Source: an uncultured Gammaproteobacteria bacterium | GTDB lineage: Bacteria; Pseudomonadota; Gammaproteobacteria; Natronospirales; JAJUFS01 | NCBI GenBank assembly: GCA_964599565.1 | Contig: CAZRFE010000004.1 | Coordinates: 3,680 to 67,679 of the forward strand | Reading direction: 5' to 3' | DNA: 64,000 nucleotides | In this document: piece by piece, positions 1 through 64,000 of the stretch | How positions within the stretch are numbered: position 1 is the stretch's first letter | Layout: each line of letters begins with the position of its first letter | Notes under the pieces: generated by a model | What the model was told of the DNA's origin: nothing | Databases searched by the model: none | The model's input: only the letters and a program-made list of their open reading frames with translations | Translations under genes and position numbers: made by a program

Positions 1-1243
1 TTCCCACCCAGCGAAGCCGCCGGCCGATGCGCGGCGGCAGGCCGCGAAGTGCGCGCTCGATGCCGGGCAGCACCTGCGAGAGACCGTATCCCTTCATGGC
101 GAGCAGCTGCATGTAGCGCGCGTAGCGCTCGTAGCCTGCGAACATTTCATCGCCGCCGTCGCCCGTCAGCACCATCTTCACGTGCTGCGCGGCAAGCCGC
201 GACACCAGGAACGTCGGGATGGCGGAAGAATCCGCGAGCGGTTCATCGACATACCATGCAATGTCGCGCAGCAGCGATACCGCATCCGGCCGCACGATCA
301 GCTCGTGGTGCTCGGTGCCAAGATGTTCCGCGACAAGACGTGCGTCACCGGCCTCGTTGTACTGCGCTTCCTCGAAGCCGATGGAGAACGTCTTGACGGG
401 ACGCGGCATGTTGCGCGCCATCATCGCGACGACGAGGCTTGAATCGATGCCGCCGCTGAGAAACGCACCGAACGGCACATCGCTGTTCAACCGCACGGCG
501 ACGGCGTCCTCGACCTGCGCTTCGAGGATGTCGATCAGCGTTTCCTCGTCGTGCTCGAGCTTCGGCGCATAGCTCAGCGTCCAGTAGCTCTCGATGGTCG
601 TGCGTCCGTCGCGAAACACGAGGAAGTGTCCCGGGCGAAGCTTGCGCACGCCTTCGACCATGCAGTCCGGCGTCGGCACGTAGCCGAGCATGAGGTAATC
701 CGCGAGCGCGCTGCGGTCAAGGCGCGCCTCGACGCCGGGAACGCAGAGCAGGCTCTTGAGCTCGGAGGCGAAGAAAAGTCCGCGCGGCGATTCCGTGTAG
801 AACAGCGGCTTCTTGCCGAATCGGTCCCGCGCGAGCACCAGGCTCTGCGTGCGCGAATCCCAGATGGCGACGGCGAACATGCCGCGCAGTTCCGCGAAGC
901 AGTCCGTGCCGTATTCCTCGTAGGCATGCACGACGCATTCCACATCGCTGTTGGTGCGAAATACATGCCCGCGCCGTTCCAGGCGACGCCGCAGCTCGCG
1001 GCAGTTGTAGATCTCGCCGTTGACCACCGCGCAGATGTCGCCGTCCTCGCTGTAAAGCGGCTGCTGCCCACCCGCAGGATCGACGATAGCAAGCCGCCGC
1101 ATGCCGAGAAACGCCTGCGGTGAATGAAACAATCCTTCGTCGTCCGGACCACGATGCCGAATCGCCGCGCACATGCGCCGCGCGATATCGACAGGTGGAA
1201 CCTGGTGACCGCTGCCTGCCGCAGCACCCGCTATTCCGCACAT
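1..1243 (-). CDS. asparagine synthase (glutamine-hydrolysing), AsnB family; C-terminus runs off the window
   Basis: Absent from the ORF track because the frame has no stop inside the window. The reverse complement of 1241-1243 is ATG, followed by TGC GGA ATA (MCGI..., the class-II amidotransferase Cys2 nucleophile). The in-frame translation contains AFLSGGIDSS (PP-loop) at about 440-470. Confidence 0.85.
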   Translation of the reverse strand, partial: MCGIAGAAAGSGHQVPPVDIARRMCAAIRHRGPDDEGLFHSPQAFLGMRRLAIVDPAGGQQPLYSEDGDICAVVNGEIYNCRELRRRLERRGHVFRTNSDVECVVHAYEEYGTDCFAELRGMFAVAIWDSRTQSLVLARDRFGKKPLFYTESPRGLFFASELKSLLCVPGVEARLDRSALADYLMLGYVPTPDCMVEGVRKLRPGHFLVFRDGRTTIESYWTLSYAPKLEHDEETLIDILEAQVEDAVAVRLNSDVPFGAFLSGGIDSSLVVAMMARNMPRPVKTFSIGFEEAQYNEAGDARLVAEHLGTEHHELIVRPDAVSLLRDIAWYVDEPLADSSAIPTFLVSRLAAQHVKMVLTGDGGDEMFAGYERYARYMQLLAMKGYGLSQVLPGIERALRGLPPRIGRRLRWVG

Positions 1244-1276
1244 GTCCCCTGTCCTTTGTTCATTGCGCCGCTCCGT

Positions 1277-2467
1277 TCACGCGCACTCGCCACGGCGCGC
1301 ATCCGCGAGCGCGGCACTCATGTCATAAAGTTCCGCGAGCCTCGCCACGACGGCATCGATGCCCGCGCGCGCAGTCACGCGCTGTCTCGCGGTGACGCCG
1401 AGCTGCGCGAGCGCACTGCGATCCATGCGCGCGATCTCGCGCAGGCTCGCCGTCATGCCCGCAACGTCGCCCGCCTCGACGAGCCAGCCGCATTTGCCGT
1501 TTTCGATGAAATCCTCCGTGCCGCTCACGCGCGTGCCGAGCACGGGAAGTCCCGCTGCCATGTATTCGAGCAGCGTGTTCGAGAGCCCTTCGTAAAGCGA
1601 CGGCAGCACGCCGAAATCCGCCGCGGCAAGAAACTCCTCGACGTCCGCGCGCGCACCCAGCAGCTTGAGCTGATGTTCGCGCCCGAGGCTGCGAATGAGC
1701 GCACCGAGTTCCTCGCGCAATCCGCCTTCGCCGATCATCATCAGGCATACGCGATCGTTCACGGTGTATGCCTGCGTCCATGCCGCGACCAGTGCATCGA
1801 GTCCTTTCTCCGGCACCAGCCGTCCCACGTACACGCCGGTCAGCGAACGCGACGCATCGGGCACCTCCCTGTGTGCGCCCACAAACCGGCGGATGTCGAC
1901 GGCATTCGGAATCACACAGACGCGATCCTCGCGGAAGCCGCGTGCAAGCAGGCGGTCGCGGATCTGCGTGCTTGTCGCCTGGATGTAGTGCGCAAGGCGA
2001 AGTGCGGCGCGCTTCGCGGCCATCATCGGATTGAGTCCCGGTGCGAGCACGCCGTGCTTGATCTCGAGCCAGCCGGTGAGCTTCACGATCACCGTCTTGC
2101 CGAGCATGCGCCCGACGATGCAGCTGACGGCCGCCATGTTGTGCGCGATGTGCGCGTGAATGACGTCGTACTCGCGGCGGTGACGCACAAGGTATGCCGC
2201 GAACCGCACCAACATCATCATGCCGCCGATGAAACGCATCTTCGGATACGGAATGCGCCACACCGCTACGCCGTCCACTTCATCGTGCACGGCGCGCGGC
2301 GCTTCGCGCGTCAGCGGCGCGATGATCTCCACCGGGATGCCGCGCTCCGCGAGATAGCGCGAGATGGTGCGCACCTGCCCTTCGGCGCCGCCGCCGCCCT
2401 CCGTCGGATAGCAGCTTTCAAGCACCATCAGCACCTTGCGCGGGCGTATCTCACGTCGCATCGACAT
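1277..2467 (-). CDS. family 4 glycosyltransferase (GT4)
   Basis: ORF 1277..2488. N-terminus KVLMVLESCYPTEGGGGAEGQ and C-terminal EGLSNTLLEYMAAGLPVLGT (the E-x7-E region) are typical of GT4. Start placed at an internal Met (2467) to limit overlap with the upstream gene; 2488 and 2461 remain possible. Confidence 0.8.
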   Translation of the reverse strand: MSMRREIRPRKVLMVLESCYPTEGGGGAEGQVRTISRYLAERGIPVEIIAPLTREAPRAVHDEVDGVAVWRIPYPKMRFIGGMMMLVRFAAYLVRHRREYDVIHAHIAHNMAAVSCIVGRMLGKTVIVKLTGWLEIKHGVLAPGLNPMMAAKRAALRLAHYIQATSTQIRDRLLARGFREDRVCVIPNAVDIRRFVGAHREVPDASRSLTGVYVGRLVPEKGLDALVAAWTQAYTVNDRVCLMMIGEGGLREELGALIRSLGREHQLKLLGARADVEEFLAAADFGVLPSLYEGLSNTLLEYMAAGLPVLGTRVSGTEDFIENGKCGWLVEAGDVAGMTASLREIARMDRSALAQLGVTARQRVTARAGIDAVVARLAELYDMSAALADARRGECA

Positions 2468-4325
2468 ACTCCCTCTGCCACAGTTCAAGCATCAGGAGCC
2501 GCCACAGCTCCGGGCTCATGTCCCAGCCGCCGCGGTCGTGCGTATCCAGCATCCGCTCGACGAAACCCTGCTCGAAGTAGCCGCGCTCGACGGTGCGCTG
2601 CGAACGCAGCGTGTCGTGCACCAGGTCGCGGAACGCACCCGGGCGCCGTGCCCACAGCGCGATCGGCAGGCCGAAACCCTGCTTGCGTTTCGCGAGTATC
2701 TCCGCCGGCAGCAGGTCGCGCAGCGCGCGCTTGAACAGGTAACGCTTCTGCCGGCCGTTCACCTTCATGGCAGCGCGCAGGCGTCCCGTGAAATCCACGA
2801 GCCTGCGGTCAAGGTACGGATAGGTGACGCACACGCCGGCGGCGTGGCTCGCGCGCTGCACCTTGACGAGATCGTTGTCCGCGATCGCCATCATGAGGTC
2901 GATGTACATCAGGCGGTGAAGTTCATCGGCATCCGGCAGCGCATCGTAATGCCGCTGCATCACCGCGAGCGATGCATCGCGCTCGATGCCTGCGCGCAGG
3001 CACGGCGTCAGCAGTTCCTCGAAGTATTCCGATGCGAACGATTCCTCCTGGTAGAAGCGCGCCGGGTTGGCGAGCGCACCGCGCCTTGCGAAATTCCGCA
3101 CGCGGTTCGCCAGCAGTCCGCCGTCGCGCGACGGCCGGCCGAGCACGCGCGCGATCGTCGCGCGCAACGGTTGCGGCAGCCGCGCGTAGGCGCGATACAC
3201 CGCATCCTTCGCATAGCGTTCGTTGCCGCCGAAACTCTCGTCGCCGCCATCGCCCGCAACCAGCAGGCGAACGCCGTCGTCCGCCGCCGCCGCCGCGCAG
3301 TAGTACGTCGGTATCGCGGACGCGTTGCCGTACGGTTCGTCGTAGGCTTCAAGCAGCGTGGGTATCGCGGCGAGCGTGTCCTGTTCATCGACCTGCCGGT
3401 AACGCGCCTGCGTGCCGTAGTGCGCCGCCGCAATGCGTGCGTATTCAAGCTCGTCGTAGCCCGCTTCCCCGAAACCGATGGAATAGGTCTGCACGGGCGT
3501 TGCATCCGGCATGCGCGCGAACACGCCCGTGATGCTTGAGCTGTCGGTGCCGCCGCTCAGGAACGTGCCCCACTTCACGCCGGATGTCGGGCGGTGCGCA
3601 CCCACGGTTTCGTGGATCTGATCGCGCAGCTCGCTTTCGAGAACATCGAGCGGCGCATCGCGATCGCCCGTGAATCTCGGCCACCAGTAGCGTTCCTCGA
3701 CAGCGGTGCCGGGCGTTGCCATCAGCTGCGTGCCCGCGGGCATCTTCCGCAGCCGGCGGAAGATGCTGTGCGGTGCGGGTATGCACGAGTAATTGAGATA
3801 GTGATACAGCGCCATCGTGTCCAGCTCGCGCGGCAGGATGCCGAGCGCGGTCACGAGACGTGCGTCGGTTGCGAACACCGTCAGCCCGTCGAGCGTCGCG
3901 CGGTACAGCGGCAGTTGCCGGAACGGCGCAGTCAGTGCGAGTGCGCGCGGTTCGCTGTTGTGCACGGCAACGGCGGCGAAGTTGCTGCCATCGAGCGTTG
4001 TCGCATCCACCACGCCGCAGCTGTGCTCCATGAACAGTTGCTCGATGACGCGCGCATCGACGCCGGGAACGTCATGCCGTGCACGCTGGAAGATGCCGAC
4101 GACCGTCGCGGCATCGCCCTTGTGCACCGTGATGCCGCCCCAGCCCGCGGCGATGCCGTGCCGGCCGATGAGCGTCAGTGCGGGCGGAATCTTGCCGCCG
4201 CAGATCGCAGGCCGCAGTGCGCGCACGCGTGCTGCCAGCCGGTCGCGTTGTTCATCGCCGGTCAGCAGGAGCATGAAATGCCCGAGCCCCGTCACGCTGT
4301 TCAGGTTGCTTGTCATTGTTCTCAC
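2451..4325 (-). CDS. asparagine synthase-family amidotransferase lacking the N-terminal Cys nucleophile
   Basis: 624 aa. FLSGGTDSSSI PP-loop and an AsnB-like C-terminal synthetase domain. The N-terminus is MRTMTSNLNSVTGLGHF instead of MCG. Confidence 0.85.
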   Translation of the reverse strand: MRTMTSNLNSVTGLGHFMLLLTGDEQRDRLAARVRALRPAICGGKIPPALTLIGRHGIAAGWGGITVHKGDAATVVGIFQRARHDVPGVDARVIEQLFMEHSCGVVDATTLDGSNFAAVAVHNSEPRALALTAPFRQLPLYRATLDGLTVFATDARLVTALGILPRELDTMALYHYLNYSCIPAPHSIFRRLRKMPAGTQLMATPGTAVEERYWWPRFTGDRDAPLDVLESELRDQIHETVGAHRPTSGVKWGTFLSGGTDSSSITGVFARMPDATPVQTYSIGFGEAGYDELEYARIAAAHYGTQARYRQVDEQDTLAAIPTLLEAYDEPYGNASAIPTYYCAAAAADDGVRLLVAGDGGDESFGGNERYAKDAVYRAYARLPQPLRATIARVLGRPSRDGGLLANRVRNFARRGALANPARFYQEESFASEYFEELLTPCLRAGIERDASLAVMQRHYDALPDADELHRLMYIDLMMAIADNDLVKVQRASHAAGVCVTYPYLDRRLVDFTGRLRAAMKVNGRQKRYLFKRALRDLLPAEILAKRKQGFGLPIALWARRPGAFRDLVHDTLRSQRTVERGYFEQGFVERMLDTHDRGGWDMSPELWRLLMLELWQREYVDAT

Positions 4326-4379
4326 CGTTGCGGCGCGGCCGGCGCCGCGCGTTTCATGCGACTCGAATTGAAGGTCATG

Positions 4380-5498
4380 TCAGCGCTCCACCGCGCATGC
4401 GCTCTCTTCCAGGAGGCAGCGCGCGTAGATGCTTTCCATCTCCGCGGCCATGCGGCGCGGATCGTGAAGACGCCGTATCGATTCCTGCCCGGCGCGGCCA
4501 ATGCGCTCGCGCAATGCAGGATCGCGCGCGAGATCGCACAGCATCGCGGCCAGCGATTCATGGTCGTCCGCGGGAAACAGCAGGCCGGTGTCGAGGTGCG
4601 AGACAAGCTCGGAATTTCCGCCCACGTTCGATGCGACCACCGCAACACCCGCGGACATCGCCTCCATGATCGCGTTGCTCAGCCCTTCGCGATGCGACGA
4701 GCACACGAACGCATCCGCATGCAGCAGGAACGGCACGACATCGGTCTGCTCGCCGTGGAACGTCACGTTCGAGGCGAGCCCAAGTTCATCGCAAAACGAC
4801 TGCATCGCCGCGCGCAGCGGGCCGTCGCCGACGATGTCGAGCTGTGCTGCGGGGATGGCGCGGGCGACGAGCGCGAAGGCGCGCAGCAGGCAGGGAATGT
4901 TCTTGTGCGTCACCAGGCGACCGACGAACAGCACGCGGCATGCATCGCCCGGTGTGCGTGCGCGTTCCGTGCGCTGCTCGAAGACCGGCGGAATGCGCAT
5001 GCCGTTGTAGACGACCTGGACGCTGCTCTGGCGAACGCCCATCTGCAGCGCGGCGTACTCGGCACCGGCGCGCGAGTTCGCGATCAGCGCGGCGGAGTTG
5101 AGCGTCACCAGGCGCTTGATGTTCCACTGCAGCGGCGAGAACCAGTCATACACGCTGCGCGCCGAACCGATGAAGCGCCCCCGTCCCGCGACGAGATTCG
5201 CAAGCCATCCCCAGAACTCGCCGATGAACGAGAAGCCGTGCACGAGATCGAACTCGCCGCTGCGGATGAAACGGCACAGGCGCAGGAAGAAGCCGGGATC
5301 GAGCTTCCAGCGTTTCGGGATGCAGGTGACCTCGACGCCGGCGTCCCGAAGCTCGTTGACATACGGCGAGCCGTTGCGAAAGTACACGACCGTCACATGA
5401 AACGCGCTGCGGTCGATGTGCCGCGCAAGCTCGACGATCTGGCGCTGCGTGCCACCGACTTCCATCTCGTCAGTGATGATCAGCAATCTTCTTTGCAT
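4380..5498 (-). CDS. family 4 glycosyltransferase (GT4)
   Basis: Track ORF 4380..5885 is over-extended. The GT4-like N-terminus MQRRLLIITDEMEVGGTQRQ starts at the ATG at 5498-5496. The C-terminus has EGLSNAIMEAMSAGVAVVASNVGG. Confidence 0.8.
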   Translation of the reverse strand: MQRRLLIITDEMEVGGTQRQIVELARHIDRSAFHVTVVYFRNGSPYVNELRDAGVEVTCIPKRWKLDPGFFLRLCRFIRSGEFDLVHGFSFIGEFWGWLANLVAGRGRFIGSARSVYDWFSPLQWNIKRLVTLNSAALIANSRAGAEYAALQMGVRQSSVQVVYNGMRIPPVFEQRTERARTPGDACRVLFVGRLVTHKNIPCLLRAFALVARAIPAAQLDIVGDGPLRAAMQSFCDELGLASNVTFHGEQTDVVPFLLHADAFVCSSHREGLSNAIMEAMSAGVAVVASNVGGNSELVSHLDTGLLFPADDHESLAAMLCDLARDPALRERIGRAGQESIRRLHDPRRMAAEMESIYARCLLEESACAVER

Positions 5499-6777
5499 CG
5501 ATTTCACCTGGCAGTGAGCGAATGATCCGAAGCAGCCGGCCGCCTTCCGTGTCCGCATCGAACTCATGCCTGACCTTGCGGGCGGCACCCTCGACACAGC
5601 GCGTGCGCAGCACTTCATCCTCGAGCATGCGGCGTATCGCGCGCGCCAGCGCATCCGGGTCGCGCGATGGAACCAGAAGCCCCGTGCGTTCGTTCTCGAC
5701 CAGTTCCGGTATGCCGGAAACATCGGTACTGACGACGGGCGTGCCGGACGCCATCGCCTCCATGAGCGCGACAGGAATGCCGTCCATGTTCCCCTCGCGC
5801 GACCGTTGCGAGGCGAGCACGAACACGCTCGCCGCGGCAAGCTTGCGTTCGACTTCCTGCGAGGGCTGCGCGCCGAGCATGGCAACGCAGTCTTCGATGC
5901 CGAGCGCGCGGATCTGCGCCTTCAGTTCAGCGCGCTTCGGACCATCGCCGATGATCTCGCAGTGAAAGCGCACGCCCTGCATCTTCAGCAGCCGGCACGC
6001 GTCGAGGAGCGTCGGGAACCCCTTGATCTCATCGAGCCTTCCGACGGAAAGCACGCGCCCGCCGCGAACGTCCGGCACCGCAAGCGCGCGGTGCCGTGCA
6101 GGAACGCCGCAATGCACGATCTCGATGCGTGCCGTGGCCTGCGGATGCCGGCGGCGGATGTATTCGCGGTTGAAGTTCGAGATGACGGCGACGAACGCCG
6201 CCTCCGCCAGCTTCTCGCGCATCAGCTGGTCGTCGATGTAGATATCGTGCGCATGCGCGGTAAAGCTGAACGGCCGCTTGACGCGGCGCGAGATCGTCAT
6301 CGCCGCGGTGGAGGCGTACGTCGCCCAGTGCGCATGGATGTGATGCGGCGCGAACGCTGCGATATCGTCAATGAGGCCGAGTGCGCGAAACCACGCGACG
6401 AGACTTTTCGCCATGACGAGCGGCTCCCGCCACAGGCGCCTCATGATGAGAAGAGACATCGACAGCGTCGCCGCCGGCCGCGTGAAAAGACTGCCGAGCA
6501 GCGCGCGCGCGTTGCGATGCCAGGGGCGCGGACACATCACGCGATCCATCAGCAGCTTCGCATCGCTCTGCACGAAGGCTTCCGCGCCCGGGCGCAGCGG
6601 TACGATGCGCACGTCCGCGCCACGGCGCAGCAGCGCATGGATTTCGCGAACGATGAATGTCTCCGACCAGCACGGGAAACTGGAAACGACATAGAGAATG
6701 CGTTCGCCGCCGCCGCGCGATGCGCGTGTCGGAATGGCGGTGTCCGCATCCAGCGTGTTGAACTGCGATATCTGCAT
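5470..6777 (-). CDS. family 4 glycosyltransferase (GT4)
   Basis: This is the C-terminal 435 codons of track ORF 5470..8136. The ATG at 6777-6775 (MQISQFNT...) overlaps the upstream stop as ATGA. Motif EGNMDGIPVALMEAMASGTPVVSTDVSGIPE. Confidence 0.8.
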   Translation of the reverse strand: MQISQFNTLDADTAIPTRASRGGGERILYVVSSFPCWSETFIVREIHALLRRGADVRIVPLRPGAEAFVQSDAKLLMDRVMCPRPWHRNARALLGSLFTRPAATLSMSLLIMRRLWREPLVMAKSLVAWFRALGLIDDIAAFAPHHIHAHWATYASTAAMTISRRVKRPFSFTAHAHDIYIDDQLMREKLAEAAFVAVISNFNREYIRRRHPQATARIEIVHCGVPARHRALAVPDVRGGRVLSVGRLDEIKGFPTLLDACRLLKMQGVRFHCEIIGDGPKRAELKAQIRALGIEDCVAMLGAQPSQEVERKLAAASVFVLASQRSREGNMDGIPVALMEAMASGTPVVSTDVSGIPELVENERTGLLVPSRDPDALARAIRRMLEDEVLRTRCVEGAARKVRHEFDADTEGGRLLRIIRSLPGEIDAKKIADHH

Positions 6778-7895
6778 CACCACGGCTGCGACCTCCCGTG
6801 CCTTGCGAAGCTGAGCAGGCCGAGCACCGCGAACCAGTTGAGCAAAAGGAACGTCGCCGGCACGCGCACCATGCGAAGCCGCTGCGCGGCCGGCAGCAGC
6901 ACGCCAAGAAGCGCGACGATGTAGAGCACAAGCTGTGTCACGAGCAGCGCCTGGTAGGTGGACGATTCGCTCGCGAGCACGAAGTTCGAGACCAGCGCGG
7001 CAAGCAGGAAGAACGGTACGACGAGGCGCAGCAGCTTGTGTGAAACGAACTGCAGCCATATCGGGTTGCGCGCGGGATTCATGAGCCCGGGGCGCAGCAG
7101 CACGAGCTGGTAGTTCCCCGCGATGGTGCGTATCTTGCGCCGCCGCTCGCGCGCCTGCGACGAGGATGGAATGTCGTATGCGATCGCCGTGCGGTCGAAC
7201 ACCACGCGAAGGCCGCGTGCAACGACGTTCATGGGAATGAGCACGTCGTCGAGCACCGTCTCCGGCGGGATCGCGGTGAAGCATTCGCGGCGCATCGCGT
7301 AGATGGCACCGGTGACGCCGACGGACGACGAGAAACGCGATTCCTGCACGCGCAGCCATTTCTCGTAGCGCCAGTACATGTCCATGCCGCCCGCGAAACC
7401 TTCCGCGCCGGGATCGAGCATGAGTTCGCCGCTCGCCGCACCGATGCGTTCGTCCGCGAAGTTCATCACGATGTTGCGCACGGCCTTGATGTCCAGCCGC
7501 TGGCGGATGTCCGTGAACAGCAGGATGTCGCCGGATGCGCGCGCGACCGCCTCGTTGATGCACGCCGCCTTGCCGCGGTGTTCGTGGTGCTCGATGATCT
7601 CGACGCGCGGACTCTCGAACGCACGCGCGCGCGCGACCGTGGCGTCCGTCGAGCCGTCCGAAACGAGCACGACCTCGAGCAGATCGTGCGGGTAGTCGAG
7701 CGTCAGGCAGTTGCCAAGCTTGTCGTCGATCCACTGCTCGCCGTTGCGCACCACGATGATGAGCGTGACGCCGGGCTGCTGGCTGCGGCGCAGTACCACG
7801 CGCGGGCGCAGCCGCGCGAGCGTCCATGCCAGCAGCGGATAGCCCGCATACGTATAGACGAGCATGAACGCGGCGATCCAGAACATCGTTTCCAT
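6777..7895 (-). CDS. family 2 glycosyltransferase with N- and C-terminal transmembrane segments
   Basis: 372 aa. VTLIIVVRNGEQ...VLVSDGSTD...LLFTD are GT2 signatures. The N-terminus and the last ~90 aa are hydrophobic. Confidence 0.8.
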   Translation of the reverse strand: METMFWIAAFMLVYTYAGYPLLAWTLARLRPRVVLRRSQQPGVTLIIVVRNGEQWIDDKLGNCLTLDYPHDLLEVVLVSDGSTDATVARARAFESPRVEIIEHHEHRGKAACINEAVARASGDILLFTDIRQRLDIKAVRNIVMNFADERIGAASGELMLDPGAEGFAGGMDMYWRYEKWLRVQESRFSSSVGVTGAIYAMRRECFTAIPPETVLDDVLIPMNVVARGLRVVFDRTAIAYDIPSSSQARERRRKIRTIAGNYQLVLLRPGLMNPARNPIWLQFVSHKLLRLVVPFFLLAALVSNFVLASESSTYQALLVTQLVLYIVALLGVLLPAAQRLRMVRVPATFLLLNWFAVLGLLSFARHGRSQPW

Positions 7896-7907
7896 GCGAT
7901 CTCCGTT

Positions 7908-8822
7908 TCAGCTCTCGCCCAGGTAACGCTGGCGCAGGTTGTCGTACATGTTGTTGCCGAGCGCGCGGCGCGCGAGCTGCAGGAGCTGGTAGCGGCCGGC
8001 CTGCGCTACGAGCGCAAACGGGTGGTTGCCGAGCCAGTCGCGCAGGTCGCGTTCCGTTGTCGTCGCCCGGATGGCGATGCGCGGGATGATGTTGATGTTC
8101 GATTTCAGCTTCCACTGTCCGGGACGCGAACCGCACACGGCCTTGTAGCCGACGCGCCTCGCCAGTGCCGCGACGAAACCGTTCACGCGTCCGCCGGGCG
8201 CAGCGAAGACCGTCACCGGCTCGCCCAGCCGATCCTCGATGATCCGCCGCGAACGCAGCAGTTCGTCCGCGAGCGAGACGTCATCAAGATCGTCCATGTA
8301 GCGATGCGAATAGCCGTGCGACTGTATCGACATGCCGGCGGACGCCATGCCGCGCAGCTCCGTCCAGCTGAGAAAGCCGTGCTTGCCCACGTTGGCGGGG
8401 TTCACGAAGAACTCGCCGGGCATGTTGCGTTCCCACAGCATGTGCAGCACCGGTTCGAGATGCGACGTCGTGCCGTCATCGAACGTGAGCACGACGGCGC
8501 GGTCGTGCGCGACGGCGTCGCGCGCGGGTGTGGCATCCGCATTCACCTCGATCAGGTCGCCCACCGTCGAAACCGGATGGCCGGTTTCGGCAATCAGGTC
8601 CAGGTGGTCCGCGAACTGCTGCGCGGACACCGAATAGATTCCGTCTGCCGTCGGATCCGTGCACCCCTGCCTGTCGAGCACGCTGTGGTACATGAGCGTC
8701 GTGGCAATGCGCACCTGCGGCGCCTGTATGCGCTCGCGTGTCACCCCTCTGATCAAGTCAACCCCCTTGCGGGTCTCTGCCCCGCGGCGAATAGCTGAGA
8801 AACAAAGTGAGCATGAGTTCAT
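7908..8822 (-). CDS. polysaccharide deacetylase (NodB-homology domain)
   Basis: LMYHSV..., VVLTFDDGTTSH, SHGYSH motifs. The start is uncertain: ATG 8822 gives a 65-nt overlap with the upstream gene; TTG 8756 or GTG 8744 are alternatives. Confidence 0.75.
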   Translation of the reverse strand: MNSCSLCFSAIRRGAETRKGVDLIRGVTRERIQAPQVRIATTLMYHSVLDRQGCTDPTADGIYSVSAQQFADHLDLIAETGHPVSTVGDLIEVNADATPARDAVAHDRAVVLTFDDGTTSHLEPVLHMLWERNMPGEFFVNPANVGKHGFLSWTELRGMASAGMSIQSHGYSHRYMDDLDDVSLADELLRSRRIIEDRLGEPVTVFAAPGGRVNGFVAALARRVGYKAVCGSRPGQWKLKSNINIIPRIAIRATTTERDLRDWLGNHPFALVAQAGRYQLLQLARRALGNNMYDNLRQRYLGES

Positions 8823-10164
8823 CGAACGTGTACTCGGGATCGCTGCTTTCGCGATCGAGGAAGCGAAGCCCGCTGACCAGCGACCACGCGCGGTCTATCC
8901 GGTAATCCAGCTCCGTGCGGAGCACGCGGAAGGTGTCGGAGCGCACGATGTTCTGGTACTCGACATCCGAAACCGTGCCGTTCGCGGAAAGCTGAAGCCG
9001 CGACGAGAGACGGAAGTTGATGCCAAGACGCACGCCGCGTTGTTCCTGGTCGAGCGGCGTGACGAAGTAATCGAGCTCGCGTGCATAAAGGGCCGCGGAC
9101 CACTGGTGCGCGCGCCAGCCCCGCGTGTAACGCAACGTCGCGCTGCTCGAGAAAAGCGGATCGCCGGTGACGATGAAGCTCGATGACGCGCCGGGGTCGA
9201 ACAGGATCTCGTTGCGCAGCATCGCCGTCGCGGTGTCGCTCGCACGGCGCTCCGCGCTGAAATAGAGCGAGGAATCGCTGGTGCGCCGCAGGCCGAGGCG
9301 AAACCATCCCGTTGCAAGTTCACCGATGAGCCCGTCGGCAAGTTCGATGCGCGATTTTCCCGCGGCCACCCACAGGTTCATGGTGTCGTTGCGCGTGCGG
9401 AAATCGAGATGCGCGCTCTGTTCGTCGAAATCCTGCGCGGTCGCTTCCGGCTGGAAATCGACCTCGCTCGCGCTCGCGAGCAGCCCGATGCTCGAGTTCG
9501 CGGTGATGTCGCGCGCGAAATCGAGCGTTGCGGTGCTGCGATCGTGATCGATCGGCGTTTCCTCCGCGTTCACCTCCGCGCGGGATGCACCGATCGTGAG
9601 CTCGTTCCCGCTGCCTGGCCGCAAGGTAAGCCGCGGGCCGGTTTCAAGAACGTTCACGAACTGCACGTTGACGGGACTTGTCGTGCCGAGCGGATTGATG
9701 GGCGCGTTCGCGATACGGTCGGTGACGAACCAGTCGAGCGCATCGGGGATGATGAACCAGTCGCCGGCGGCGAGAAAATTCGCGCGCGCCTCGTCGTCGA
9801 AATCGTTTCGCGTGTAATGGCGGTAGGCGATCGTGCCGTCGAATGCCGCGGCGAACCGCGTGCCGACATAACGCCAGTTCGCGCCGAACTCGCCGACGCC
9901 GACGATCTCTTCCTCCGTCGCATCGGGATCGGCCTCGCGCGTCACGTTGTCCGTTGCAAGCACGCCGAAACGCAGGTTCCACCCTGGCGCCGTGCCGAGT
10001 TCCTCCATCGCGGGCAGGAACGTTTCCGGCCCCGCGGCCGGGCGCGAGGACGCGCCGGAAACCGTCGACGGCGCCAGCGCGAGCAGCACGAGCGCGAGCA
10101 GGCCCGATGCGTGGCGCACACGCCGGGCAAGCCGATCGAAGCGCGCACCGGTGCGCTTCATCAT
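8758..10164 (-). CDS. outer-membrane beta-barrel protein of EPS loci (PEP-CTERM-locus 'hypo_1'-like)
   Basis: 468 aa. Signal peptide (LLALVLLALAPSTVSGA), alternating beta-strand-like sequence and a C-terminal aromatic-rich strand (LTLFLSYS). Position between the kinase-like gene and the deacetylase fits this family. ATGA overlap with the upstream gene at 10161-10164. Confidence 0.65.
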   Translation of the reverse strand: MMKRTGARFDRLARRVRHASGLLALVLLALAPSTVSGASSRPAAGPETFLPAMEELGTAPGWNLRFGVLATDNVTREADPDATEEEIVGVGEFGANWRYVGTRFAAAFDGTIAYRHYTRNDFDDEARANFLAAGDWFIIPDALDWFVTDRIANAPINPLGTTSPVNVQFVNVLETGPRLTLRPGSGNELTIGASRAEVNAEETPIDHDRSTATLDFARDITANSSIGLLASASEVDFQPEATAQDFDEQSAHLDFRTRNDTMNLWVAAGKSRIELADGLIGELATGWFRLGLRRTSDSSLYFSAERRASDTATAMLRNEILFDPGASSSFIVTGDPLFSSSATLRYTRGWRAHQWSAALYARELDYFVTPLDQEQRGVRLGINFRLSSRLQLSANGTVSDVEYQNIVRSDTFRVLRTELDYRIDRAWSLVSGLRFLDRESSDPEYTFDELMLTLFLSYSPRGRDPQGG

Positions 10165-11003
10165 CCGCTCCGGCCGTCGCGCGCTTGCGCGGTGGTTTCT
10201 TCGCTGCCGCGCGGGATGTCGAAATCATTGAAGATGACGCCGACGAACTTCTCGCGCGGGAATGTCGCGACCGCTTCCAGCAGTTCGTCGCGCGTCGCCT
10301 CGCCGTAGCGCACGACGAGAATCACGTACTGGCACCAGTCCGCGAGGATGCGAGGGTCCGCGGATGCGCCCATCGCCGGCGCATCGACGATCACGTAGCG
10401 GTCCGGGTAGCGCCTGCGCGTCACATCGAGGAACGCCTTCATGCGGTGCGAGGTGAAGTATTCCGCGGGACGGTCGCGCCGCCGGCCGACCGGCACGGCG
10501 CGCAGCCGCGGAATGCCCGTGCTGTAGATGATGTCGCCGATGCCGACACCGGACGGATTCTCGAGAAGATCGGTAAGCCCGTGCTTCGCGCGTCCGCCGA
10601 GCAGGCCGTCGACGCTCGGCGCATCGCGGTTGCAGTCGACAAGCAGCGACGTGCGGCTTTCATCGAACGCAAGCGAGGCCGCAAGATTGCGCGCCACGAA
10701 GCTTGCACCGCTGCCGGGACGCATGCCCGTGACCATGGTGACGAAGTTCTGCGCGCTTGCCTGCTGCAGGAGCAGCGTGCGCAGCGTGCGGAACGACTGC
10801 ACGACCGAGGCATGCTCGGAGTTGTACTCGATGATCTGGTGACGGCCGCGCGTCTCGCGCGGCAGCGGCACCGGGTCGCTCATGCGCCGGATCATCAGCT
10901 CCGAACCCGGCTTCTTCAGTATTTCCTCTTCCGTCGCGCCGACGGCAGGTACATCCTGTCCGCCCTCGTGCGGTTCCAGCAGCGGTTTCATCTTGCTTGA
11001 CAT
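10161..11003 (-). CDS. BY-kinase/MinD-like P-loop protein of EPS chain-length machinery, with degenerate Walker A
   Basis: 280 aa. VTGMRPGSGASFVARNLAASLA (Walker A position), LLVDCN (A'), YVIVDAPAM (Walker B). No C-terminal Tyr cluster. Confidence 0.75.
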   Translation of the reverse strand: MSSKMKPLLEPHEGGQDVPAVGATEEEILKKPGSELMIRRMSDPVPLPRETRGRHQIIEYNSEHASVVQSFRTLRTLLLQQASAQNFVTMVTGMRPGSGASFVARNLAASLAFDESRTSLLVDCNRDAPSVDGLLGGRAKHGLTDLLENPSGVGIGDIIYSTGIPRLRAVPVGRRRDRPAEYFTSHRMKAFLDVTRRRYPDRYVIVDAPAMGASADPRILADWCQYVILVVRYGEATRDELLEAVATFPREKFVGVIFNDFDIPRGSEETTAQARDGRSG

Positions 11004-11055
11004 GCAATGCCTCGTTCGTTGTCCCGGCCGCGGAACGGCCTTTCCAGATCCGCGG

Positions 11056-12582
11056 TCAGATGAAATCGTTCATGCGCAGCGCCGCGACCAGCGCATAGCA
11101 GGCGATGAGCATCAGCCCGGCGGCGATGACGGTGCCGCGCACGCGGCGCTGCCGGTTGCGCGCGCGCTCGTCGTACAGCATGGGAACGGTCGCGAGCACG
11201 GGAATCTGCAGTTCGCGGGATATCGTCGAACCGCTGCGGATGCGATCGTCGAAGCGCACGCGGGCGTAGACGAGCGCAAATGCAAGGCCGATGCCGAGCA
11301 GCGGACCGAGCAGCGCGAAGTGCACGAAGCGTATGCCCGACGGCGACAGCGGCACGGTCGGCGGATCCTGGATCGACATCGTCAATCCCTCGCCGCCTTC
11401 ATCGAGGTTCACCGAGATGCGCGCACTTTCGCGGCGCTTGAGCAGGTCCTCGTAGATCTGCTTGGTGACTTCATACTCGCGCGTCAGTTCCGCGGCCTGC
11501 GCTTCGATGCCGCCGATCTCGACACCCTTGCCCTGCGCGGTATTGAGCCATTCCTCGTTGCGCGCGAGACGCTTCTCCAGTGCGGCGACCTGCGTGCGCG
11601 CCATCGACAGCTCGCCGCGCAGTTCCTGGTGCAGCGGGTTGAGCACGACGCTGTCGCTGAACGCCACGCCCGTGTTGCCGGATTCGCGGCGCTCGCCCGC
11701 CGCGCGCAGCTGGTCTTCCAGCGTCGCGATCTTGTGCTTGAGGCTGATGATGTCGGGATAGGTGTCGTGGTACTGCAGGCGCAATGTCGCAAGCTGCGAC
11801 TGCAGGTCGACGATCATGCTGCGCAGCTGGTCCTCCTGCGTGATCATCGCCGTCGTGGACGCCTCGCTCGAAAGCTGCGATTCCAGCGAGCGCACGCGCA
11901 CGCGCGCTTCTTCAAGGTCGAGCGCGGTGTTCTGCATGCTGCGCATCAGCTCGATCACCCGGTCGTCGATCATCTCGCCCGTGCCCGGCTTGACGTTGCC
12001 GTTGCTTGCGAAGAATTCGCGCAGCCGGGTCTCCGACTGCTCCAGCTTCCTGCGGTAGCGGTCGGCTTCGGCGGAGATGAACTTGTAGGCTTCCTGGCTT
12101 TCCCGGTACTTCGCGTCGCGCGTGTTGGAGATGAACAGGTTGGTGAGTTCCATCACCGTGCGAAACGCACGCTCCGCGATGACATCGCGAAAGGAAATCT
12201 CGATGAGATTGTCGCCGACGTTCATCACCTCGAGCCTGCCCTTCACCATCTCGATCAGCTGCTCGCGCTCGATCGGCGTCAGCGGCTCTTCCAGCCAGCC
12301 GGCGTTCTCGAGCGCTTCGTTCAGCACTTCGCGGCTGTGCAGCACCTCGAGCGCGAGATCCGCCTGGTCGCGCACGCTGGTCGGCACGGTCGCACCGCGC
12401 ATCAGCGGACCGATGACCTTCTGTTCCTCGACGAGAATCGTGGCGGAGGATTCGAACTTCTCCTTCCACAGCAGGCCGACGGCGAGCATGGCGAGACTCA
12501 CGAGCAGCACCGTGCTCGCGATGGATGCCATCCGGTAGCGGCTTTCCTTGATGATGATCTGTACCTGTTCGAGCAACGACAT
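11056..12582 (-). CDS. polysaccharide chain-length determinant (Wzz/GumC-type polysaccharide co-polymerase)
   Basis: 508 aa. N-terminal TM, a long coiled-coil periplasmic region and a C-terminal TM (LLGPLLGIGLAFALVY), which is the PCP topology. Confidence 0.8.
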   Translation of the reverse strand: MSLLEQVQIIIKESRYRMASIASTVLLVSLAMLAVGLLWKEKFESSATILVEEQKVIGPLMRGATVPTSVRDQADLALEVLHSREVLNEALENAGWLEEPLTPIEREQLIEMVKGRLEVMNVGDNLIEISFRDVIAERAFRTVMELTNLFISNTRDAKYRESQEAYKFISAEADRYRRKLEQSETRLREFFASNGNVKPGTGEMIDDRVIELMRSMQNTALDLEEARVRVRSLESQLSSEASTTAMITQEDQLRSMIVDLQSQLATLRLQYHDTYPDIISLKHKIATLEDQLRAAGERRESGNTGVAFSDSVVLNPLHQELRGELSMARTQVAALEKRLARNEEWLNTAQGKGVEIGGIEAQAAELTREYEVTKQIYEDLLKRRESARISVNLDEGGEGLTMSIQDPPTVPLSPSGIRFVHFALLGPLLGIGLAFALVYARVRFDDRIRSGSTISRELQIPVLATVPMLYDERARNRQRRVRGTVIAAGLMLIACYALVAALRMNDFI

Positions 12583-12624
12583 GCATGTCCCTCTGTGCGA
12601 TTACTTCGGTGCGGCGGCGGCGGA

Positions 12625-13242
12625 TCAGAGAATCCGCTCGGGAATGGCGATCACATCCCCAGGCTCCAGCGCGTAGTTCGTGGACAGGTCGCCCTCCTCC
12701 AGGATGTCGCCGAGATACACATCGATGGATTCGGTGTCTTCACCGACGCGCCGGTAGAGCACGGCGCGGTTCGCGGACGCGAAATCGGTCAGCCCGCCCG
12801 CTTCCAGCACCGCATCGAGCACGCTCATGCCCGGGCGGTACGGCAGGCTCATCTGCTGGCGCACCGCGCCGGTCACGCGCACGCGCGAAAGAAACTGGTG
12901 GCTGTTGAGTTCCTTGAGAATCACGACGACGTGCGGATCGCGGATGTACTGTGCCAGCGCGCGCTTTATGTTCGCGCTGACCTGCTGCGGCGTGAGTCCG
13001 CCGGCCTGCACATCGCCGAGCAGCGGCATGGATATGCGTCCGTCGGGACGGACGGGAACCGTCACCGACAGCTCGTCGTTCTGCCAGACGTTGACGCTGA
13101 TGACGTCATCGACACCGATGTGATACTCGTCGACATCCGCGGATGCCTGGTGCGCAAGCGTGCTTGCAACCGTGGACGGCGGCGGATTGCTCGCGCAGCC
13201 CGCGGCCAGCAGCAGCAACACGAGGACAGCGATTGATCTCAT
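12625..13242 (-). CDS. polysaccharide export lipoprotein (Wza/Poly_export family, short form)
   Basis: Lipobox MRSIAVLVLLLLAAGCAS. YHIGVDDVISVNVWQNDELS and SLBB-like GAVRQQMSLPYRPGMSVLDAVLEAGG. Start placed at the Met preceding the signal peptide. Confidence 0.8.
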   Translation of the reverse strand: MRSIAVLVLLLLAAGCASNPPPSTVASTLAHQASADVDEYHIGVDDVISVNVWQNDELSVTVPVRPDGRISMPLLGDVQAGGLTPQQVSANIKRALAQYIRDPHVVVILKELNSHQFLSRVRVTGAVRQQMSLPYRPGMSVLDAVLEAGGLTDFASANRAVLYRRVGEDTESIDVYLGDILEEGDLSTNYALEPGDVIAIPERIL

Positions 13243-13574
13243 TGAACGAGCCCCTGTTTCCTGATCCGAAAAGTGCACGCCGCTCCGGTCTGCGGCGTCG
13301 ATGGCGGCGGCGGTATCGCGTGAGTTCTTTCCCGGTTGTCTGGGTGTTTCTGCTTGCCTGCCGATGACCGCTAACGTTACCAGCGGCCCATGGGCGTGCC
13401 ATTGGGTAGATGACCCAACAAAGCGAAAGCTGCTCGGGACTATCCTGTAAGCGCAATTTTCCCCTCAGGTGCATCGTGATATGGACGCATCGGCCCGCGC
13501 GCCTATCATGGACATGAACGCGATGCGCGCGAGCTGCGCGCCGTCGCGCATGCATCCACGGGAAGCGAGCGTTC

Positions 13575-14258
13575 ATGACCGCAACCACCTATCAGCACTG
13601 TTATCGCGTACTGCGCGTGGCTGCGGATTGCAGCCCCGAGGAACTGCGGCTTGCGTATCGCCGCCGCGTGAGAAGCTGCCATCCCGATCGCATGCGCGAT
13701 GACGCCACGCGCGACGATGAATTCAAGGAAGTCGTGAAGGCATACCGCACGCTCGTTGCGTTCCTTCGCCGTCACGGCGAGCTGCCGCCGCCGTGGCTCG
13801 TCATGGCATCGGATGCGGCGACAGCGAATCGCGCGATCGACCGGCGGCGCACGAAAGCGCGCGCTGACGCGCATGCCGTCCTCGACGATTCGCGCATGCG
13901 ATCCGCCGGACGGCTGACGCGTTTCTATGCGGCGGTTGCAGGCGCGTTCGTGCTCGGTGTCGGGACAAGCGCGCTGTTCGGCCAGGCCGGCGAACGTTAC
14001 GACACGGGTGCGGCGAGCAACGGCGGTCAGCTTGTCATCGGCATGGATCCGCAGTCCGTCGTCGAACTGCACGGCGTGCCGAACTACACGAAAGGCTCGG
14101 TCTGGTTCTATGGCGATTCCGGCGTGATCTTCGAGCGCGGCTGCGTGATCGGCTGGGAAGACCGCTCGCCGTTCCCGCTTCGCGCGCTCGTCAGCATGAC
14201 CTATCTCTCGCGCGGCGCGACATTCGAACGCGACGGCTGCACGCCGTCCGCCAACTGA
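13575..14258 (+). CDS. membrane-anchored J-domain (DnaJ-like) protein with a BamE/SmpA-like C-terminal domain
   Basis: 227 aa. YRVLRV...LAYRRRVRSCHPDR (HPD motif). One predicted TM (FYAAVAGAFVLGVGTSALF). C-terminal VIGMDPQSVVELHGVPNYTKGSVWFYGDSGVIFERGCVIGWED. Confidence 0.75.
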   Translation: MTATTYQHCYRVLRVAADCSPEELRLAYRRRVRSCHPDRMRDDATRDDEFKEVVKAYRTLVAFLRRHGELPPPWLVMASDAATANRAIDRRRTKARADAHAVLDDSRMRSAGRLTRFYAAVAGAFVLGVGTSALFGQAGERYDTGAASNGGQLVIGMDPQSVVELHGVPNYTKGSVWFYGDSGVIFERGCVIGWEDRSPFPLRALVSMTYLSRGATFERDGCTPSAN

Positions 14259-14265
14259 CACCCCG

Positions 14266-15693
14266 TCAGCGCGCACCTTTCCCGAACAGCACCACCTCGA
14301 CCGTCTGCAGCAGGATCGTCAGGTCGAACGCAAGGCTGTGGTTCTTGATGTAATACAGGTCGAACTTCAGCTTCTCCTGCGCATCGCGCGTCGATGCGCC
14401 GTAGGGATAGCAAAGCTGCGCCCAGCCGGTGATGCCCGGGCGCATCGCATGGCGCTGTTCATACCAGGGAATCTGGCGCGCAAGATCGCGCACGAACTCC
14501 GGGCGTTCCGGCCGCGGACCGACGAGACTCATCTCCCCGCGCAGCACGTTGAACAGCTGCGGCAGTTCATCGAGACGGGACTTTCGCAGGAAGCGGCCGA
14601 CGCGCGTGACGCGGTCATCGTTGCTTCGCGCCCAGCGCGCGACGCCATCGCTCTCCGCGTCTTCGCGCATGCTGCGGAATTTCACCAGGCGAAACTCCCG
14701 GCCGTGCTTGCCGACGCGCACCTGGCGGAAGAGCACCTTCGCATGCCAACCATCCTCGACCATGATCGCGATCGCGCACGCCAGCATCACCGGTGCGGCG
14801 GGCAGGAGCACGAGACCTGCAACGCACAGATCGAACATGTGCTTGAGGTAACGCTTGAGTCCGCCGTCCGCGAAACCGTTCCGATACAGCCACCAGCTCG
14901 CATCCACGAGTTCAAGCGGAATCCGCCCGCACTCGCGCTCCACGAACGTTGCCGCCTGCGTCACGCGCACGCCGCGAAACCGGCAGGCCAGGAGATCGTC
15001 CACCGGCAGGCTTTCCTCGCGTTCATTGCACGCAATGACGATCTCGTCCACGTTGCGGCGCTGGCACAGCGCACGAAGGCCGGTGCGGCTGTGAAGCAGG
15101 TGCGCAGGATGAATGCCGTTGTCCGTGCGCTCGCCGAGCGGCAGGTAACCGACGATCTCGATGCCGCGACGATCCGAGCGACGCCGAAGCGTGTCGTGAA
15201 AGCAGCGCGCCGCGCTGCCTGCGCCAAGCACGAGAACGTTCCTGCGCAGCGCGGCGCTGTCGATCAGCACGCTCACGATCAGCCGCCACACGAGAAGCAG
15301 CGCGAAACCGAACGCAACGCTCATGCCGAGATGCCCGAACGGTGCGGGCGACGGTGCAAGCGCGGTCAGCATCCACAGCAGCGCAAGCGCGGCAGCCGCG
15401 CTGCACAGGTATTTCATGAGAAGCTGGAAGATCGAACGGCGCGAACGGATCACGTGCATGCCGAGCGCGTGCATCACCGCGATCATCGCAAGCCCGAACA
15501 CCAGCGCGTCCAGCGCGATCCACGGCGACAGGCCAAGTGCGGGCGCGGCGATGGTTTCGCCTTCCTCGACGACCGGCGCCGTACCAAGCGCAAGATGCGC
15601 GGCGAGCGCGAATATCAGCAGCTCCCCGGCGGCGAGCCAGCGCAGCGGCGACCAATGGATGCCGCGCGGTGCGCTGTTCGATTCCATCAGCAT
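14266..15693 (-). CDS. polyprenyl-phosphate glycosyl-1-phosphate transferase (WbaP/EpsB-type priming sugar transferase)
   Basis: Multi-TM N-terminus, a central NAD-binding-like region, and a C-terminal bacterial sugar transferase domain (KFRSMREDAE...DDRVTRVGRFLRKSRLDELPQLFNVLRGEMSLVGPRP). The start among Mets 15693/15687/15801 is uncertain. Confidence 0.85.
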   Translation of the reverse strand: MLMESNSAPRGIHWSPLRWLAAGELLIFALAAHLALGTAPVVEEGETIAAPALGLSPWIALDALVFGLAMIAVMHALGMHVIRSRRSIFQLLMKYLCSAAAALALLWMLTALAPSPAPFGHLGMSVAFGFALLLVWRLIVSVLIDSAALRRNVLVLGAGSAARCFHDTLRRRSDRRGIEIVGYLPLGERTDNGIHPAHLLHSRTGLRALCQRRNVDEIVIACNEREESLPVDDLLACRFRGVRVTQAATFVERECGRIPLELVDASWWLYRNGFADGGLKRYLKHMFDLCVAGLVLLPAAPVMLACAIAIMVEDGWHAKVLFRQVRVGKHGREFRLVKFRSMREDAESDGVARWARSNDDRVTRVGRFLRKSRLDELPQLFNVLRGEMSLVGPRPERPEFVRDLARQIPWYEQRHAMRPGITGWAQLCYPYGASTRDAQEKLKFDLYYIKNHSLAFDLTILLQTVEVVLFGKGAR

Positions 15694-15954
15694 GAGATCC
15701 CCTTTCCCGTTCATTGCAGCGGCGAATGCCGTTGCGCAAGCGTCAAATCTATCGGCTCGCATTCCGCACCGGTATAAAGCGCGTGCATGAGGGGAAGGCA
15801 CTCACGCGCATCGGTGCGTCGCACATTGCGCAACTTAAAGTGTTTCGCGGAATGGAAGACACCGGCGCTCGGCATAGATTTCGGCTCATGCCTGCCCGGT
15901 TCGATGCGCGCATCGCCCGGCAGATTCCGTTTTACCTTGCAACGGAGCAGGAAC

Positions 15955-17310
15955 ATGTCCGGATCCGCTTCTTTCATCCAGGCCTCCATCGCACAACAGA
16001 ACCGCGCCGCCGTCGTACCGCTGCCGGCGGCGCTTCCCGATCTCGATACCGCGCACATCGGTGTGGTCGGACTCGGCTACGTCGGCCTGCCGCTCGCCGC
16101 TGCGTTCGGCCGGCGCTTTCCAACGACGGGTTATGACATCAACCCCGCGCGCATCATGGAACTGGAGGGCGGCATCGACCGCACGCGCGAGATCAGCGGC
16201 GAGGAACTTGCCGGCAGCGAGAAGCTCGGTTTCTCAACTGAGGTCGGCAAGCTCGCGGAATGCAATGTCTACATCGTTTCCGTGCCGACGCCGGTCGACC
16301 GTCACAAGCGTCCCGACCTTCGTCCGCTGGAAGCGGCGTCACGCACCGTCGGCAGCGTGCTGAAGCGCGGCGATGTGGTGGTGTACGAATCCACCGTGTA
16401 TCCCGGTGCAACCGAGGAAGTCTGCGTACCGGTGCTCGAGGAAGTTTCCGAGCTTGTCTTCAACCGCGATTTCTACGTCGGCTACAGCCCGGAGCGCATC
16501 AATCCCGGCGATCATGCGCATCGCGTCGAGGACATCGTGAAGGTGACGTCCGGTTCGACGCCGGATGCCGCCGAGTTCGTGGACCGTCTCTACCGCAGCG
16601 TCATTGCCGCGGGCACGCACCGCACCGAAACCATCCGCGAGGCGGAAGCCGCGAAGGTCATCGAGAACACGCAGCGCGATGTGAACATCGCGCTCGTCAA
16701 CGAACTTGCCACGCTGTTCAACCGTCTCGGCATCGACACCGCCAACGTGCTCGCCGCAGCCGGCAGCAAGTGGAACTTCCTGCCGTTCCGGCCCGGGCTT
16801 GTCGGCGGTCACTGCATCGGCGTCGATCCCTACTACCTCACGCACAAGGCGAAGGAAGTCGGCTTTCTCCCGGAAGTGATTCTCTCGGGACGAAGGATCA
16901 ACGACGAGATGGGCAGCTACATCGCAAACCGCGTCGTGAAGCTCATGACGCAGCGGCGCATCCATGTCGTCGGCGCGCGCATTCTCGTGCTCGGCCTCAC
17001 CTTCAAGGAGAACTGTCCGGACATCCGCAACACGCGCGTCACGGACATCATCGATGAGTTCCGCAACTACCACGCGGATGTCGATGTGCACGATCCCTGG
17101 GTGCATCCCGACGATGCGGCCCGCCTTGATGGCGTGAAGCTCGTCGAACGGCCGGATGCGAACGCCTATGACGCGGTGATTCTCGCCGTCGCGCACCGCG
17201 AATTCGCGGAACTCTCGCGCGATGCGCTGCTTTCGCTGTGCAAGCCGGAGCACGTCATCTACGACGTGAAGAACGCGCTGCCACGCGACGTCGTCACCGA
17301 GCGCCTGTAA
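15955..17310 (+). CDS. nucleotide-sugar 6-dehydrogenase (TviB/WbpO/CapL-like)
   Basis: ATG at 15955 preceded by [26 protein letters not shown] Rossmann fold, catalytic region [12 protein letters not shown], ~451 aa. Confidence 0.85.
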
Positions 17311-17326
17311 GGACGGGGAGGAAACC

Positions 17327-18400
17327 ATGCGTGTACTCGTAACCGGCACGGCCGGCTTCATCGGCTCCGCCGTCGCATTGCGCCTGCTTGCGCGCGGCGA
17401 CGAGGTGATCGGCATCGACAATCTCAACGATTACTACGATGTGCGCCTCAAGGAGTCGCGCCTCGAACGCGTGAAGGATCATGCCCGCTTCATCGACATC
17501 CGCGGCGACATCGCGGATCGCGACTGCGTGGACGCAGCATTTCGCCGCTACGCACCGCAGCGCGTGATCAACCTCGCCGCGCAGGCCGGTGTGCGCTATT
17601 CGCTCGAGAATCCGCGCGCGTACATCGAATCTAACATCGTCGGCTTCCAGAACATTCTCGAAGGCTGCCGGCACGGCGGCGTCGAGCACCTCGTGTACGC
17701 ATCCAGCAGTTCGGTGTACGGCGCGAACACCGCGATGCCCTTCTCCGTCAGCGACAACGTCGATCACCCGCTGAGCCTTTACGCTGCAACGAAGAAATCC
17801 AACGAGCTGATGGCGCATTGCTACAGCCATCTCTATGCGCTGCCGACGACGGGCCTGCGCTTCTTCACCGTCTACGGCCCCTGGGGGCGTCCCGACATGG
17901 CGCTGTTCCTGTTCACCGACCGCATCATGAAAGGCGAAGCCATTCCCGTCTTCAATGAAGGCCGGCACAGCCGCGACTTCACCTACATCGACGACATCGT
18001 CGAAGGCGTGGTCCGCACGCTGGATCGCGTGCCGGCGCCGGATGCCGCGTGGCGCGCGGATGAGCCAGACCCTGCGAGCAGTGCCGCGCCCTACCGCGTG
18101 TACAACATTGGCAGCAACAGTCCCGTGAAGCTGCTCGATTTCATCGACGTGCTGGAACGCAAGCTTGACCGGAAGGCGGAGAAGCATTTCCTGCCGATGC
18201 AGCCGGGCGACGTACCGGCGACATACGCGGACGTCGCGCAGCTTTTCGATGACGTCGGCTACCGGCCATCGACGCCGATCGATGTCGGTGTCGGAAAGTT
18301 CGTGGACTGGTACCGCGATTACTACCCGATGACGGACATGCGCAAACGGCCGGCATCGACAGCCGCCGCGATCCAGGCATCCGGCACGATGGGAGCATGA
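17327..18400 (+). CDS. NAD-dependent epimerase, UDP-glucuronate 4-epimerase-like
   Basis: [14 protein letters not shown]...[18 protein letters not shown]...YAATKKSNE (SDR YxxxK). About 25 aa C-terminal extension. Confidence 0.8.
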
Positions 18401-18401
18401 C

Positions 18402-19214
18402 ATGGCAACCGCCGCGCAGTTCATCGCCAGGACCGCACCGCGCCAGTTCCCGGAGCCGGATGTGGATGCGCAGTTCGAAACCGCACTCGCATGGCTGCTG
18501 CCCGCGCCCATCGCACACCATGGCGGGCGCATCGATCGCCTGCAGCTGCCGTTGCACGCCGCGGAGGAAATGTTCGTGCGAGACGCCGTCGAACGCCGGC
18601 GCATGGAATTCACCGCGGGCAGAACCTGCGCACGCGCCGTGCTTGAGCAGCACGGCATCGCGGAATGCACGCTCGGCATGGGCCCGCGCCGCGAGCCGCT
18701 GTGGCCGGATGGCGTCGTCGGCAGCATCTCGCACGCGGCGGGCTATTGCGTCGCTGCTGCCTGCACGCGCACCCGCATGACGGGAATCGGCATCGACATC
18801 GAAGCCGCAACGCCGCTCTCCGAAACGCTGTTCGATCTCGTCTGCACGCCGCATGAATCGGCCTGGTGCCAGAAACAGCCGGAACGGCTCGCGGGCCTGC
18901 TCGCGAAGTTCCTCTTCAGCGCGAAGGAATCGGTCTTCAAATGTCTTTATCCCGTCTTCCGCGAAGAGCTCGAGTTCGCGGACGTGACGGTGGACATCGA
19001 TCTTCATGCAGGACGTTTCATCGCGCATGCATCGCGCGTTGCGCTCGGCATCGATACGGACATCGAACTTCACGGGCGTCTTGCCTGTACATCGTTCCTC
19101 GTGATGACATCTGCCCTCCTGCCCTGCGCGGACATCGCGCAGCCCACGGCCGAACCGTACGAGTTCCAGCAGGACATCGGCCGCGCACGGCCGTTCCAGC
19201 ACTGCTGGCACTGA
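18402..19214 (+). CDS. 4'-phosphopantetheinyl transferase (EntD/Sfp type)
   Basis: EFTAGRTCARAVL...PLWPDGVVGSISHAAGY...GIGIDIE...FSAKESVFK motifs. The ATG starts 1 nt after the epimerase stop (TGAcATG). Confidence 0.8.
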   Translation: MATAAQFIARTAPRQFPEPDVDAQFETALAWLLPAPIAHHGGRIDRLQLPLHAAEEMFVRDAVERRRMEFTAGRTCARAVLEQHGIAECTLGMGPRREPLWPDGVVGSISHAAGYCVAAACTRTRMTGIGIDIEAATPLSETLFDLVCTPHESAWCQKQPERLAGLLAKFLFSAKESVFKCLYPVFREELEFADVTVDIDLHAGRFIAHASRVALGIDTDIELHGRLACTSFLVMTSALLPCADIAQPTAEPYEFQQDIGRARPFQHCWH

Positions 19215-19228
19215 GGGGTTGCATGCAT

Positions 19229-19262
19229 GAAAAAACGAGGCCTTTCGGCCTCGTTTTTTTTT
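19229..19262. terminator. bidirectional rho-independent terminator between convergent units
   Basis: AAAAAA-CGAGGCC-TTTC-GGCCTCG-TTTTTTTTTT. A perfect 7-bp stem with an A-tract on one side and a T-tract on the other. Confidence 0.75.
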
Positions 19263-19265
19263 GGA

Positions 19266-19580
19266 TCAACGAGAGGCGCGATGCCCGCCGCGGTTCTCCG
19301 CGGCGGCATCGTCTTCATCGTCGTCGGGCGCCAGTTCCTGCCACGTTGCGGGAAAGCGATGCGTGTCGCCCGCTTCGTAGAGAAACAGGTTCATTTCACG
19401 TGCTGCCTTGCGCCCCGATGACGCAAGGCCGGCGAGCGCATTGAACCAGAGAATTCTCTCCTGCCCTTTTGCAGGAACGTCGGCGGTCATTTCGAAGATG
19501 GAATCAAGTGTGCCGAAGGTGGCGTCAGAGGCGAGAAAGAGATTGAAATCGACGGATGCGTTTACGCTTTTTCTGCTCAT
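19266..19580 (-). CDS. hypothetical 104-aa protein with an acidic C-terminus, downstream of the NRPS genes
   Basis: ORF with a GC3-rich second half and a terminator immediately downstream. I recognise no motif. A 260-bp lower-GC spacer separates it from the NRPS stop. Confidence 0.45.
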   Translation of the reverse strand: MSRKSVNASVDFNLFLASDATFGTLDSIFEMTADVPAKGQERILWFNALAGLASSGRKAAREMNLFLYEAGDTHRFPATWQELAPDDDEDDAAAENRGGHRASR

Positions 19581-19840
19581 GGTGATTTCCTTGTTCTGCT
19601 GCTAAGCGTGACAAATGGATGCCGGGACGTTTAGCAGTCGGTAAGGAGACCCGATGGACTTATTCCCCGAAGGTGTTTTATTCGTCCACGCCCGGCAGAG
19701 ACCGATTTCCTTATCGAGGCTGCTACACCCCGCCTCATTCCTGAGGCGAGCGAAGTCTAGGAACTCCACTTCCGGCACAATATCGGGAAATCACGGAATT
19801 GGCATGAACAACGGCGCGGTCCATGCGCCGGAAGCGACCG

Positions 19841-22800
19841 CTATCCGCTCCTGCCGAGCAGCGCGTTCACCATGGTCCGCCACGACAAACCGCTGCTGCG
19901 CGGTTTTGCATCCGCCGCGACACTGCCCGCCTCCTCCACCTGGCGATCGCAGGTTGCGGCGATCTCGCCGAGCGAATTGAGCACGAGCAGTCGCGGCCGT
20001 ATGGTGCAGCCGAGCTCCGTTGCAATGCGCGCGACGACTTTCATCGAGGAGAGCGAGTGTCCGCCGAGGTCGAAGAAGTTGTCGTTGCGGCTGACGGTAT
20101 CGATGCCGAGGATGTCCTGCCAGATGGCGGCGATGCGCCGCTCGGTGTCCGTCTGCGGCGGGACGTGCGCGCTGCGCGGCGCGGCGGTGGGTGACGGCAA
20201 TGCGGCGCGGTTGATCTTGCCGCTCGCGGTGAGCGGCATGGCATCGAGCGCGACGAAGTGCTGCGGGATCATGTACGCGGGCAGCTGCGCGCGAAGATGC
20301 GATTTCAGTTCATCGATGCTCGCGCGCTTGCCGGCATGCAGCGTGAGGTACGCGATGAGCCGCTGGTCGTCGGCGGCGTCGAACGTGCGCACGATGACGA
20401 CGGCGCGCGCGACGGCAGGATGCGCTTCGAGCAGCGCTTCGATCTCGCCAGGCTCGATGCGGTGCCCGCGCAGCTTGATCTGGAAGTCGACGCGGCCGAG
20501 GTATTCGAGTGCGCCGTTCGCGTTGAACCGCACGCGGTCGCCGGTGCGGTAGAGCCGTGCATTCGCCTTGCCGCTGAACGGATCCGCAACGAAGCGTTCG
20601 CGCGTGAGATCCGCGCGGTTGAGATAGCCGAGCGTCACGCCATCGCCGCCGATGTAAAGCTCGCCGGGCACGCCGGGCGGTGTCGGCTGGCCGGACGCAT
20701 CGAGCACGTACACCTGCGTGTTCGCGATCGGGCGGCCGATCGGCACGGGATCGTCGTCGATGCCAAGGGCGTGCGCGGTGGACCACACCGTCGTTTCCGT
20801 CGGGCCGTAGAGGTTCCAGGCGTGTTCCGTGCACGCGATGAGTTCGCGCGCGAGCGGCGCCGGCAGTGCTTCGCCGCCGCTGATCGCGCACAGTTCCGCG
20901 TCGCCCTTCCAGCCGGCGGCGAGCAGCATCTGCCAGGTCGCGGGCGTGGCCTGCATGACGGTCGGCGGCTGGTGCGTGATCCATTCGCACAATGCCGTTC
21001 CGTCCTGCGCGATGTCGCGCGGCACGATGTCCGCATGCGCGCCGATGCAAAGCGGCAGCCACAGCTCGAGCACGGCAATGTCGAACGTGAGCGTGGTGAT
21101 CGCGAGGAAGCGGTCGTTCGAGGTGACGTCGAGCGTTGCCTGCATCGCGCGCAGGAAGTTCGCGACTGCACCGTGCGGCACGATCACGCCTTTCGGCTTG
21201 CCCGTCGATCCCGAGGTGTAGATCACGTACGCGGGATCGTCGGGCGTGTGCGTGATGTGGTTCGGCGAACGCGTCGTGACGCTCGCGTCGGCGGCCGGGT
21301 GCCGGGTCGCCGGCGCGGTCTCCCATTGCCCTTCGGCCGACCGGTCCTGCTGCCGCTCGCGCGACAGCAATGACGCGAGATCAACGGCGCGCCCGCCGAA
21401 GTCGGACAGCGCGTCGTGTTCCGTACCGCGCAGGTTCGTGATGACGGTGCCGGCGTTCGCATCGTCGAGCATCCACTGCAGGCGATCCACCGGTGCATCG
21501 GGATCGAGCGGCAGGTAGGCCGCACCGGCGCGCAGGACGCCGAGCAGTACCGCGGGCAGATCGATGTTTCGCGCAAGCAGCACGCCGACGATGTCGCCGC
21601 GTGCGACACCGCGCGCTGTAAGTGCCGCTGCCACTGCACCCGCCCGGCGTCCGAGCGCGCCGTAATCCATCTGCTCGCCCTGGCTTGAGATGGCAAGCGC
21701 GGAGGGCATCGCTGCAATCTGTTCATCGATCAGCGCATCCACCGTCGTTGCCGGCCAGTCATGTTCCGCACCGCGGGTCCATGCCGACAGCTGCTCGCCA
21801 TCGTGCGCGGACAGCAGCGGTAGCGTGCTGATCGGCTGCGTGGCGTCTTCCGTCACGGCGGCGAGCACGCGCTCGAAGGTCTTCAGCATGCGCGTTGCGG
21901 TGGAGGCCGCGAACAGGTCGGTGCTGTATTCCATGTCGATGTTCATGCCGTCATCGCTTTCGCGGCACCAGAAGGCGATATCCGTCTGCGCGGTGCTGCG
22001 CGGCGGCGTGAGCGGTTCGAACGCGAGGTTGCCGGCGACGAGGCTTTCCTCGGCATCCGGCACCAGTGTCACGAGCGCCTGGAAGATCGGCGTGCGCTGC
22101 GTGTCGCGCGGCGGCTGCACGGCATCGATCACGCGGCTGAACGGCAGCGACTGGTTGTCGAGCGCTTCAAGGCAACGGTCGCGCACCTGCCGGACGAGAT
22201 CGCTGAACGGCGCACTGCGCTCGATATGCATGCGCAGCGCGACGGGATTCATGAGCAGGCCGACGACGCCGTCGCGGTCTGCCTCGTCGCGGTTCGCCAT
22301 CGGCATGCCGAGCACGATCTCGTTCTGCCCGCCGAGGCCGGACAACGTGGCCGCGATGGTCGCCGTCAGCAGCATGAAGCCGGATGCGCGCATGTCGCGC
22401 GCCGCCGCTTCGAGCGTTGCGAGCGTCTCGCGCGGGATGTGCAGGCGAAGCACGTCGCCCTTCCCGCTCGGGAATTCGGGGCGCTCGAAATCCGCGGGAA
22501 GTTCAAGCACGGGCAGCGTGCCGGAGAGTCGGTTCTTCCAGTACGAAAGCTGTCTCTGCGCGGTGCGGCTTTCCAGCTGCTGCGCTTCCCGGCGCTGGAT
22601 GTCCGTGTACTGCGCATGCAGCGCCTGCAGCCTTGGCGCGCGCTGCTCGACGTGCGCGGCGTAGAGTTCCACGAGTTCGCGCTTCAGGATCGCCATCGAG
22701 GTGCCGTCCGCGATGATGTGATCGACGACGAACAGCAGCACATGATCGTCGGGCGCGAGCCGGAACAGCCGGCAGCGGTACAGCGGCGCGTGCATGGCGC

Positions 22801-23347
22801 CGAAGGGTTTTTCCAGCGCGGCTGCGAGCATCGCATGCAGCGCGTTTTCATCGCCGCCGGGAACGGTTTCCGGTTCAAGGTGCGTTTCGCCGACCGATGC
22901 GATGCGCTGCACGGGAGCGGCGTCATGCTCGACGATGACGGTGCGCAGCGCGGCATGGCGCTGCAGGAGATCGTGCAGTGCGGATTCCAGCGCGCGGACA
23001 TCGAGTGCGCCGTGCATGCGAAGCGTGATCTCAAGGTTGAACACGCCGCGCTCGGGCTGCTCGCTTTCGAGATACCACATGGATTGCTGCATCTCGGACA
23101 ACGCGTGCAGGCCGGCAGGCAGATCGCCGAACACCGGGGCTTCGGCGCCGGCGTCATCCAGCGTGGCGTCTTCGCGCAACGCTTCCAGTATCTCCTGCTT
23201 CTGTGCGCGCAGCTCCGCCTGGAGCGTTTCATCGATCACGCCGCGCGGCGCGGTGAGTACAAGACGGTCGTTCTGCTCGCGCAGGTCCACGCCGCGGCGG
23301 CGCAGTTCCCGGACCAGTTCGCGCGCGTTCATGTGCTGTCCGTTCAT
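19841..23347 (-). CDS. NRPS module (here NRPS3): N-terminal TubC-like docking domain - C - A(Gly-like) - T; no release domain
   Basis: 1168 aa. ELVRELRRRGVDLREQNDRLVLTAPRGVI (docking), VVDHIIADGTS (C3), YTSGSTGKPKG, NLYGPTE, GELYIGG, FFDLGGHSL. ATGA overlap with the upstream gene at 23344-23347. Confidence 0.95.
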   Translation of the reverse strand: MNGQHMNARELVRELRRRGVDLREQNDRLVLTAPRGVIDETLQAELRAQKQEILEALREDATLDDAGAEAPVFGDLPAGLHALSEMQQSMWYLESEQPERGVFNLEITLRMHGALDVRALESALHDLLQRHAALRTVIVEHDAAPVQRIASVGETHLEPETVPGGDENALHAMLAAALEKPFGAMHAPLYRCRLFRLAPDDHVLLFVVDHIIADGTSMAILKRELVELYAAHVEQRAPRLQALHAQYTDIQRREAQQLESRTAQRQLSYWKNRLSGTLPVLELPADFERPEFPSGKGDVLRLHIPRETLATLEAAARDMRASGFMLLTATIAATLSGLGGQNEIVLGMPMANRDEADRDGVVGLLMNPVALRMHIERSAPFSDLVRQVRDRCLEALDNQSLPFSRVIDAVQPPRDTQRTPIFQALVTLVPDAEESLVAGNLAFEPLTPPRSTAQTDIAFWCRESDDGMNIDMEYSTDLFAASTATRMLKTFERVLAAVTEDATQPISTLPLLSAHDGEQLSAWTRGAEHDWPATTVDALIDEQIAAMPSALAISSQGEQMDYGALGRRAGAVAAALTARGVARGDIVGVLLARNIDLPAVLLGVLRAGAAYLPLDPDAPVDRLQWMLDDANAGTVITNLRGTEHDALSDFGGRAVDLASLLSRERQQDRSAEGQWETAPATRHPAADASVTTRSPNHITHTPDDPAYVIYTSGSTGKPKGVIVPHGAVANFLRAMQATLDVTSNDRFLAITTLTFDIAVLELWLPLCIGAHADIVPRDIAQDGTALCEWITHQPPTVMQATPATWQMLLAAGWKGDAELCAISGGEALPAPLARELIACTEHAWNLYGPTETTVWSTAHALGIDDDPVPIGRPIANTQVYVLDASGQPTPPGVPGELYIGGDGVTLGYLNRADLTRERFVADPFSGKANARLYRTGDRVRFNANGALEYLGRVDFQIKLRGHRIEPGEIEALLEAHPAVARAVVIVRTFDAADDQRLIAYLTLHAGKRASIDELKSHLRAQLPAYMIPQHFVALDAMPLTASGKINRAALPSPTAAPRSAHVPPQTDTERRIAAIWQDILGIDTVSRNDNFFDLGGHSLSSMKVVARIATELGCTIRPRLLVLNSLGEIAATCDRQVEEAGSVAADAKPRSSGLSWRTMVNALLGRSG
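20052..21835. repeat. direct repeat copy 1 (1784 bp, apparently 100% identical to 23501..25284)
   Basis: All six-frame ORFs in this span recur identically at an offset of +3449 (e.g. 20258..21373 = 23707..24822; 20310..21326 = 23759..24775). Boundaries were read directly from the sequence. Confidence 0.92.
23168..23335 (-). other. NRPS3 N-terminal TubC_N-type (beta-hairpin) docking domain, approximate
   Basis: ARELVRELRRRGVDLREQNDRLVLTAPRGVIDETLQAELRAQKQEILEAL matches the L..L...GV.L....D.L...AP.G.L...L...K..L pattern. Confidence 0.6.
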
Positions 23348-26300
23348 AGCTCGACGATCTCCTGCATGTCATGGTTGCCGGCGATGCGCGCATCGACATC
23401 TTCCGCGAGATCGATCAGCGCCGGTGTTTCGAAGAGGGTCGCGATGGGCAGCGCGCAGCCGAGCTGCTCGCGCAGCACGGTCACGAAGCGCGCGGCGAGC
23501 AGCGAGTGTCCGCCGAGGTCGAAGAAGTTGTCGTTGCGGCTGACGGTATCGATGCCGAGGATGTCCTGCCAGATGGCGGCGATGCGCCGCTCGGTGTCCG
23601 TCTGCGGCGGGACGTGCGCGCTGCGCGGCGCGGCGGTGGGTGACGGCAATGCGGCGCGGTTGATCTTGCCGCTCGCGGTGAGCGGCATGGCATCGAGCGC
23701 GACGAAGTGCTGCGGGATCATGTACGCGGGCAGCTGCGCGCGAAGATGCGATTTCAGTTCATCGATGCTCGCGCGCTTGCCGGCATGCAGCGTGAGGTAC
23801 GCGATGAGCCGCTGGTCGTCGGCGGCGTCGAACGTGCGCACGATGACGACGGCGCGCGCGACGGCAGGATGCGCTTCGAGCAGCGCTTCGATCTCGCCAG
23901 GCTCGATGCGGTGCCCGCGCAGCTTGATCTGGAAGTCGACGCGGCCGAGGTATTCGAGTGCGCCGTTCGCGTTGAACCGCACGCGGTCGCCGGTGCGGTA
24001 GAGCCGTGCATTCGCCTTGCCGCTGAACGGATCCGCAACGAAGCGTTCGCGCGTGAGATCCGCGCGGTTGAGATAGCCGAGCGTCACGCCATCGCCGCCG
24101 ATGTAAAGCTCGCCGGGCACGCCGGGCGGTGTCGGCTGGCCGGACGCATCGAGCACGTACACCTGCGTGTTCGCGATCGGGCGGCCGATCGGCACGGGAT
24201 CGTCGTCGATGCCAAGGGCGTGCGCGGTGGACCACACCGTCGTTTCCGTCGGGCCGTAGAGGTTCCAGGCGTGTTCCGTGCACGCGATGAGTTCGCGCGC
24301 GAGCGGCGCCGGCAGTGCTTCGCCGCCGCTGATCGCGCACAGTTCCGCGTCGCCCTTCCAGCCGGCGGCGAGCAGCATCTGCCAGGTCGCGGGCGTGGCC
24401 TGCATGACGGTCGGCGGCTGGTGCGTGATCCATTCGCACAATGCCGTTCCGTCCTGCGCGATGTCGCGCGGCACGATGTCCGCATGCGCGCCGATGCAAA
24501 GCGGCAGCCACAGCTCGAGCACGGCAATGTCGAACGTGAGCGTGGTGATCGCGAGGAAGCGGTCGTTCGAGGTGACGTCGAGCGTTGCCTGCATCGCGCG
24601 CAGGAAGTTCGCGACTGCACCGTGCGGCACGATCACGCCTTTCGGCTTGCCCGTCGATCCCGAGGTGTAGATCACGTACGCGGGATCGTCGGGCGTGTGC
24701 GTGATGTGGTTCGGCGAACGCGTCGTGACGCTCGCGTCGGCGGCCGGGTGCCGGGTCGCCGGCGCGGTCTCCCATTGCCCTTCGGCCGACCGGTCCTGCT
24801 GCCGCTCGCGCGACAGCAATGACGCGAGATCAACGGCGCGCCCGCCGAAGTCGGACAGCGCGTCGTGTTCCGTACCGCGCAGGTTCGTGATGACGGTGCC
24901 GGCGTTCGCATCGTCGAGCATCCACTGCAGGCGATCCACCGGTGCATCGGGATCGAGCGGCAGGTAGGCCGCACCGGCGCGCAGGACGCCGAGCAGTACC
25001 GCGGGCAGATCGATGTTTCGCGCAAGCAGCACGCCGACGATGTCGCCGCGTGCGACACCGCGCGCTGTAAGTGCCGCTGCCACTGCACCCGCCCGGCGTC
25101 CGAGCGCGCCGTAATCCATCTGCTCGCCCTGGCTTGAGATGGCAAGCGCGGAGGGCATCGCTGCAATCTGTTCATCGATCAGCGCATCCACCGTCGTTGC
25201 CGGCCAGTCATGTTCCGCACCGCGGGTCCATGCCGACAGCTGCTCGCCATCGTGCGCGGACAGCAGCGGTAGCGTGCTGATCGGTGCGTCGTTTCCTGCA
25301 AGGCGCGCCATGAACTGTTCGAGTTCGCGAAACCGCCGCTGCATGCCTTGCGGCGTGAACAGGCTCGCGTCGTACGTGCATTCGAAGAGCACGCCGTCCT
25401 TGCCATCGACGGCATTGATGAACATCTCGAAGTTCTCGAACCGGCGCGGCGTGTTCTCGATGCGCGCGCGCAGGCCATGGAACCCGGGCACGTCATTGCG
25501 GTGATCGATGTTGAGAATCACCTGCACGAGCGGCACGATCGCGGGATCGCGCGGCACGCGCAGCGCATGCACGATGCGTCCCATCGAGCAGTCGCGGTGC
25601 TCCCATGCATCCGACATCGTTTCGCCGATGTGATCGAGATGCGCATCGAAACCTGCATCCGGCGCAAGCCGGCTGCGCAACGGAAGCAGGCTGACGCAAT
25701 GGCCGACGAGACCTTCGAGACCCTCCTCGACCTGCCCTGCCGCCGGCACGCCGAGAATGAGATCGTCCTGCCCTGTCAGCCGGTGCAGGTAGGCGGCGAC
25801 GGCCGCGGCGATCACGGTGAAACCTGTCACGCCGCGCTTCATGCCGCGCGCACGAAGCTTCTGCATGACTTCCGCGGGAATGCGATGGCGAAGATAGTGC
25901 GCGGGAAATGCGCGACGGCCGGGACGCGGGAAATCCTTCGGCAGTTCGAGATTCGATGGCGCATCGGCGAGCGCGCGCTGCCACGCAGCTTCCTGGTCGC
26001 GGCGCGTATCCGCATCCACCTCCGCCTGGCGCTCCGCATACGCCGCGAACGATGGCGCGGGTTCCGAATCGTCCGCTTCACCGCGCACCGCGGCGCTGTA
26101 GAGCTGCGCGAGTTCATCGAACAGCACGCTGAACGACCAGCCATCGCAGACGGTGTGATGCGCGGTGAGCAGCACGGCATGGCTGTAGTCGTCGATGTGA
26201 ACGATGCGGCAGCGAAACAGCGGACCGTTGATGAGGTCGAACGGCGCGGTCACCTCATGCGCGCGCAATGCATCCAGCGTCGTGTCGCTGTGGCGAAGAT

Positions 26301-26628
26301 CCACGGGCGTGACATCAAGCGCGATCTCGCGCGCGATGCACAGCGCCTGCCCGTCCGGGCCGAATGTCGCGCGCAGCGCGTCGTGCCGCTGTGCAAGCCT
26401 GGATAGCGCGTGCGCCATGGCGCCGATATCGAGATGGCCGTGCAGTTCAAGGCAGCGGGATTCGTTGTACGCGCACGATGCCTCGGGGCTGAGCGATGCG
26501 GCCGCCCAGATCTCCCGCTGCGGTTCCGTGGCGGGCACGCTCGCCAGCAGGTCGGCGGCGAACGGGTTGAAGTCGACGGGCGCCGACTCCTTATATATAT
26601 GTTCAAGACTCCTGTCGGCAGGATTCAT
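23344..26628 (-). CDS. NRPS module (here NRPS2): C - A(Gly-like) - T
   Basis: 1094 aa. The N-terminus VDFNPFA...VPATEPQREIW is a C-domain type seen after PKS/aminotransferase modules. AHHTVCDGWS (C3). A-T identical to NRPS3. RBS GAGGGAG upstream of ATG 26628. Confidence 0.95.
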   Translation of the reverse strand: MNPADRSLEHIYKESAPVDFNPFAADLLASVPATEPQREIWAAASLSPEASCAYNESRCLELHGHLDIGAMAHALSRLAQRHDALRATFGPDGQALCIAREIALDVTPVDLRHSDTTLDALRAHEVTAPFDLINGPLFRCRIVHIDDYSHAVLLTAHHTVCDGWSFSVLFDELAQLYSAAVRGEADDSEPAPSFAAYAERQAEVDADTRRDQEAAWQRALADAPSNLELPKDFPRPGRRAFPAHYLRHRIPAEVMQKLRARGMKRGVTGFTVIAAAVAAYLHRLTGQDDLILGVPAAGQVEEGLEGLVGHCVSLLPLRSRLAPDAGFDAHLDHIGETMSDAWEHRDCSMGRIVHALRVPRDPAIVPLVQVILNIDHRNDVPGFHGLRARIENTPRRFENFEMFINAVDGKDGVLFECTYDASLFTPQGMQRRFRELEQFMARLAGNDAPISTLPLLSAHDGEQLSAWTRGAEHDWPATTVDALIDEQIAAMPSALAISSQGEQMDYGALGRRAGAVAAALTARGVARGDIVGVLLARNIDLPAVLLGVLRAGAAYLPLDPDAPVDRLQWMLDDANAGTVITNLRGTEHDALSDFGGRAVDLASLLSRERQQDRSAEGQWETAPATRHPAADASVTTRSPNHITHTPDDPAYVIYTSGSTGKPKGVIVPHGAVANFLRAMQATLDVTSNDRFLAITTLTFDIAVLELWLPLCIGAHADIVPRDIAQDGTALCEWITHQPPTVMQATPATWQMLLAAGWKGDAELCAISGGEALPAPLARELIACTEHAWNLYGPTETTVWSTAHALGIDDDPVPIGRPIANTQVYVLDASGQPTPPGVPGELYIGGDGVTLGYLNRADLTRERFVADPFSGKANARLYRTGDRVRFNANGALEYLGRVDFQIKLRGHRIEPGEIEALLEAHPAVARAVVIVRTFDAADDQRLIAYLTLHAGKRASIDELKSHLRAQLPAYMIPQHFVALDAMPLTASGKINRAALPSPTAAPRSAHVPPQTDTERRIAAIWQDILGIDTVSRNDNFFDLGGHSLLAARFVTVLREQLGCALPIATLFETPALIDLAEDVDARIAGNHDMQEIVEL
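23501..25284. repeat. direct repeat copy 2 (1784 bp)
   Basis: See copy 1. Encodes PISTLPLL...FFDLGGHS, the complete A domain plus the T domain up to the Ppant serine, in both NRPS genes. Confidence 0.92.
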
Positions 26629-26639
26629 TGTGTTCTCCC

Positions 26640-29600
26640 TCAGTTTGCGCGGCTTTCGCCGACGCCAAGCTCCCGGTAGCGGCCCGGACGATCAGGATCC
26701 GGCACGAACCAGCCGGGTTGCCCGTCGGGCCGCCGGCCAAGGCGCGCACCCGGCGCAGGCGGCGCGCCCATCGTGGCGCCCGCCGGTGTTCTCGCCTTCG
26801 CGGGCTTCTCTTGCGCAACCGCCTGCGCTGCATCCGGAAAGAAACCGGCCGCGTGCATCTCGGCGAGCGCTTCCTGGAATACCTTGCTCACCTGCGCGAG
26901 ATCCGCATCGCTGTGCGCGGTGGTCAGGAAACACGGCTCGCCTTCGATCACGTGAACGCCGCCCGCGCGAAGCCTGGCTTCGAGAAGCCCGCGGCACGGC
27001 AGGCGCGCATCGACATCGATGAAGAACCATGACGAGAAACTGCGGATATCGACGGGCGCGTTGACGGCCTTCGCGTGCTGTTCCAGCTCGCATGCAAGTC
27101 TCGCGGTGCGCTCGTTCAACGTGCGCTGCAGCGACGGGCCGGATTCGCGAAGCTGCGCGAGCGTTGCTTCCGCCGCGGCGAGCGCGAGCGAATGCTGCGA
27201 GCCTGATGACGCATCGGCGCTGCACATCGCGTTCGCATCGCCCGCGAGCACGCCGAGCGGCATGCCACCGCCGACGGTCGCGCCATAGCATGAAAGATCC
27301 GCGCGCGTCCCGCAGATGCCGGGCGCGCCCGCGGGATGGACACGAAAGCCGCAGGCGATTTCATCGAACACCAGCAACGCGCCGCATTCGCGCGTTGCCG
27401 CGCGCAGCGCGGCGATGAAATCCGGCGCATAGCGTTCCGGGTGCAGGCTCTGCACGGGCTCGACGAGAACGGCCGCGAGCGTTTCGCGAAGTTCACGAAC
27501 GCGTTGCAGGGCGCGTTCGCTGCCGTAATCGAGAACCTCGATGCCGTCATCCGCTTCCCCATGCCCCCAAATGCGCGCGGACTCATCCGCAAACGTCACA
27601 ACCTTTCGCCGCTGCGTGACCGTGCGGGCGGCGTCGATCGCCGCGTGCAGCGCTTCCGTTCCGGTGGCATGGAAACTGACACGCTCGAAACCGGTCAGCG
27701 CCTGCACGAGGCGCGCAACGCGTCCGGCCAGCGGTGTCTGCAGCCCCGCCTCCGCGCCGCGCTTCATCTGCTGTCGCACAGCGTCGTTGATTGCGGGATT
27801 CGCATGACCGAGCAGGATCGCGCCGTGCGCGTTGACGAGGTCGATGTATCCGTTGCCGTCGATGTCCTGGATTCTCGAACCGGACGAGGATTCGATGACG
27901 ATCGGGTAGGCAATATCCGCGAGCATTGCATCGCCCGGTGCAGGCGCAATGCCGGCGAGATGCGCACGATGCGTGCGCGCAAACGCGCGCGAGCCGGATG
28001 TCCGCCAGGCATGGCGCCGGACGACATCGCGCACGTAATCCTTTCCTGCCGCGGAAAGTTCCTGTGCAGGCGCGCTGCGTGCATCCGTGACGGCACGCGG
28101 GGTGCTTGCAGATGCGTTCCGTGAAATTTCCTCATCCAGCAGCGCCGCGATCGCCGCGAGCGTGTTGTGTTCCACGAGCAGCTGCCGGAAGCGAAGATCA
28201 AGCCCGAAGCGCTTCTTCAGCGCCTGGCTGAACTGCGTCAGGAACAGCGAATCGAGCCCGAGCTGCGCAAACGGCACGGCGTGCATGGCAGGTCCGGTCT
28301 CGAGCCCGGAGACATCCGCAAGGAGTTCACCGAGTTGCTCGATCATCGGGCGTTCATCGACGCGCGCAACCTGCGGCGCGCTTTGCGGGCTGGCAGGTCC
28401 TGGTGATGCATCCGTTCGTGATGCCGCGGTGAGGGGAACGTCGCTCGCCGGCCGGCTGTCGAGCCAGTGGCGCGTGCGTTCGAACCGGTACGTGGGCGCG
28501 GGAACGCGACGCCGCGCGTTGTCATGCAGCGCCGTCCAGTCGATGGAAACGCCGTTCGTCCAGAGTCGTCCCGCGGCATCGAGCATCGCCACGCGCTCGT
28601 CGCTTCCTTCACGGTGCCTGCCGAGCGACGCGATGACCTGTACATCCGCGTCATCCGCGAAGGTCTGCGCGGCAAATGTCGACGCCGCCGTTCCAGGACC
28701 GCACTCGACGAATACAACATGTTCGCGGGATTCGCCCCGCGCCGACTGCAGCGCCTGCATGAAGCGCACGGGCTCGCGCAACTGGCGCGACCAGTACGCG
28801 GGATCCGTCGCCTGCGCCGCATCGAGCGGCGCACCGGTGACGGTCGAGACGATGTCGATGGCGGGCGGTGAAAGCGCGAGCTTGCCGACCGTTGTCTCGA
28901 ACGCCGCTGCAACGGGATCCATCATCGCGGAATGAAACGCGTGCGAGGTGCGCAGCGTGCTGCATGCCAAGCCGGCCTTCTCGAGACGCGACTTCGTGCG
29001 TGCGATCGCGGCATCGTCTCCCGACAGCACGCAGAAGCCCGGCGCATTCAGCGCCGCGATGGCAACGTCATCCGCAAGATGTTCGCGAACCGCGTCTTCC
29101 GCGGCGCGCACCGAAAGCATGGAGCCCGGCGGCTGCTCCTGCATCAGGCGTGCGCGTTCCGCGACCAGGCGTACGGCATCCTCGATACGGAATATTCCCG
29201 CGAGCGTTGCGGCGACGAACTCGCCGATGCTGTGGCCGACGAGCGCATCCGGCCTGACGCCGCGCTGCATCCACAGCCTTGCGATCGCATACTCGGCTGC
29301 GAACAGCGCGGGCTGCGTGTAGCGGGTTTCATCCAGCAGTTCCGTTGCGTTGTCCGTGCTGCCGAACATGATCTCGCGCAGGTCGAAATCGAGATCGTCC
29401 GCGAGCGCATCCGCGCAGCGATCGATGATGTCGCGTACCAGCGGTTCGGCGCGATAAAGCGGCTCGCACATGCCGGGACGCTGCGAACCCTGCCCGGGAA
29501 ACAGGAACACCACCCGAGGCCGTTCCTTTGCATTGCCCGTTCGCATGCGCGCGCCGCTGTTCCCTTTCAGGAGCGCTGCGGCTTCCGCGCGCGAACCCGC

Positions 29601-31106
29601 GGCGACGGCGAGGCGTTTCGCAAACGCCTGGCGGCCGCGCTGCAGTGTCCAGGCGATGTCCTGGAACGAATGCACCGGTTTTGTCTCAAGGAATTCCGCG
29701 AGCGCGGTACGCGCCCGCTCGAGCGCCGCGTCCGTCTTCGCAGAAAGCACGATGAGTTGCGGCTGCCCGCCCTCTTCGCGCTTCGCAACCGGCGGCGGCG
29801 CCTCGAGTACGACGTGCGCGTTGGTTCCGCCGAGCCCGAACGAACTCACGCCCGCGAACCGCGGCGCATCCGCCGGCCACTCGCGCACGCGGTCGATGAC
29901 GTGGAACGGACTTTCCGCGAGATGAAGCTCGGGGTTGGGTGATGTGAAATGCAGCGTGGCGGGAATTCTTCCCTCGCGAAGCGCAAGCGTGGCCTTGATG
30001 AGTCCCGCAATGCCGGACGCCGCATCCAGGTGTCCGATGTTTCCTTTCACGGAACCGATGCCGCAGTAGCCGCGGCGATTCGTGTGCGTACGGAATGCGC
30101 GCGTGAGTGCTGCGATCTCGACGGGATCGCCGAGCGACGTGCCGGTACCGTGCGCTTCGATGTAACCGATGTCGCCGGCATCGACGCCCGCGACTTCCTG
30201 CGCCATCTGCACGACTTCCGCCTGGCCCTGCACGCCGGGCGCGGTGAAGCTCACCTTGCCCGCGCCGTCGTTGTTCATCGCCGCGCCGCGTATCACGGCG
30301 TGAATGGTGTCGTTGTCCGCGAGCGCGTCGGAGAGCCGCTTGAGCACGACGACGCCGCCGCCGCTGCTGAACACCGTGCCTTTTGCGCCGGCATCGAACG
30401 GCCGGCAGCGGCCATCGGGCGAATGGATGCTGCCTTCCTGGTAAAGGTATCCGCGCTGCGGCGGACAGATGACGGACACGCCGCCGGCGAGCGCGATATC
30501 GCACTGGTAATCCAGCAGGCTGTTGAATGCATGGCAGACCGCGACCAGCGAGGTGGAACACGCGGTACTGACCGTGACGCAGGGACCGCGCAGGTCGAGC
30601 TTGTAGGCGACGCGTGTGGCGAGATAGTCCTTCTCGTTTGCGACCATCGCGGGAATCTCGCCGAAGCTCGCAAGCAGCGCCGGGTGCTGCGCCACGTGCG
30701 CGGCGAAATAGGTGTTGTAGCTCATGCCCGCGAACACGCCCGTCAGTGCATCGTGCGTGCCCGCGGCGTAGCCTGCGTCTTCGAGCGCGCGCCAGCACAT
30801 CTCGAGAAACGTGCGCTGCTGCGGGTCGAGCATTTCGGCTTCGCGCGGTGCGATGCCGAAGAATTCCGCATCGAAGCGGTCGGCTTCCGGCATCAGTCCG
30901 CGCACGCGCACGTAGTCGCGCTGCGTACGCAGCGATTGCGGCACGGAAGGATCGAGGTCCGCGTCCGCGAAACGGTCAAGCGTTTCGCGTCCTTCCAGCA
31001 GGTTCTGCCAGTACGTATCGATATCCGCCGCACCGGGAAACCTGCCGTCCATGCCGATGATGGCGATGGCTTCGGAGTCGCGCGCGTTGTCCTGGTCTGC
31101 TTGCAT
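26640..31106 (-). CDS. type I PKS module: KS - AT(malonyl-type) - ACP - class-III aminotransferase-like domain
   Basis: The track ORF is over-extended to 31412. The real start is ATG 31106 (MQADQDNARDSEAIAIIGMDGRFPGA), 2 nt after the NRPS1 stop. KS: TACSTS, EAHGTGT, KGNIGH. AT: GHSIGE, HAFHS. ACP: LGLDSL. AMT: DEIACGFR, GGGMPLG. Confidence 0.92.
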   Translation of the reverse strand: MQADQDNARDSEAIAIIGMDGRFPGAADIDTYWQNLLEGRETLDRFADADLDPSVPQSLRTQRDYVRVRGLMPEADRFDAEFFGIAPREAEMLDPQQRTFLEMCWRALEDAGYAAGTHDALTGVFAGMSYNTYFAAHVAQHPALLASFGEIPAMVANEKDYLATRVAYKLDLRGPCVTVSTACSTSLVAVCHAFNSLLDYQCDIALAGGVSVICPPQRGYLYQEGSIHSPDGRCRPFDAGAKGTVFSSGGGVVVLKRLSDALADNDTIHAVIRGAAMNNDGAGKVSFTAPGVQGQAEVVQMAQEVAGVDAGDIGYIEAHGTGTSLGDPVEIAALTRAFRTHTNRRGYCGIGSVKGNIGHLDAASGIAGLIKATLALREGRIPATLHFTSPNPELHLAESPFHVIDRVREWPADAPRFAGVSSFGLGGTNAHVVLEAPPPVAKREEGGQPQLIVLSAKTDAALERARTALAEFLETKPVHSFQDIAWTLQRGRQAFAKRLAVAAGSRAEAAALLKGNSGARMRTGNAKERPRVVFLFPGQGSQRPGMCEPLYRAEPLVRDIIDRCADALADDLDFDLREIMFGSTDNATELLDETRYTQPALFAAEYAIARLWMQRGVRPDALVGHSIGEFVAATLAGIFRIEDAVRLVAERARLMQEQPPGSMLSVRAAEDAVREHLADDVAIAALNAPGFCVLSGDDAAIARTKSRLEKAGLACSTLRTSHAFHSAMMDPVAAAFETTVGKLALSPPAIDIVSTVTGAPLDAAQATDPAYWSRQLREPVRFMQALQSARGESREHVVFVECGPGTAASTFAAQTFADDADVQVIASLGRHREGSDERVAMLDAAGRLWTNGVSIDWTALHDNARRRVPAPTYRFERTRHWLDSRPASDVPLTAASRTDASPGPASPQSAPQVARVDERPMIEQLGELLADVSGLETGPAMHAVPFAQLGLDSLFLTQFSQALKKRFGLDLRFRQLLVEHNTLAAIAALLDEEISRNASASTPRAVTDARSAPAQELSAAGKDYVRDVVRRHAWRTSGSRAFARTHRAHLAGIAPAPGDAMLADIAYPIVIESSSGSRIQDIDGNGYIDLVNAHGAILLGHANPAINDAVRQQMKRGAEAGLQTPLAGRVARLVQALTGFERVSFHATGTEALHAAIDAARTVTQRRKVVTFADESARIWGHGEADDGIEVLDYGSERALQRVRELRETLAAVLVEPVQSLHPERYAPDFIAALRAATRECGALLVFDEIACGFRVHPAGAPGICGTRADLSCYGATVGGGMPLGVLAGDANAMCSADASSGSQHSLALAAAEATLAQLRESGPSLQRTLNERTARLACELEQHAKAVNAPVDIRSFSSWFFIDVDARLPCRGLLEARLRAGGVHVIEGEPCFLTTAHSDADLAQVSKVFQEALAEMHAAGFFPDAAQAVAQEKPAKARTPAGATMGAPPAPGARLGRRPDGQPGWFVPDPDRPGRYRELGVGESRAN
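26832..27929 (-). other. class-III (GSA/HemL-like) aminotransferase domain with Ala at the Schiff-base Lys position (approximate)
   Basis: DIDGNGYIDL..., VFDEIACGFR, DLSCYGATVGGGMPLG. The GCG codon at 27279-27281 sits where HemL-type enzymes have the PLP lysine (DLTCLGKIIGGGMPVG). Confidence 0.7.
28137..28349 (-). other. PKS ACP domain (approximate)
   Basis: FAQLGLDSLFLTQF, with the Ppant Ser at about aa 953. Confidence 0.8.
28617..29513 (-). other. PKS acyltransferase domain, malonyl-CoA-type motifs (approximate)
   Basis: FLFPGQGSQ, LVGHSIGEF, SHAFHS. Confidence 0.8.
29802..31073 (-). other. PKS ketosynthase domain (approximate)
   Basis: Cys-His-His triad motifs are present (VSTACSTSLVAV, EAHGTGTSLGDP, SVKGNIGHLDAASG). 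Confidence 0.85.
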
Positions 31107-31108
31107 GT

Positions 31109-34100
31109 TCAGCGTTCGAACCTCCCCGTCTGCGTGGATGGCCGCCGGCGCCGCTGCATCGCTGCGCGCCGTACGGCGCCGCGACGTCCCGCATCGCGCA
31201 GGCGTTCCTCGGAATCGTCCGGTTCGCCGTGCGCGAGCCAGTGCGCGAGCGCGGCGATGGTCGGATGCTGGAACAGCCTGACGATGGGGAATGCGCGCTT
31301 GAGCTTCCTGCTCAGGCGTTCGTGAATCTCGATGAGTGCGACAGACTGCGCGCCGACGTCGAAGAAGTTCCGGTCGATATCGAAATTCTCGACGCCCAGC
31401 ACATCGCGGCATACCGATGCAACAAGCGCGGTCATGTCATCGCCGTTGCCGTCATCATCGGCGGCAATCGCGTCACCCGTTGCCGCCGCCTCTTCCTGCA
31501 ACGCGGTATCTGTCGCGCGGCGCATCGGTTTCTTATCCGCATCCAGCACGGTCGTTTCCGTGCGGTTCTGCACGGAGACATGATTGATGACCGTGGCAAC
31601 GCGCACGTCCGGCGTGCGCGTGATCGTGCGCAGTATGTCGATGAGATCGTTGCCGAGCGCTTCGACCGCGGCGTCGTCAAGGAGCGCCTTGTCGTGGAAG
31701 AACTCGATGCGGTGCGCAGGGCCCGGCATGATCGCGACGGTGAGCGGGTAGTTGGTGCGCACGCCGGCGGAGAACTCGCGCACCTTGATGCGCTCGCCCC
31801 AGCGGCGCGTCGCATCGCCGGTCGCGTAGTTCTGCAGAACGAGCAATGCATCGAACAGTCGCGCGCCCGCCGGGCTGCCCGACCATTCATGCACTTCAAG
31901 CGGCGAGACATTCTGGTAGTGATTCACGTCCGCCTGCGTGGCGCGCAGCGACGACAGCCACTCATCGACGCGCTGCTCGGGATTGATGCGCACGCGCACG
32001 GGAAGATCGTTCAGGAACGGACCTACAGTGTTCGCGGCATCCGCAACACCTGCCGTGCGCCCGGAGAATGCAACGCCGAGCGTGACATCGAAACGCAGGG
32101 TGATGCCGGAAAGCAGCAGCGCCCACGCGGCCTGGTACACGACGCCGGGCGTGAGCCTGAGCTTGCGCGCAAGCTGCATGACACCGGCGCCGAGTTCCTC
32201 GGGCAGCGCGATGCTTGCATGCCCTGCATCGTGCGGTCCTGCGCGGCCGTCATCCCTGCGCCGGCTGCGCGTGATCAGCGTGCGCTGCGCACGTCCGCCG
32301 AGATGCTCGCGCCAGAACGCCGCGTACTCGGTGAGATCGCGGTTCATCAGCCACGCGATGTAACTGCGGTACGAGCCGGGCGCATCGAGCACGGGTTCGC
32401 GTCCGGCAACCTGCGCGTCGTGCAGTTCGCCGAGTTCCTGCGCGAGTATCGGCCACGACCAGCCATCCACCAGCGCCTGGTGATGGCTCCAGACGAGCAT
32501 CCACCGGTCATCGCCCGCGCGAATCAGCGTCACGCGCGTCAGCGGTGCGACATGCAGCTCGAACCCCTGCCTCCGGTCCGCATCGAGAAATTCCTTCAGC
32601 CGCTGCTGCTGCGTGGTCTCGTCCAGCAACCGCCAGTCCGTCTTCTGCAGGCGGAACTCGACGTGGCGAAGCACGACCTGGTGCGGCTCGCCAAGACCGC
32701 GATCGACGAACACCGTGCGCAGCGCATCGTGGCGGCGCAGGAGTTCCCGCCATCCCGCCTCGAACGCACCTTCATCGATGCTTCCCTGCAGATGGAACAC
32801 CCATTGATCGAAACCCACGTCCCTGTCGGTGCCGGACAGCGCGTGATGGAGTCGCTGGATCGGCGAGAGCGGCAGGATTTCCTCGACGTTCTCGAGCGCA
32901 ACGGGAAACGCATCGAGCTCTTCCTGCGAGAGACGCGCAAGCGGGAAATCCACGGGCGAGCGCACGATGCCGTTGCGCGTGCGGCAGTGACGGATGATTT
33001 CATGCAGCGCATCGGCGTAATGGCCGGCAAGCGCGCCGACATCCGCTTCGGGAATGGCTTTCGGGCTGAAGCGGAACTCGAATTCCATCCGGTCATCGTG
33101 CACGGCCGCGGTGACCGTCAGCGCGTGCGCAAGGTGATTCTCCGCGCCGCGCTCGCGGCCGGTATCCTCGAAGACATGCTGGAACATGCCGCTTGCCAGT
33201 GCGCGCTCGAACTGGCCGCGGTAGTTGAACAGCACCGGCGCACGCTGTGCCTGCGCGCGGCCGAATGCGACGGCGCCGTTTGCGCGCAGGTAACGCAGCA
33301 TTCCCCAGCCCGCACCCTGGTGCGGCGCGCTTCGCATGCGCGTCTTTACATCGCAGATCAGGCGCGCAGGATTGCCGGCATGCGACTGGTCAAGCGCAAC
33401 CGGCTGCAGTACCGAGAACCACCCCACCGTGCCGGATACATCGAGTTCGCCGAAATTGTCGCTGCGGCCATGCCGCTGCACATCCACGCGCAACTGTCCG
33501 GCATGCGGCCATTTCACGGCGACCGCGCGCGACAGTGCGGCGAGCAGGAGTTCGTGCGTTTCCGTTCCATAGGCGTCATGGATGCCGCCGAGCAGCGCGG
33601 CGGTCGCCGGCGCTTCGAGCGTGATGCGCACCGTGCGCGCATCACGCTCCCTGCCGGGATCGTGCACGGCATCCGCAAGCGCGCTGTCATCCAGCGCATC
33701 GATCACCTGCTCCCAGTACGCATGCTCGCTGCCGATGAGCGCGGACTGAGCCTGGCGTTCAAGATGCGCCGCCCATCCGGCGTAGCTGATCGAACGCCGC
33801 ACGAACGTGGCGTCATGACCTTCCTCCAGCGCGCGGTATGCCGCATCGAGATCCTTGAGGATGATCGTCCACGATGCGGCATCGACGGCAAGCCGGTGGA
33901 TGACGATGAGCAGTCGCGCACCGTCTTCCAGCCCGCCGGTGAAGTGCGCGGCACGCACGAGCAGGCCGGCACTCAGGCTGAGCGATTCCTGGATTTCCTG
34001 CGTGATGAGTCCGACCGCTTCGCGGCGTTCCGCTTCATCGAGGTGATCAAGCTCGATGCGCGAGAACTCCAGCGCATCGGCCGGCTCGACGGGCTTCGAC

Positions 34101-37100
34101 ATCCACTTCCCGTTCGCATCGCGCAGGAACCGGACGTGCAGCGCGTCATGGCGTCGCACGACGTCGAGCATCGCGCGTTCGAGCAGTTCGACATTCGTGT
34201 CAGGCGGCAGTCGGAACAGAAAGCCTTCGTTCCAGTGATCGGGTTTCTCGAATCCCTGGTCGAAAAACCAGCGCTGTATCGGCGTCAGCGCCCACGGGCC
34301 GTCCTTGTTCACGTCGGCGTCCTCCTCTTTGGCAACGGCAGTTCCCGCATGGCTCGCAAGATCTGCGAGCACGGGATGGTTGAAGACATCGCGCGGCATG
34401 AGTTCAAGGCCCGCGGCGCGCGCGCACGCCACGAGCTTGAGCGCGAGTATCGAATCGCCGCCGAGACCGAAGAAATCCTCGTTGCGGCCGACATCGCCGC
34501 GCCCGAGCACTTCCTTCCACAGTCCGGCGAGCGTGATTTCCGCCGGCGTGCGCGGCGGATCGGTGACGGCGGCGGCAACGACGTCCGCGGGGTCTGGCAG
34601 CGCCTTGTAATCGATCTTGTTGTTCGCGTTCATCGGCAGCGCCGGCAGCGCGATGAACATCGCCGGCAGCATGTGCTCCGGCAGCTGCCGGGCGAGCTGC
34701 TCGCGCAACGACGCTTCCGTGTGCTCGCCGTTGTCCGCGACGTAGTACGCGAACAGCCGCCGGCTGCCATCCGCGGTTTCGCGCGGCACGATCAACGCCT
34801 CCGCGATGCCGGGGATGCGTTTCAGCGCGCTGGAGATCTCGCCGAGGTCGATGCGAAACCCGCGTATCTTGACTTCGTTGTCCTCGCGGCCGAGGTAGCA
34901 CAGTTCGCCGTTTCGCATGCGTCTTGCGAAATCGCCGGAACGGTACAGGCGCGCATTGCCGCTGGCTGCATGCGGATCGTCGATGAAACGCCGCGCGTTG
35001 AGTTCGGGACGGTTGAGATATCCGCGTGCAACGCCGGCGCCGCCGACGCAGATCTCGCCGCGCACGCCCGGCGGCACGTTGCGTCCGTCCGCGTCCAGCA
35101 GCCGCACGTAGAGATCCGGCAGCGGCCAGCCGACGAGCGAGCCGCTGTCGTTCGCGACATCGTGACGCGTGATGCGCCGGTACGTGACATGCACGGTGGT
35201 TTCCGTGATGCCGTACATGTTGATGAGCTCTGGGCTGTCATCGCCATGACGGTCGATCCAGCCGGAAAGGCTGCCGAGGTCGAGTTTCTCGCCGCCGAAG
35301 ACCACGCAGCGAAGCGCGGGAAGTTCACGCGTCGCTTCCGCGTCGATGCGCATCAGTTCGCGAAACGCCGAAGGCGTCTGGCTGAGTATGGTCACGCCGC
35401 GATCGGCAAGCAGCTGGTGGAAGGCATCGGGCGAGCGCGCGATGTCGCGCGTGACGATTTCAAGACGTCCGCCGTGCAGCAGCGCACCCCATATTTCCCA
35501 GACGGAGAAATCGAACGCAAAGGAATGAAACAGCGTCCAGACATCGCGGTCATCGGCATGCAGCCATGACTGGCAGGCATCGAACAGGCGCACGACATTG
35601 CGCTGCGTGACCATCACGCCTTTCGGCTGTCCCGTCGAGCCCGAGGTGTAGATGATGTAGGCGAGACTGTCGCCGGTTGCATCCATGGCCGGATCGGTTT
35701 CGTTCGCCTCGCCCGGTGCGACCGAAGGCTCGATGAACGCAAGCGAGGATCCGGGCAGCGCGCTGCGCGCCGATCCGGTCGCGACGACGAGATCGACGCC
35801 GGAATCCTCGATGAGAAACTGCAGGCGTTCCTCGGGATACGCAGGATCGAGCGGCAGGTAGCCGGCGCCGGACTTCAATATGCCGAGCATGCCGACGATC
35901 TGCTCGATGGAACGATCGACGCAAAGCCCGACGAGACGGTCCGCGCGCGCGCCCTTTTCGATCAGGCGATGTGCAAGACGATTCGCGGCCGCGTTCAGCT
36001 CCGCGTAGGTCATCGAGCGCGCACCGCAGGCGATCGCGATTGCCCCGGGATTCGCGGCTGCGCAATGCGCGAAGCGCGCGGCGATCGTGCCCGGCAGGTT
36101 CGGCGACGCGTCGACATCGTGCGGCCAGCAACATGGCAGCGCATCCTCGGCGCGCAGGCAGGAAACGTCCTTCACCGGTATCCACGGTTCGCGTGCAAGC
36201 CTCGTCAGCAGGTTCGCGTAGTGATCGAGAATGCGCGCGGCGGTTTCCTCGTCCGCGACCTCGGGTGCGCAGGCAAGACGAAGGCGGATATCCTCCTCGC
36301 CGTACACCTGTACGTGCATGTCCGCGAGCGGCGGTGCATCGTGGCGGAAATCGCGCGGCCCTTCACCGGCAAGCAGATCCTCGAGCGCCGCCATGGGATC
36401 GCGCAGGTCGAATTCGAGAACCGTATCGAACAGTGCGGCGGATGCATCGGTGCTGCGTTCGATATCCGCAAGGCGGCTGTTCTCGTGCTCGCGCACCAGG
36501 CGATGCGCATCCCGCATCTGCCAGAGAAGCTCGAAGGCGTTCGCGTGCGCGATGCGCGCGCGCAGCGGCACGATGTTCATGAAGGAGCCGAGCGCATCTT
36601 CAAGACCGGGCGGCCCGCTGCGCCGGCAGGAACGCAGCACGCCGAAGGCGACATCGTCGCTGCGCGCATAGTGTGACAGCAGCAGCGCCCAGGCCGCCTG
36701 CGCGAGATTGTTGAGCGTGACGTCCGCAGCCTTGTGCAGTCGGCGCACGCCGTCGCTTGTCGCCGCATCCAGCCGCCGCTCGACATGCACGTAATCCGGT
36801 GCATCCGCGGCGCGCTCGCATCGCGGCAGATCGATGCGCACCGGGTTGAAGTCGCGAAAGCACTCGCGCCAGAACGCGGCATCCGTGGCTTGCGTATCGT
36901 CGCGCTCCCAGCCCGGGGAGCCGGAAACGAGCGCGGCCGTCACCTCGGCATCGTCGCCGCCGGCGCGTATGGTGCGGTAGTTCGCGAACAGTTCGCGCAG
37001 CAGCGTGGACATGGAACGCCAGTCGAGCAGCGCGCGGCGCAGCGTCCACACCACGCGCGATGACGCATCGTCCCAGTTGACGAGCGCGACGTGAAACAGC

Positions 37101-37438
37101 GGCGGCGTGCCGCTATCGAAGCGCATGCGCATCCTGGCCGAACGAAACTCCGCGAAGCGCATCTCGCGTGTCGCGTCATTCGCAAGATCAAGCATCTCGA
37201 TCTCGATGTCGCCGCCCGTCGTCCCGCCGGCGTGCGCGTCATGGAATGCGTTGCGCAGGATGGCGTGCCGTGCGGCAAGATTGCGCCACGCCGCGGTGAA
37301 CGCGTCGCGATCGACGGGATTGTCGAGCGTGAAGACGATCTGCTCGGCGTGATCCCGTTCCAGCCGTGACCCGCCGTCGAACAACGCGCCGGCGCGCGGA
37401 GCGCTGCTGCGGCACGTCTGCCCGGTATCTGCTGACAT
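31109..37438 (-). CDS. NRPS (here NRPS1): C*(degenerate) - A(Thr-like) - T - E*(degenerate) - C - T
   Basis: 2109 aa. Motifs are located by residue count in the domain features that follow. Confidence 0.95.
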   Translation of the reverse strand: MSADTGQTCRSSAPRAGALFDGGSRLERDHAEQIVFTLDNPVDRDAFTAAWRNLAARHAILRNAFHDAHAGGTTGGDIEIEMLDLANDATREMRFAEFRSARMRMRFDSGTPPLFHVALVNWDDASSRVVWTLRRALLDWRSMSTLLRELFANYRTIRAGGDDAEVTAALVSGSPGWERDDTQATDAAFWRECFRDFNPVRIDLPRCERAADAPDYVHVERRLDAATSDGVRRLHKAADVTLNNLAQAAWALLLSHYARSDDVAFGVLRSCRRSGPPGLEDALGSFMNIVPLRARIAHANAFELLWQMRDAHRLVREHENSRLADIERSTDASAALFDTVLEFDLRDPMAALEDLLAGEGPRDFRHDAPPLADMHVQVYGEEDIRLRLACAPEVADEETAARILDHYANLLTRLAREPWIPVKDVSCLRAEDALPCCWPHDVDASPNLPGTIAARFAHCAAANPGAIAIACGARSMTYAELNAAANRLAHRLIEKGARADRLVGLCVDRSIEQIVGMLGILKSGAGYLPLDPAYPEERLQFLIEDSGVDLVVATGSARSALPGSSLAFIEPSVAPGEANETDPAMDATGDSLAYIIYTSGSTGQPKGVMVTQRNVVRLFDACQSWLHADDRDVWTLFHSFAFDFSVWEIWGALLHGGRLEIVTRDIARSPDAFHQLLADRGVTILSQTPSAFRELMRIDAEATRELPALRCVVFGGEKLDLGSLSGWIDRHGDDSPELINMYGITETTVHVTYRRITRHDVANDSGSLVGWPLPDLYVRLLDADGRNVPPGVRGEICVGGAGVARGYLNRPELNARRFIDDPHAASGNARLYRSGDFARRMRNGELCYLGREDNEVKIRGFRIDLGEISSALKRIPGIAEALIVPRETADGSRRLFAYYVADNGEHTEASLREQLARQLPEHMLPAMFIALPALPMNANNKIDYKALPDPADVVAAAVTDPPRTPAEITLAGLWKEVLGRGDVGRNEDFFGLGGDSILALKLVACARAAGLELMPRDVFNHPVLADLASHAGTAVAKEEDADVNKDGPWALTPIQRWFFDQGFEKPDHWNEGFLFRLPPDTNVELLERAMLDVVRRHDALHVRFLRDANGKWMSKPVEPADALEFSRIELDHLDEAERREAVGLITQEIQESLSLSAGLLVRAAHFTGGLEDGARLLIVIHRLAVDAASWTIILKDLDAAYRALEEGHDATFVRRSISYAGWAAHLERQAQSALIGSEHAYWEQVIDALDDSALADAVHDPGRERDARTVRITLEAPATAALLGGIHDAYGTETHELLLAALSRAVAVKWPHAGQLRVDVQRHGRSDNFGELDVSGTVGWFSVLQPVALDQSHAGNPARLICDVKTRMRSAPHQGAGWGMLRYLRANGAVAFGRAQAQRAPVLFNYRGQFERALASGMFQHVFEDTGRERGAENHLAHALTVTAAVHDDRMEFEFRFSPKAIPEADVGALAGHYADALHEIIRHCRTRNGIVRSPVDFPLARLSQEELDAFPVALENVEEILPLSPIQRLHHALSGTDRDVGFDQWVFHLQGSIDEGAFEAGWRELLRRHDALRTVFVDRGLGEPHQVVLRHVEFRLQKTDWRLLDETTQQQRLKEFLDADRRQGFELHVAPLTRVTLIRAGDDRWMLVWSHHQALVDGWSWPILAQELGELHDAQVAGREPVLDAPGSYRSYIAWLMNRDLTEYAAFWREHLGGRAQRTLITRSRRRDDGRAGPHDAGHASIALPEELGAGVMQLARKLRLTPGVVYQAAWALLLSGITLRFDVTLGVAFSGRTAGVADAANTVGPFLNDLPVRVRINPEQRVDEWLSSLRATQADVNHYQNVSPLEVHEWSGSPAGARLFDALLVLQNYATGDATRRWGERIKVREFSAGVRTNYPLTVAIMPGPAHRIEFFHDKALLDDAAVEALGNDLIDILRTITRTPDVRVATVINHVSVQNRTETTVLDADKKPMRRATDTALQEEAAATGDAIAADDDGNGDDMTALVASVCRDVLGVENFDIDRNFFDVGAQSVALIEIHERLSRKLKRAFPIVRLFQHPTIAALAHWLAHGEPDDSEERLRDAGRRGAVRRAAMQRRRRPSTQTGRFER
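31229..31441 (-). other. NRPS1 C-terminal carrier domain (T2) with no cognate A domain
   Basis: FFDVGAQSVALIEIHERL. The Ser2032 codon lies at 31343-31345. Confidence 0.75.
31604..32881 (-). other. NRPS1 condensation domain (DCL-like), intact HHxxxDG (approximate)
   Basis: ILPLSPIQRLHH..., SHHQALVDGWSW (aa 1652-1660). Confidence 0.8.
32954..34306 (-). other. NRPS1 epimerization-like domain with the catalytic His replaced (approximate)
   Basis: WALTPIQRWFF is an E-type N-terminus. The motif reads IHRLAVDAASW (aa 1181-1187; nt 33878-33898) instead of HHxxxDGxSW. Confidence 0.7.
34349..34546 (-). other. NRPS1 T domain 1 (E-associated type, GGDSI)
   Basis: FFGLGGDSILALK; Ser996. Confidence 0.8.
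34589..36091 (-). other. NRPS1 adenylation domain, Thr-like specificity code (approximate)
   Basis: YTSGSTGQPKG, FAFDFSVWE, NMYGITETTVH, GEICVGG, NNKIDYKAL. By-eye 10-residue code DFWSVGMVHK, versus the canonical Thr code DFWNIGMVHK. Confidence 0.75.
36119..37381 (-). other. NRPS1 N-terminal condensation-like domain lacking the HHxxxDG histidines (approximate)
   Basis: The C3 position reads VVWTLRRALLDWRSMS (aa 134-140; nt 37019-37039). Confidence 0.7.
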
Positions 37439-37666
37439 GGATGAGATGTCCTCCCTCGAGCGCGTGATTTATATGGCCGTCCTTGTGAACTGGACGGTTG
37501 CGGATGCCGTGAAGCGAGCGAAAGCGTGGCGCCTGCCGGCCGCGCTCCCCACAGCGGACCGATAACTGGATTTCTAGTGGATATGAGGCAAACCCCATAT
37601 AAGGCTTAGGCAGCAATTTGGGTTTGCTGCGTACACGCTTGCCTGTAGTGGAGTTCCAACGCGGGG

Positions 37667-37696
37667 AAAAAAAGAAAAACGGCGCACGGGCGCCGT
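37667..37696 (-). terminator. rho-independent terminator after the response-regulator gene
   Basis: The minus strand reads ACGGCGC-CCGT-GCGCCGT followed by TTTTTCTTTTTTT. Confidence 0.75.
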
Positions 37697-37775
37697 CTGA
37701 ATTCGAGGGAAGATATCGCGCGGCACGCCGCGAAAGGCATTCGCATGAATGCCTTTCGCCGCATGGAACGTGCGG

Positions 37776-38429
37776 CTAGCGGTCCGGCGCGATCAGGCCA
37801 AGACGCATGGCACAGCGCACGAGGCCGGCGACATCGTGGATGTCGAGGCGGTCCATGAGCTGCGCGCGGTGCGTTTCCACCGTCTTGAAGCTGAGCGAGA
37901 GGATTGCAGCGATCTGCTTGCTCGTGTTGCCTTCCGCGATGAGCTGCAGGATCTCGCGCTGGCGCGGCGTCAGCAGCTGCCGCGTGCGCGGCTGCACCTT
38001 GTTGCGCCCAAGGCACGAGTCGATCACGCTGCGCGAGATCGCAGGACTGAGAAACGTCTCGCCGCGCGAGACGGCGCGCACCGCGGATTCGAGTTCCGTC
38101 GTTGCCGCCGTCTTCACCATGTAGCCCGATGCGCCGGATTTCAGCGTCTGCATCACGTACTGCTCGTTCGCGTGCATGGAGAGCATGATGACCGACGTAT
38201 CCGGCACCGCGGCCTTGAGCTTCGGCAGCGCATCGAGACCGTTCAGCTCCGGCATGGTGATGTCCACGATGGAGACGTCGGGCTTCTTCTCGCGCGCGAC
38301 CTTGATCAGGTCAAGTCCGTTCTCGACTTCGGCCACGACGCTGACGTTGCGCATGTCGTTGAGCAGCGCGCGCAGGCCCGCCCGGAACAGGGCATGGTCG
38401 TCGGCCAGCATTACATTGATCTGTTTCAC
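37776..38429 (-). CDS. NarL/FixJ (LuxR-type HTH) response regulator
   Basis: 217 aa. LADDHALFR...DVSIVDITMPELNG (receiver domain) plus a C-terminal LTPRQREILQLIAEGNTSKQIAAILSLSFKTVETHR HTH. Confidence 0.9.
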   Translation of the reverse strand: MKQINVMLADDHALFRAGLRALLNDMRNVSVVAEVENGLDLIKVAREKKPDVSIVDITMPELNGLDALPKLKAAVPDTSVIMLSMHANEQYVMQTLKSGASGYMVKTAATTELESAVRAVSRGETFLSPAISRSVIDSCLGRNKVQPRTRQLLTPRQREILQLIAEGNTSKQIAAILSLSFKTVETHRAQLMDRLDIHDVAGLVRCAMRLGLIAPDR

Positions 38430-38469
38430 GTTGTTCTCCCCTCTTGCTTCAAGTCATCCGATGACGGTT

Positions 38470-40494
38470 TCAATGAACCCTGCGCCGCAGGTAGCGGCGA
38501 ATTTCGGTGTCCGTGACGGGCGGGCTGAAGAGATTGCCCTGGCCTTCGTCGCAGTCGCTTGAGCGGACGAAGATTCCCTGTGCTTCCGTTTCGATGCCTT
38601 CGGCGACGACGCCGAGGTTCAGCCGCTTGGCCATCGCGATGATCGCCTCGGTGAGCGCGACGTCATCCGCGCTTCCCGGCACGCCGCGGATGAAGGAGCG
38701 GTCGACCTTGAGATAATCGAGCGGAAACTTCCTGAGCATGTGCAGCGACGAATAGCCGGTGCCGAAATCGTCCACCGACAGCGAAACGCCGGTGCGCTTG
38801 AGACGCTGCAGGACGTCGGCGGCGACGACGTGATCCTGCATCATCGTGCTTTCGGTGATCTCGAGCTCGAGACGCTTCGCGTCAAGCCCGGTTTCGCGGA
38901 GTATGTCGAGCATGCGCGTATCGAGGCTGTCGTCGCGGAACTGTTTCGGCGAGACGTTCACGGAAATCCGCACGCCCGGCAGGCCATCTGCATCCCAGGC
39001 GAGCGCCTGGCGGCAGGCATCGCGCAGCACGCGGTCGCCGAGCGGCCCGATGAGGCCGACGTCCTCGGCGAGCGCGATGAAACGCGATGGCTCGACGTCG
39101 CCGAACTCCACGCTGTTCCAGCGCGCGAGGACTTCAAGCGCGCGCACGCGCCCGGTGCGAAGGTCGACGCGCGGCTGGTAGCGCAGGCTGATCTCGTCCG
39201 ATTCGATCGCGTTGCGCAGGCCGTTCGCGAGCGCGAGCGTTTCGAACGCGCGGCTCGACATCTCCGCGGAATGGAAACGATAGCCGCGCCGGCCGCTGCT
39301 CTTCACGTGGTACATCGCTGCGTCCGCGTTGCGCAGCAGCGATGCCGCGTCGTTCGCGTCACCCGGATAGCAGCTGATGCCGATGCTCGCCGACATCGTG
39401 AAGCGTCGTCCGCGGATGTGATATGGCCGCACGAGTTCATCGAGGATCTTCTTTGCGGCGGCGGCGGCATCCTGCGGTTCCGCGATGCCATCGAGCAGCA
39501 CGGTGAACTCGTCGCCGCCGAGACGGCCGATCATGTCGTTGCCGCGCACGCAACGCCTGAGGCGTTCGGAAACCTGCTGCAGGAGATCGTCGCCGACCGC
39601 ATGACCGAACGTGTCGTTGATGTGCTTGAAGCGGTCGAGATCGAGAAACAGGCAGGCGATCATCTCGTCGTGACGATCCGCGCGCCGCGCGCTCTTGCCG
39701 AGCTGTTCCATGAACATGCTGCGGTTCGCCACGCCCGTCAGTGCATCATGGTTGGCAAGATAGGCAAGCTGCTGTTCCTCGCTCTTGCGTTCCGTGATGT
39801 CGACGACGAACGATTCAAGCTGCGCGCCGTCCGCGCCGCACCGGCGCACGTTGCCGCCGTGCCAGAGCCATTTCTCCGCGCCGTTCGCGCAATGCAGGCG
39901 ATGCTCGATCGAAAACGGCTTGCCGGATCGAAGCGCGCGCTGCAGCGCGGTCATGACGCGGCGCCGGTCCGCGGCAGGCACCAGCGCGAGCAGGCGCTCG
40001 CTGCCGTGGCCGGTGAAATGCGATGCGCGGTGACCGCAAAGTTCGAGTGCCTTTGGACTGACGAACGTCACGCGGCCGCCCTCGCCGATGCCGCAGCGGA
40101 GCACGACCCCGGGCAGCCCGGCGATGAGGTCGTGGACCGGTTCCGCTGCATTCCGCGCAATGGCCTTTGCAGCGGCATCATCGCGGTCGTGGTGACGAAT
40201 GTCGGGATCGCCAAGCAGTTCGGCGATCGCCGCCGGCAGGGCATCGAAATCCGCGATGCGCATGCGGCGCGACACCATCGATGTGCGCCCGTTGACAATC
40301 AGCAGGCCGCTCTCGCCGGAAGGCGCATCGAACGCGATCACGTCGTGCTCCCCGAGCGGCAGCGTGATGTCCTTGCCGGGCAGGCGCGGAATGTCGAAGC
40401 ACATGTCGACGCCTTGCGCCGCAAGCGCGCGCTGCGCAGCGCTGCCACGTGCCACCGACGTGCCGACGAACAGCACGGAAATCCTGCGACCCAC
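38470..40494 (-). CDS. PAS-GGDEF-EAL c-di-GMP turnover protein with a receiver-like N-terminal region
   Basis: GGDEF is intact (RLGGDEF) with an RGND I-site 5 aa upstream. EAL-domain motifs EVLARW, DDFGTGYSSL, KVDRSF, EGIETE, QGNLFS. Start chosen at GTG 40494 (GGAG 7 nt upstream); ATG 40644 is the alternative. Confidence 0.85.
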   Translation of the reverse strand: MGRRISVLFVGTSVARGSAAQRALAAQGVDMCFDIPRLPGKDITLPLGEHDVIAFDAPSGESGLLIVNGRTSMVSRRMRIADFDALPAAIAELLGDPDIRHHDRDDAAAKAIARNAAEPVHDLIAGLPGVVLRCGIGEGGRVTFVSPKALELCGHRASHFTGHGSERLLALVPAADRRRVMTALQRALRSGKPFSIEHRLHCANGAEKWLWHGGNVRRCGADGAQLESFVVDITERKSEEQQLAYLANHDALTGVANRSMFMEQLGKSARRADRHDEMIACLFLDLDRFKHINDTFGHAVGDDLLQQVSERLRRCVRGNDMIGRLGGDEFTVLLDGIAEPQDAAAAAKKILDELVRPYHIRGRRFTMSASIGISCYPGDANDAASLLRNADAAMYHVKSSGRRGYRFHSAEMSSRAFETLALANGLRNAIESDEISLRYQPRVDLRTGRVRALEVLARWNSVEFGDVEPSRFIALAEDVGLIGPLGDRVLRDACRQALAWDADGLPGVRISVNVSPKQFRDDSLDTRMLDILRETGLDAKRLELEITESTMMQDHVVAADVLQRLKRTGVSLSVDDFGTGYSSLHMLRKFPLDYLKVDRSFIRGVPGSADDVALTEAIIAMAKRLNLGVVAEGIETEAQGIFVRSSDCDEGQGNLFSPPVTDTEIRRYLRRRVH

Positions 40495-40712
40495 TCGCGC
40501 ACTCCGGAATCCTGCCTGAAGGACGCCCGCCGCCGCCTCGTGGCGTTGCCGCCTGCGAGCCGGTACCGGCTGGCGTGGAAAATGAAAACCCGCAGGTAGT
40601 CTCAGGTGGCAGGAGTGTGGCATTCCATCCGTTAATTCATTCATTTCGGATGCAGCGGCACGCCCAGCCGCGACGCAGGTCACGTTATGTTTCCCCGGTG
40701 CGCGGCGTGCAT

Positions 40713-41735
40713 TCACAACGGCACCCGTATGCAGATCCGCGCGCCCTCGCCCGGCGCGGATTCGACGTCGACCTTGCCACCGAGCACCGCGATGCGCTCG
40801 CGAATGCCGAGAAATCCAAGCTGGCGTCCGCCGCGAATGGTCACATCGCCGACATCGAAGCCGACGCCGTCGTCGCGCACTTCGCAGAATACGTCCTCGC
40901 CGCGGACTTCGAGCATGATCCACACGTTGCTGGCGCTCGCATGCTTGATGACGTTGTTGAGCATTTCCTGGATGCAGCGATACAGCGCGGTTTCGACGAC
41001 AGCGGGTGGACGCTGCGCCAGGCGGTTGTCGACGTGAATCTCGAGGCCTGCACGCTTCGCCACGCCATCCACGAGAAACTCCACGGCGCCGGTGAGGCCT
41101 GCGTTCTCGAGCACGCGCGGCCGCAATTCGTGCGAGACATGGCGAAGGTCGCGCTCGAGTTCATCGAGCAGTTCGTGCGCGCGCCTGAGCTCGTCCCTGC
41201 CCTCCGGCGTCACATGCTTTGCGATGCCGTAAAGCGAGATGTGCACGCAGGCAAGGTACTGCCCCGCGCCATCGTGAATGGCATGCGCGATGCGGCGCAC
41301 TTCATCTTCGAGCATTTCGTTGAGATGCCGCATCGCGGTGCTCGCTTCGCGATAGCCGCGCGAACTCATCTCATATGGCGAGAGAAATTCCGACAGGACG
41401 GTGCCGGCAATATCGCAGCACGCGGTGCGATCGGCGTCCGGCGGCATGGCGTCGAGCACGTCGCACAGTGCGGCGTGATGCATTTCCACGACGGACAGCA
41501 GCCCGACTTCCTTGACGACGGCTTCGCGCCCGAGATGGTAGATGCGAAGCAGATCCTCTTCCTCGCGGTGCGAGAGATAGCGTTCGAGCAGTGCGGTGTA
41601 GCGCTGCCGCAGTTCGTCCGCGGGGTCTGCGCGCGCGGCGTCGGTGTCGATCCTGCGGCGCGTGCGCACGCTCCCGGTCTTCATGGTCGCGACCGTTGCG
41701 GTCTGGCGCGCCGAATGACCGGGCTTGCGCATCAT
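40713..41735 (-). CDS. histidine kinase: RsbU_N-like N-terminal domain + HisKA_3 + HATPase_c (no TM segments)
   Basis: The N-terminus LRQRYTALLERYLSHREEEDLLRIYHLGREAV resembles the B. subtilis RsbU N-terminal (RsbT-binding) domain. IAHAIHDGAGQYL (HisKA_3 His), NNVIKH, DDGVGF, GFLGIRER. ATGA overlap with the upstream gene. Confidence 0.85.
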   Translation of the reverse strand: MMRKPGHSARQTATVATMKTGSVRTRRRIDTDAARADPADELRQRYTALLERYLSHREEEDLLRIYHLGREAVVKEVGLLSVVEMHHAALCDVLDAMPPDADRTACCDIAGTVLSEFLSPYEMSSRGYREASTAMRHLNEMLEDEVRRIAHAIHDGAGQYLACVHISLYGIAKHVTPEGRDELRRAHELLDELERDLRHVSHELRPRVLENAGLTGAVEFLVDGVAKRAGLEIHVDNRLAQRPPAVVETALYRCIQEMLNNVIKHASASNVWIMLEVRGEDVFCEVRDDGVGFDVGDVTIRGGRQLGFLGIRERIAVLGGKVDVESAPGEGARICIRVPL

Positions 41736-42364
41736 GACGAGGTGCTCTCGTCGAGCCCGCGGTAACGAAGCGCGAGCACGAACGCATCGTCCTTGCCGTG
41801 GCAGTGACGTTCGCGGATTGCCTTTGCAAGCGCGGCAGGGCCGATGTTCGGCCGGTATTCGCCGTACCATCCGTAACCGACGCCGTCGGTCGCAACGACG
41901 ATCATGTCGCCCGGCTTGAGCATGGCATGCGAGGGGCGCAGTTCCGGCAGGCGATCGCCGACCACGCCGGCGCGCAGGACGAGCGACTCGAACTGCGGCA
42001 TGCCATGCGTATCAAGCTGGATGCGCACGGCCTGGATGTTGCCGACACTGAGCCACGTCATCGCGCCGGCGGCGGCGTCGATGGAAAGAAGGCACATCGC
42101 GGAGCCGCGCGTGCCCTGCAGCTTGCGGTGACAGTGTTCGATGATGGCGGCGAGCGAGGTATCGGCGTTGCAGTCTGCAAGTTCGCGTTCCGTGCGTTCG
42201 GCCATGCGCGCGGCTTCGCTGCCGTGTCCGAGCGCGTCGATGACGAACGCGAACGCACGCAATCCGTCGACACGCACATCGCCGCTGTCGCCGCTCTCGG
42301 AACCGCCTTCATAGGGAACGGACTCGACGTGCCAGTCAACGATCTGTCGCGTCAGAGCTTCCAC
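41732..42364 (-). CDS. rsbX: PP2C/SpoIIE-type serine phosphatase, RsbX-like
   Basis: GDSGDV..., AFVIDALGHG, ATDGV motifs. About 210 aa from GTG 42364, which overlaps the end of the upstream gene. The track ORF extends further upstream in the same frame with junk-like sequence. Confidence 0.7.
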   Translation of the reverse strand: MEALTRQIVDWHVESVPYEGGSESGDSGDVRVDGLRAFAFVIDALGHGSEAARMAERTERELADCNADTSLAAIIEHCHRKLQGTRGSAMCLLSIDAAAGAMTWLSVGNIQAVRIQLDTHGMPQFESLVLRAGVVGDRLPELRPSHAMLKPGDMIVVATDGVGYGWYGEYRPNIGPAALAKAIRERHCHGKDDAFVLALRYRGLDESTSS

Positions 42365-42780
42365 TTCGTCACCGTGACGCAGGTACCGGCTCCCGCGTTC
42401 GATTCCAGGTCGAAGTTGTCCATGATGTGGCGCACGCCGGCAAGACCAAGGCCAAGGCCGCCGGATGTCGAGAAACCGCCGCGTATCGCCTGCTCGATGT
42501 TGCCGATGCCGGGCCCCGAATCGCGCGCAACGATGCGTATGCCGCTTGCACCGCCGTTGTGCACAAGCTCGAGATGAATCTCCCCGTAGTTCGCGTACTC
42601 GATGATGTTGCGCGCAAGCTCGGAGATCGCTGTCGCGATCAGCGTCAGCTCGCTGGACGAGAATCCCGCCTGCTCGGCGAGCATCCGGCCGGCGTGACGC
42701 GCAGAGACGAGATCCGTGTCGGATTCGATCCGTACGCGTACGCCGTGCTGCTGGGATTCGTGGGTGGTTATCTTCGTCAC
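42352..42780 (-). CDS. rsbT: RsbT-like switch serine kinase (GHKL ATPase)
   Basis: 142 aa. ELARNIIEYA (N-box), DSGPGI (G1), GGLGLGLAG (G2). Confidence 0.85.
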   Translation of the reverse strand: MTKITTHESQQHGVRVRIESDTDLVSARHAGRMLAEQAGFSSSELTLIATAISELARNIIEYANYGEIHLELVHNGGASGIRIVARDSGPGIGNIEQAIRGGFSTSGGLGLGLAGVRHIMDNFDLESNAGAGTCVTVTKWKL

Positions 42781-42789
42781 ATTGCACCG

Positions 42790-43149
42790 CTACGTTTCGG
42801 CGTCCACGGAATCGAGGAATGCAAGACCTTCTTCAAGGTCAAGCGCAGTCGAAACATCGGCGAGCGTTATGCCGAGCTGCACCATTGCAAACGCAACGTC
42901 GGGCTGAATGCCGACGATGACGGTGTGCGCGCCGCGCAGGCGGATCATGTATGCGAGGTCGCGCAGCGTGCGTGATGCAAACGAGTCGAGCACGTCGAGC
43001 GCGGTCACGTCGACGATCACGCCGCGCGAACGGAAGCGTCCGACCTTTTCCACCAGCGCATCCCGCAGCTGCACGAAATCCTGGTCAGTCAGCGCTGCCT
43101 GGATCGTCGCGATCAGGTAATGCGATTGCTTGAGAATAGGGACTGCCAC
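42790..43149 (-). CDS. rsbS: RsbS-like STAS-domain stressosome scaffold/antagonist
   Basis: 119 aa single STAS domain. VIVDVTALDVLDSFASR carries the conserved phosphorylatable Ser. Confidence 0.85.
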   Translation of the reverse strand: MAVPILKQSHYLIATIQAALTDQDFVQLRDALVEKVGRFRSRGVIVDVTALDVLDSFASRTLRDLAYMIRLRGAHTVIVGIQPDVAFAMVQLGITLADVSTALDLEEGLAFLDSVDAET

Positions 43150-43181
43150 CTGGCCTCCCCCCCTGTGTCATTTCCAGTGGA

Positions 43182-44087
43182 TCACGGCTTCTTTGGAGCC
43201 GGAACGTCATCGTGCATCACGACCTTGTAGCCGAGCAGGCGTTCGGCTTCTTCGATACCGCCCTGCAGGTCGCCGACGGTGTTCATCTTCGCGAGATCCA
43301 CGCCGATGTTCACGAGTGTCTGCGCAATGTCCGGCGACAGGCCCGTCACGATGACGGTCGCACCGAGCAGTCGCGATGCTTCCACGGTCTGCACAAGATG
43401 GTTCGCGACGTGCGAATCCATTTCCGCCACACCGGTGATGTCGATCACGACCACGCGCGCGCGGTTTGCGCGAATCGCCTGCAGCAGCTGCTCGGTGAGC
43501 TGGCGTGCGCGCAAGGGATCGATGACGCCGATGATGGGAAGAATGAGCAGGCGTTCACGCACCTGGAGAACCGGCGTGGACAGCTCGCGGATGGCTTCCT
43601 GCTGCTCGCGGATGATGCGCTCGCGCTCCTGCACGAAGCCGACCGCCACCGTGTTCGCGATCCTGTTCGCCGCAGGCTCGTATGCGTCGAGAATGCGGTT
43701 CAGCAGATCGAAGTCGGAGCGGTACTTGCCGAACAGCGATCGTGCAAGCACGTCGCGCAGCAGCAGCACGATGCCGACCACTTCGTCGGTTTCGACGCCG
43801 CGTGGAATGATGCGCTCGGAAAGATTGCGCGCGTATGCCTGCAGGGCTTCGAACGTGCCGGTTTCCAGCGCTTCCACGTAGTTGTCGTACACGGACGTGG
43901 CTTCGGCGAAGATTTCTTCCTTGGTCATCGCCGTGAGCAGGCGCGCCTCGGTGATTCTGCGCGCCCATTCCTCGCGCAGTTCGGTGCGGTTGTCGCGCAG
44001 GTGAGCGACGAGTTCCCGCAGCAGTGCGACAGTGGATTCCGTCATGGCGGGATTTACCGTCTTCTTGGTTGATTTGACAATGGCCAT
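43182..44087 (-). CDS. rsbR: RsbR-like stressosome sensor (N-terminal globin-like domain + STAS)
   Basis: 301 aa. The C-terminal LSTPVLQVRERLLILPIIGVID...VVIDITGVAEMDSHVANHL...IVTGLSPDIAQTLV matches RsbR STAS. RBS GAGGAGG upstream. Confidence 0.85.
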   Translation of the reverse strand: MAIVKSTKKTVNPAMTESTVALLRELVAHLRDNRTELREEWARRITEARLLTAMTKEEIFAEATSVYDNYVEALETGTFEALQAYARNLSERIIPRGVETDEVVGIVLLLRDVLARSLFGKYRSDFDLLNRILDAYEPAANRIANTVAVGFVQERERIIREQQEAIRELSTPVLQVRERLLILPIIGVIDPLRARQLTEQLLQAIRANRARVVVIDITGVAEMDSHVANHLVQTVEASRLLGATVIVTGLSPDIAQTLVNIGVDLAKMNTVGDLQGGIEEAERLLGYKVVMHDDVPAPKKP

Positions 44088-44720
44088 CGCGACCTCCTCG
44101 CTCCGGTATTAAAGGTTGACTGACCTGTTCCGGAATCCTTCCCGGACGGGCATCTGCCGGGGATGAAGCCGTCCTGGCAACCCCCGGCTGCCGGGTACCG
44201 TGATGCGCGCGTCGCGCCGTCTCCCGGGCCTGCCTTTGGCAATGTGCCGGGAGCGGATGACGTACGACAGGATTCCCCCGTTCACGCCGGTTCCGACGTT
44301 CCCTTGTACCGGGGGACGTTCGGGCCGAAGCGGGATCCGTTGTCAAAATGTGGATGATCGTCCCATTAAGAAACATGACCCTATCGCTTTCAAGGTTCTG
44401 GATCAAATCCCTGATGACCTCGCTACGCGGCTACCCCTGAACCCTGCCTGAATATGGCCTAAAACCAGCATGAATCAGGGGGTTACCGGCTGCGCCAAAA
44501 CCCTTAGATCGCAAGGCTAGCCCAGCGCCGATACCGGCTATATACGGTCATCACCTTATATTGGCGCCGTTGCGCGACGCCGCAGCGAACGTCGTCCATG
44601 AGGAAAACAGCGGCAACCCTTCGCCGTACTGCCGGGCACGGATGCCTGCCGCGGATGCGATCTGGCAAAGTCCGTCACCGTCCCGTGAGCCAGCCCGCCA
44701 CCGGCGGAAGGTCGCGCATC

Positions 44721-45284
44721 GTGAGGAGCGCAAGCAATGTTGCCGTTCTTGTCGGCAGCCTGCGCAGGAGCGCATACAACCGGAAGATCGCACAGGCGCT
44801 GACCGATCTTGCGCCGCGCTCGCTGCGTCTTGAAGTCGTCGAGATCGCACGGCTGTCGCTTTACGATCCCGAGCGCGACACCGCCTCGCCACCCCTCGAC
44901 TGGAAACTCTTCCGACAGCAGATACGTGCGGCCGACGCCGTGCTCTTCCTTGCGCCGGAGTGCCGCTGCGCGGTGCCCGCCGTGCTGAGAAACGCACTCG
45001 AGATCGCATCGCGGCCGTTCGCGGACAACGCGTGGACGGGCAAGCCCGGCGGCGTCATGTGCATCACGCCGACGGGCGCCGCCGGAACCTGCGCCGACTA
45101 CCGGCTGCGCCAGACGCTGGTCCTGCTCAACGTTCCCGTCATGCAGCCGCCGTATGCCTGCGTGCGCGAAAGCGATCGCCTGCTGGATGCCGGCGGCCGG
45201 CTGAACGATCCGCGCGCGCGCACGTTCCTGCAGGAATTCATCGGCGCGTTCGACAACTGGGTACACACCACGTCGCGTCACTGA
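44721..45284 (+). CDS. NAD(P)H-dependent FMN reductase family oxidoreductase
   Basis: VAVLVGSLRRSAYNRKIA...ADAVLFLAPE...LRNALEIASRP pattern. GTG 44721 (GGAAGG upstream) gives the typical ~187 aa. The track ATG 44598 would add an Arg-rich extension. Confidence 0.7.
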   Translation: MRSASNVAVLVGSLRRSAYNRKIAQALTDLAPRSLRLEVVEIARLSLYDPERDTASPPLDWKLFRQQIRAADAVLFLAPECRCAVPAVLRNALEIASRPFADNAWTGKPGGVMCITPTGAAGTCADYRLRQTLVLLNVPVMQPPYACVRESDRLLDAGGRLNDPRARTFLQEFIGAFDNWVHTTSRH

Positions 45285-45348
45285 GCGCGCGGTCGCACGT
45301 CGCGTCACTGAGCGCGCGGTCGCACGTTGGGTCACTGATCGTGCGTCC
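45269..45348. repeat. 27-bp tandem repeat: two perfect units plus one degenerate unit
   Basis: CACGTCGCGTCACTGAGCGCGCGGTCG occurs at 45269-45295 and 45296-45322. A third unit at 45323-45348 matches at about 20/27. The units contain the stop codons of the two convergent genes. Confidence 0.8.
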
Positions 45349-46102
45349 AGCCGCGCAGCCGGTAATACGCAAGTCCCGTCAGCTCATGAACCACCAGCCG
45401 CAGCAGCGGCAGCGATTTGCTGTTCGGCAGCCACGCTCGCCATGTCAGCGACGGATCGCCGCGATGATCCGCGGCGATCGCGTGCGGCTGCCTGCCAAGC
45501 GCATGCGCGACCGCCATGGCGCGCGGCATGTGAATCGCGCTCGTCACGATGACGATGTCGCGGTCCGCGTCGATCATCGCGAAACTGTTCCGCAGGTTCT
45601 CAGAGGTATCGAGCGATGCGGGTTCGACGCGAACGTGCGCTGCGGGAACGCCGCTCATGCGCGCAAGCATCGCCATGCGTGCGGCGACGGCAGGCGCTCC
45701 GGGAGGACGAACCGTGCCGGAGAAAAGCAGCGTGCCGCCCGTTGTCCGCCAGGCATCGACCGCGGTCAGCGTGCGACGGAAACTCGCGGCATCAAGCTGC
45801 AGCGCATCCGGCAGCGAGCGGTCATACGAGCTGCCCGACGCCAGCACGACGATGACAGGCTCGTGCAGCTTCATCGCACCGACAGGAACCGGCGGATAGC
45901 GTGCTTCGAGCCGCAGCGCGAGATGATGCGCGAACGCAGGCGTCAGCAGCAGCCAGCTCCACGCGACCGCGGCGAGCAGTACGTAACGCCAGCGATGCAG
46001 GCGTGCACGCGTGCGAAACGCCATCACCGCAAGCCCGATCAGCAGCGCAAGCAGGTGCACGGGCGTTGGCATCAGCAGTTCGATGGGTGTTATCAGCAAC
46101 AC
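45332..46102 (-). CDS. YdcF/ElyC (DUF218) family membrane protein
   Basis: 256 aa. N-terminal TMs, then VIVVLASG...SGV...DTSENL...IVIVTSAIHMPRA, typical of DUF218. Confidence 0.75.
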   Translation of the reverse strand: MLLITPIELLMPTPVHLLALLIGLAVMAFRTRARLHRWRYVLLAAVAWSWLLLTPAFAHHLALRLEARYPPVPVGAMKLHEPVIVVLASGSSYDRSLPDALQLDAASFRRTLTAVDAWRTTGGTLLFSGTVRPPGAPAVAARMAMLARMSGVPAAHVRVEPASLDTSENLRNSFAMIDADRDIVIVTSAIHMPRAMAVAHALGRQPHAIAADHRGDPSLTWRAWLPNSKSLPLLRLVVHELTGLAYYRLRGWTHDQ

Positions 46103-46129
46103 AGGTTGTCACCCGTTTTCCGCGGCACC

Positions 46130-46156
46130 AAAAAAGAGCCCCGCGGGCGCGGGGCT
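46130..46156 (-). terminator. rho-independent terminator after the S8 protease gene
   Basis: The minus strand reads AGCCCCGC-GCCC-GCGGGGCT followed by CTTTTTTGG. Confidence 0.6.
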
Positions 46157-46197
46157 AATCTCCTGGGGGGCCTTGGAGTCGAATAAGGTCTTGCGTG

Positions 46198-47595
46198 TCA
46201 TTCCACCGGTGCTGCGTTCTGCTCGCCGGTGGCTGACCACTTCGTGTCACCGGCAAGAAACGACGGGCGCTCGCCGATCGTGTTCATTGCGGCTTCAACG
46301 GCGGCGCGCACGTCGATGTAACCGGCGCCGACTTCATGGAATGCATAGCCCGGCATCGGTTGCGCGGAAGCCATGATGATTTCCTCGACCTGGTCGGGCG
46401 ACAGATCCGGGTTCGCTTCCAGCAACAGCGCGGTGACGCCGGCAACGAACGGCGTTGCCATGCTGGTGCCGCTCATGCTCGCGTAATACACGTGGTACAG
46501 CGGATGCGAGAGATCGAGCACCGGGCCGAGAATCGGCAGCGGCGTATTCAGTGCACGCGTCGAAACAATGCCGTCGCCGGGCGCGGTGATGTCGGGATGC
46601 TTGTAGAAATCGTTCGCGACGCCGCGGCTTGAGAAATCGGCGAGCTGTTTCCCGGCGTTGCCGGCGGCCACGTTGATGACCCAGGGCGCGATCGCGTACT
46701 GGTTGAGCGTGTTTTCATCCGGTCCCGAATTCGACGCGGCGAACGTGACGATCATGCCGCGACGATAGGCTTCGTAGGACGCCTGGTTGATCGGGTCGTT
46801 CGGATCGAACGCGGTACCGTCACCGCCGCCCCACGAATTCGTGATGACGTCGATGCTGTAGCGGTCCTGGTTCTCGAGCGCGTACTCGAAACCGAGCAAC
46901 GCATGCAGGATCGCGATGCCCTCGCCCGCGCTGATGCCGACGATGTTCGCGGCAGGCGCAATGCCCGCATGGTAGTTCGCGCGACGTTCATCGTTCGCGG
47001 ACGCAGCACCGCTGCCCGCAACCGTGCCGGAAACATGCGTGCCATGGCCGCTGCTCGTATCGGAGTTCAGCTGGCCTTCCAGGTAAAGCGGCGGCAGGCC
47101 GAGCAGTCCGAGATCGCCGATGATCTTGACGTTCTGCACGGTCTTGCTGCCGAGCGCGAGATCGGGATGCGTTGCATCGGTGCCGGAATCGAGCACCGCG
47201 ACGGTCACACCCGCGCCCTTCACGCCGTAGTTGTCGTGCACGTAGTGACCGCCGGTGATCTCGCCTGACGTGAAGTTGTAGTACTCGAGATCGGCGTTGT
47301 AATAGATGCTCTCGACGCTGTCCCACTGGCGGACTGCATTGATCTGCGATTCGCTCAGGACGGCCGCGGCCATGGACAGGTTGTCCAGCCGGATGATGCC
47401 CGGGCCGATCTCGTCGAGCAGGAACTGGAGACCCGAAGGGTCGTTGAAGGTGATGATGACCTGCTGGGGTTCGTGCGTCGTGAGCAGGCGCTGCGCAAGC
47501 TTCGGGTCCAGCAAGCCGTCGGCGTCCGCCGGGACCGCCATGATCGCGGCCAGGAGAACGAAGCCGAACACGCTTTTCCAGATCGTCTGACGCAT
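46198..47595 (-). CDS. secreted subtilisin-like serine protease (peptidase S8)
   Basis: 465 aa. Signal peptide. Catalytic triad motifs VAVLDSGTD, SGHGTHVSGT, SGTSMATPFVAG. Confidence 0.9.
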   Translation of the reverse strand: MRQTIWKSVFGFVLLAAIMAVPADADGLLDPKLAQRLLTTHEPQQVIITFNDPSGLQFLLDEIGPGIIRLDNLSMAAAVLSESQINAVRQWDSVESIYYNADLEYYNFTSGEITGGHYVHDNYGVKGAGVTVAVLDSGTDATHPDLALGSKTVQNVKIIGDLGLLGLPPLYLEGQLNSDTSSGHGTHVSGTVAGSGAASANDERRANYHAGIAPAANIVGISAGEGIAILHALLGFEYALENQDRYSIDVITNSWGGGDGTAFDPNDPINQASYEAYRRGMIVTFAASNSGPDENTLNQYAIAPWVINVAAGNAGKQLADFSSRGVANDFYKHPDITAPGDGIVSTRALNTPLPILGPVLDLSHPLYHVYYASMSGTSMATPFVAGVTALLLEANPDLSPDQVEEIIMASAQPMPGYAFHEVGAGYIDVRAAVEAAMNTIGERPSFLAGDTKWSATGEQNAAPVE

Positions 47596-47756
47596 GTCGT
47601 CACCATCACTGCAACAAGTGAGGTGACAGCTTCACGGTCGGTGAGGGGTAATTGAATCAGTCAATTCGTGTATGTGAGCGTCCCAATTCTAGGTGAGATG
47701 CGCCAATTTCATGACATAACGCGAGGGTGAGGACGATTGCCCCGTGTGGCACCAAT

Positions 47757-47790
47757 AAAAAAAGCCGCGCGGCACGGCCGCGCGGCTTTT
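47757..47790 (-). terminator. rho-independent terminator after the small repeat-peptide gene
   Basis: 9-bp GC stem GCCGCGCGG/CCGCGCGGC. The minus strand is followed by a 7-T tract. Confidence 0.75.
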
Positions 47791-47805
47791 GTCGGCTTGC
47801 GTGGA

Positions 47806-48057
47806 TCAGAGGCGGAGCAGCAGCTGGTTCCACCAGAACAGCAGCATCTCGATCGCGTTGCTGGCGCCCGTTTCCGTATCCGTCAACGGTGTTCCAGTGC
47901 CGATCTCCGCATTCTGCGTTGCCGGTGTGCCGGTGCCGATTTCCGCCATCGTCGTCTGTGCAGGTGCAGGCTCGCCGGTGCCAATCTCCGCGGACAGCGC
48001 CAGCGGCGATGTAAGAAGCAGAAACAGCGCAGTAATAGTGAGTTTTTTCATGTTCAT
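47806..48057 (-). CDS. small secreted protein (83 aa) with three AEIGTG(E/T)P repeats and a hydrophobic C-terminal tail
   Basis: Signal peptide MNMKKLTITALFLLLTSPLALSA. Repeats AEIGTGEPA / AEIGTGTPA / AEIGTGTPL. RBS GGAGGG upstream and its own terminator downstream. Confidence 0.6.
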   Translation of the reverse strand: MNMKKLTITALFLLLTSPLALSAEIGTGEPAPAQTTMAEIGTGTPATQNAEIGTGTPLTDTETGASNAIEMLLFWWNQLLLRL

Positions 48058-48145
48058 TTCATCACCCTCCGCGGGGGGCTTGGGATGAGCCGTGAGTATG
48101 GCTCATTTTTGTATAAGTTCATCCCAATTTTAATAATTTTGTGAG

Positions 48146-48168
48146 TAAAAACACCTTTTTGGGTGTTT
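48146..48168 (-). terminator. possible weak terminator hairpin after 48200..49027
   Basis: AAACACC-N6-GGTGTTT hairpin. The T-tail is partly inside the stem, so this is weak. Confidence 0.35.
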
Positions 48169-48199
48169 CTACCAACGCTCAAAATCTTCTTAACGTAAG

Positions 48200-49027
48200 T
48201 CAATCCTCGAAGTAATACATGCCAATACCTACCTCGCGATATTCCTGGTCAGGCCTCGGCTTGGCGTGCGCCATGCGCGCCAGGGCCTGGTCCAGGGTCC
48301 GTCCCGCTTCGACCGCATGCTCGGAGATCAGCTGCTTGGCATCCCCCACCTTCTCGATGGGAATCGCGTGCTGCCACCAGACGCGCTGCAGGCGGCGCTC
48401 GGATCCCATCACGTGGCTGACGTTGAAATCCAGCGTCTCACCGAGGCGCTGCAGGGCGAATCCCGCGATTCGCAGGGCCTCTTCCGGCGTCGATACAGGA
48501 CCGTAGGCGCGGTTGACGACGATCGCGCGCCCCGCGTCGTCCATGCTCACGCAGCCGGAGCGGATCAGTTCGTCCAGCACGGTCCGCGTGGTGAGGTCGC
48601 CGCTGTACAACTGCACCAGCCGCTCGAAGCTTGCGATCTTGCCTTTCGCCTCGATGTGCAGCGGCGCGGGCGCCCCGTTCTCGTGGAATCGCTGGTCTGC
48701 GACCCAGCCGGCGAGCACGCGCGCGGCGCGATTCTGCTGGTCGGTGAGGATCGCCTCGTCGGGCGAGTCGATCTTGCTCAGACGGTTCACTTCCTTGCGC
48801 GAGAGCCCGGACAGCAAGGCGGCACGCGCGCCGAACGGCTTGCGGCGATGCCAGAACTCCTTGCGGTTGTAGAACTCGTCGACATAAAGCCAGCGAACGA
48901 GATCGTTGACTTCGTTCGCGGAAATACCGAGTCGCAGCAGGATGCGCACAATGGGGCGCAGCACTTTCGCCGCAAACCGGATGGCAATCGGGAACTGCGC
49001 AATGCGCGGGGCAAGTTGGGTGCTCAT
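48200..49027 (-). CDS. hypothetical protein (275 aa), no family recognised
   Basis: A long ORF with GC3-rich codon usage on the same strand as the S8/peptide genes. I see no TM or signal peptide. Confidence 0.65.
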   Translation of the reverse strand: MSTQLAPRIAQFPIAIRFAAKVLRPIVRILLRLGISANEVNDLVRWLYVDEFYNRKEFWHRRKPFGARAALLSGLSRKEVNRLSKIDSPDEAILTDQQNRAARVLAGWVADQRFHENGAPAPLHIEAKGKIASFERLVQLYSGDLTTRTVLDELIRSGCVSMDDAGRAIVVNRAYGPVSTPEEALRIAGFALQRLGETLDFNVSHVMGSERRLQRVWWQHAIPIEKVGDAKQLISEHAVEAGRTLDQALARMAHAKPRPDQEYREVGIGMYYFED

Positions 49028-49328
49028 GCAGTGTCGACCTCTTGGCAGTCGGACTTGATTTGGTACGCCCTACCCTAAAGACGTACTGTCGCCAATTCTG
49101 GGCTAAAAATTGTCCACGTCCAGTGTTTTTTTGTCCTGTAGCGCCCCTGATTGTAGTTCTTTTGAGTACATATACCCTCAGGAAATCGCCCTTAAATCCC
49201 ATCTTTTTGTATTGCAAGGTTTTTTTTCCCATTCCGCCGGTGGTGACGCTCCGCGACGGTTGCAAGCGTGAAAACCGACTCCACCTTCCTTGAATGAAGC
49301 GCACCGGCCTTTAGATGAGGAGAAACCC

Positions 49329-50003
49329 ATGCCCCGTACTTCCCGCTCCCTGGTTGCCGTCGGTCTGTCGGCCATGCTCGCGACGGCCTGCAGCACGCTT
49401 GATCCGTATACCGGCGAAAAGGAAACCGCGAAAGCCGGCAAAGGAGCGGCCATCGGCGCGGTAGCGGGCGCAATCGTCGGCGCCGCGACAGGCGACAGCG
49501 CAAAGGAACGCCGCAAGCGCGCGCTCATCGGCGCGGGCGCGGGCGCACTGGCGGGCGGCTCCGTCGGCTATTACATGGACCGCCAGGAAGCGAAGCTTCG
49601 CGAGGAACTTAAAGGCACGGGCGTGAGCGTCACGCGCGACGGCGACGACATCGTCCTCAACATGCCCGGCAACATCACCTTCCAGACGGAGAGCGCGGCG
49701 CTCAACACCGATTTCTTCGATGTGCTGGATGCGGTCGCATCCGTGCTCGAGGAATACGAGAAGACGCTGGTCGTGATCGAAGGCCACACCGACAGTACTG
49801 GTGCCGATGAGTACAACCAGAAGCTGTCGGAACGCCGCGCGGCGGCCGTCGGCAAGTTCATGGACAGCAAGGGCATCACCACCGAACGCATGGTGATCAT
49901 CGGCCACGGCGAAGCGCAGCCGGTCGCCTCGAACGATACCGCGGAAGGCCGCGCGCAGAATCGTCGCGTGGAGCTGACGCTGGAGCCGTTGACGAAGGAA
50001 TGA
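49329..50003 (+). CDS. OmpA-family lipoprotein with a glycine-zipper region
   Basis: Lipobox LSAMLATACS. GAAIGAVAGAIVGAATG glycine zipper. OmpA_C motifs GHTDSTGADEYNQKLSERRA...NRRVEL. RBS GAGGAG before ATG 49329. Confidence 0.85.
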   Translation: MPRTSRSLVAVGLSAMLATACSTLDPYTGEKETAKAGKGAAIGAVAGAIVGAATGDSAKERRKRALIGAGAGALAGGSVGYYMDRQEAKLREELKGTGVSVTRDGDDIVLNMPGNITFQTESAALNTDFFDVLDAVASVLEEYEKTLVVIEGHTDSTGADEYNQKLSERRAAAVGKFMDSKGITTERMVIIGHGEAQPVASNDTAEGRAQNRRVELTLEPLTKE

Positions 50004-50101
50004 AACGGGCGGTGATGCGCATCACTGTCGCTCACTGATCGCTGACAGCCGATCCCTTATACTCGCGCTCCCGCTCGCACGCCTGGGGAGAGGGTTGCTG
50101 C

Positions 50102-51805
50102 ATGGAACACTTCGACTTCCACCGCGATGCCGAAGGCGAAGAATGGCTGAACGTCCCGTTGCGCGGCCGCGCGCTGCTGTGCCACCCGCTGTACAACAAG
50201 GGAACGGCGTTCGATGCGAACGAACGCGCCGCGTTCGCGCTGACGGGACTGCTGCCTGATCACGTCGCGAGCCTCGGCGAGCAGGAGCGCCGCGCGTACG
50301 AGCACATCACGCGCAAGGTCGACCCGCTGGAACGCTACATCGGCCTCGCGGCATTGCAGGATCGCAATGAAGTCCTGTTCTACCGCTTGCTGCAGAAACA
50401 CCTCGAGGAATTCCTGCCCATCGTCTACACGCCGACGGTCGGCGAAGCCTGCCAGAAATTCAGTCACATCTTCCGCCGCGGGCGCGGCGTGTGGATCACG
50501 CCGGCGCATCGCGGAAATATCGCAAACGTGCTGGAAACCGCGGCATTTCGCGATATCGCCCTCGTGGTTGCAACAGACTCAGAACGCATCCTCGGCCTTG
50601 GCGACCTCGGCGCGGGCGGCATGGGAATTCCCATCGGCAAGCTGGCGCTGTACACGGTCGGTGCGGGCATCCATCCGGCGCGCACGCTGCCGGTATGTCT
50701 CGACGTCGGCACGGACAACCGCGACCTGCTGAACGATCCGCTGTACATCGGCTGGCGGCAGCCACGCCTGCGCGGCGCAGACTATGACGCGCTGGTCGAG
50801 GAATTCGTGGAAGCGTTGCACGCGACGTTCCCCGGCGTGCTGCTGCAATGGGAAGACTTCAAGAAATCGAACGCATTCCGCCTGCTCGACCGTTACCGCG
50901 AACGCCTTCTTTCGTTCAACGACGACATCCAGGGCACTGCGTCCGTTGCGCTCGCCGGCGTCATCGCGGCGTCGCGCGCAACGTCCGTGCCGCTTGCGCA
51001 ACAGCGCATCGTGATACTTGGCGCGGGCGCAGCGGGCGTCGGCATCGCGCGACAGTTGCGCGACGCCCTGCAGCGCGAAGGTCTCGGCGCGGACGATGTT
51101 CGCCGTGCGATCGCCGTGCTCGATTCGCGCGGACTGCTCGTTGACGACCGCGCGCATGACGACGAACACAAGCGCGAATTTTCATGGCCTGTGTCCATAG
51201 CCGCCGCCGCGGGACTCACCGGCGAAAGCGATCTTTCCTCGGTGGTCGAGGCGCTCCATCCCACCGTGCTGATCGGCACATCCGGGCAACCCGGCGCGTT
51301 CGATGAACGCGCGGTTCGCGCCATGGCCGCAGGCGTTGCGCGGCCGGTGATCCTGCCCTTTTCCAACCCGACGAGTTTTTCCGAGGCAAGGCCCGCAGAC
51401 CTGCTGGAATGGACCGCGGGGCGCGCCCTGATCGCAACCGGCAGTCCGTTCGAGGCGGTGGAGTTTCGCGGCGAACGCCGCGAGTTCGGCCAGGGCAACA
51501 ACGTCTACATCTTTCCGGGCGTGGGTCTCGGCGCGCTCGCGGCGCGCGCAACGCGCATCGATGACCGGCTGTTCACGGTTGCGGCAGAGGCGCTGGCAGC
51601 GAACGTCAGCGAGGAATTCCTCGCCCGGGGCCGGCTCTTCCCCGCACTCTCGCACCTGCGCGAACTCAGCCGGAGCATCGCGGTCGCGGTCGCCATGGAG
51701 GCCGTGCGCCTGGGACATGCTCCCGCCGCGCCGCCCGAGGAACTGGTGAAGCGGGTCGATGCACTGGTATGGGAGCCGCGCTATCCGCGCCTGACAGCAA
51801 CGTAA
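50102..51805 (+). CDS. maeA: NAD-dependent malic enzyme
   Basis: 567 aa. LYNKGTAFD..., VYTPTVGEAC, VVATDSERILGLGDLG, FNDDIQGTA, ILGAGAAGVGIA. Confidence 0.9.
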   Translation: MEHFDFHRDAEGEEWLNVPLRGRALLCHPLYNKGTAFDANERAAFALTGLLPDHVASLGEQERRAYEHITRKVDPLERYIGLAALQDRNEVLFYRLLQKHLEEFLPIVYTPTVGEACQKFSHIFRRGRGVWITPAHRGNIANVLETAAFRDIALVVATDSERILGLGDLGAGGMGIPIGKLALYTVGAGIHPARTLPVCLDVGTDNRDLLNDPLYIGWRQPRLRGADYDALVEEFVEALHATFPGVLLQWEDFKKSNAFRLLDRYRERLLSFNDDIQGTASVALAGVIAASRATSVPLAQQRIVILGAGAAGVGIARQLRDALQREGLGADDVRRAIAVLDSRGLLVDDRAHDDEHKREFSWPVSIAAAAGLTGESDLSSVVEALHPTVLIGTSGQPGAFDERAVRAMAAGVARPVILPFSNPTSFSEARPADLLEWTAGRALIATGSPFEAVEFRGERREFGQGNNVYIFPGVGLGALAARATRIDDRLFTVAAEALAANVSEEFLARGRLFPALSHLRELSRSIAVAVAMEAVRLGHAPAAPPEELVKRVDALVWEPRYPRLTAT

Positions 51806-51834
51806 TGTCATTTATAAGTTAATCTTGCAACCCT

Positions 51835-52320
51835 TTGATAATGAATGAATTGAACTACGAAGGCACGCTCGCGCTCGCCGATGGATACCGCGTCATCGTC
51901 CTCAGCGTCGGAAGTGTCGACCGTTGCTATCCCATCGGGCCGAACGGGCATCCGCTCGCGCGCACCGGCTATCCATCCATCGACGAGGCCAAGCAGCGGA
52001 TCGCGGAATTCCGCGCCGCGGGACACTCGCCGGATGTGGACCGCCTGCCGCCGAGCGCGTTGCCGCCGGATCGCCGCCTGCCGCTGGAACCCCTGATGGA
52101 CACCGTCATGCGCGTCGAGATCCGCGGCATCTACGTGGCGCTGCTCGGCATCGTGCTCGGCGGCGATGCGGTGATGTGGATACTCGAACTGCCCTCCCGC
52201 CACAACACGCGCACAAGCAAGATCTACCGCGAGGAATCCGCGGCGGTTGAAGCCTACGAAGCGCTGTGCGTCGAACTCTCCCACAAGTACATCACCCAGC
52301 ATCTCGACGACGGCGCGTGA
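51835..52320 (+). CDS. hypothetical protein (161 aa) with one predicted TM
   Basis: GC3-rich frame; I recognise no motif. The antisense ORF 51808..52329 is judged spurious. Confidence 0.5.
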   Translation: MIMNELNYEGTLALADGYRVIVLSVGSVDRCYPIGPNGHPLARTGYPSIDEAKQRIAEFRAAGHSPDVDRLPPSALPPDRRLPLEPLMDTVMRVEIRGIYVALLGIVLGGDAVMWILELPSRHNTRTSKIYREESAAVEAYEALCVELSHKYITQHLDDGA

Positions 52321-52414
52321 TGCGCGCAACTCGACGCGTACAGCGCGCTATGTCAGGATTGGCCCGCCGCGGCGCGGCATACGTTCATGCATGGAATCTG
52401 GCGGGGGGCCGGAA

Positions 52415-52792
52415 ATGTCTAAGGAACGCAGGGATTTTCCGCGCATCGAAACCGAGCACTCGGTGGAAGTGATCGACGCGGACGGCGGCGTGTTTCCAAC
52501 GCTCGCCCTCGATCTTTCACTGACCGGCATGCAACTGCTCTGCGACGGGCCAACCGCGGAACGTATCGCGCCGGGCGGTGTCACAGACCAGGACGCGCCG
52601 CGCGAATTCGACGTCCGCCTCGGCATCCGCCTGCGCGACACCGGCCGTCGCCGGCTTCGCATCCGTTGCCAGGTGATGAGCGTACGCACGGCGCAGGCCG
52701 ACGACTTCCGCATCGGCGTTCGGTTCATCCGTTTTGAAAACGACAGCTACCACGCGCTCGAAGCCTATATTGATGAGTCGCTGCCCGATTGA
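52415..52792 (+). CDS. PilZ-domain protein (c-di-GMP receptor), paralog 1
   Basis: 125 aa from ATG 52415. RRDFPR (RxxxR) and DLSLTG ([D/N]xSxxG) motifs. Confidence 0.75.
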   Translation: MSKERRDFPRIETEHSVEVIDADGGVFPTLALDLSLTGMQLLCDGPTAERIAPGGVTDQDAPREFDVRLGIRLRDTGRRRLRIRCQVMSVRTAQADDFRIGVRFIRFENDSYHALEAYIDESLPD

Positions 52793-52842
52793 ATGACGGC
52801 GCCCCGCGCCGTCCTGATCCCCACATGCAACCGGAATACGCC

Positions 52843-54435
52843 ATGAAACACGTCCCGGCGCGCCTGCCGCTCCTGCTCCTCCTGCTTTTTTTCACGAACA
52901 TCGCCAGCGCCGCCATTCCTGCAGCGCCGGATCGCGACGAAGGCGAAGGCCCGTACAAGCGGCTGATCCTGCGCGGCGGCATCCTCGTTGACGGCACCGG
53001 CGCACCGCCGCGCGGCCCGGTCGACATCGTCATCGAAGGCGATCGCATCACCAGCATCAAGATGGTCGGTTATCCGAAGGTGCCGATCGATCCCGCCGAT
53101 CGTCCCACGGCAGGGCCAGGCGACCGCGAACTGGATGTCAGCGGCATGTATGTGCTGCCGGGTTTCATCGACATGCACGGTCACATCGGCGGCATGGAAC
53201 AGGGCACGCCCGCCGAATACGTCTTCAAGCTGTGGATGGGTCACGGCATCACGACGATCCGCGACCCCGGCAGCGGCAACGGTCTTGACTGGGTGCTGGA
53301 GCACAAGCGGAAAAGCGCCGCGAATGAAATCACCGCGCCGCGCATCGAGGCGTACACGTTCTTCGGCCAGGGTCATGCAGGACCGATACGCACGCCGGAA
53401 CAGGCGCGCGAGTGGATGCGCCGGCAGGCGCGCGCCGGCGCCGATGGCGTGAAACTGTTCGGCGCGCCGCCGGACGTATTGCGTGCCGCACTCGATGAAG
53501 CGCGCACGCTTGGCCTGCGCACGGCAATGCATAACGCGCAGCTCGATGTCGCGCGCGCCAACGCGCTCGATGCTGCGCGCTGGGGCCTGACGACGATGGA
53601 ACACTGGTACGGACTGCCGGAGGCAATGTTCGAAGACCGCACCGTCCAGGACTACCCCGCGAACTACAACTACTACGACGAACAGCATCGCTTCACCGAA
53701 GCGGGCAAGCTCTGGGCGCAGGCAGCTGCACCCGGCAGCGCGAAATGGAACGCCGTGCGCGATGAAATGATCTCGCTGGATTTCACGCTCAACCCCACGT
53801 TCACCATCTACGAGGCAAGCCGCGATCTCATGGCCGCGCGCCGTGCGGAATGGCACGACGAATACACGCTGCCCTCGCTGTGGGCGTTCTTCCAGCCGGA
53901 CCGGAAATCGCACGGTTCGTACTGGTTCGACTGGAGCACGGCGGATGAAATTGCATGGAAGGAAAACTACCGGCGCTGGATGCGCTTCGTGAAGGACTAC
54001 AACGACCACGGCGGCCGCGTGACGACCGGCTCGGATTCCGGCTACATCTTCAAGATCTACGGATTCGGTTACATCGAGGAACTTGAACTGCTGCAGGAAG
54101 CCGGCCTGCATCCGCTGGAAGTCGTGCGCGCCGCGACGCTCAACGGCGCGCAGGCGCTCGGTCTCGACAAGGACATCGGTTCCATCGAGCCCGGCAAGTT
54201 CGCCGACCTTGTCGTCGTGCCTGCGAACCCGCTCGCGAACTTCAAGGTGCTCTACGGCACCGGTGCGATTCGCGTCACCGACGACAACAAGGTTGTGCGC
54301 GTCGGCGGCGTGCGCTGGACGATCAAGGACGGCATTGTCTATGACGCACCTGCACTGCTCGAAGACGTGCGCGAAATTGTCGCTGCCGCAAAGCAGGCAG
54401 AGGGCGTGAAGGAGCTCCGCCAGCCGGGAAGGTGA
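52843..54435 (+). CDS. exported metal-dependent amidohydrolase-superfamily protein
   Basis: Signal peptide MKHVPARLPLLLLLLFFTNIASA. GFIDMHGHIGG (HxH metal site), C-terminal TGSDSG and GSIEPGKFADLVV. Confidence 0.8.
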   Translation: MKHVPARLPLLLLLLFFTNIASAAIPAAPDRDEGEGPYKRLILRGGILVDGTGAPPRGPVDIVIEGDRITSIKMVGYPKVPIDPADRPTAGPGDRELDVSGMYVLPGFIDMHGHIGGMEQGTPAEYVFKLWMGHGITTIRDPGSGNGLDWVLEHKRKSAANEITAPRIEAYTFFGQGHAGPIRTPEQAREWMRRQARAGADGVKLFGAPPDVLRAALDEARTLGLRTAMHNAQLDVARANALDAARWGLTTMEHWYGLPEAMFEDRTVQDYPANYNYYDEQHRFTEAGKLWAQAAAPGSAKWNAVRDEMISLDFTLNPTFTIYEASRDLMAARRAEWHDEYTLPSLWAFFQPDRKSHGSYWFDWSTADEIAWKENYRRWMRFVKDYNDHGGRVTTGSDSGYIFKIYGFGYIEELELLQEAGLHPLEVVRAATLNGAQALGLDKDIGSIEPGKFADLVVVPANPLANFKVLYGTGAIRVTDDNKVVRVGGVRWTIKDGIVYDAPALLEDVREIVAAAKQAEGVKELRQPGR

Positions 54436-54557
54436 TCGGTACACGCTCCCCTGCCTTCGCTTTATACTCGGCATCCTCCACGACGGCAGGACGCAGTCGT
54501 ACTGTCCCGCCGCGCACGACGGCGGACCCGACACTACAAGAAACAGGGGACAGGCTG

Positions 54558-54959
54558 GTGGTGAGCACGAAGTCGACAGCCGAACGCCGGCTTTACAAGC
54601 GATTCGAAACGGACATTCCCGTCGAAGTGCTTGCCGAAGGCGGCGACGTTTTTGAAGCGCGCTGCCTCAACATCTCGCTGGCGGGCATGCAGCTCCGCTG
54701 CGATCGCGAAACCGTCCAGGGCATCGCGCCGAAAGGTGAGAAGACCACGCCGGACCAGTCGCCCGTCGCGCGCATCCGCTTCGAACTGCCGCGCGCGGGC
54801 GATGCGCATCCTGTCGAAGCGGACTGCCGCATCGTGCTCGTACGGCGCGTGTCGGAACGCGAATACCACGTACACATGCAGTATGAATTCTTCCAGGGCA
54901 ACGGCTACAACGAGCTGGAGGATTTCGTCGACGCCATGCTCGAACATTCGCCGCTGTGA
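54558..54959 (+). CDS. PilZ-domain protein (c-di-GMP receptor), paralog 2
   Basis: GTG start (54558 or 54561). RRLYKR and NISLAG motifs. Shares the CD..T...IAP.G insertion with paralog 1. Confidence 0.7.
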   Translation: MVSTKSTAERRLYKRFETDIPVEVLAEGGDVFEARCLNISLAGMQLRCDRETVQGIAPKGEKTTPDQSPVARIRFELPRAGDAHPVEADCRIVLVRRVSEREYHVHMQYEFFQGNGYNELEDFVDAMLEHSPL

Positions 54960-54982
54960 TTCCCGGCAACAAGGAGAAAACC

Positions 54983-56668
54983 ATGAAGAAGACCACCACC
55001 CTGCTCGCCGGCACGGCGCTTTGCCTCGCGCTCGCGGCGTGCGGCCAGAACAATGACGGCCAGGAAGAAGCATCCGCGGCCGACGTGAACGAAACGGCAA
55101 CGGCGAGCGTGAACGAATACGTCGCAGCGCGCGGCGACATCTATGCAACCGTCGCACTCGATGCGGACATCTCCGCGCTTTCGGACAACCGGAAGCGGAT
55201 GATCGCGAAGCTCATCGATGCATCGGTGATCATGGATGATCTCTTCTGGATGCAGGCGTACGGCGATCGCTCGGCCCTGCTCGCCGGCATCGACGATCCG
55301 AAGGTACGCCGCTTCGTCGAAATCAACTACGGTCCCTGGGACCGCCTTGCGAACGAAGAACCGTTCATCGAAGGCGTGGGCGAGAAACCGCTCGGCGCGA
55401 ATTTCTATCCGCAGGACATGACGCGCGAGGAATTCGATGCCTGGGAGCAGCCCGGCAAGCAGAACCAGTATTCGGTCGTGCGTCGCGATGCCGAGGGCAA
55501 CCTCACGCTCGTTCCCTACCACGTCCTGCATGCGACGGAACTGGAGCGCGCGGCAGCGCTGCTGCGTGAAGCCGCCGACCTTGCCGAGACCGAATCGTTC
55601 GCGAACTACCTCAGGCTGCGCGCAACCGCGCTGCTCGCCGACGACTACCAGGCGAGCGATCTTGCATGGATGGACATGAAGGACAACGTCGTCGAACTCG
55701 TCTACGGACCGATCGAAACCTATGAAGACCGGCTGTTCGGTTATCGCGCGGCGTACGAATCCTACGTGCTGCTGAAGGACATGGAATGGAGCGAGCGTCT
55801 TGCACGCTTCGCGCAGTACCTGCCCGAGCTGCAGCGCGGCCTCCCCGTTCCCGATGCCTACAAGCAGGAAATGCCGGGCTCCGATGCCGACCTGAACGCC
55901 TACGACGTGCTCTATTACGCCGGGCACAGCAACGCCGGCTCGAAGACGATTGCCATCAACCTGCCGAACGACGAGGAAGTGCAGCTCGCCAAGGGCACAC
56001 GCCGCCTGCAGCTGAAGAATGCGATGCGCGCGAAGTTCGACCGCATCATGCTGCCGATCGCGGGAATGCTCATCGCCGAGGACCAGCGCAAGCACGTCAC
56101 GTTCGACGCGTTCTTCGCAAACACCATGTTCCATGAAGTCGCGCACGGGCTCGGCATCAAGAACACGCTCGACGGCGAACAGACCGTTCGCGAAGCCCTG
56201 CTCGAGCATGCAGGCAGCATGGAAGAAGGCAAGGCGGACATCCTCGGGCTTTACATGGTCGGCGAACTGCAGAAGAAGGGAGAACTCGACGGCGAGATGA
56301 TGGATTACTACACCACGTTCCTCGCCGGCATCTTCCGCTCGGTGCGCTTCGGCGCATCCAGCGCGCACGGCCAGGCGAACATGGTGCGCTTCAATTACTT
56401 CAAGGAAGCGGGCGCATTCACGCGCGACCCGGCGAGCGGCGCGTACCGCGTGAATTTCGAGAAGATGCAGCAGGCGATCGCGGACCTGTCACGCCTGATC
56501 CTCACGCTGCAGGGCGACGGCGATTACGCCGGTGTCGGGAAACTCCTGCAGGAGAAAGGCAGCATCGATGCCGAGCTGCAGGCGGATCTCGATCGCCTCG
56601 CCGATGCGGACATTCCTGTCGATGTCGTGTTCGAGCAGGGCAAGAAGGTTCTTGGACTGAGCGAATGA
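54983..56668 (+). CDS. zinc metallopeptidase lipoprotein, DPP III (M49)-like
   Basis: Lipobox LCLALAACG. FHEVAHGLG (HExxH-type) and EEGKADILG as the second zinc-ligand motif. Confidence 0.6.
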   Translation: MKKTTTLLAGTALCLALAACGQNNDGQEEASAADVNETATASVNEYVAARGDIYATVALDADISALSDNRKRMIAKLIDASVIMDDLFWMQAYGDRSALLAGIDDPKVRRFVEINYGPWDRLANEEPFIEGVGEKPLGANFYPQDMTREEFDAWEQPGKQNQYSVVRRDAEGNLTLVPYHVLHATELERAAALLREAADLAETESFANYLRLRATALLADDYQASDLAWMDMKDNVVELVYGPIETYEDRLFGYRAAYESYVLLKDMEWSERLARFAQYLPELQRGLPVPDAYKQEMPGSDADLNAYDVLYYAGHSNAGSKTIAINLPNDEEVQLAKGTRRLQLKNAMRAKFDRIMLPIAGMLIAEDQRKHVTFDAFFANTMFHEVAHGLGIKNTLDGEQTVREALLEHAGSMEEGKADILGLYMVGELQKKGELDGEMMDYYTTFLAGIFRSVRFGASSAHGQANMVRFNYFKEAGAFTRDPASGAYRVNFEKMQQAIADLSRLILTLQGDGDYAGVGKLLQEKGSIDAELQADLDRLADADIPVDVVFEQGKKVLGLSE

Positions 56669-56687
56669 CGCGACGGACGTGACGCGC

Positions 56688-56720
56688 AAAAAAAAGCCGG
56701 GCCCTGCCCGGCTTTTTTTT
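56688..56720. terminator. bidirectional rho-independent terminator
   Basis: AAAAAAAA-GCCGGGC-CCT-GCCCGGC-TTTTTTTT between convergent genes. Confidence 0.75.
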
Positions 56721-56727
56721 CGATTCG

Positions 56728-57624
56728 TCACTTCACCGCTTCCAGCCTTCCCTCCACCAGTATCCGTCCTTTGCGCGCATCCGTCAGCGCGAACACCTCG
56801 TCGGGACTGCGATCGGAGAGACAGAAGTTGCCGAACGCCGGCAGCAGTACCGGCGAGCGGAACTGCGCTTCAAGCCGCTTGCCGACAAGCTCGATGCCGC
56901 GCGTTTCAAGCACGGCGAGACAGCGCGCGAGCGAATACATGCCATGCGCGATGGGCAGCTTGAAGCCGAAACGCTTCGCGGTGAACGGCCACAGGTGAAT
57001 CGGATTCCAGTCGCCCGAGACGCGCGCGTAGCGCCGTCCCGTATCCTCGGGAAACTGCATGTGCAGCAGCGGTACGAAACGGTTCGCATCGCCCTCCCGT
57101 CCGCGCCGCGCGGGACGCACGCGACGCGAGGGATCCGGTTTCAGGAAGGAAATTTCCTCGCGCCAGACACATTCCCCATCGCGCAGCAGATCGGTATCAA
57201 GACGGAACAGCCAGCCGTGTTCCACATCCTCGGGCCCCGTCATGACGCATTCGATGTCGAGCCGATCGGCGGCGCGAAGCGGCGCACGCCATTCGACCGC
57301 CTGGCCGAGATGCACGAGTCCCGCGAGACGAAGCGGAAACGCATCCGAATCCAGCAGGTTGAGTTGCAGCGGCGTTGCCATGACGTGGGGGTAAAGCGGC
57401 GGCATGCGGTCCGGCGGACCTTCGCCGCAGACATGACGATAGCCGGCGATATCCTCCGCCCTGGCGCGAACGCCGCGTTGCCGGTAGATGATCCGTGGAA
57501 CGGCCTCGCCCGGACTCCAGTCCGCACCGCGCTGGAACAGCATGCCTGCATAGATGCGCCACAGCGGCTTCGGCCGATCAAGCTCGACCACGGGCGCACG
57601 CAGCGCGAGCGGATGACCGTTCAT
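56728..57624 (-). CDS. MaoC-like (double hot-dog) dehydratase
   Basis: 298 aa. YARVSGDWNPIHLWPFTAKRFGFKLPIAHGM hydratase motif. ATGA overlap with the upstream gene. Confidence 0.8.
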   Translation of the reverse strand: MNGHPLALRAPVVELDRPKPLWRIYAGMLFQRGADWSPGEAVPRIIYRQRGVRARAEDIAGYRHVCGEGPPDRMPPLYPHVMATPLQLNLLDSDAFPLRLAGLVHLGQAVEWRAPLRAADRLDIECVMTGPEDVEHGWLFRLDTDLLRDGECVWREEISFLKPDPSRRVRPARRGREGDANRFVPLLHMQFPEDTGRRYARVSGDWNPIHLWPFTAKRFGFKLPIAHGMYSLARCLAVLETRGIELVGKRLEAQFRSPVLLPAFGNFCLSDRSPDEVFALTDARKGRILVEGRLEAVK

Positions 57625-58487
57625 TGCCGCGTTCCCGCATCCGCAAGCGTGGCGACGCGAATCTCGTCGGGCATCATGTCGACGACGGCTTCGATGTATT
57701 CCGCAAGTCTTTCATCGACATGGCGGCGCTGTTCGGCATTCAGCGACGCATGCAGGGAAACGATCATCGCGCGGTAGCGCGCGCGATTTTCAGCGGTGCC
57801 CGCCTGCAGCGCATCGGGAAGCGCGTCGCGGCGCAGCCAGTAACCGGCGAGAAAATCCTCGATCTCGCCTTCACCCGGCGATGTGCGCAACAGCGCAACA
57901 AGGCGTTCGTTTCGCTCGATGCGCCATTCCAGCCACATCGGTGCGGTCTCCGTCATCGCACGCAGTTCGTGCGTCAGCATCCGGCGCTGGTCTTCCTCGA
58001 TCGAACCCGTCCATTCCTCGACGTCCTTGAGCGTTTCACCGAGACGGCGTCCCTTGTGATCGTCATCGAGCTCGTCGCGATACTCGTCGGCGTTGTCTGC
58101 AAGACGTTCTTCAAGAATGTCGAGCTGATCGTCATCCAGGCGCGCAAGAATGGCGGCCGCAGCGGGAATGGTTCTCTCGATGCCGAGCGTCGCCAGCGAC
58201 TCCACGCCATCGAACAGCGCATCGATCTCCCCGGCACTGACGCCATCATCGACGGCGGCGCGGGTTTCGACGAGGAAACGGTAGTAGCGCGGCAGTTCAT
58301 CGCGCGCGTGCAGTGCATGACGCGCGCGGAACAGTTCGAGCGCGTGATCTTCCTGGTCGCCCGAGAGGTGGAGATAGTCGTCCACGTAATGGAGCGCGAT
58401 GCGCGGCGCGAGTTCATAGGTGAAGGTCGCGACACTGCAACCGGCCATGACGGTCACTGCCGCAACGGCAAGCGTGCGCTGCATCAT
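57621..58487 (-). CDS. hypothetical lipoprotein
   Basis: MMQRTLAVAAVTVMAGCS lipobox, then an acidic helical protein. The start could also be ATG 58538. Confidence 0.6.
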   Translation of the reverse strand: MMQRTLAVAAVTVMAGCSVATFTYELAPRIALHYVDDYLHLSGDQEDHALELFRARHALHARDELPRYYRFLVETRAAVDDGVSAGEIDALFDGVESLATLGIERTIPAAAAILARLDDDQLDILEERLADNADEYRDELDDDHKGRRLGETLKDVEEWTGSIEEDQRRMLTHELRAMTETAPMWLEWRIERNERLVALLRTSPGEGEIEDFLAGYWLRRDALPDALQAGTAENRARYRAMIVSLHASLNAEQRRHVDERLAEYIEAVVDMMPDEIRVATLADAGTRQ

Positions 58488-58581
58488 GCGGCGCACGCGT
58501 ACCGTGAAGACCGGTGCTGTGCTGTTCGTGATCGACATGGCTGACGCGAAATCCCCGACGAAAACCTGCGCGCTCAGCCTT

Positions 58582-59559
58582 TCATTGTGCGCGCCGGCTG
58601 TCCAGTGTGAGTTCAACGGAACGCGACGCCGCGGAATTCCATTGCACGGTTCCTTCCACATCGCCGGCGCCGGGTGCGGGATCGCCATCCGCGCTCACGC
58701 GCGCCGTCACCATGTACTCGCCGGCCGGCAATCCGGCGCTGCGCAGCAGATCGTTCGCGGTCAGCGGCAGCGTTTCGGGAAAGTCATAGAACTCCACGCG
58801 GCGGGCCGCAAGCGGCAGTCCGCCCTCGCCTTCGCCGTACGGACGCAGGAAGACGAACAGTATGCCGCCGGCTGGCAGCACGTCACGCATGCCGGGCGTG
58901 ATGTCGATCTTCACCGTGAGCAGCGCATCGACAAGCGCGGGATCGATGGATGCAACGCGTCCTTCGACGACCTGGCGGAATTCCGGCGGCAGGTCGCGCG
59001 CCAGCAGTTTCTGCCAGCGCTCGAGCGCTGTGCTGTCGTCGCCGCGCGCCTGTGCGGCAAGTCCGCCGTACCACAGTCCGCGCGGATTCTCCGGATCAAG
59101 CGCCAGCGCGCGATCAAACAATGCGCCCGCCTCGCCTTCCAGCGTCGAAGGGTCCGCGAGCGCGCGCGCTTCCGCGAAACTCGCGATCAGGTCCGCATCC
59201 TCGCCGGGCGTGCGCGTCATGGCTTCATGGAATGCGTTCGCCGCTTCCTGATAGCGGCCCATCAGCACGTACGCGCGGCCAAGCATCGTCCAGCCTTGCG
59301 GATCGTCGGGCGCGCGTTCGAGCCGCTCGGCAAGCTGCTCGATCATCTGCAGGACATCGCCCGGCTGCTCCGCGACAGTCCCTGGCGGTTCCATGCCGAG
59401 ATCGGGCCGCCCGATAAGCAGATACACCGCGCACGCAACGCCGGCGACGAATACCGCCGACAGCGCCGCTTCGGTTCGGCGCGCGCGCCGCCACAGCGGC
59501 ACAGCGGCGACCAGCGCTGCCAGGATCGCCAGCAGCGCAACTCCCAGGAAAAAACTCAA
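58582..59559 (-). CDS. ccmI: cytochrome c-type biogenesis protein CcmI (TPR)
   Basis: TTG 59559 overlaps the ccmH stop (CTTGA), with GAGGAG upstream. Two N-terminal TMs then TPR-like repeats (GWTMLGRAYVLMGRYQEAANAFHEA). Confidence 0.75.
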   Translation of the reverse strand: MSFFLGVALLAILAALVAAVPLWRRARRTEAALSAVFVAGVACAVYLLIGRPDLGMEPPGTVAEQPGDVLQMIEQLAERLERAPDDPQGWTMLGRAYVLMGRYQEAANAFHEAMTRTPGEDADLIASFAEARALADPSTLEGEAGALFDRALALDPENPRGLWYGGLAAQARGDDSTALERWQKLLARDLPPEFRQVVEGRVASIDPALVDALLTVKIDITPGMRDVLPAGGILFVFLRPYGEGEGGLPLAARRVEFYDFPETLPLTANDLLRSAGLPAGEYMVTARVSADGDPAPGAGDVEGTVQWNSAASRSVELTLDSRRAQ

Positions 59560-59969
59560 GGCGTGGTCTCCTCGTCGATATCGGCGAATCGCATGTGGCG
59601 GCGCAAGGTCACGAACAGGACAACGGCGCCGATGCCGAGCAGCAGGAACGGACCCGCCCACAAAAGCACGGTGTTCGCCTGGACCGGCGGACGGTAAAGG
59701 ACAAAATCGCCGTAGCGCGCCGTGAGATAGGCAATGACTTCGTCATCGCTCTTTCCCGCCGCGATCTGTTCTGCGACCTTGCTGCGCAGATCCAGCGCGA
59801 GGTCCGCGTTCGAATCCGCGATGGTCTGGTTCTGGCAGACAAGACAGCGCAGTTCGTTGATCAGGTGCTCGTAGCGCGCCTGCTGTTCGGGATTCTCGAA
59901 ACGAATGTCCGCGCCTTGCGCCGCGGGAACAAGGACAAGCAACGCAACCAGCATCAATGTGCGCATCAT
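59556..59969 (-). CDS. ccmH: cytochrome c-type biogenesis protein CcmH
   Basis: Signal peptide and LRCLVCQNQTIADSNA motif. ATGA overlap with the ccmG stop. Confidence 0.85.
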   Translation of the reverse strand: MMRTLMLVALLVLVPAAQGADIRFENPEQQARYEHLINELRCLVCQNQTIADSNADLALDLRSKVAEQIAAGKSDDEVIAYLTARYGDFVLYRPPVQANTVLLWAGPFLLLGIGAVVLFVTLRRHMRFADIDEETTP

Positions 59970-60514
59970 TCGCCGTTCTCCGTCTGTTCCGCACGCAGCT
60001 GTTCGATCATCGGCAATATCTTCTCGCGCAACACCGCGTCGGTAAGAATGCCGACATGCTTGAGCCTGATGATGCCCGCCGCGTCGATCACGAATGTTTC
60101 CGGCGCCCCGTACACGCCCCAGTCGATGCCGACTTCGCCACCGGCATCGAAACCGATCCTTGCGTAGGGATTGCCGTCGCGTTCCAGCCAGCCGATCGCC
60201 GCAGCACGTTCGTCCTTCCAGTTGAGCCCGTAGACGGGCACGCCGTGCGGCGGCGACTGCGACCATTCGACGAGCAGCGCGTGTTCCTCGTGGCATCCCG
60301 GGCACCAGGTACCGAACACGTTGAGCAGGCTGATCTCACCCGCAAGATCGTCGCTGCTGAAACGCTGATCTGGATCATGCAGCGTCGGCAGCGAGAACTC
60401 GGGCACGGGCTTGCCGATCAGCGGTGACGGCACTTCGCCGGGATTGAGGAACAGGCCGCGCCAGAACACGGCGACGAGTGCGGCGACAATGATGAACGGA
60501 ATGGCAAAACGCAT
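59966..60514 (-). CDS. ccmG: thiol:disulfide interchange protein DsbE/CcmG
   Basis: NVFGTWCPGCHEEH thioredoxin motif and GVYGAPETFVID. Confidence 0.9.
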   Translation of the reverse strand: MRFAIPFIIVAALVAVFWRGLFLNPGEVPSPLIGKPVPEFSLPTLHDPDQRFSSDDLAGEISLLNVFGTWCPGCHEEHALLVEWSQSPPHGVPVYGLNWKDERAAAIGWLERDGNPYARIGFDAGGEVGIDWGVYGAPETFVIDAAGIIRLKHVGILTDAVLREKILPMIEQLRAEQTENGE

Positions 60515-62496
60515 CAGGCACGATCTCCTGCCACCGCCGCGCGCGACGCACGGTGCTTGACGGAATCCTTCAACGGCTTTCGATAGCGGCGATCGAACGC
60601 CGCGATGCCGCCGCCCAGCGCCATCAGCAATCCGCCGAGCCAGATGAAGCGCACGAACGGTTTCACCTGCAGCCGCACGCTCCACGCATCCTCGCCCAGC
60701 GGTTCACCCAGCGATGCATAAAGATCGCGGTCAAGCCGCGCATCGATGCCCGCTTCCGTCATCGCGGATCGCTGCGTCGTGTACATCCGCTTCTGCGGCG
60801 CAAGTACTGCAACGGTTTCGCCGTCGCGACCGACGACGACGCGCGCTTCCTCGCCGTTGTAATTGGAACCGCTGATTTCCCGAAGGCCTTCGAGCGTCCA
60901 CGTATAGCCGCCGTAATCAACCGGCTCGCCCGGCGTCATCGCGGTATCGCGCTCGAAGCCGAACGATGTCACCGCGACAATGCCAAGCGCGGTGATGCCG
61001 ATGCCGAAATGCGCGAGCGCCATGCCTAAGCTCGACAGCGGAATGCGTTTCATGCCGCTGCCGTCGCGCGCATGCCTCATGCGCAACACCGGCTCGGCGA
61101 ACGCCGCGAACAATGTCCACAGTGCAAGCCACAGGCCGACGGCAACCAGCACGCCCGCGCGTCCCCACACGAACGCAATCGCGATCACGGCAACGACAAC
61201 GCTTGCGATCAGCGGAATGCGCAGATCGCGGAATCCGTTGCGCCAGTCATCACGCTTCCAGTTGACGATGGGGCCGAACGCAATCGCGGCAAGCAGCGGC
61301 AGCATCAACGGCACGAATACGGCGTTGAAGTACGGCGGACCGACGGAAATCTTGCCGAGCCCGAGCGTATCGAGAAACAGCGGATACAGCGTGCCGAGCA
61401 GCACGGCGCCCGCCGCCACCGCCAGCAGCACATTGTTTATGAGAAGAAAGGTTTCACGCGACCATGGCCTGAAACCGCCACCGGCGGGAAGCTGCGGCGC
61501 GCGGATCGCATACACCGCGAGCGCGCCACCGACGACAATCGCAAGGAACGCGAGGATGAACACGCCGCGCGTCGGATCCGATGCAAACGCATGCACGGAA
61601 ACCAGCACGCCGGAACGCACCAGGAACGTACCGAGCAGCGACAGCGAAAATGCAGCGATCGCGAGCAGCACCGTCCAGCTGATGAACGCGCCGCGCTTTT
61701 CCGTGACAGCCAGCGAATGAATCAGCGCGGTGCCGACGAGCCATGGCATGAACGATGCGTTCTCGACAGGATCCCAGAACCACCAGCCGCCCCAGCCGAG
61801 CTCGTAGTACGCCCACCAGCTCCCAAGCGTGATGCCGCAGGTAAGGCAGAGCCATGCGGCAGCGGTCCATGGCCGCACGGCGCGCGCCCACGCGACGTCC
61901 TTCTCGCCGCCAAGCAGCGCTGCGAGCGCGAACGCGAACGGCACCGAGAAACCGACGTAACCGAAGTACAGCATCGGCGGATGAATCGCGAGCGCGGGAT
62001 CCTGCAGGATGGGATTGAGATCGCGGCCATTCATCGGCGGCGACGCCAGGCGCTCGAACGGGTTCGACGTGAACAGCGTGAACAGCAGGAACCCGACGCT
62101 CACGAGTCCGAGCACACCGATGACGCGCGCCGCGAAATGTTCCGGCAGGCGGTCCGCGCGAACGGCGACCGCCAGTGTCCAGCCCGCGAGCACGAGTATC
62201 CACAGCAGCAGGGAACCTTCATGCGCGCCCCAGACGGCCGCAATGCGATACGGCCAGGGCAGCGCGGTGTTGGAGTTCTGCGCGACGTACAGCAGCGAGA
62301 AGTCGTTGCCCAGGAACGCCACCGCAAGAATCGCGAACGCCACCAGCACGAACGCGAACTGCCCCGCACCCAGCGTGCGCGCCGTCTGCATCCAGGCGGC
62401 GTCGTTGCGCTGCGCACCCGCAAGGCCGAACAGCGCCTGCAGCGCTGCAACGGCAAGTGCGACGATCAGCGCGAAATGCCCGAGTTCCGGCGTCAT
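60514..62496 (-). CDS. ccmF: heme lyase CcmF
   Basis: 660 aa polytopic protein. WGGWWFWDPVEN tryptophan-rich motif. Confidence 0.95.
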   Translation of the reverse strand: MTPELGHFALIVALAVAALQALFGLAGAQRNDAAWMQTARTLGAGQFAFVLVAFAILAVAFLGNDFSLLYVAQNSNTALPWPYRIAAVWGAHEGSLLLWILVLAGWTLAVAVRADRLPEHFAARVIGVLGLVSVGFLLFTLFTSNPFERLASPPMNGRDLNPILQDPALAIHPPMLYFGYVGFSVPFAFALAALLGGEKDVAWARAVRPWTAAAWLCLTCGITLGSWWAYYELGWGGWWFWDPVENASFMPWLVGTALIHSLAVTEKRGAFISWTVLLAIAAFSLSLLGTFLVRSGVLVSVHAFASDPTRGVFILAFLAIVVGGALAVYAIRAPQLPAGGGFRPWSRETFLLINNVLLAVAAGAVLLGTLYPLFLDTLGLGKISVGPPYFNAVFVPLMLPLLAAIAFGPIVNWKRDDWRNGFRDLRIPLIASVVVAVIAIAFVWGRAGVLVAVGLWLALWTLFAAFAEPVLRMRHARDGSGMKRIPLSSLGMALAHFGIGITALGIVAVTSFGFERDTAMTPGEPVDYGGYTWTLEGLREISGSNYNGEEARVVVGRDGETVAVLAPQKRMYTTQRSAMTEAGIDARLDRDLYASLGEPLGEDAWSVRLQVKPFVRFIWLGGLLMALGGGIAAFDRRYRKPLKDSVKHRASRAAVAGDRA

Positions 62497-62969
62497 TGCG
62501 CACCGCCTTCCGCCGCTTCCTGCTCGCGCTTGCGCTTCACGCCTTCGTAATGCGCGTTCTTGATGGAATCGGCGACTTCCGGCGGCATGTAGTTCTCGTC
62601 GTGCTTGGCAAGCACTTCGTCGGCAACGAACACGCCGGCGTCGTTCAACCTGCCGTGCGCGACGATGCCCTGCCCTTCGCGGAACAGGTCCGGCAGTATC
62701 CCGGTGTATTCGACCGGTATCGGCGTGAGCGTATCGGTCAGCACGAAGCGCACCGTGAGCGAACCGGATTCACGTTCGACGCTGCCATCCACGACGATGC
62801 CGCCGAGGCGAAACTTTGCATCGCTCGGCACTTCACCCTTCACCACCTGGCTCGTGCTGTAGAAATACAGCAGGTTTTCCTGAAATGCGCGCAAGCCGAG
62901 GCCGGCCGCGCCGGCAACACCGATCAGCACGGCGATGACAAGCAGCATGCGTTGCTGTCGTGCAGTCAT
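62493..62969 (-). CDS. ccmE: heme chaperone CcmE
   Basis: N-terminal anchor, RLGGIVVDGSV, LAKHDENYMPPE (heme-binding His). Confidence 0.9.
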   Translation of the reverse strand: MTARQQRMLLVIAVLIGVAGAAGLGLRAFQENLLYFYSTSQVVKGEVPSDAKFRLGGIVVDGSVERESGSLTVRFVLTDTLTPIPVEYTGILPDLFREGQGIVAHGRLNDAGVFVADEVLAKHDENYMPPEVADSIKNAHYEGVKRKREQEAAEGGAQ

Positions 62970-63115
62970 TGGCGATCTCCCCCGCGAAGCGTGCGCAAGA
63001 TCTTTCGATGGGAACGGAACGCGATTATCGCATTCGCGAGCAGCACCGCGAAGGTCAGCCCGAACGACGACCACACGTAGGCGGCGTATCCGTCCATTGC
63101 AAGAAATTCGCTCAT
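62966..63115 (-). CDS. ccmD: heme exporter protein CcmD
   Basis: 49 aa, GYAAYVWSSFGLTFAVLL. ATGA overlaps on both sides. Confidence 0.75.
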   Translation of the reverse strand: MSEFLAMDGYAAYVWSSFGLTFAVLLANAIIAFRSHRKILRTLRGGDRQ

Positions 63116-63840
63116 GGCAGCTCCTTGATCCATGCGCTGCGGCGTTCGCGTTCGAGCGTTTCCGTGCGCGCGCGCTGCAACGCAACCGCGATGAAGAACA
63201 GCGTGAAACCAAGCCACATCACCAGCAGCGGCCAGAGCATGTCGCCGGTGATGGATGGCGAATCGAACTTCGTGATGGTCGCCGGCTGGTGCAGCGTGTT
63301 CCACCACTCCACGGAGTAATGAATGATCGGTACGTTCACCACGCCCACGAGCGCAAGTACGGCGCTTGCACGGTCGCCCTGCTTGCGATCATCGAACGCG
63401 CGATTCAATGCGATGTAGCCGAGATACAGGAACAGCAGGATCAGTTCCGACGTCAGCCGCGCATCCCACACCCACCACGTGCCCCACATCGGCTTGCCCC
63501 AGATGGAACCGGTGGCAAGTGCAAGCGCGGTGAACGACGCACCAAGCGGCGCGATCGCATTCGCGGCGACGTGCGCGAGCTTCATCCGCCAGATCAGACC
63601 GATGCCCGCTGCGATGGCGAGACTCACGTATCCGAACATGGACAGCCACGCACTCGGCACGTGCACGTAGATGATGCGAAAGCCGTCACCCTGCTGGTAG
63701 TCGGCGGGCGCGGCGACAAGCCCGCCCCAGGTGCCGACCACGATCAGCACGAGCGCAGGCCATGCAAACCACGGCAGCAGGCGTCCGGCCATGCGATAGA
63801 AGTGCGGCGGCGAGGAAAGTTGATGAAACCAGGTCCACAT
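63112..63840 (-). CDS. ccmC: heme exporter protein CcmC
   Basis: 242 aa, WGKPMWGTWWVWDARLTSE motif. Confidence 0.9.
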   Translation of the reverse strand: MWTWFHQLSSPPHFYRMAGRLLPWFAWPALVLIVVGTWGGLVAAPADYQQGDGFRIIYVHVPSAWLSMFGYVSLAIAAGIGLIWRMKLAHVAANAIAPLGASFTALALATGSIWGKPMWGTWWVWDARLTSELILLFLYLGYIALNRAFDDRKQGDRASAVLALVGVVNVPIIHYSVEWWNTLHQPATITKFDSPSITGDMLWPLLVMWLGFTLFFIAVALQRARTETLERERRSAWIKELP

Positions 63841-63866
63841 GTTCAGACACCACCTTTCGGTTGAAC

Positions 63867-64000
63867 TCAATCCAGGCTGATGCGCAGCGCGCCGGCCATG
63901 GCGAGCGGCCCGAGGCTCGCCGCCAGCAGCAACAGGAAGCCGAGCATGTACAACGGTCCGGACGGCCATTCTCCGCCCATCGCAAGCTGCGCGCCGCGCG
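63867..64000 (-). CDS. ccmB: heme exporter protein CcmB, C-terminal fragment (N-terminus beyond the window)
   Basis: Manual translation ...GPLYMLGFLLLLAASLGPLAMAGALRISLD*. Position directly upstream of ccmC. Confidence 0.65.
   Translation of the reverse strand, partial: RGAQLAMGGEWPSGPLYMLGFLLLLAASLGPLAMAGALRISLD

Follow-up and report, generated by a model that had tools for sequence, protein, structure and literature searches.

A stressosome operon with an RsbU_N histidine kinase and a NarL-type regulator in an uncultured gammaproteobacterial lineage

The stretch of DNA analysed here (64,000 nucleotides, referred to as the window) comes from an uncultured lineage known from MAGs. From the sequence, its ORFs and Pfam, a block of seven co-directional genes was delineated on the minus strand at 37776-44087, in the order rsbR, rsbS, rsbT, an rsbX-type PP2C gene, and genes encoding an RsbU_N-HisKA_3 kinase, a PAS-GGDEF-EAL protein and a NarL-type regulator; all features of the operon described below lie on this strand. 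A preliminary description had listed seven such genes, all of which are present, and its domain assignments, RsbU_N in the kinase included, agreed with the Pfam scan. The first five genes are tightly spaced, with gaps of 32 and 9 nt followed by overlaps of 13 and 4 nt, and the rsbT/rsbX and rsbX/kinase overlaps are kept in relatives as judged by the gene calls of homologues. Unrelated phyla show this gene order too, so a chance juxtaposition can be ruled out. The locus is a genuine operon of seven genes for stress sensing, and its type is known from genome comparisons: bioinformatic work has already described stressosome modules with an RsbU_N kinase behind them (Heinz 2022, PMC9237108; eLife 2025, PMC12143880), and the Gram-negative precedent invoked earlier, for example in Vibrio, is likewise real and published. 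The operon ends at 37667-37765, where a hairpin with 19-nt arms (37724-37765), located 3' of the regulator gene, is followed by an intrinsic terminator graded as strong (stem at 37677-37698 with 9 pairs, 6 of them GC, then a T-run).

The rsbR gene (43182-44087) encodes a protein of 301 aa with an N-domain of the RsbR_N type (approximately 43737-44006) and a C-terminal STAS domain (approximately 43296-43574; 54.2 bits against a Pfam gathering cut-off of 22.6). Scanning the N-domain alone gave a Pfam match to RsbRD_N at 25.8 bits (cut-off 24.3). Listeria RsbR (9o4r/7b0u) aligned with the protein over its full length (E=1.5e-31), whereas the haem-binding RsbR of V. vulnificus (7o0i_B) aligned with it in the STAS domain alone. 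The haem-globin type known from Vibrio was therefore rejected, and what had been called a "globin"-STAS sensor carries a non-haem N-domain. The residue at the position of Lm-T209 is Ser and that at the position of Lm-T175 is Pro; the Pro at the Bs-T171/Lm-T175 equivalent was seen in all RsbR family members compared. Because RsbR has no Thr at this site, the phosphorylation logic may differ from that in Bacillus.

RsbS, a single-STAS scaffold of 119 aa (42790-43149; STAS, 41.3 bits), is matched by Listeria RsbS (6qcm_A, E=6.8e-25) with the phospho-acceptor Ser aligned, and this Ser (VLDSFAS) is invariant across 13 loci. For both RsbR and RsbS the closest solved structures are stressosome components. 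The rsbT gene (42352-42780) starts 9 nt past the rsbS stop and encodes a GHKL-type serine kinase of 142 aa (HATPase_c_2, 49.1 bits) that aligns to SpoIIAB-type kinases and retains the N, G1 (DSGPGI) and G2 (GGLGLGL) boxes. The start of the rsbX-type gene (41732-42364) was refined to the GTG at 42364, which overlaps rsbT by 13 nt and yields a single-domain PP2C phosphatase of 210 aa (SpoIIE, 46.0 bits); the rsbX gene calls of two homologous loci (L001 and L003) are equal in length and show the same rsbT overlap. The Pfam domains thus bear out the RsbS scaffold, RsbT kinase and RsbX-like PP2C of the preliminary description.

The start of the gene for the soluble histidine kinase (340 aa, 40713-41735) was refined to the ATG at 41735, which overlaps the rsbX stop as ATGA. 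The protein comprises a disordered Ser/Thr/Arg-rich tail, RsbU_N (approximately 41424-41606), HisKA_3 (approximately 41109-41297; 35.0 bits, Pfam cut-off 24) and HATPase_c (approximately 40716-40994; 58.3 bits). A search for RsbU_N, on which the earlier likening of the N-terminus to RsbU had been staked, gave 40.8 bits against a Pfam cut-off of 25.5, and the four best PDB matches to residues 36-135 were all N-domains of B. subtilis RsbU (2j6z, 1w53, 2j70 and 2j6y; E=0.0045-0.045). Among the 120 best homologues of the kinase, 117 contain RsbU_N. The AF2 model (pLDDT 78, above 90 over residues 41-120) has helices at 38-56, 59-74, 79-96 and 103-172, the last N-domain helix being predicted to continue unbroken into the H-box (DHp) helix. 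The kinase core resembles DesK/VraS, and its H-box reads HAIHDGAGQ. As initially assigned, the last gene (37776-38429) encodes a NarL/LuxR-type response regulator of 217 aa with a GerE HTH, identified by Pfam (Response_reg 94 bits, GerE 64.1), NCBIfam and invariant columns. Its receiver residues are canonical (DD10-11, D56, S and K106), and it is 93-98% identical within the clade of uncultured gammaproteobacteria to which the window belongs.

We consider it likely that rsbR-rsbS-rsbT-rsbX form a stressosome module here that acts through a cognate two-component system and not through a sigma factor. The protein-protein and phosphotransfer steps of this pathway, and its regulon, we infer from B. 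subtilis and Listeria and from work on RsbT and RsbU. The STAS domains of RsbR and RsbS would form a large scaffold sequestering the kinase RsbT; upon a signal through the RsbR N-domain, RsbT would phosphorylate Ser56 of RsbS and be freed, and could then bind the soluble kinase at its dimeric four-helix RsbU_N domain. Binding is proposed to stiffen the helix entering the H-box and lead to autophosphorylation at the His of HAIHDG, after which the phosphoryl group would pass to Asp56 of the NarL-type regulator and alter transcription, while the RsbX phosphatase would reset the scaffold. The GGDEF-EAL gene is probably co-expressed, possibly from a promoter of its own in the 218-nt gap discussed below, and the PAS-GGDEF-EAL protein would tune c-di-GMP by its own PAS input, in parallel to the phosphorelay and not as its direct target. 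Against this reading stand the missing Thr of RsbR and the case of V. vulnificus, where an RsbT-kinase interaction was not detected, that kinase being one without RsbU_N (PMC9237108).

Instead of binding RsbU_N, RsbT might phosphorylate the kinase, for instance in the conserved Ser/Thr-rich tail at the kinase N-terminus. This tail, TATVATMKTGSVRSR, is predicted to be disordered and is kept in most of the closest kinase homologues, i.e. the clade, and Heinz et al. (PMC9237108) proposed RsbT-dependent phosphorylation for kinases without RsbU_N. However, the more distant RsbU_N kinases of the module family lack the tail and retain RsbU_N, and for RsbU binding is the established mechanism (PMC12143880). 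We therefore find phosphorylation of the kinase by RsbT very unlikely.

In common with B. subtilis and L. monocytogenes, the operon has an RsbR with a non-haem N-domain and STAS, an RsbS with a conserved phospho-Ser, a GHKL kinase RsbT, a single-domain PP2C RsbX and an RsbT target with RsbU_N. It differs in that the window contains no RsbU phosphatase, RsbV, RsbW or SigB (the scan for RsbV, RsbW and sigma-factor genes covered most of its larger predicted genes), RsbU_N forms part of a HisKA_3 kinase, rsbX directly follows rsbT, RsbR has Pro at T171/T175, and RsbR is single, paralogues being absent from the window. V. vulnificus and V. brasiliensis (VvD1-VvD2) likewise have a Gram-negative rsbRSTX, behind which comes a two-component system tied to c-di-GMP turnover (PMC9237108, PMC4976288, PMC10436020), and V. 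vulnificus transcribes the stressosome module together with the downstream module (PMC10436020). The Vibrio RsbR senses O2 as a haem-binding, globin-coupled protein, and no RsbU_N was detected in VvD1 (PMC9237108), whereas here the N-domain is non-haem, RsbU_N is clear, the PAS-GGDEF-EAL enzyme is separate and a DNA-binding protein of the NarL type serves as regulator. The proteobacterial RsbU_N kinases (Heinz 2022; the NreB-like MBI3545564.1, PMC12143880), known solely from sequence and AlphaFold, also combine RsbU_N with a NarL-class kinase core. They share in addition the operon context and a predicted coiled-coil or continuous helix from RsbU_N into the kinase, such as was modelled by AlphaFold for a similar kinase (PMC12143880). 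As far as the account of Quin 2012 given in PMC12143880 goes, Moorella thermoacetica (MtR-MtS-MtT and MtG) also has a non-sigma stressosome output, in its case c-di-GMP metabolism; MtG, however, is described there as a direct RsbU_N-GAF-GGDEF fusion, whereas the GGDEF-EAL protein here lacks RsbU_N, so that no direct RsbT input to it is evident.

The six-gene form, in which RSTX is accompanied by an RsbU_N kinase and a NarL regulator, occurs in at least six distant lineages (Acidobacteriota, Verrucomicrobiia, Steroidobacteraceae, Terriglobia, Rokubacteria and Gemmatimonadales), and 16 of the 31 long loci from soil metagenomes contain the same gene set. Relatives belonging to other phyla have the regulator directly after the kinase; unlike other proteobacterial RsbU_N-kinase operons, those of the window's clade, and only those, have a PAS-GGDEF-EAL gene between the two. 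Judged from these sequence comparisons, kinase and regulator form the ancestral unit, into which the GGDEF-EAL gene was inserted later and in this clade alone.

The PAS-GGDEF-EAL protein (674 aa, 38470-40494) consists of an N-terminal extension (approximately 40120-40494), PAS_3 (approximately 39838-40068), GGDEF (approximately 39289-39756; 168.8 bits) and EAL (approximately 38518-39222; 230.5 bits). Its start was refined to the GTG at 40494, preceded by a GGAG kept in all five clade members aligned; the 5' end of the long ORF (40923) was rejected as the start. The GGDEF motif (RLGGDEF), the I-site (RGND, five residues upstream) and the EAL motif are intact as reported before, the last in an EVL form, and the EAL domain also has QPR, N, ELEITES, DDFGTG, KVD, EGIET and GQG. 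No RsbU_N or receiver domain was found in the protein; the preliminary view of two outputs in series is thus unsupported, the enzyme being a clade-specific insertion behind a 218-nt gap. The N-terminal extension is an orphan, fast-evolving sequence: it had no Pfam match even at E<=10, found one orthologue cluster and nothing else among 1.84 billion representative proteins, and scored 0.5% probability against the receiver profile (hhalign). Its low-confidence AF2 model, a weak test, had no receiver among the listed best fold matches, and two orthologues (L007 and L008) lack the extension altogether. The suggestion that the N-terminal ~110 aa might be a pseudo-receiver accordingly finds no support.

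The kinase and GGDEF-EAL genes are separated by 218 nt (40495-40712). In the alignment of five clade members this gap contains the GGAG and a conserved bipartite motif, ATGAAWTRACSGATGG-N16-CACYKGAGACT (40596-40640), composed of two conserved blocks with a fixed, non-conserved spacer of 16 nt and occurring once in the window. Given this promoter-like motif, transcription of the GGDEF-EAL and regulator genes may be separate from that of rsbRSTX and the kinase: one transcript would run from rsbR to the kinase, and the remaining two genes would be expressed from a promoter in the gap, possibly with autoregulatory feedback by the regulator. c-di-GMP turnover would then be a transcriptional and not a post-translational output. 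In favour of such a split, the gap is kept at approximately 170-260 nt in all clade members, whereas the kinase-regulator distance is approximately 15-25 nt in most relatives from other phyla; two blocks with a fixed spacer are the usual layout of a bipartite promoter/operator; and RNA structure does not explain the conservation, as neither a convincing structure nor an Rfam match was found for the gap. However, no sigma-70-like promoter was found in 37000-45000 and no terminator behind the kinase gene, the motif fits no recognised promoter class, and in four of the five genomes it also reads in frame as a conserved peptide. We hold a split operon to be quite possible, if short of probable, and it is compatible with the phosphorelay of the preferred reading. 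The in-frame peptide reading is itself opposed by the conserved GGAG and start codon downstream.

The NRPS-PKS (19841-37438) and EPS-type locus (approximately 1280-18400) noted earlier in the neighbourhood are both real. From their adjacency a stress-gated switch had been proposed, in which the RsbT-activated kinase would signal serially via the GGDEF-EAL pseudo-receiver and the NarL regulator to control NRPS-PKS and EPS. The NRPS indeed follows the regulator gene in all six distinct clade loci, a strongly conserved block of about 90 nt with a palindrome precedes its start codon, GGDEF genes recur beside members of the module family from other phyla, an EPS-type locus lies close by, and matrix production is commonly under c-di-GMP control. 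However, the hairpin and terminator intervene between the operon and the NRPS, the extension shows no receiver signal, and no NRPS accompanies the module in any other lineage examined. Conservation of the adjacency is confined to a clade in which synteny extends to both sides; since the genes at the opposite flank (FMN reductase, DUF218, S8 peptidase, DUF6502, OmpA and malic enzyme) are equally syntenic, the adjacency may reflect shared ancestry. Moreover, the three conserved intergenic regions share no motif, and no c-di-GMP riboswitch was found in the window. The serial switch therefore appears unlikely to us. The conserved non-coding block itself (37563-37651, minus strand; palindrome TATGGGG-TTTG-CCTCATA at 37582-37599), identified by clade comparison in the stretch from the terminator to the NRPS start codon (37438), occurs nowhere else in the window and has no supported RNA structure. 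It is identical over approximately 50 nt to L001 and L006, the kinases of which are about 70% identical to that of the window, and probably belongs to the NRPS promoter/operator.

The operon is otherwise well annotated and holds little surprise, the exception being one sensor that is near-constant across bacterial phyla: RsbR is 85-91% identical across phyla despite strong divergence at synonymous sites, an unexpected contrast to the kinase, for which identity is 38-49%.

The block at 37776-44087 consists of seven minus-strand genes, and the domains that had been attributed to them in the preliminary description were recovered by Pfam. The catalytic and phospho-acceptor motifs were found intact by direct reading of the sequence. 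We refined the gene starts using the window sequence together with gene calls from homologous contigs. rsbT starts 9 nt past the end of rsbS, rsbX starts at a GTG codon (42364, minus strand) and overlaps rsbT by 13 nt, and the kinase gene starts at an ATG codon (41735, minus strand) in an ATGA overlap with rsbX. With these refined starts, the first five genes turn out to be closely packed. Past the kinase gene lies a 218-nt gap (40495-40712), and a further gap of 40 nt separates the GGDEF-EAL gene from the regulator gene. The start codon of the GGDEF-EAL gene is a GTG (40494, minus strand), preceded by a GGAG sequence kept in five of five members of the clade, i.e. the window and the related loci from uncultured soil Gammaproteobacteria. 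A scan for sigma-70 promoters from 37000 to 45000 gave no matches.

With regard to the sensor, Pfam detected in RsbR a STAS domain (54.2 bits) and RsbRD_N (25.8 bits). The latter match was weak and rose above the cut-off when the N-domain was scanned by itself, for which RsbRD_N was also the best match. The protein aligned over its full length with the non-haem RsbR of Listeria (E=1.5e-31), whereas alignment with the haem-binding RsbR of V. vulnificus was limited to the STAS domain. The N-domain is therefore of the non-haem Bacillus/Listeria kind and not an O2-sensing globin as in Vibrio, and the earlier description of RsbR as a globin-STAS sensor is not supported. A globin-coupled (haem) stressosome of the Vibrio type would call for a sensor-globin N-domain equipped with a proximal His and with a Tyr on the distal side. 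RsbR does not fit this type: the sole His of its N-domain, H29, lies near the N-terminal end, away from the place expected of the globin proximal His. RsbR differs from its Listeria counterpart in that the first phospho-Thr position (Bs T171, Lm T175) is occupied by Pro (IDPLRA); at the second (Bs T205, Lm T209) the window has Ser, and its relatives have Ser, Val or Ala. The missing phospho-Thr residues argue for a modified phosphorylation logic of RsbR and would not count against a stressosome fold. RsbS is a single STAS domain whose Ser56 lines up with the phospho-Ser of Listeria and Bacillus RsbS and is invariant across the family. RsbT is a small GHKL serine kinase (HATPase_c_2, 49.1 bits) with its ATP-binding boxes present, and RsbX, of 210 aa, is a single-domain PP2C (SpoIIE, 46 bits) in which Pfam detected no other domain. 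RsbR and RsbS would be expected to form a pseudo-icosahedral complex in which RsbT is sequestered.

The presence of RsbU_N in the kinase had been set beforehand as a test of the proposed wiring, and PF08673 was indeed detected at 40.8 bits, above its cut-off of 25.5, along with HisKA_3 and HATPase_c in a soluble protein. The four best PDB matches to the N-terminal region were all N-domains of B. subtilis RsbU, and the alignment to residues 5-68 of each was free of gaps. An AF2 model built from 32 homologues (pLDDT 78 overall, above 90 across the N-domain) predicts four N-domain helices, the last of which would run unbroken from residue 103 to 172 and pass through the H-box. This continuous-helix geometry matches that proposed for RsbU_N-coupled kinases (PMC12143880). 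When the whole kinase model was used for a fold search, only kinase cores were returned; we base the link to RsbU_N on the Pfam match, the AF2 model and the PDB matches. In the regulator, Pfam detected Response_reg and GerE. The H-box His and ATP-binding boxes are present in the kinase, as are the DD, D, T/S and K residues and the HTH in the regulator, and NCBIfam assigns both proteins to the NarL class without giving either a name at equivalog level. The kinase further carries an N-terminal tail of about 35 disordered, Ser/Thr/Arg-rich residues (TATVATMKTGSVR..., encoded at 41631-41735, minus strand), which is kept in most of the closest homologues, those of the clade, and missing from RsbU_N kinases that are more distant; this tail may serve for phosphorylation or regulation.

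By homology, RsbT released by the stressosome would bind the RsbU_N bundle of the kinase, the kinase thus engaged would switch on the NarL-type phosphorelay, and RsbX would serve as the reset phosphatase, with the GGDEF-EAL enzyme as a co-located, PAS-controlled side branch. This is the best-supported reading of the operon, although each protein-protein step in it is drawn from homologous systems. Two-component and c-di-GMP outputs of stressosome modules have been described, as has RsbU_N on downstream proteins in some alpha-, beta- and gamma-Proteobacteria (PMC9237108). RsbU_N kinases in such operons have been cited and modelled (PMC12143880), and in V. vulnificus the upstream and downstream modules are co-transcribed (PMC10436020). 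In view of these precedents, the locus is a member of a published stressosome class to which a clade-specific GGDEF-EAL gene has been added by insertion. The field is still asking what it is that stressosomes detect and by which route they signal in bacteria that lack sigma-B; no RsbT target has been demonstrated in the Vibrio system. In the present family the RsbT target is recognisable as RsbU_N fused to a kinase, which makes the step from RsbT to the kinase amenable to direct tests in vitro.

More than 750 homologues of the kinase were found at E<=1e-10; of the best 120, 117 carry RsbU_N. Among species-representative genomes, the order RsbR-RsbS-RsbT-RsbX-kinase-regulator was found in Acidobacteriota, Verrucomicrobiia, Steroidobacteraceae, Terriglobia, Rokubacteria and Gemmatimonadales, and in most lineages outside the clade kinase and regulator are about 15-25 nt apart. 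The window locus is an ordinary member of a large soil-borne family that adds one clade-specific c-di-GMP gene. A PAS-GGDEF-EAL gene between kinase and regulator was seen only in the clade (L001/L005, L006, L003/L004, L007 and L008), and 31 long metagenome loci yielded no GGDEF or EAL gene at that place. Elsewhere, GGDEF genes adjoin the module either past the regulator or, in divergent orientation, upstream of rsbR, and because such neighbours recur, a loose association with c-di-GMP is a trait of the family. The particular layout with the two outputs in series, as proposed earlier, is a local insertion.

The 31 long soil-metagenome loci also revealed how the module continues past rsbX: with an RsbU_N kinase in 16 and with a sigma-54 activator in 12. 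The activator, of about 470 aa, replaces the kinase after rsbRSTX and consists of a degenerate receiver-like N-domain, Sigma54_activat, AAA_lid_14 and HTH_8. Examples lie at 9319-10734 of L087, 9322-10716 of L102, 9351-10814 of L134 and 2773-4182 of L137, and it was also found downstream of rsbRSTX in L092, L093, L097, L098, L110, L124, L129 and L164. No mention of a sigma-54 activator as a stressosome output was found in the literature searched.

Unexpectedly, RsbR is far better conserved than its partners. RsbR was 97-99% identical within the clade and 85-91% across phyla (local alignment; 85-88% global), compared with RsbS (95-98% and 72-82%, respectively), RsbT (74-90% and 54-59%), RsbX (47-69% and 35-39%), the kinase (65-71% and 38-49%) and the regulator (93-98% and 43-47%). 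Across the phyla compared for RsbR (Gammaproteobacteria, Acidobacteriota, Verrucomicrobiota, Rokubacteria and Gemmatimonadota), its N-domain was 85-89% and its STAS domain 81-92% identical. In the rsbR genes (window 43182-44087, and those of L009-L018 and L085-L164), second codon positions were 92-93% and third positions 51-58% identical across phyla (51-72% for third positions overall, clade included). High identity at second and low identity at third positions points to purifying selection on rsbR rather than to recent transfer. RsbR is encoded by at least 574 metagenome stretches, the best 80 of which showed 81-92% identity, and this one RsbR can be wired to either of two outputs, the RsbU_N kinase and, in about 40% of the soil loci, the sigma-54 activator. 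The N-domains of RsbR proteins are generally called variable (PMC4976288), and no mention of such extreme conservation across phyla was found in the literature searched. Tentatively, and with the odds rather against it, the RsbR of this family could be a sensor for something universal. Conservation of this degree would speak for an invariant ligand or for a partner in the cell that is itself conserved, and it could open a practical way to find out what stressosomes respond to.

The GGDEF-EAL protein gave strong Pfam matches to both domains (168.8 bits for GGDEF and 230.5 bits for EAL), and the GGDEF active site, the RxxD I-site and the catalytic residues of EAL were intact by reading, as expected of a catalytically competent enzyme. 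Its N-extension, the approximately 125 residues preceding PAS, had been proposed as a possible pseudo-receiver. It gave no Pfam match even at E<=10, and two word-based homologue searches came back empty. An exhaustive HMMER search of 1.84 billion representative proteins returned a single orthologue cluster, plus a repeat protein judged to be spurious. Alignment by hhalign gave a probability of 0.5% against the receiver profile and no similarity to STAS and sigma-54-activator N-domain profiles, and a degenerate receiver-like domain from elsewhere, used as a control, was detected weakly but colinearly by the same profile method. AF2 predicted two main helices and several short ones (pLDDT 53), which with a two-sequence alignment is a weak test, and no receiver was among the 50 fold matches listed for this low-confidence model. 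The best of these matches, to aaRS anticodon-binding domains (E ~2e-3, TM ~0.48), were set aside as untrustworthy. Among orthologues the N-extension diverges fast, with indels, and in L007 and L008 it is missing, the protein beginning at PAS behind the same ribosome-binding site. Since the sequence, profile and fold searches were negative while the control worked, the pseudo-receiver idea lacks support, although its fold-level test was weak owing to the shallow alignment.

The gap in front of the GGDEF-EAL gene contains a bipartite motif, ATGAAWTRACSGATGG-N16-CACYKGAGACT (40596-40640, minus strand), in all five clade genomes. Its two conserved blocks are separated by a spacer that is fixed at 16 nt yet variable in sequence. 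We considered whether the motif could be a coding N-terminus (M-x-E-x-T-D-G...H-x-R-L), but each of the five genomes keeps GGAG and the start codon downstream of it, and its frame in L008 does not match that of the PAS domain. Neither Rfam nor RNAalifold (weak energies, little covariation) revealed an RNA structure that would explain the conservation. The motif looks like a promoter or operator in its layout and fits no class that we could recognise; the GGDEF-EAL and regulator genes may therefore have their own regulated start. A second block of about 90 nt upstream of the NRPS (37563-37651, minus strand) is strongly conserved, with about 50 nt identical to L001 and L006, and contains the palindrome TATGGGG-TTTG-CCTCATA (37582-37599). 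It gave no Rfam match and no RNA fold supported by RNAalifold, and is a candidate operator, which nothing ties to the NarL-type regulator so far. Two further conserved elements occupy the divergent intergenic region between rsbR and the FMN-reductase gene: TTTCTTAATGGGA-N6-TCCACATT (~44345-44375, minus strand), about 260-285 nt upstream of rsbR, and TATAAGG-N6-CCGTATA (~44540-44560, minus strand), which adjoins the FMN-reductase gene. A search for an operator common to the rsbR-upstream, gap and NRPS-upstream regions yielded only GC-rich background k-mers. Over the whole window, no Rfam family, c-di-GMP riboswitches included, exceeded its threshold, and the only weak match (suhB/mmgR, E=0.024) fell on the terminator described below.

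The operon had also been proposed to be a stress switch for the NRPS-PKS (19841-37438) and a glycosyltransferase/EPS-type locus. Both loci are real, and the NRPS comes next after the regulator in every clade member. Against such control, a hairpin with 19-nt arms lies directly past the regulator stop and is followed by a strong intrinsic terminator. Terminators are inconsistent in the corresponding gap of relatives (weak candidates in L003, none in L001 and L008). Outside the clade, no module was found with an NRPS neighbour. The opposite flank of the operon (FMN reductase, DUF218, S8 peptidase, DUF6502, OmpA and malic enzyme) is likewise kept in most clade members, and the adjacency of regulator and NRPS may therefore reflect inherited synteny and not functional linkage. 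A link of the operon to the NRPS-PKS and EPS loci is unproven, and we regard the conservation of RsbR across phyla as the more useful lead.

Within the NRPS-PKS itself, the first NRPS protein contains three condensation-type domains. The two C-A-T NRPS genes (19841-23347 and 23344-26628, minus strand) harbour spurious internal ORFs that match in length and are always offset by 3449 nt, which suggests that the two modules are near-identical and recently duplicated. The PKS module (26640-31412, minus strand) is arranged as KS-AT-ACP followed by a class-III aminotransferase, a layout typical of assembly lines for beta-amino-fatty-acid lipopeptides of the iturin/mycosubtilin type.
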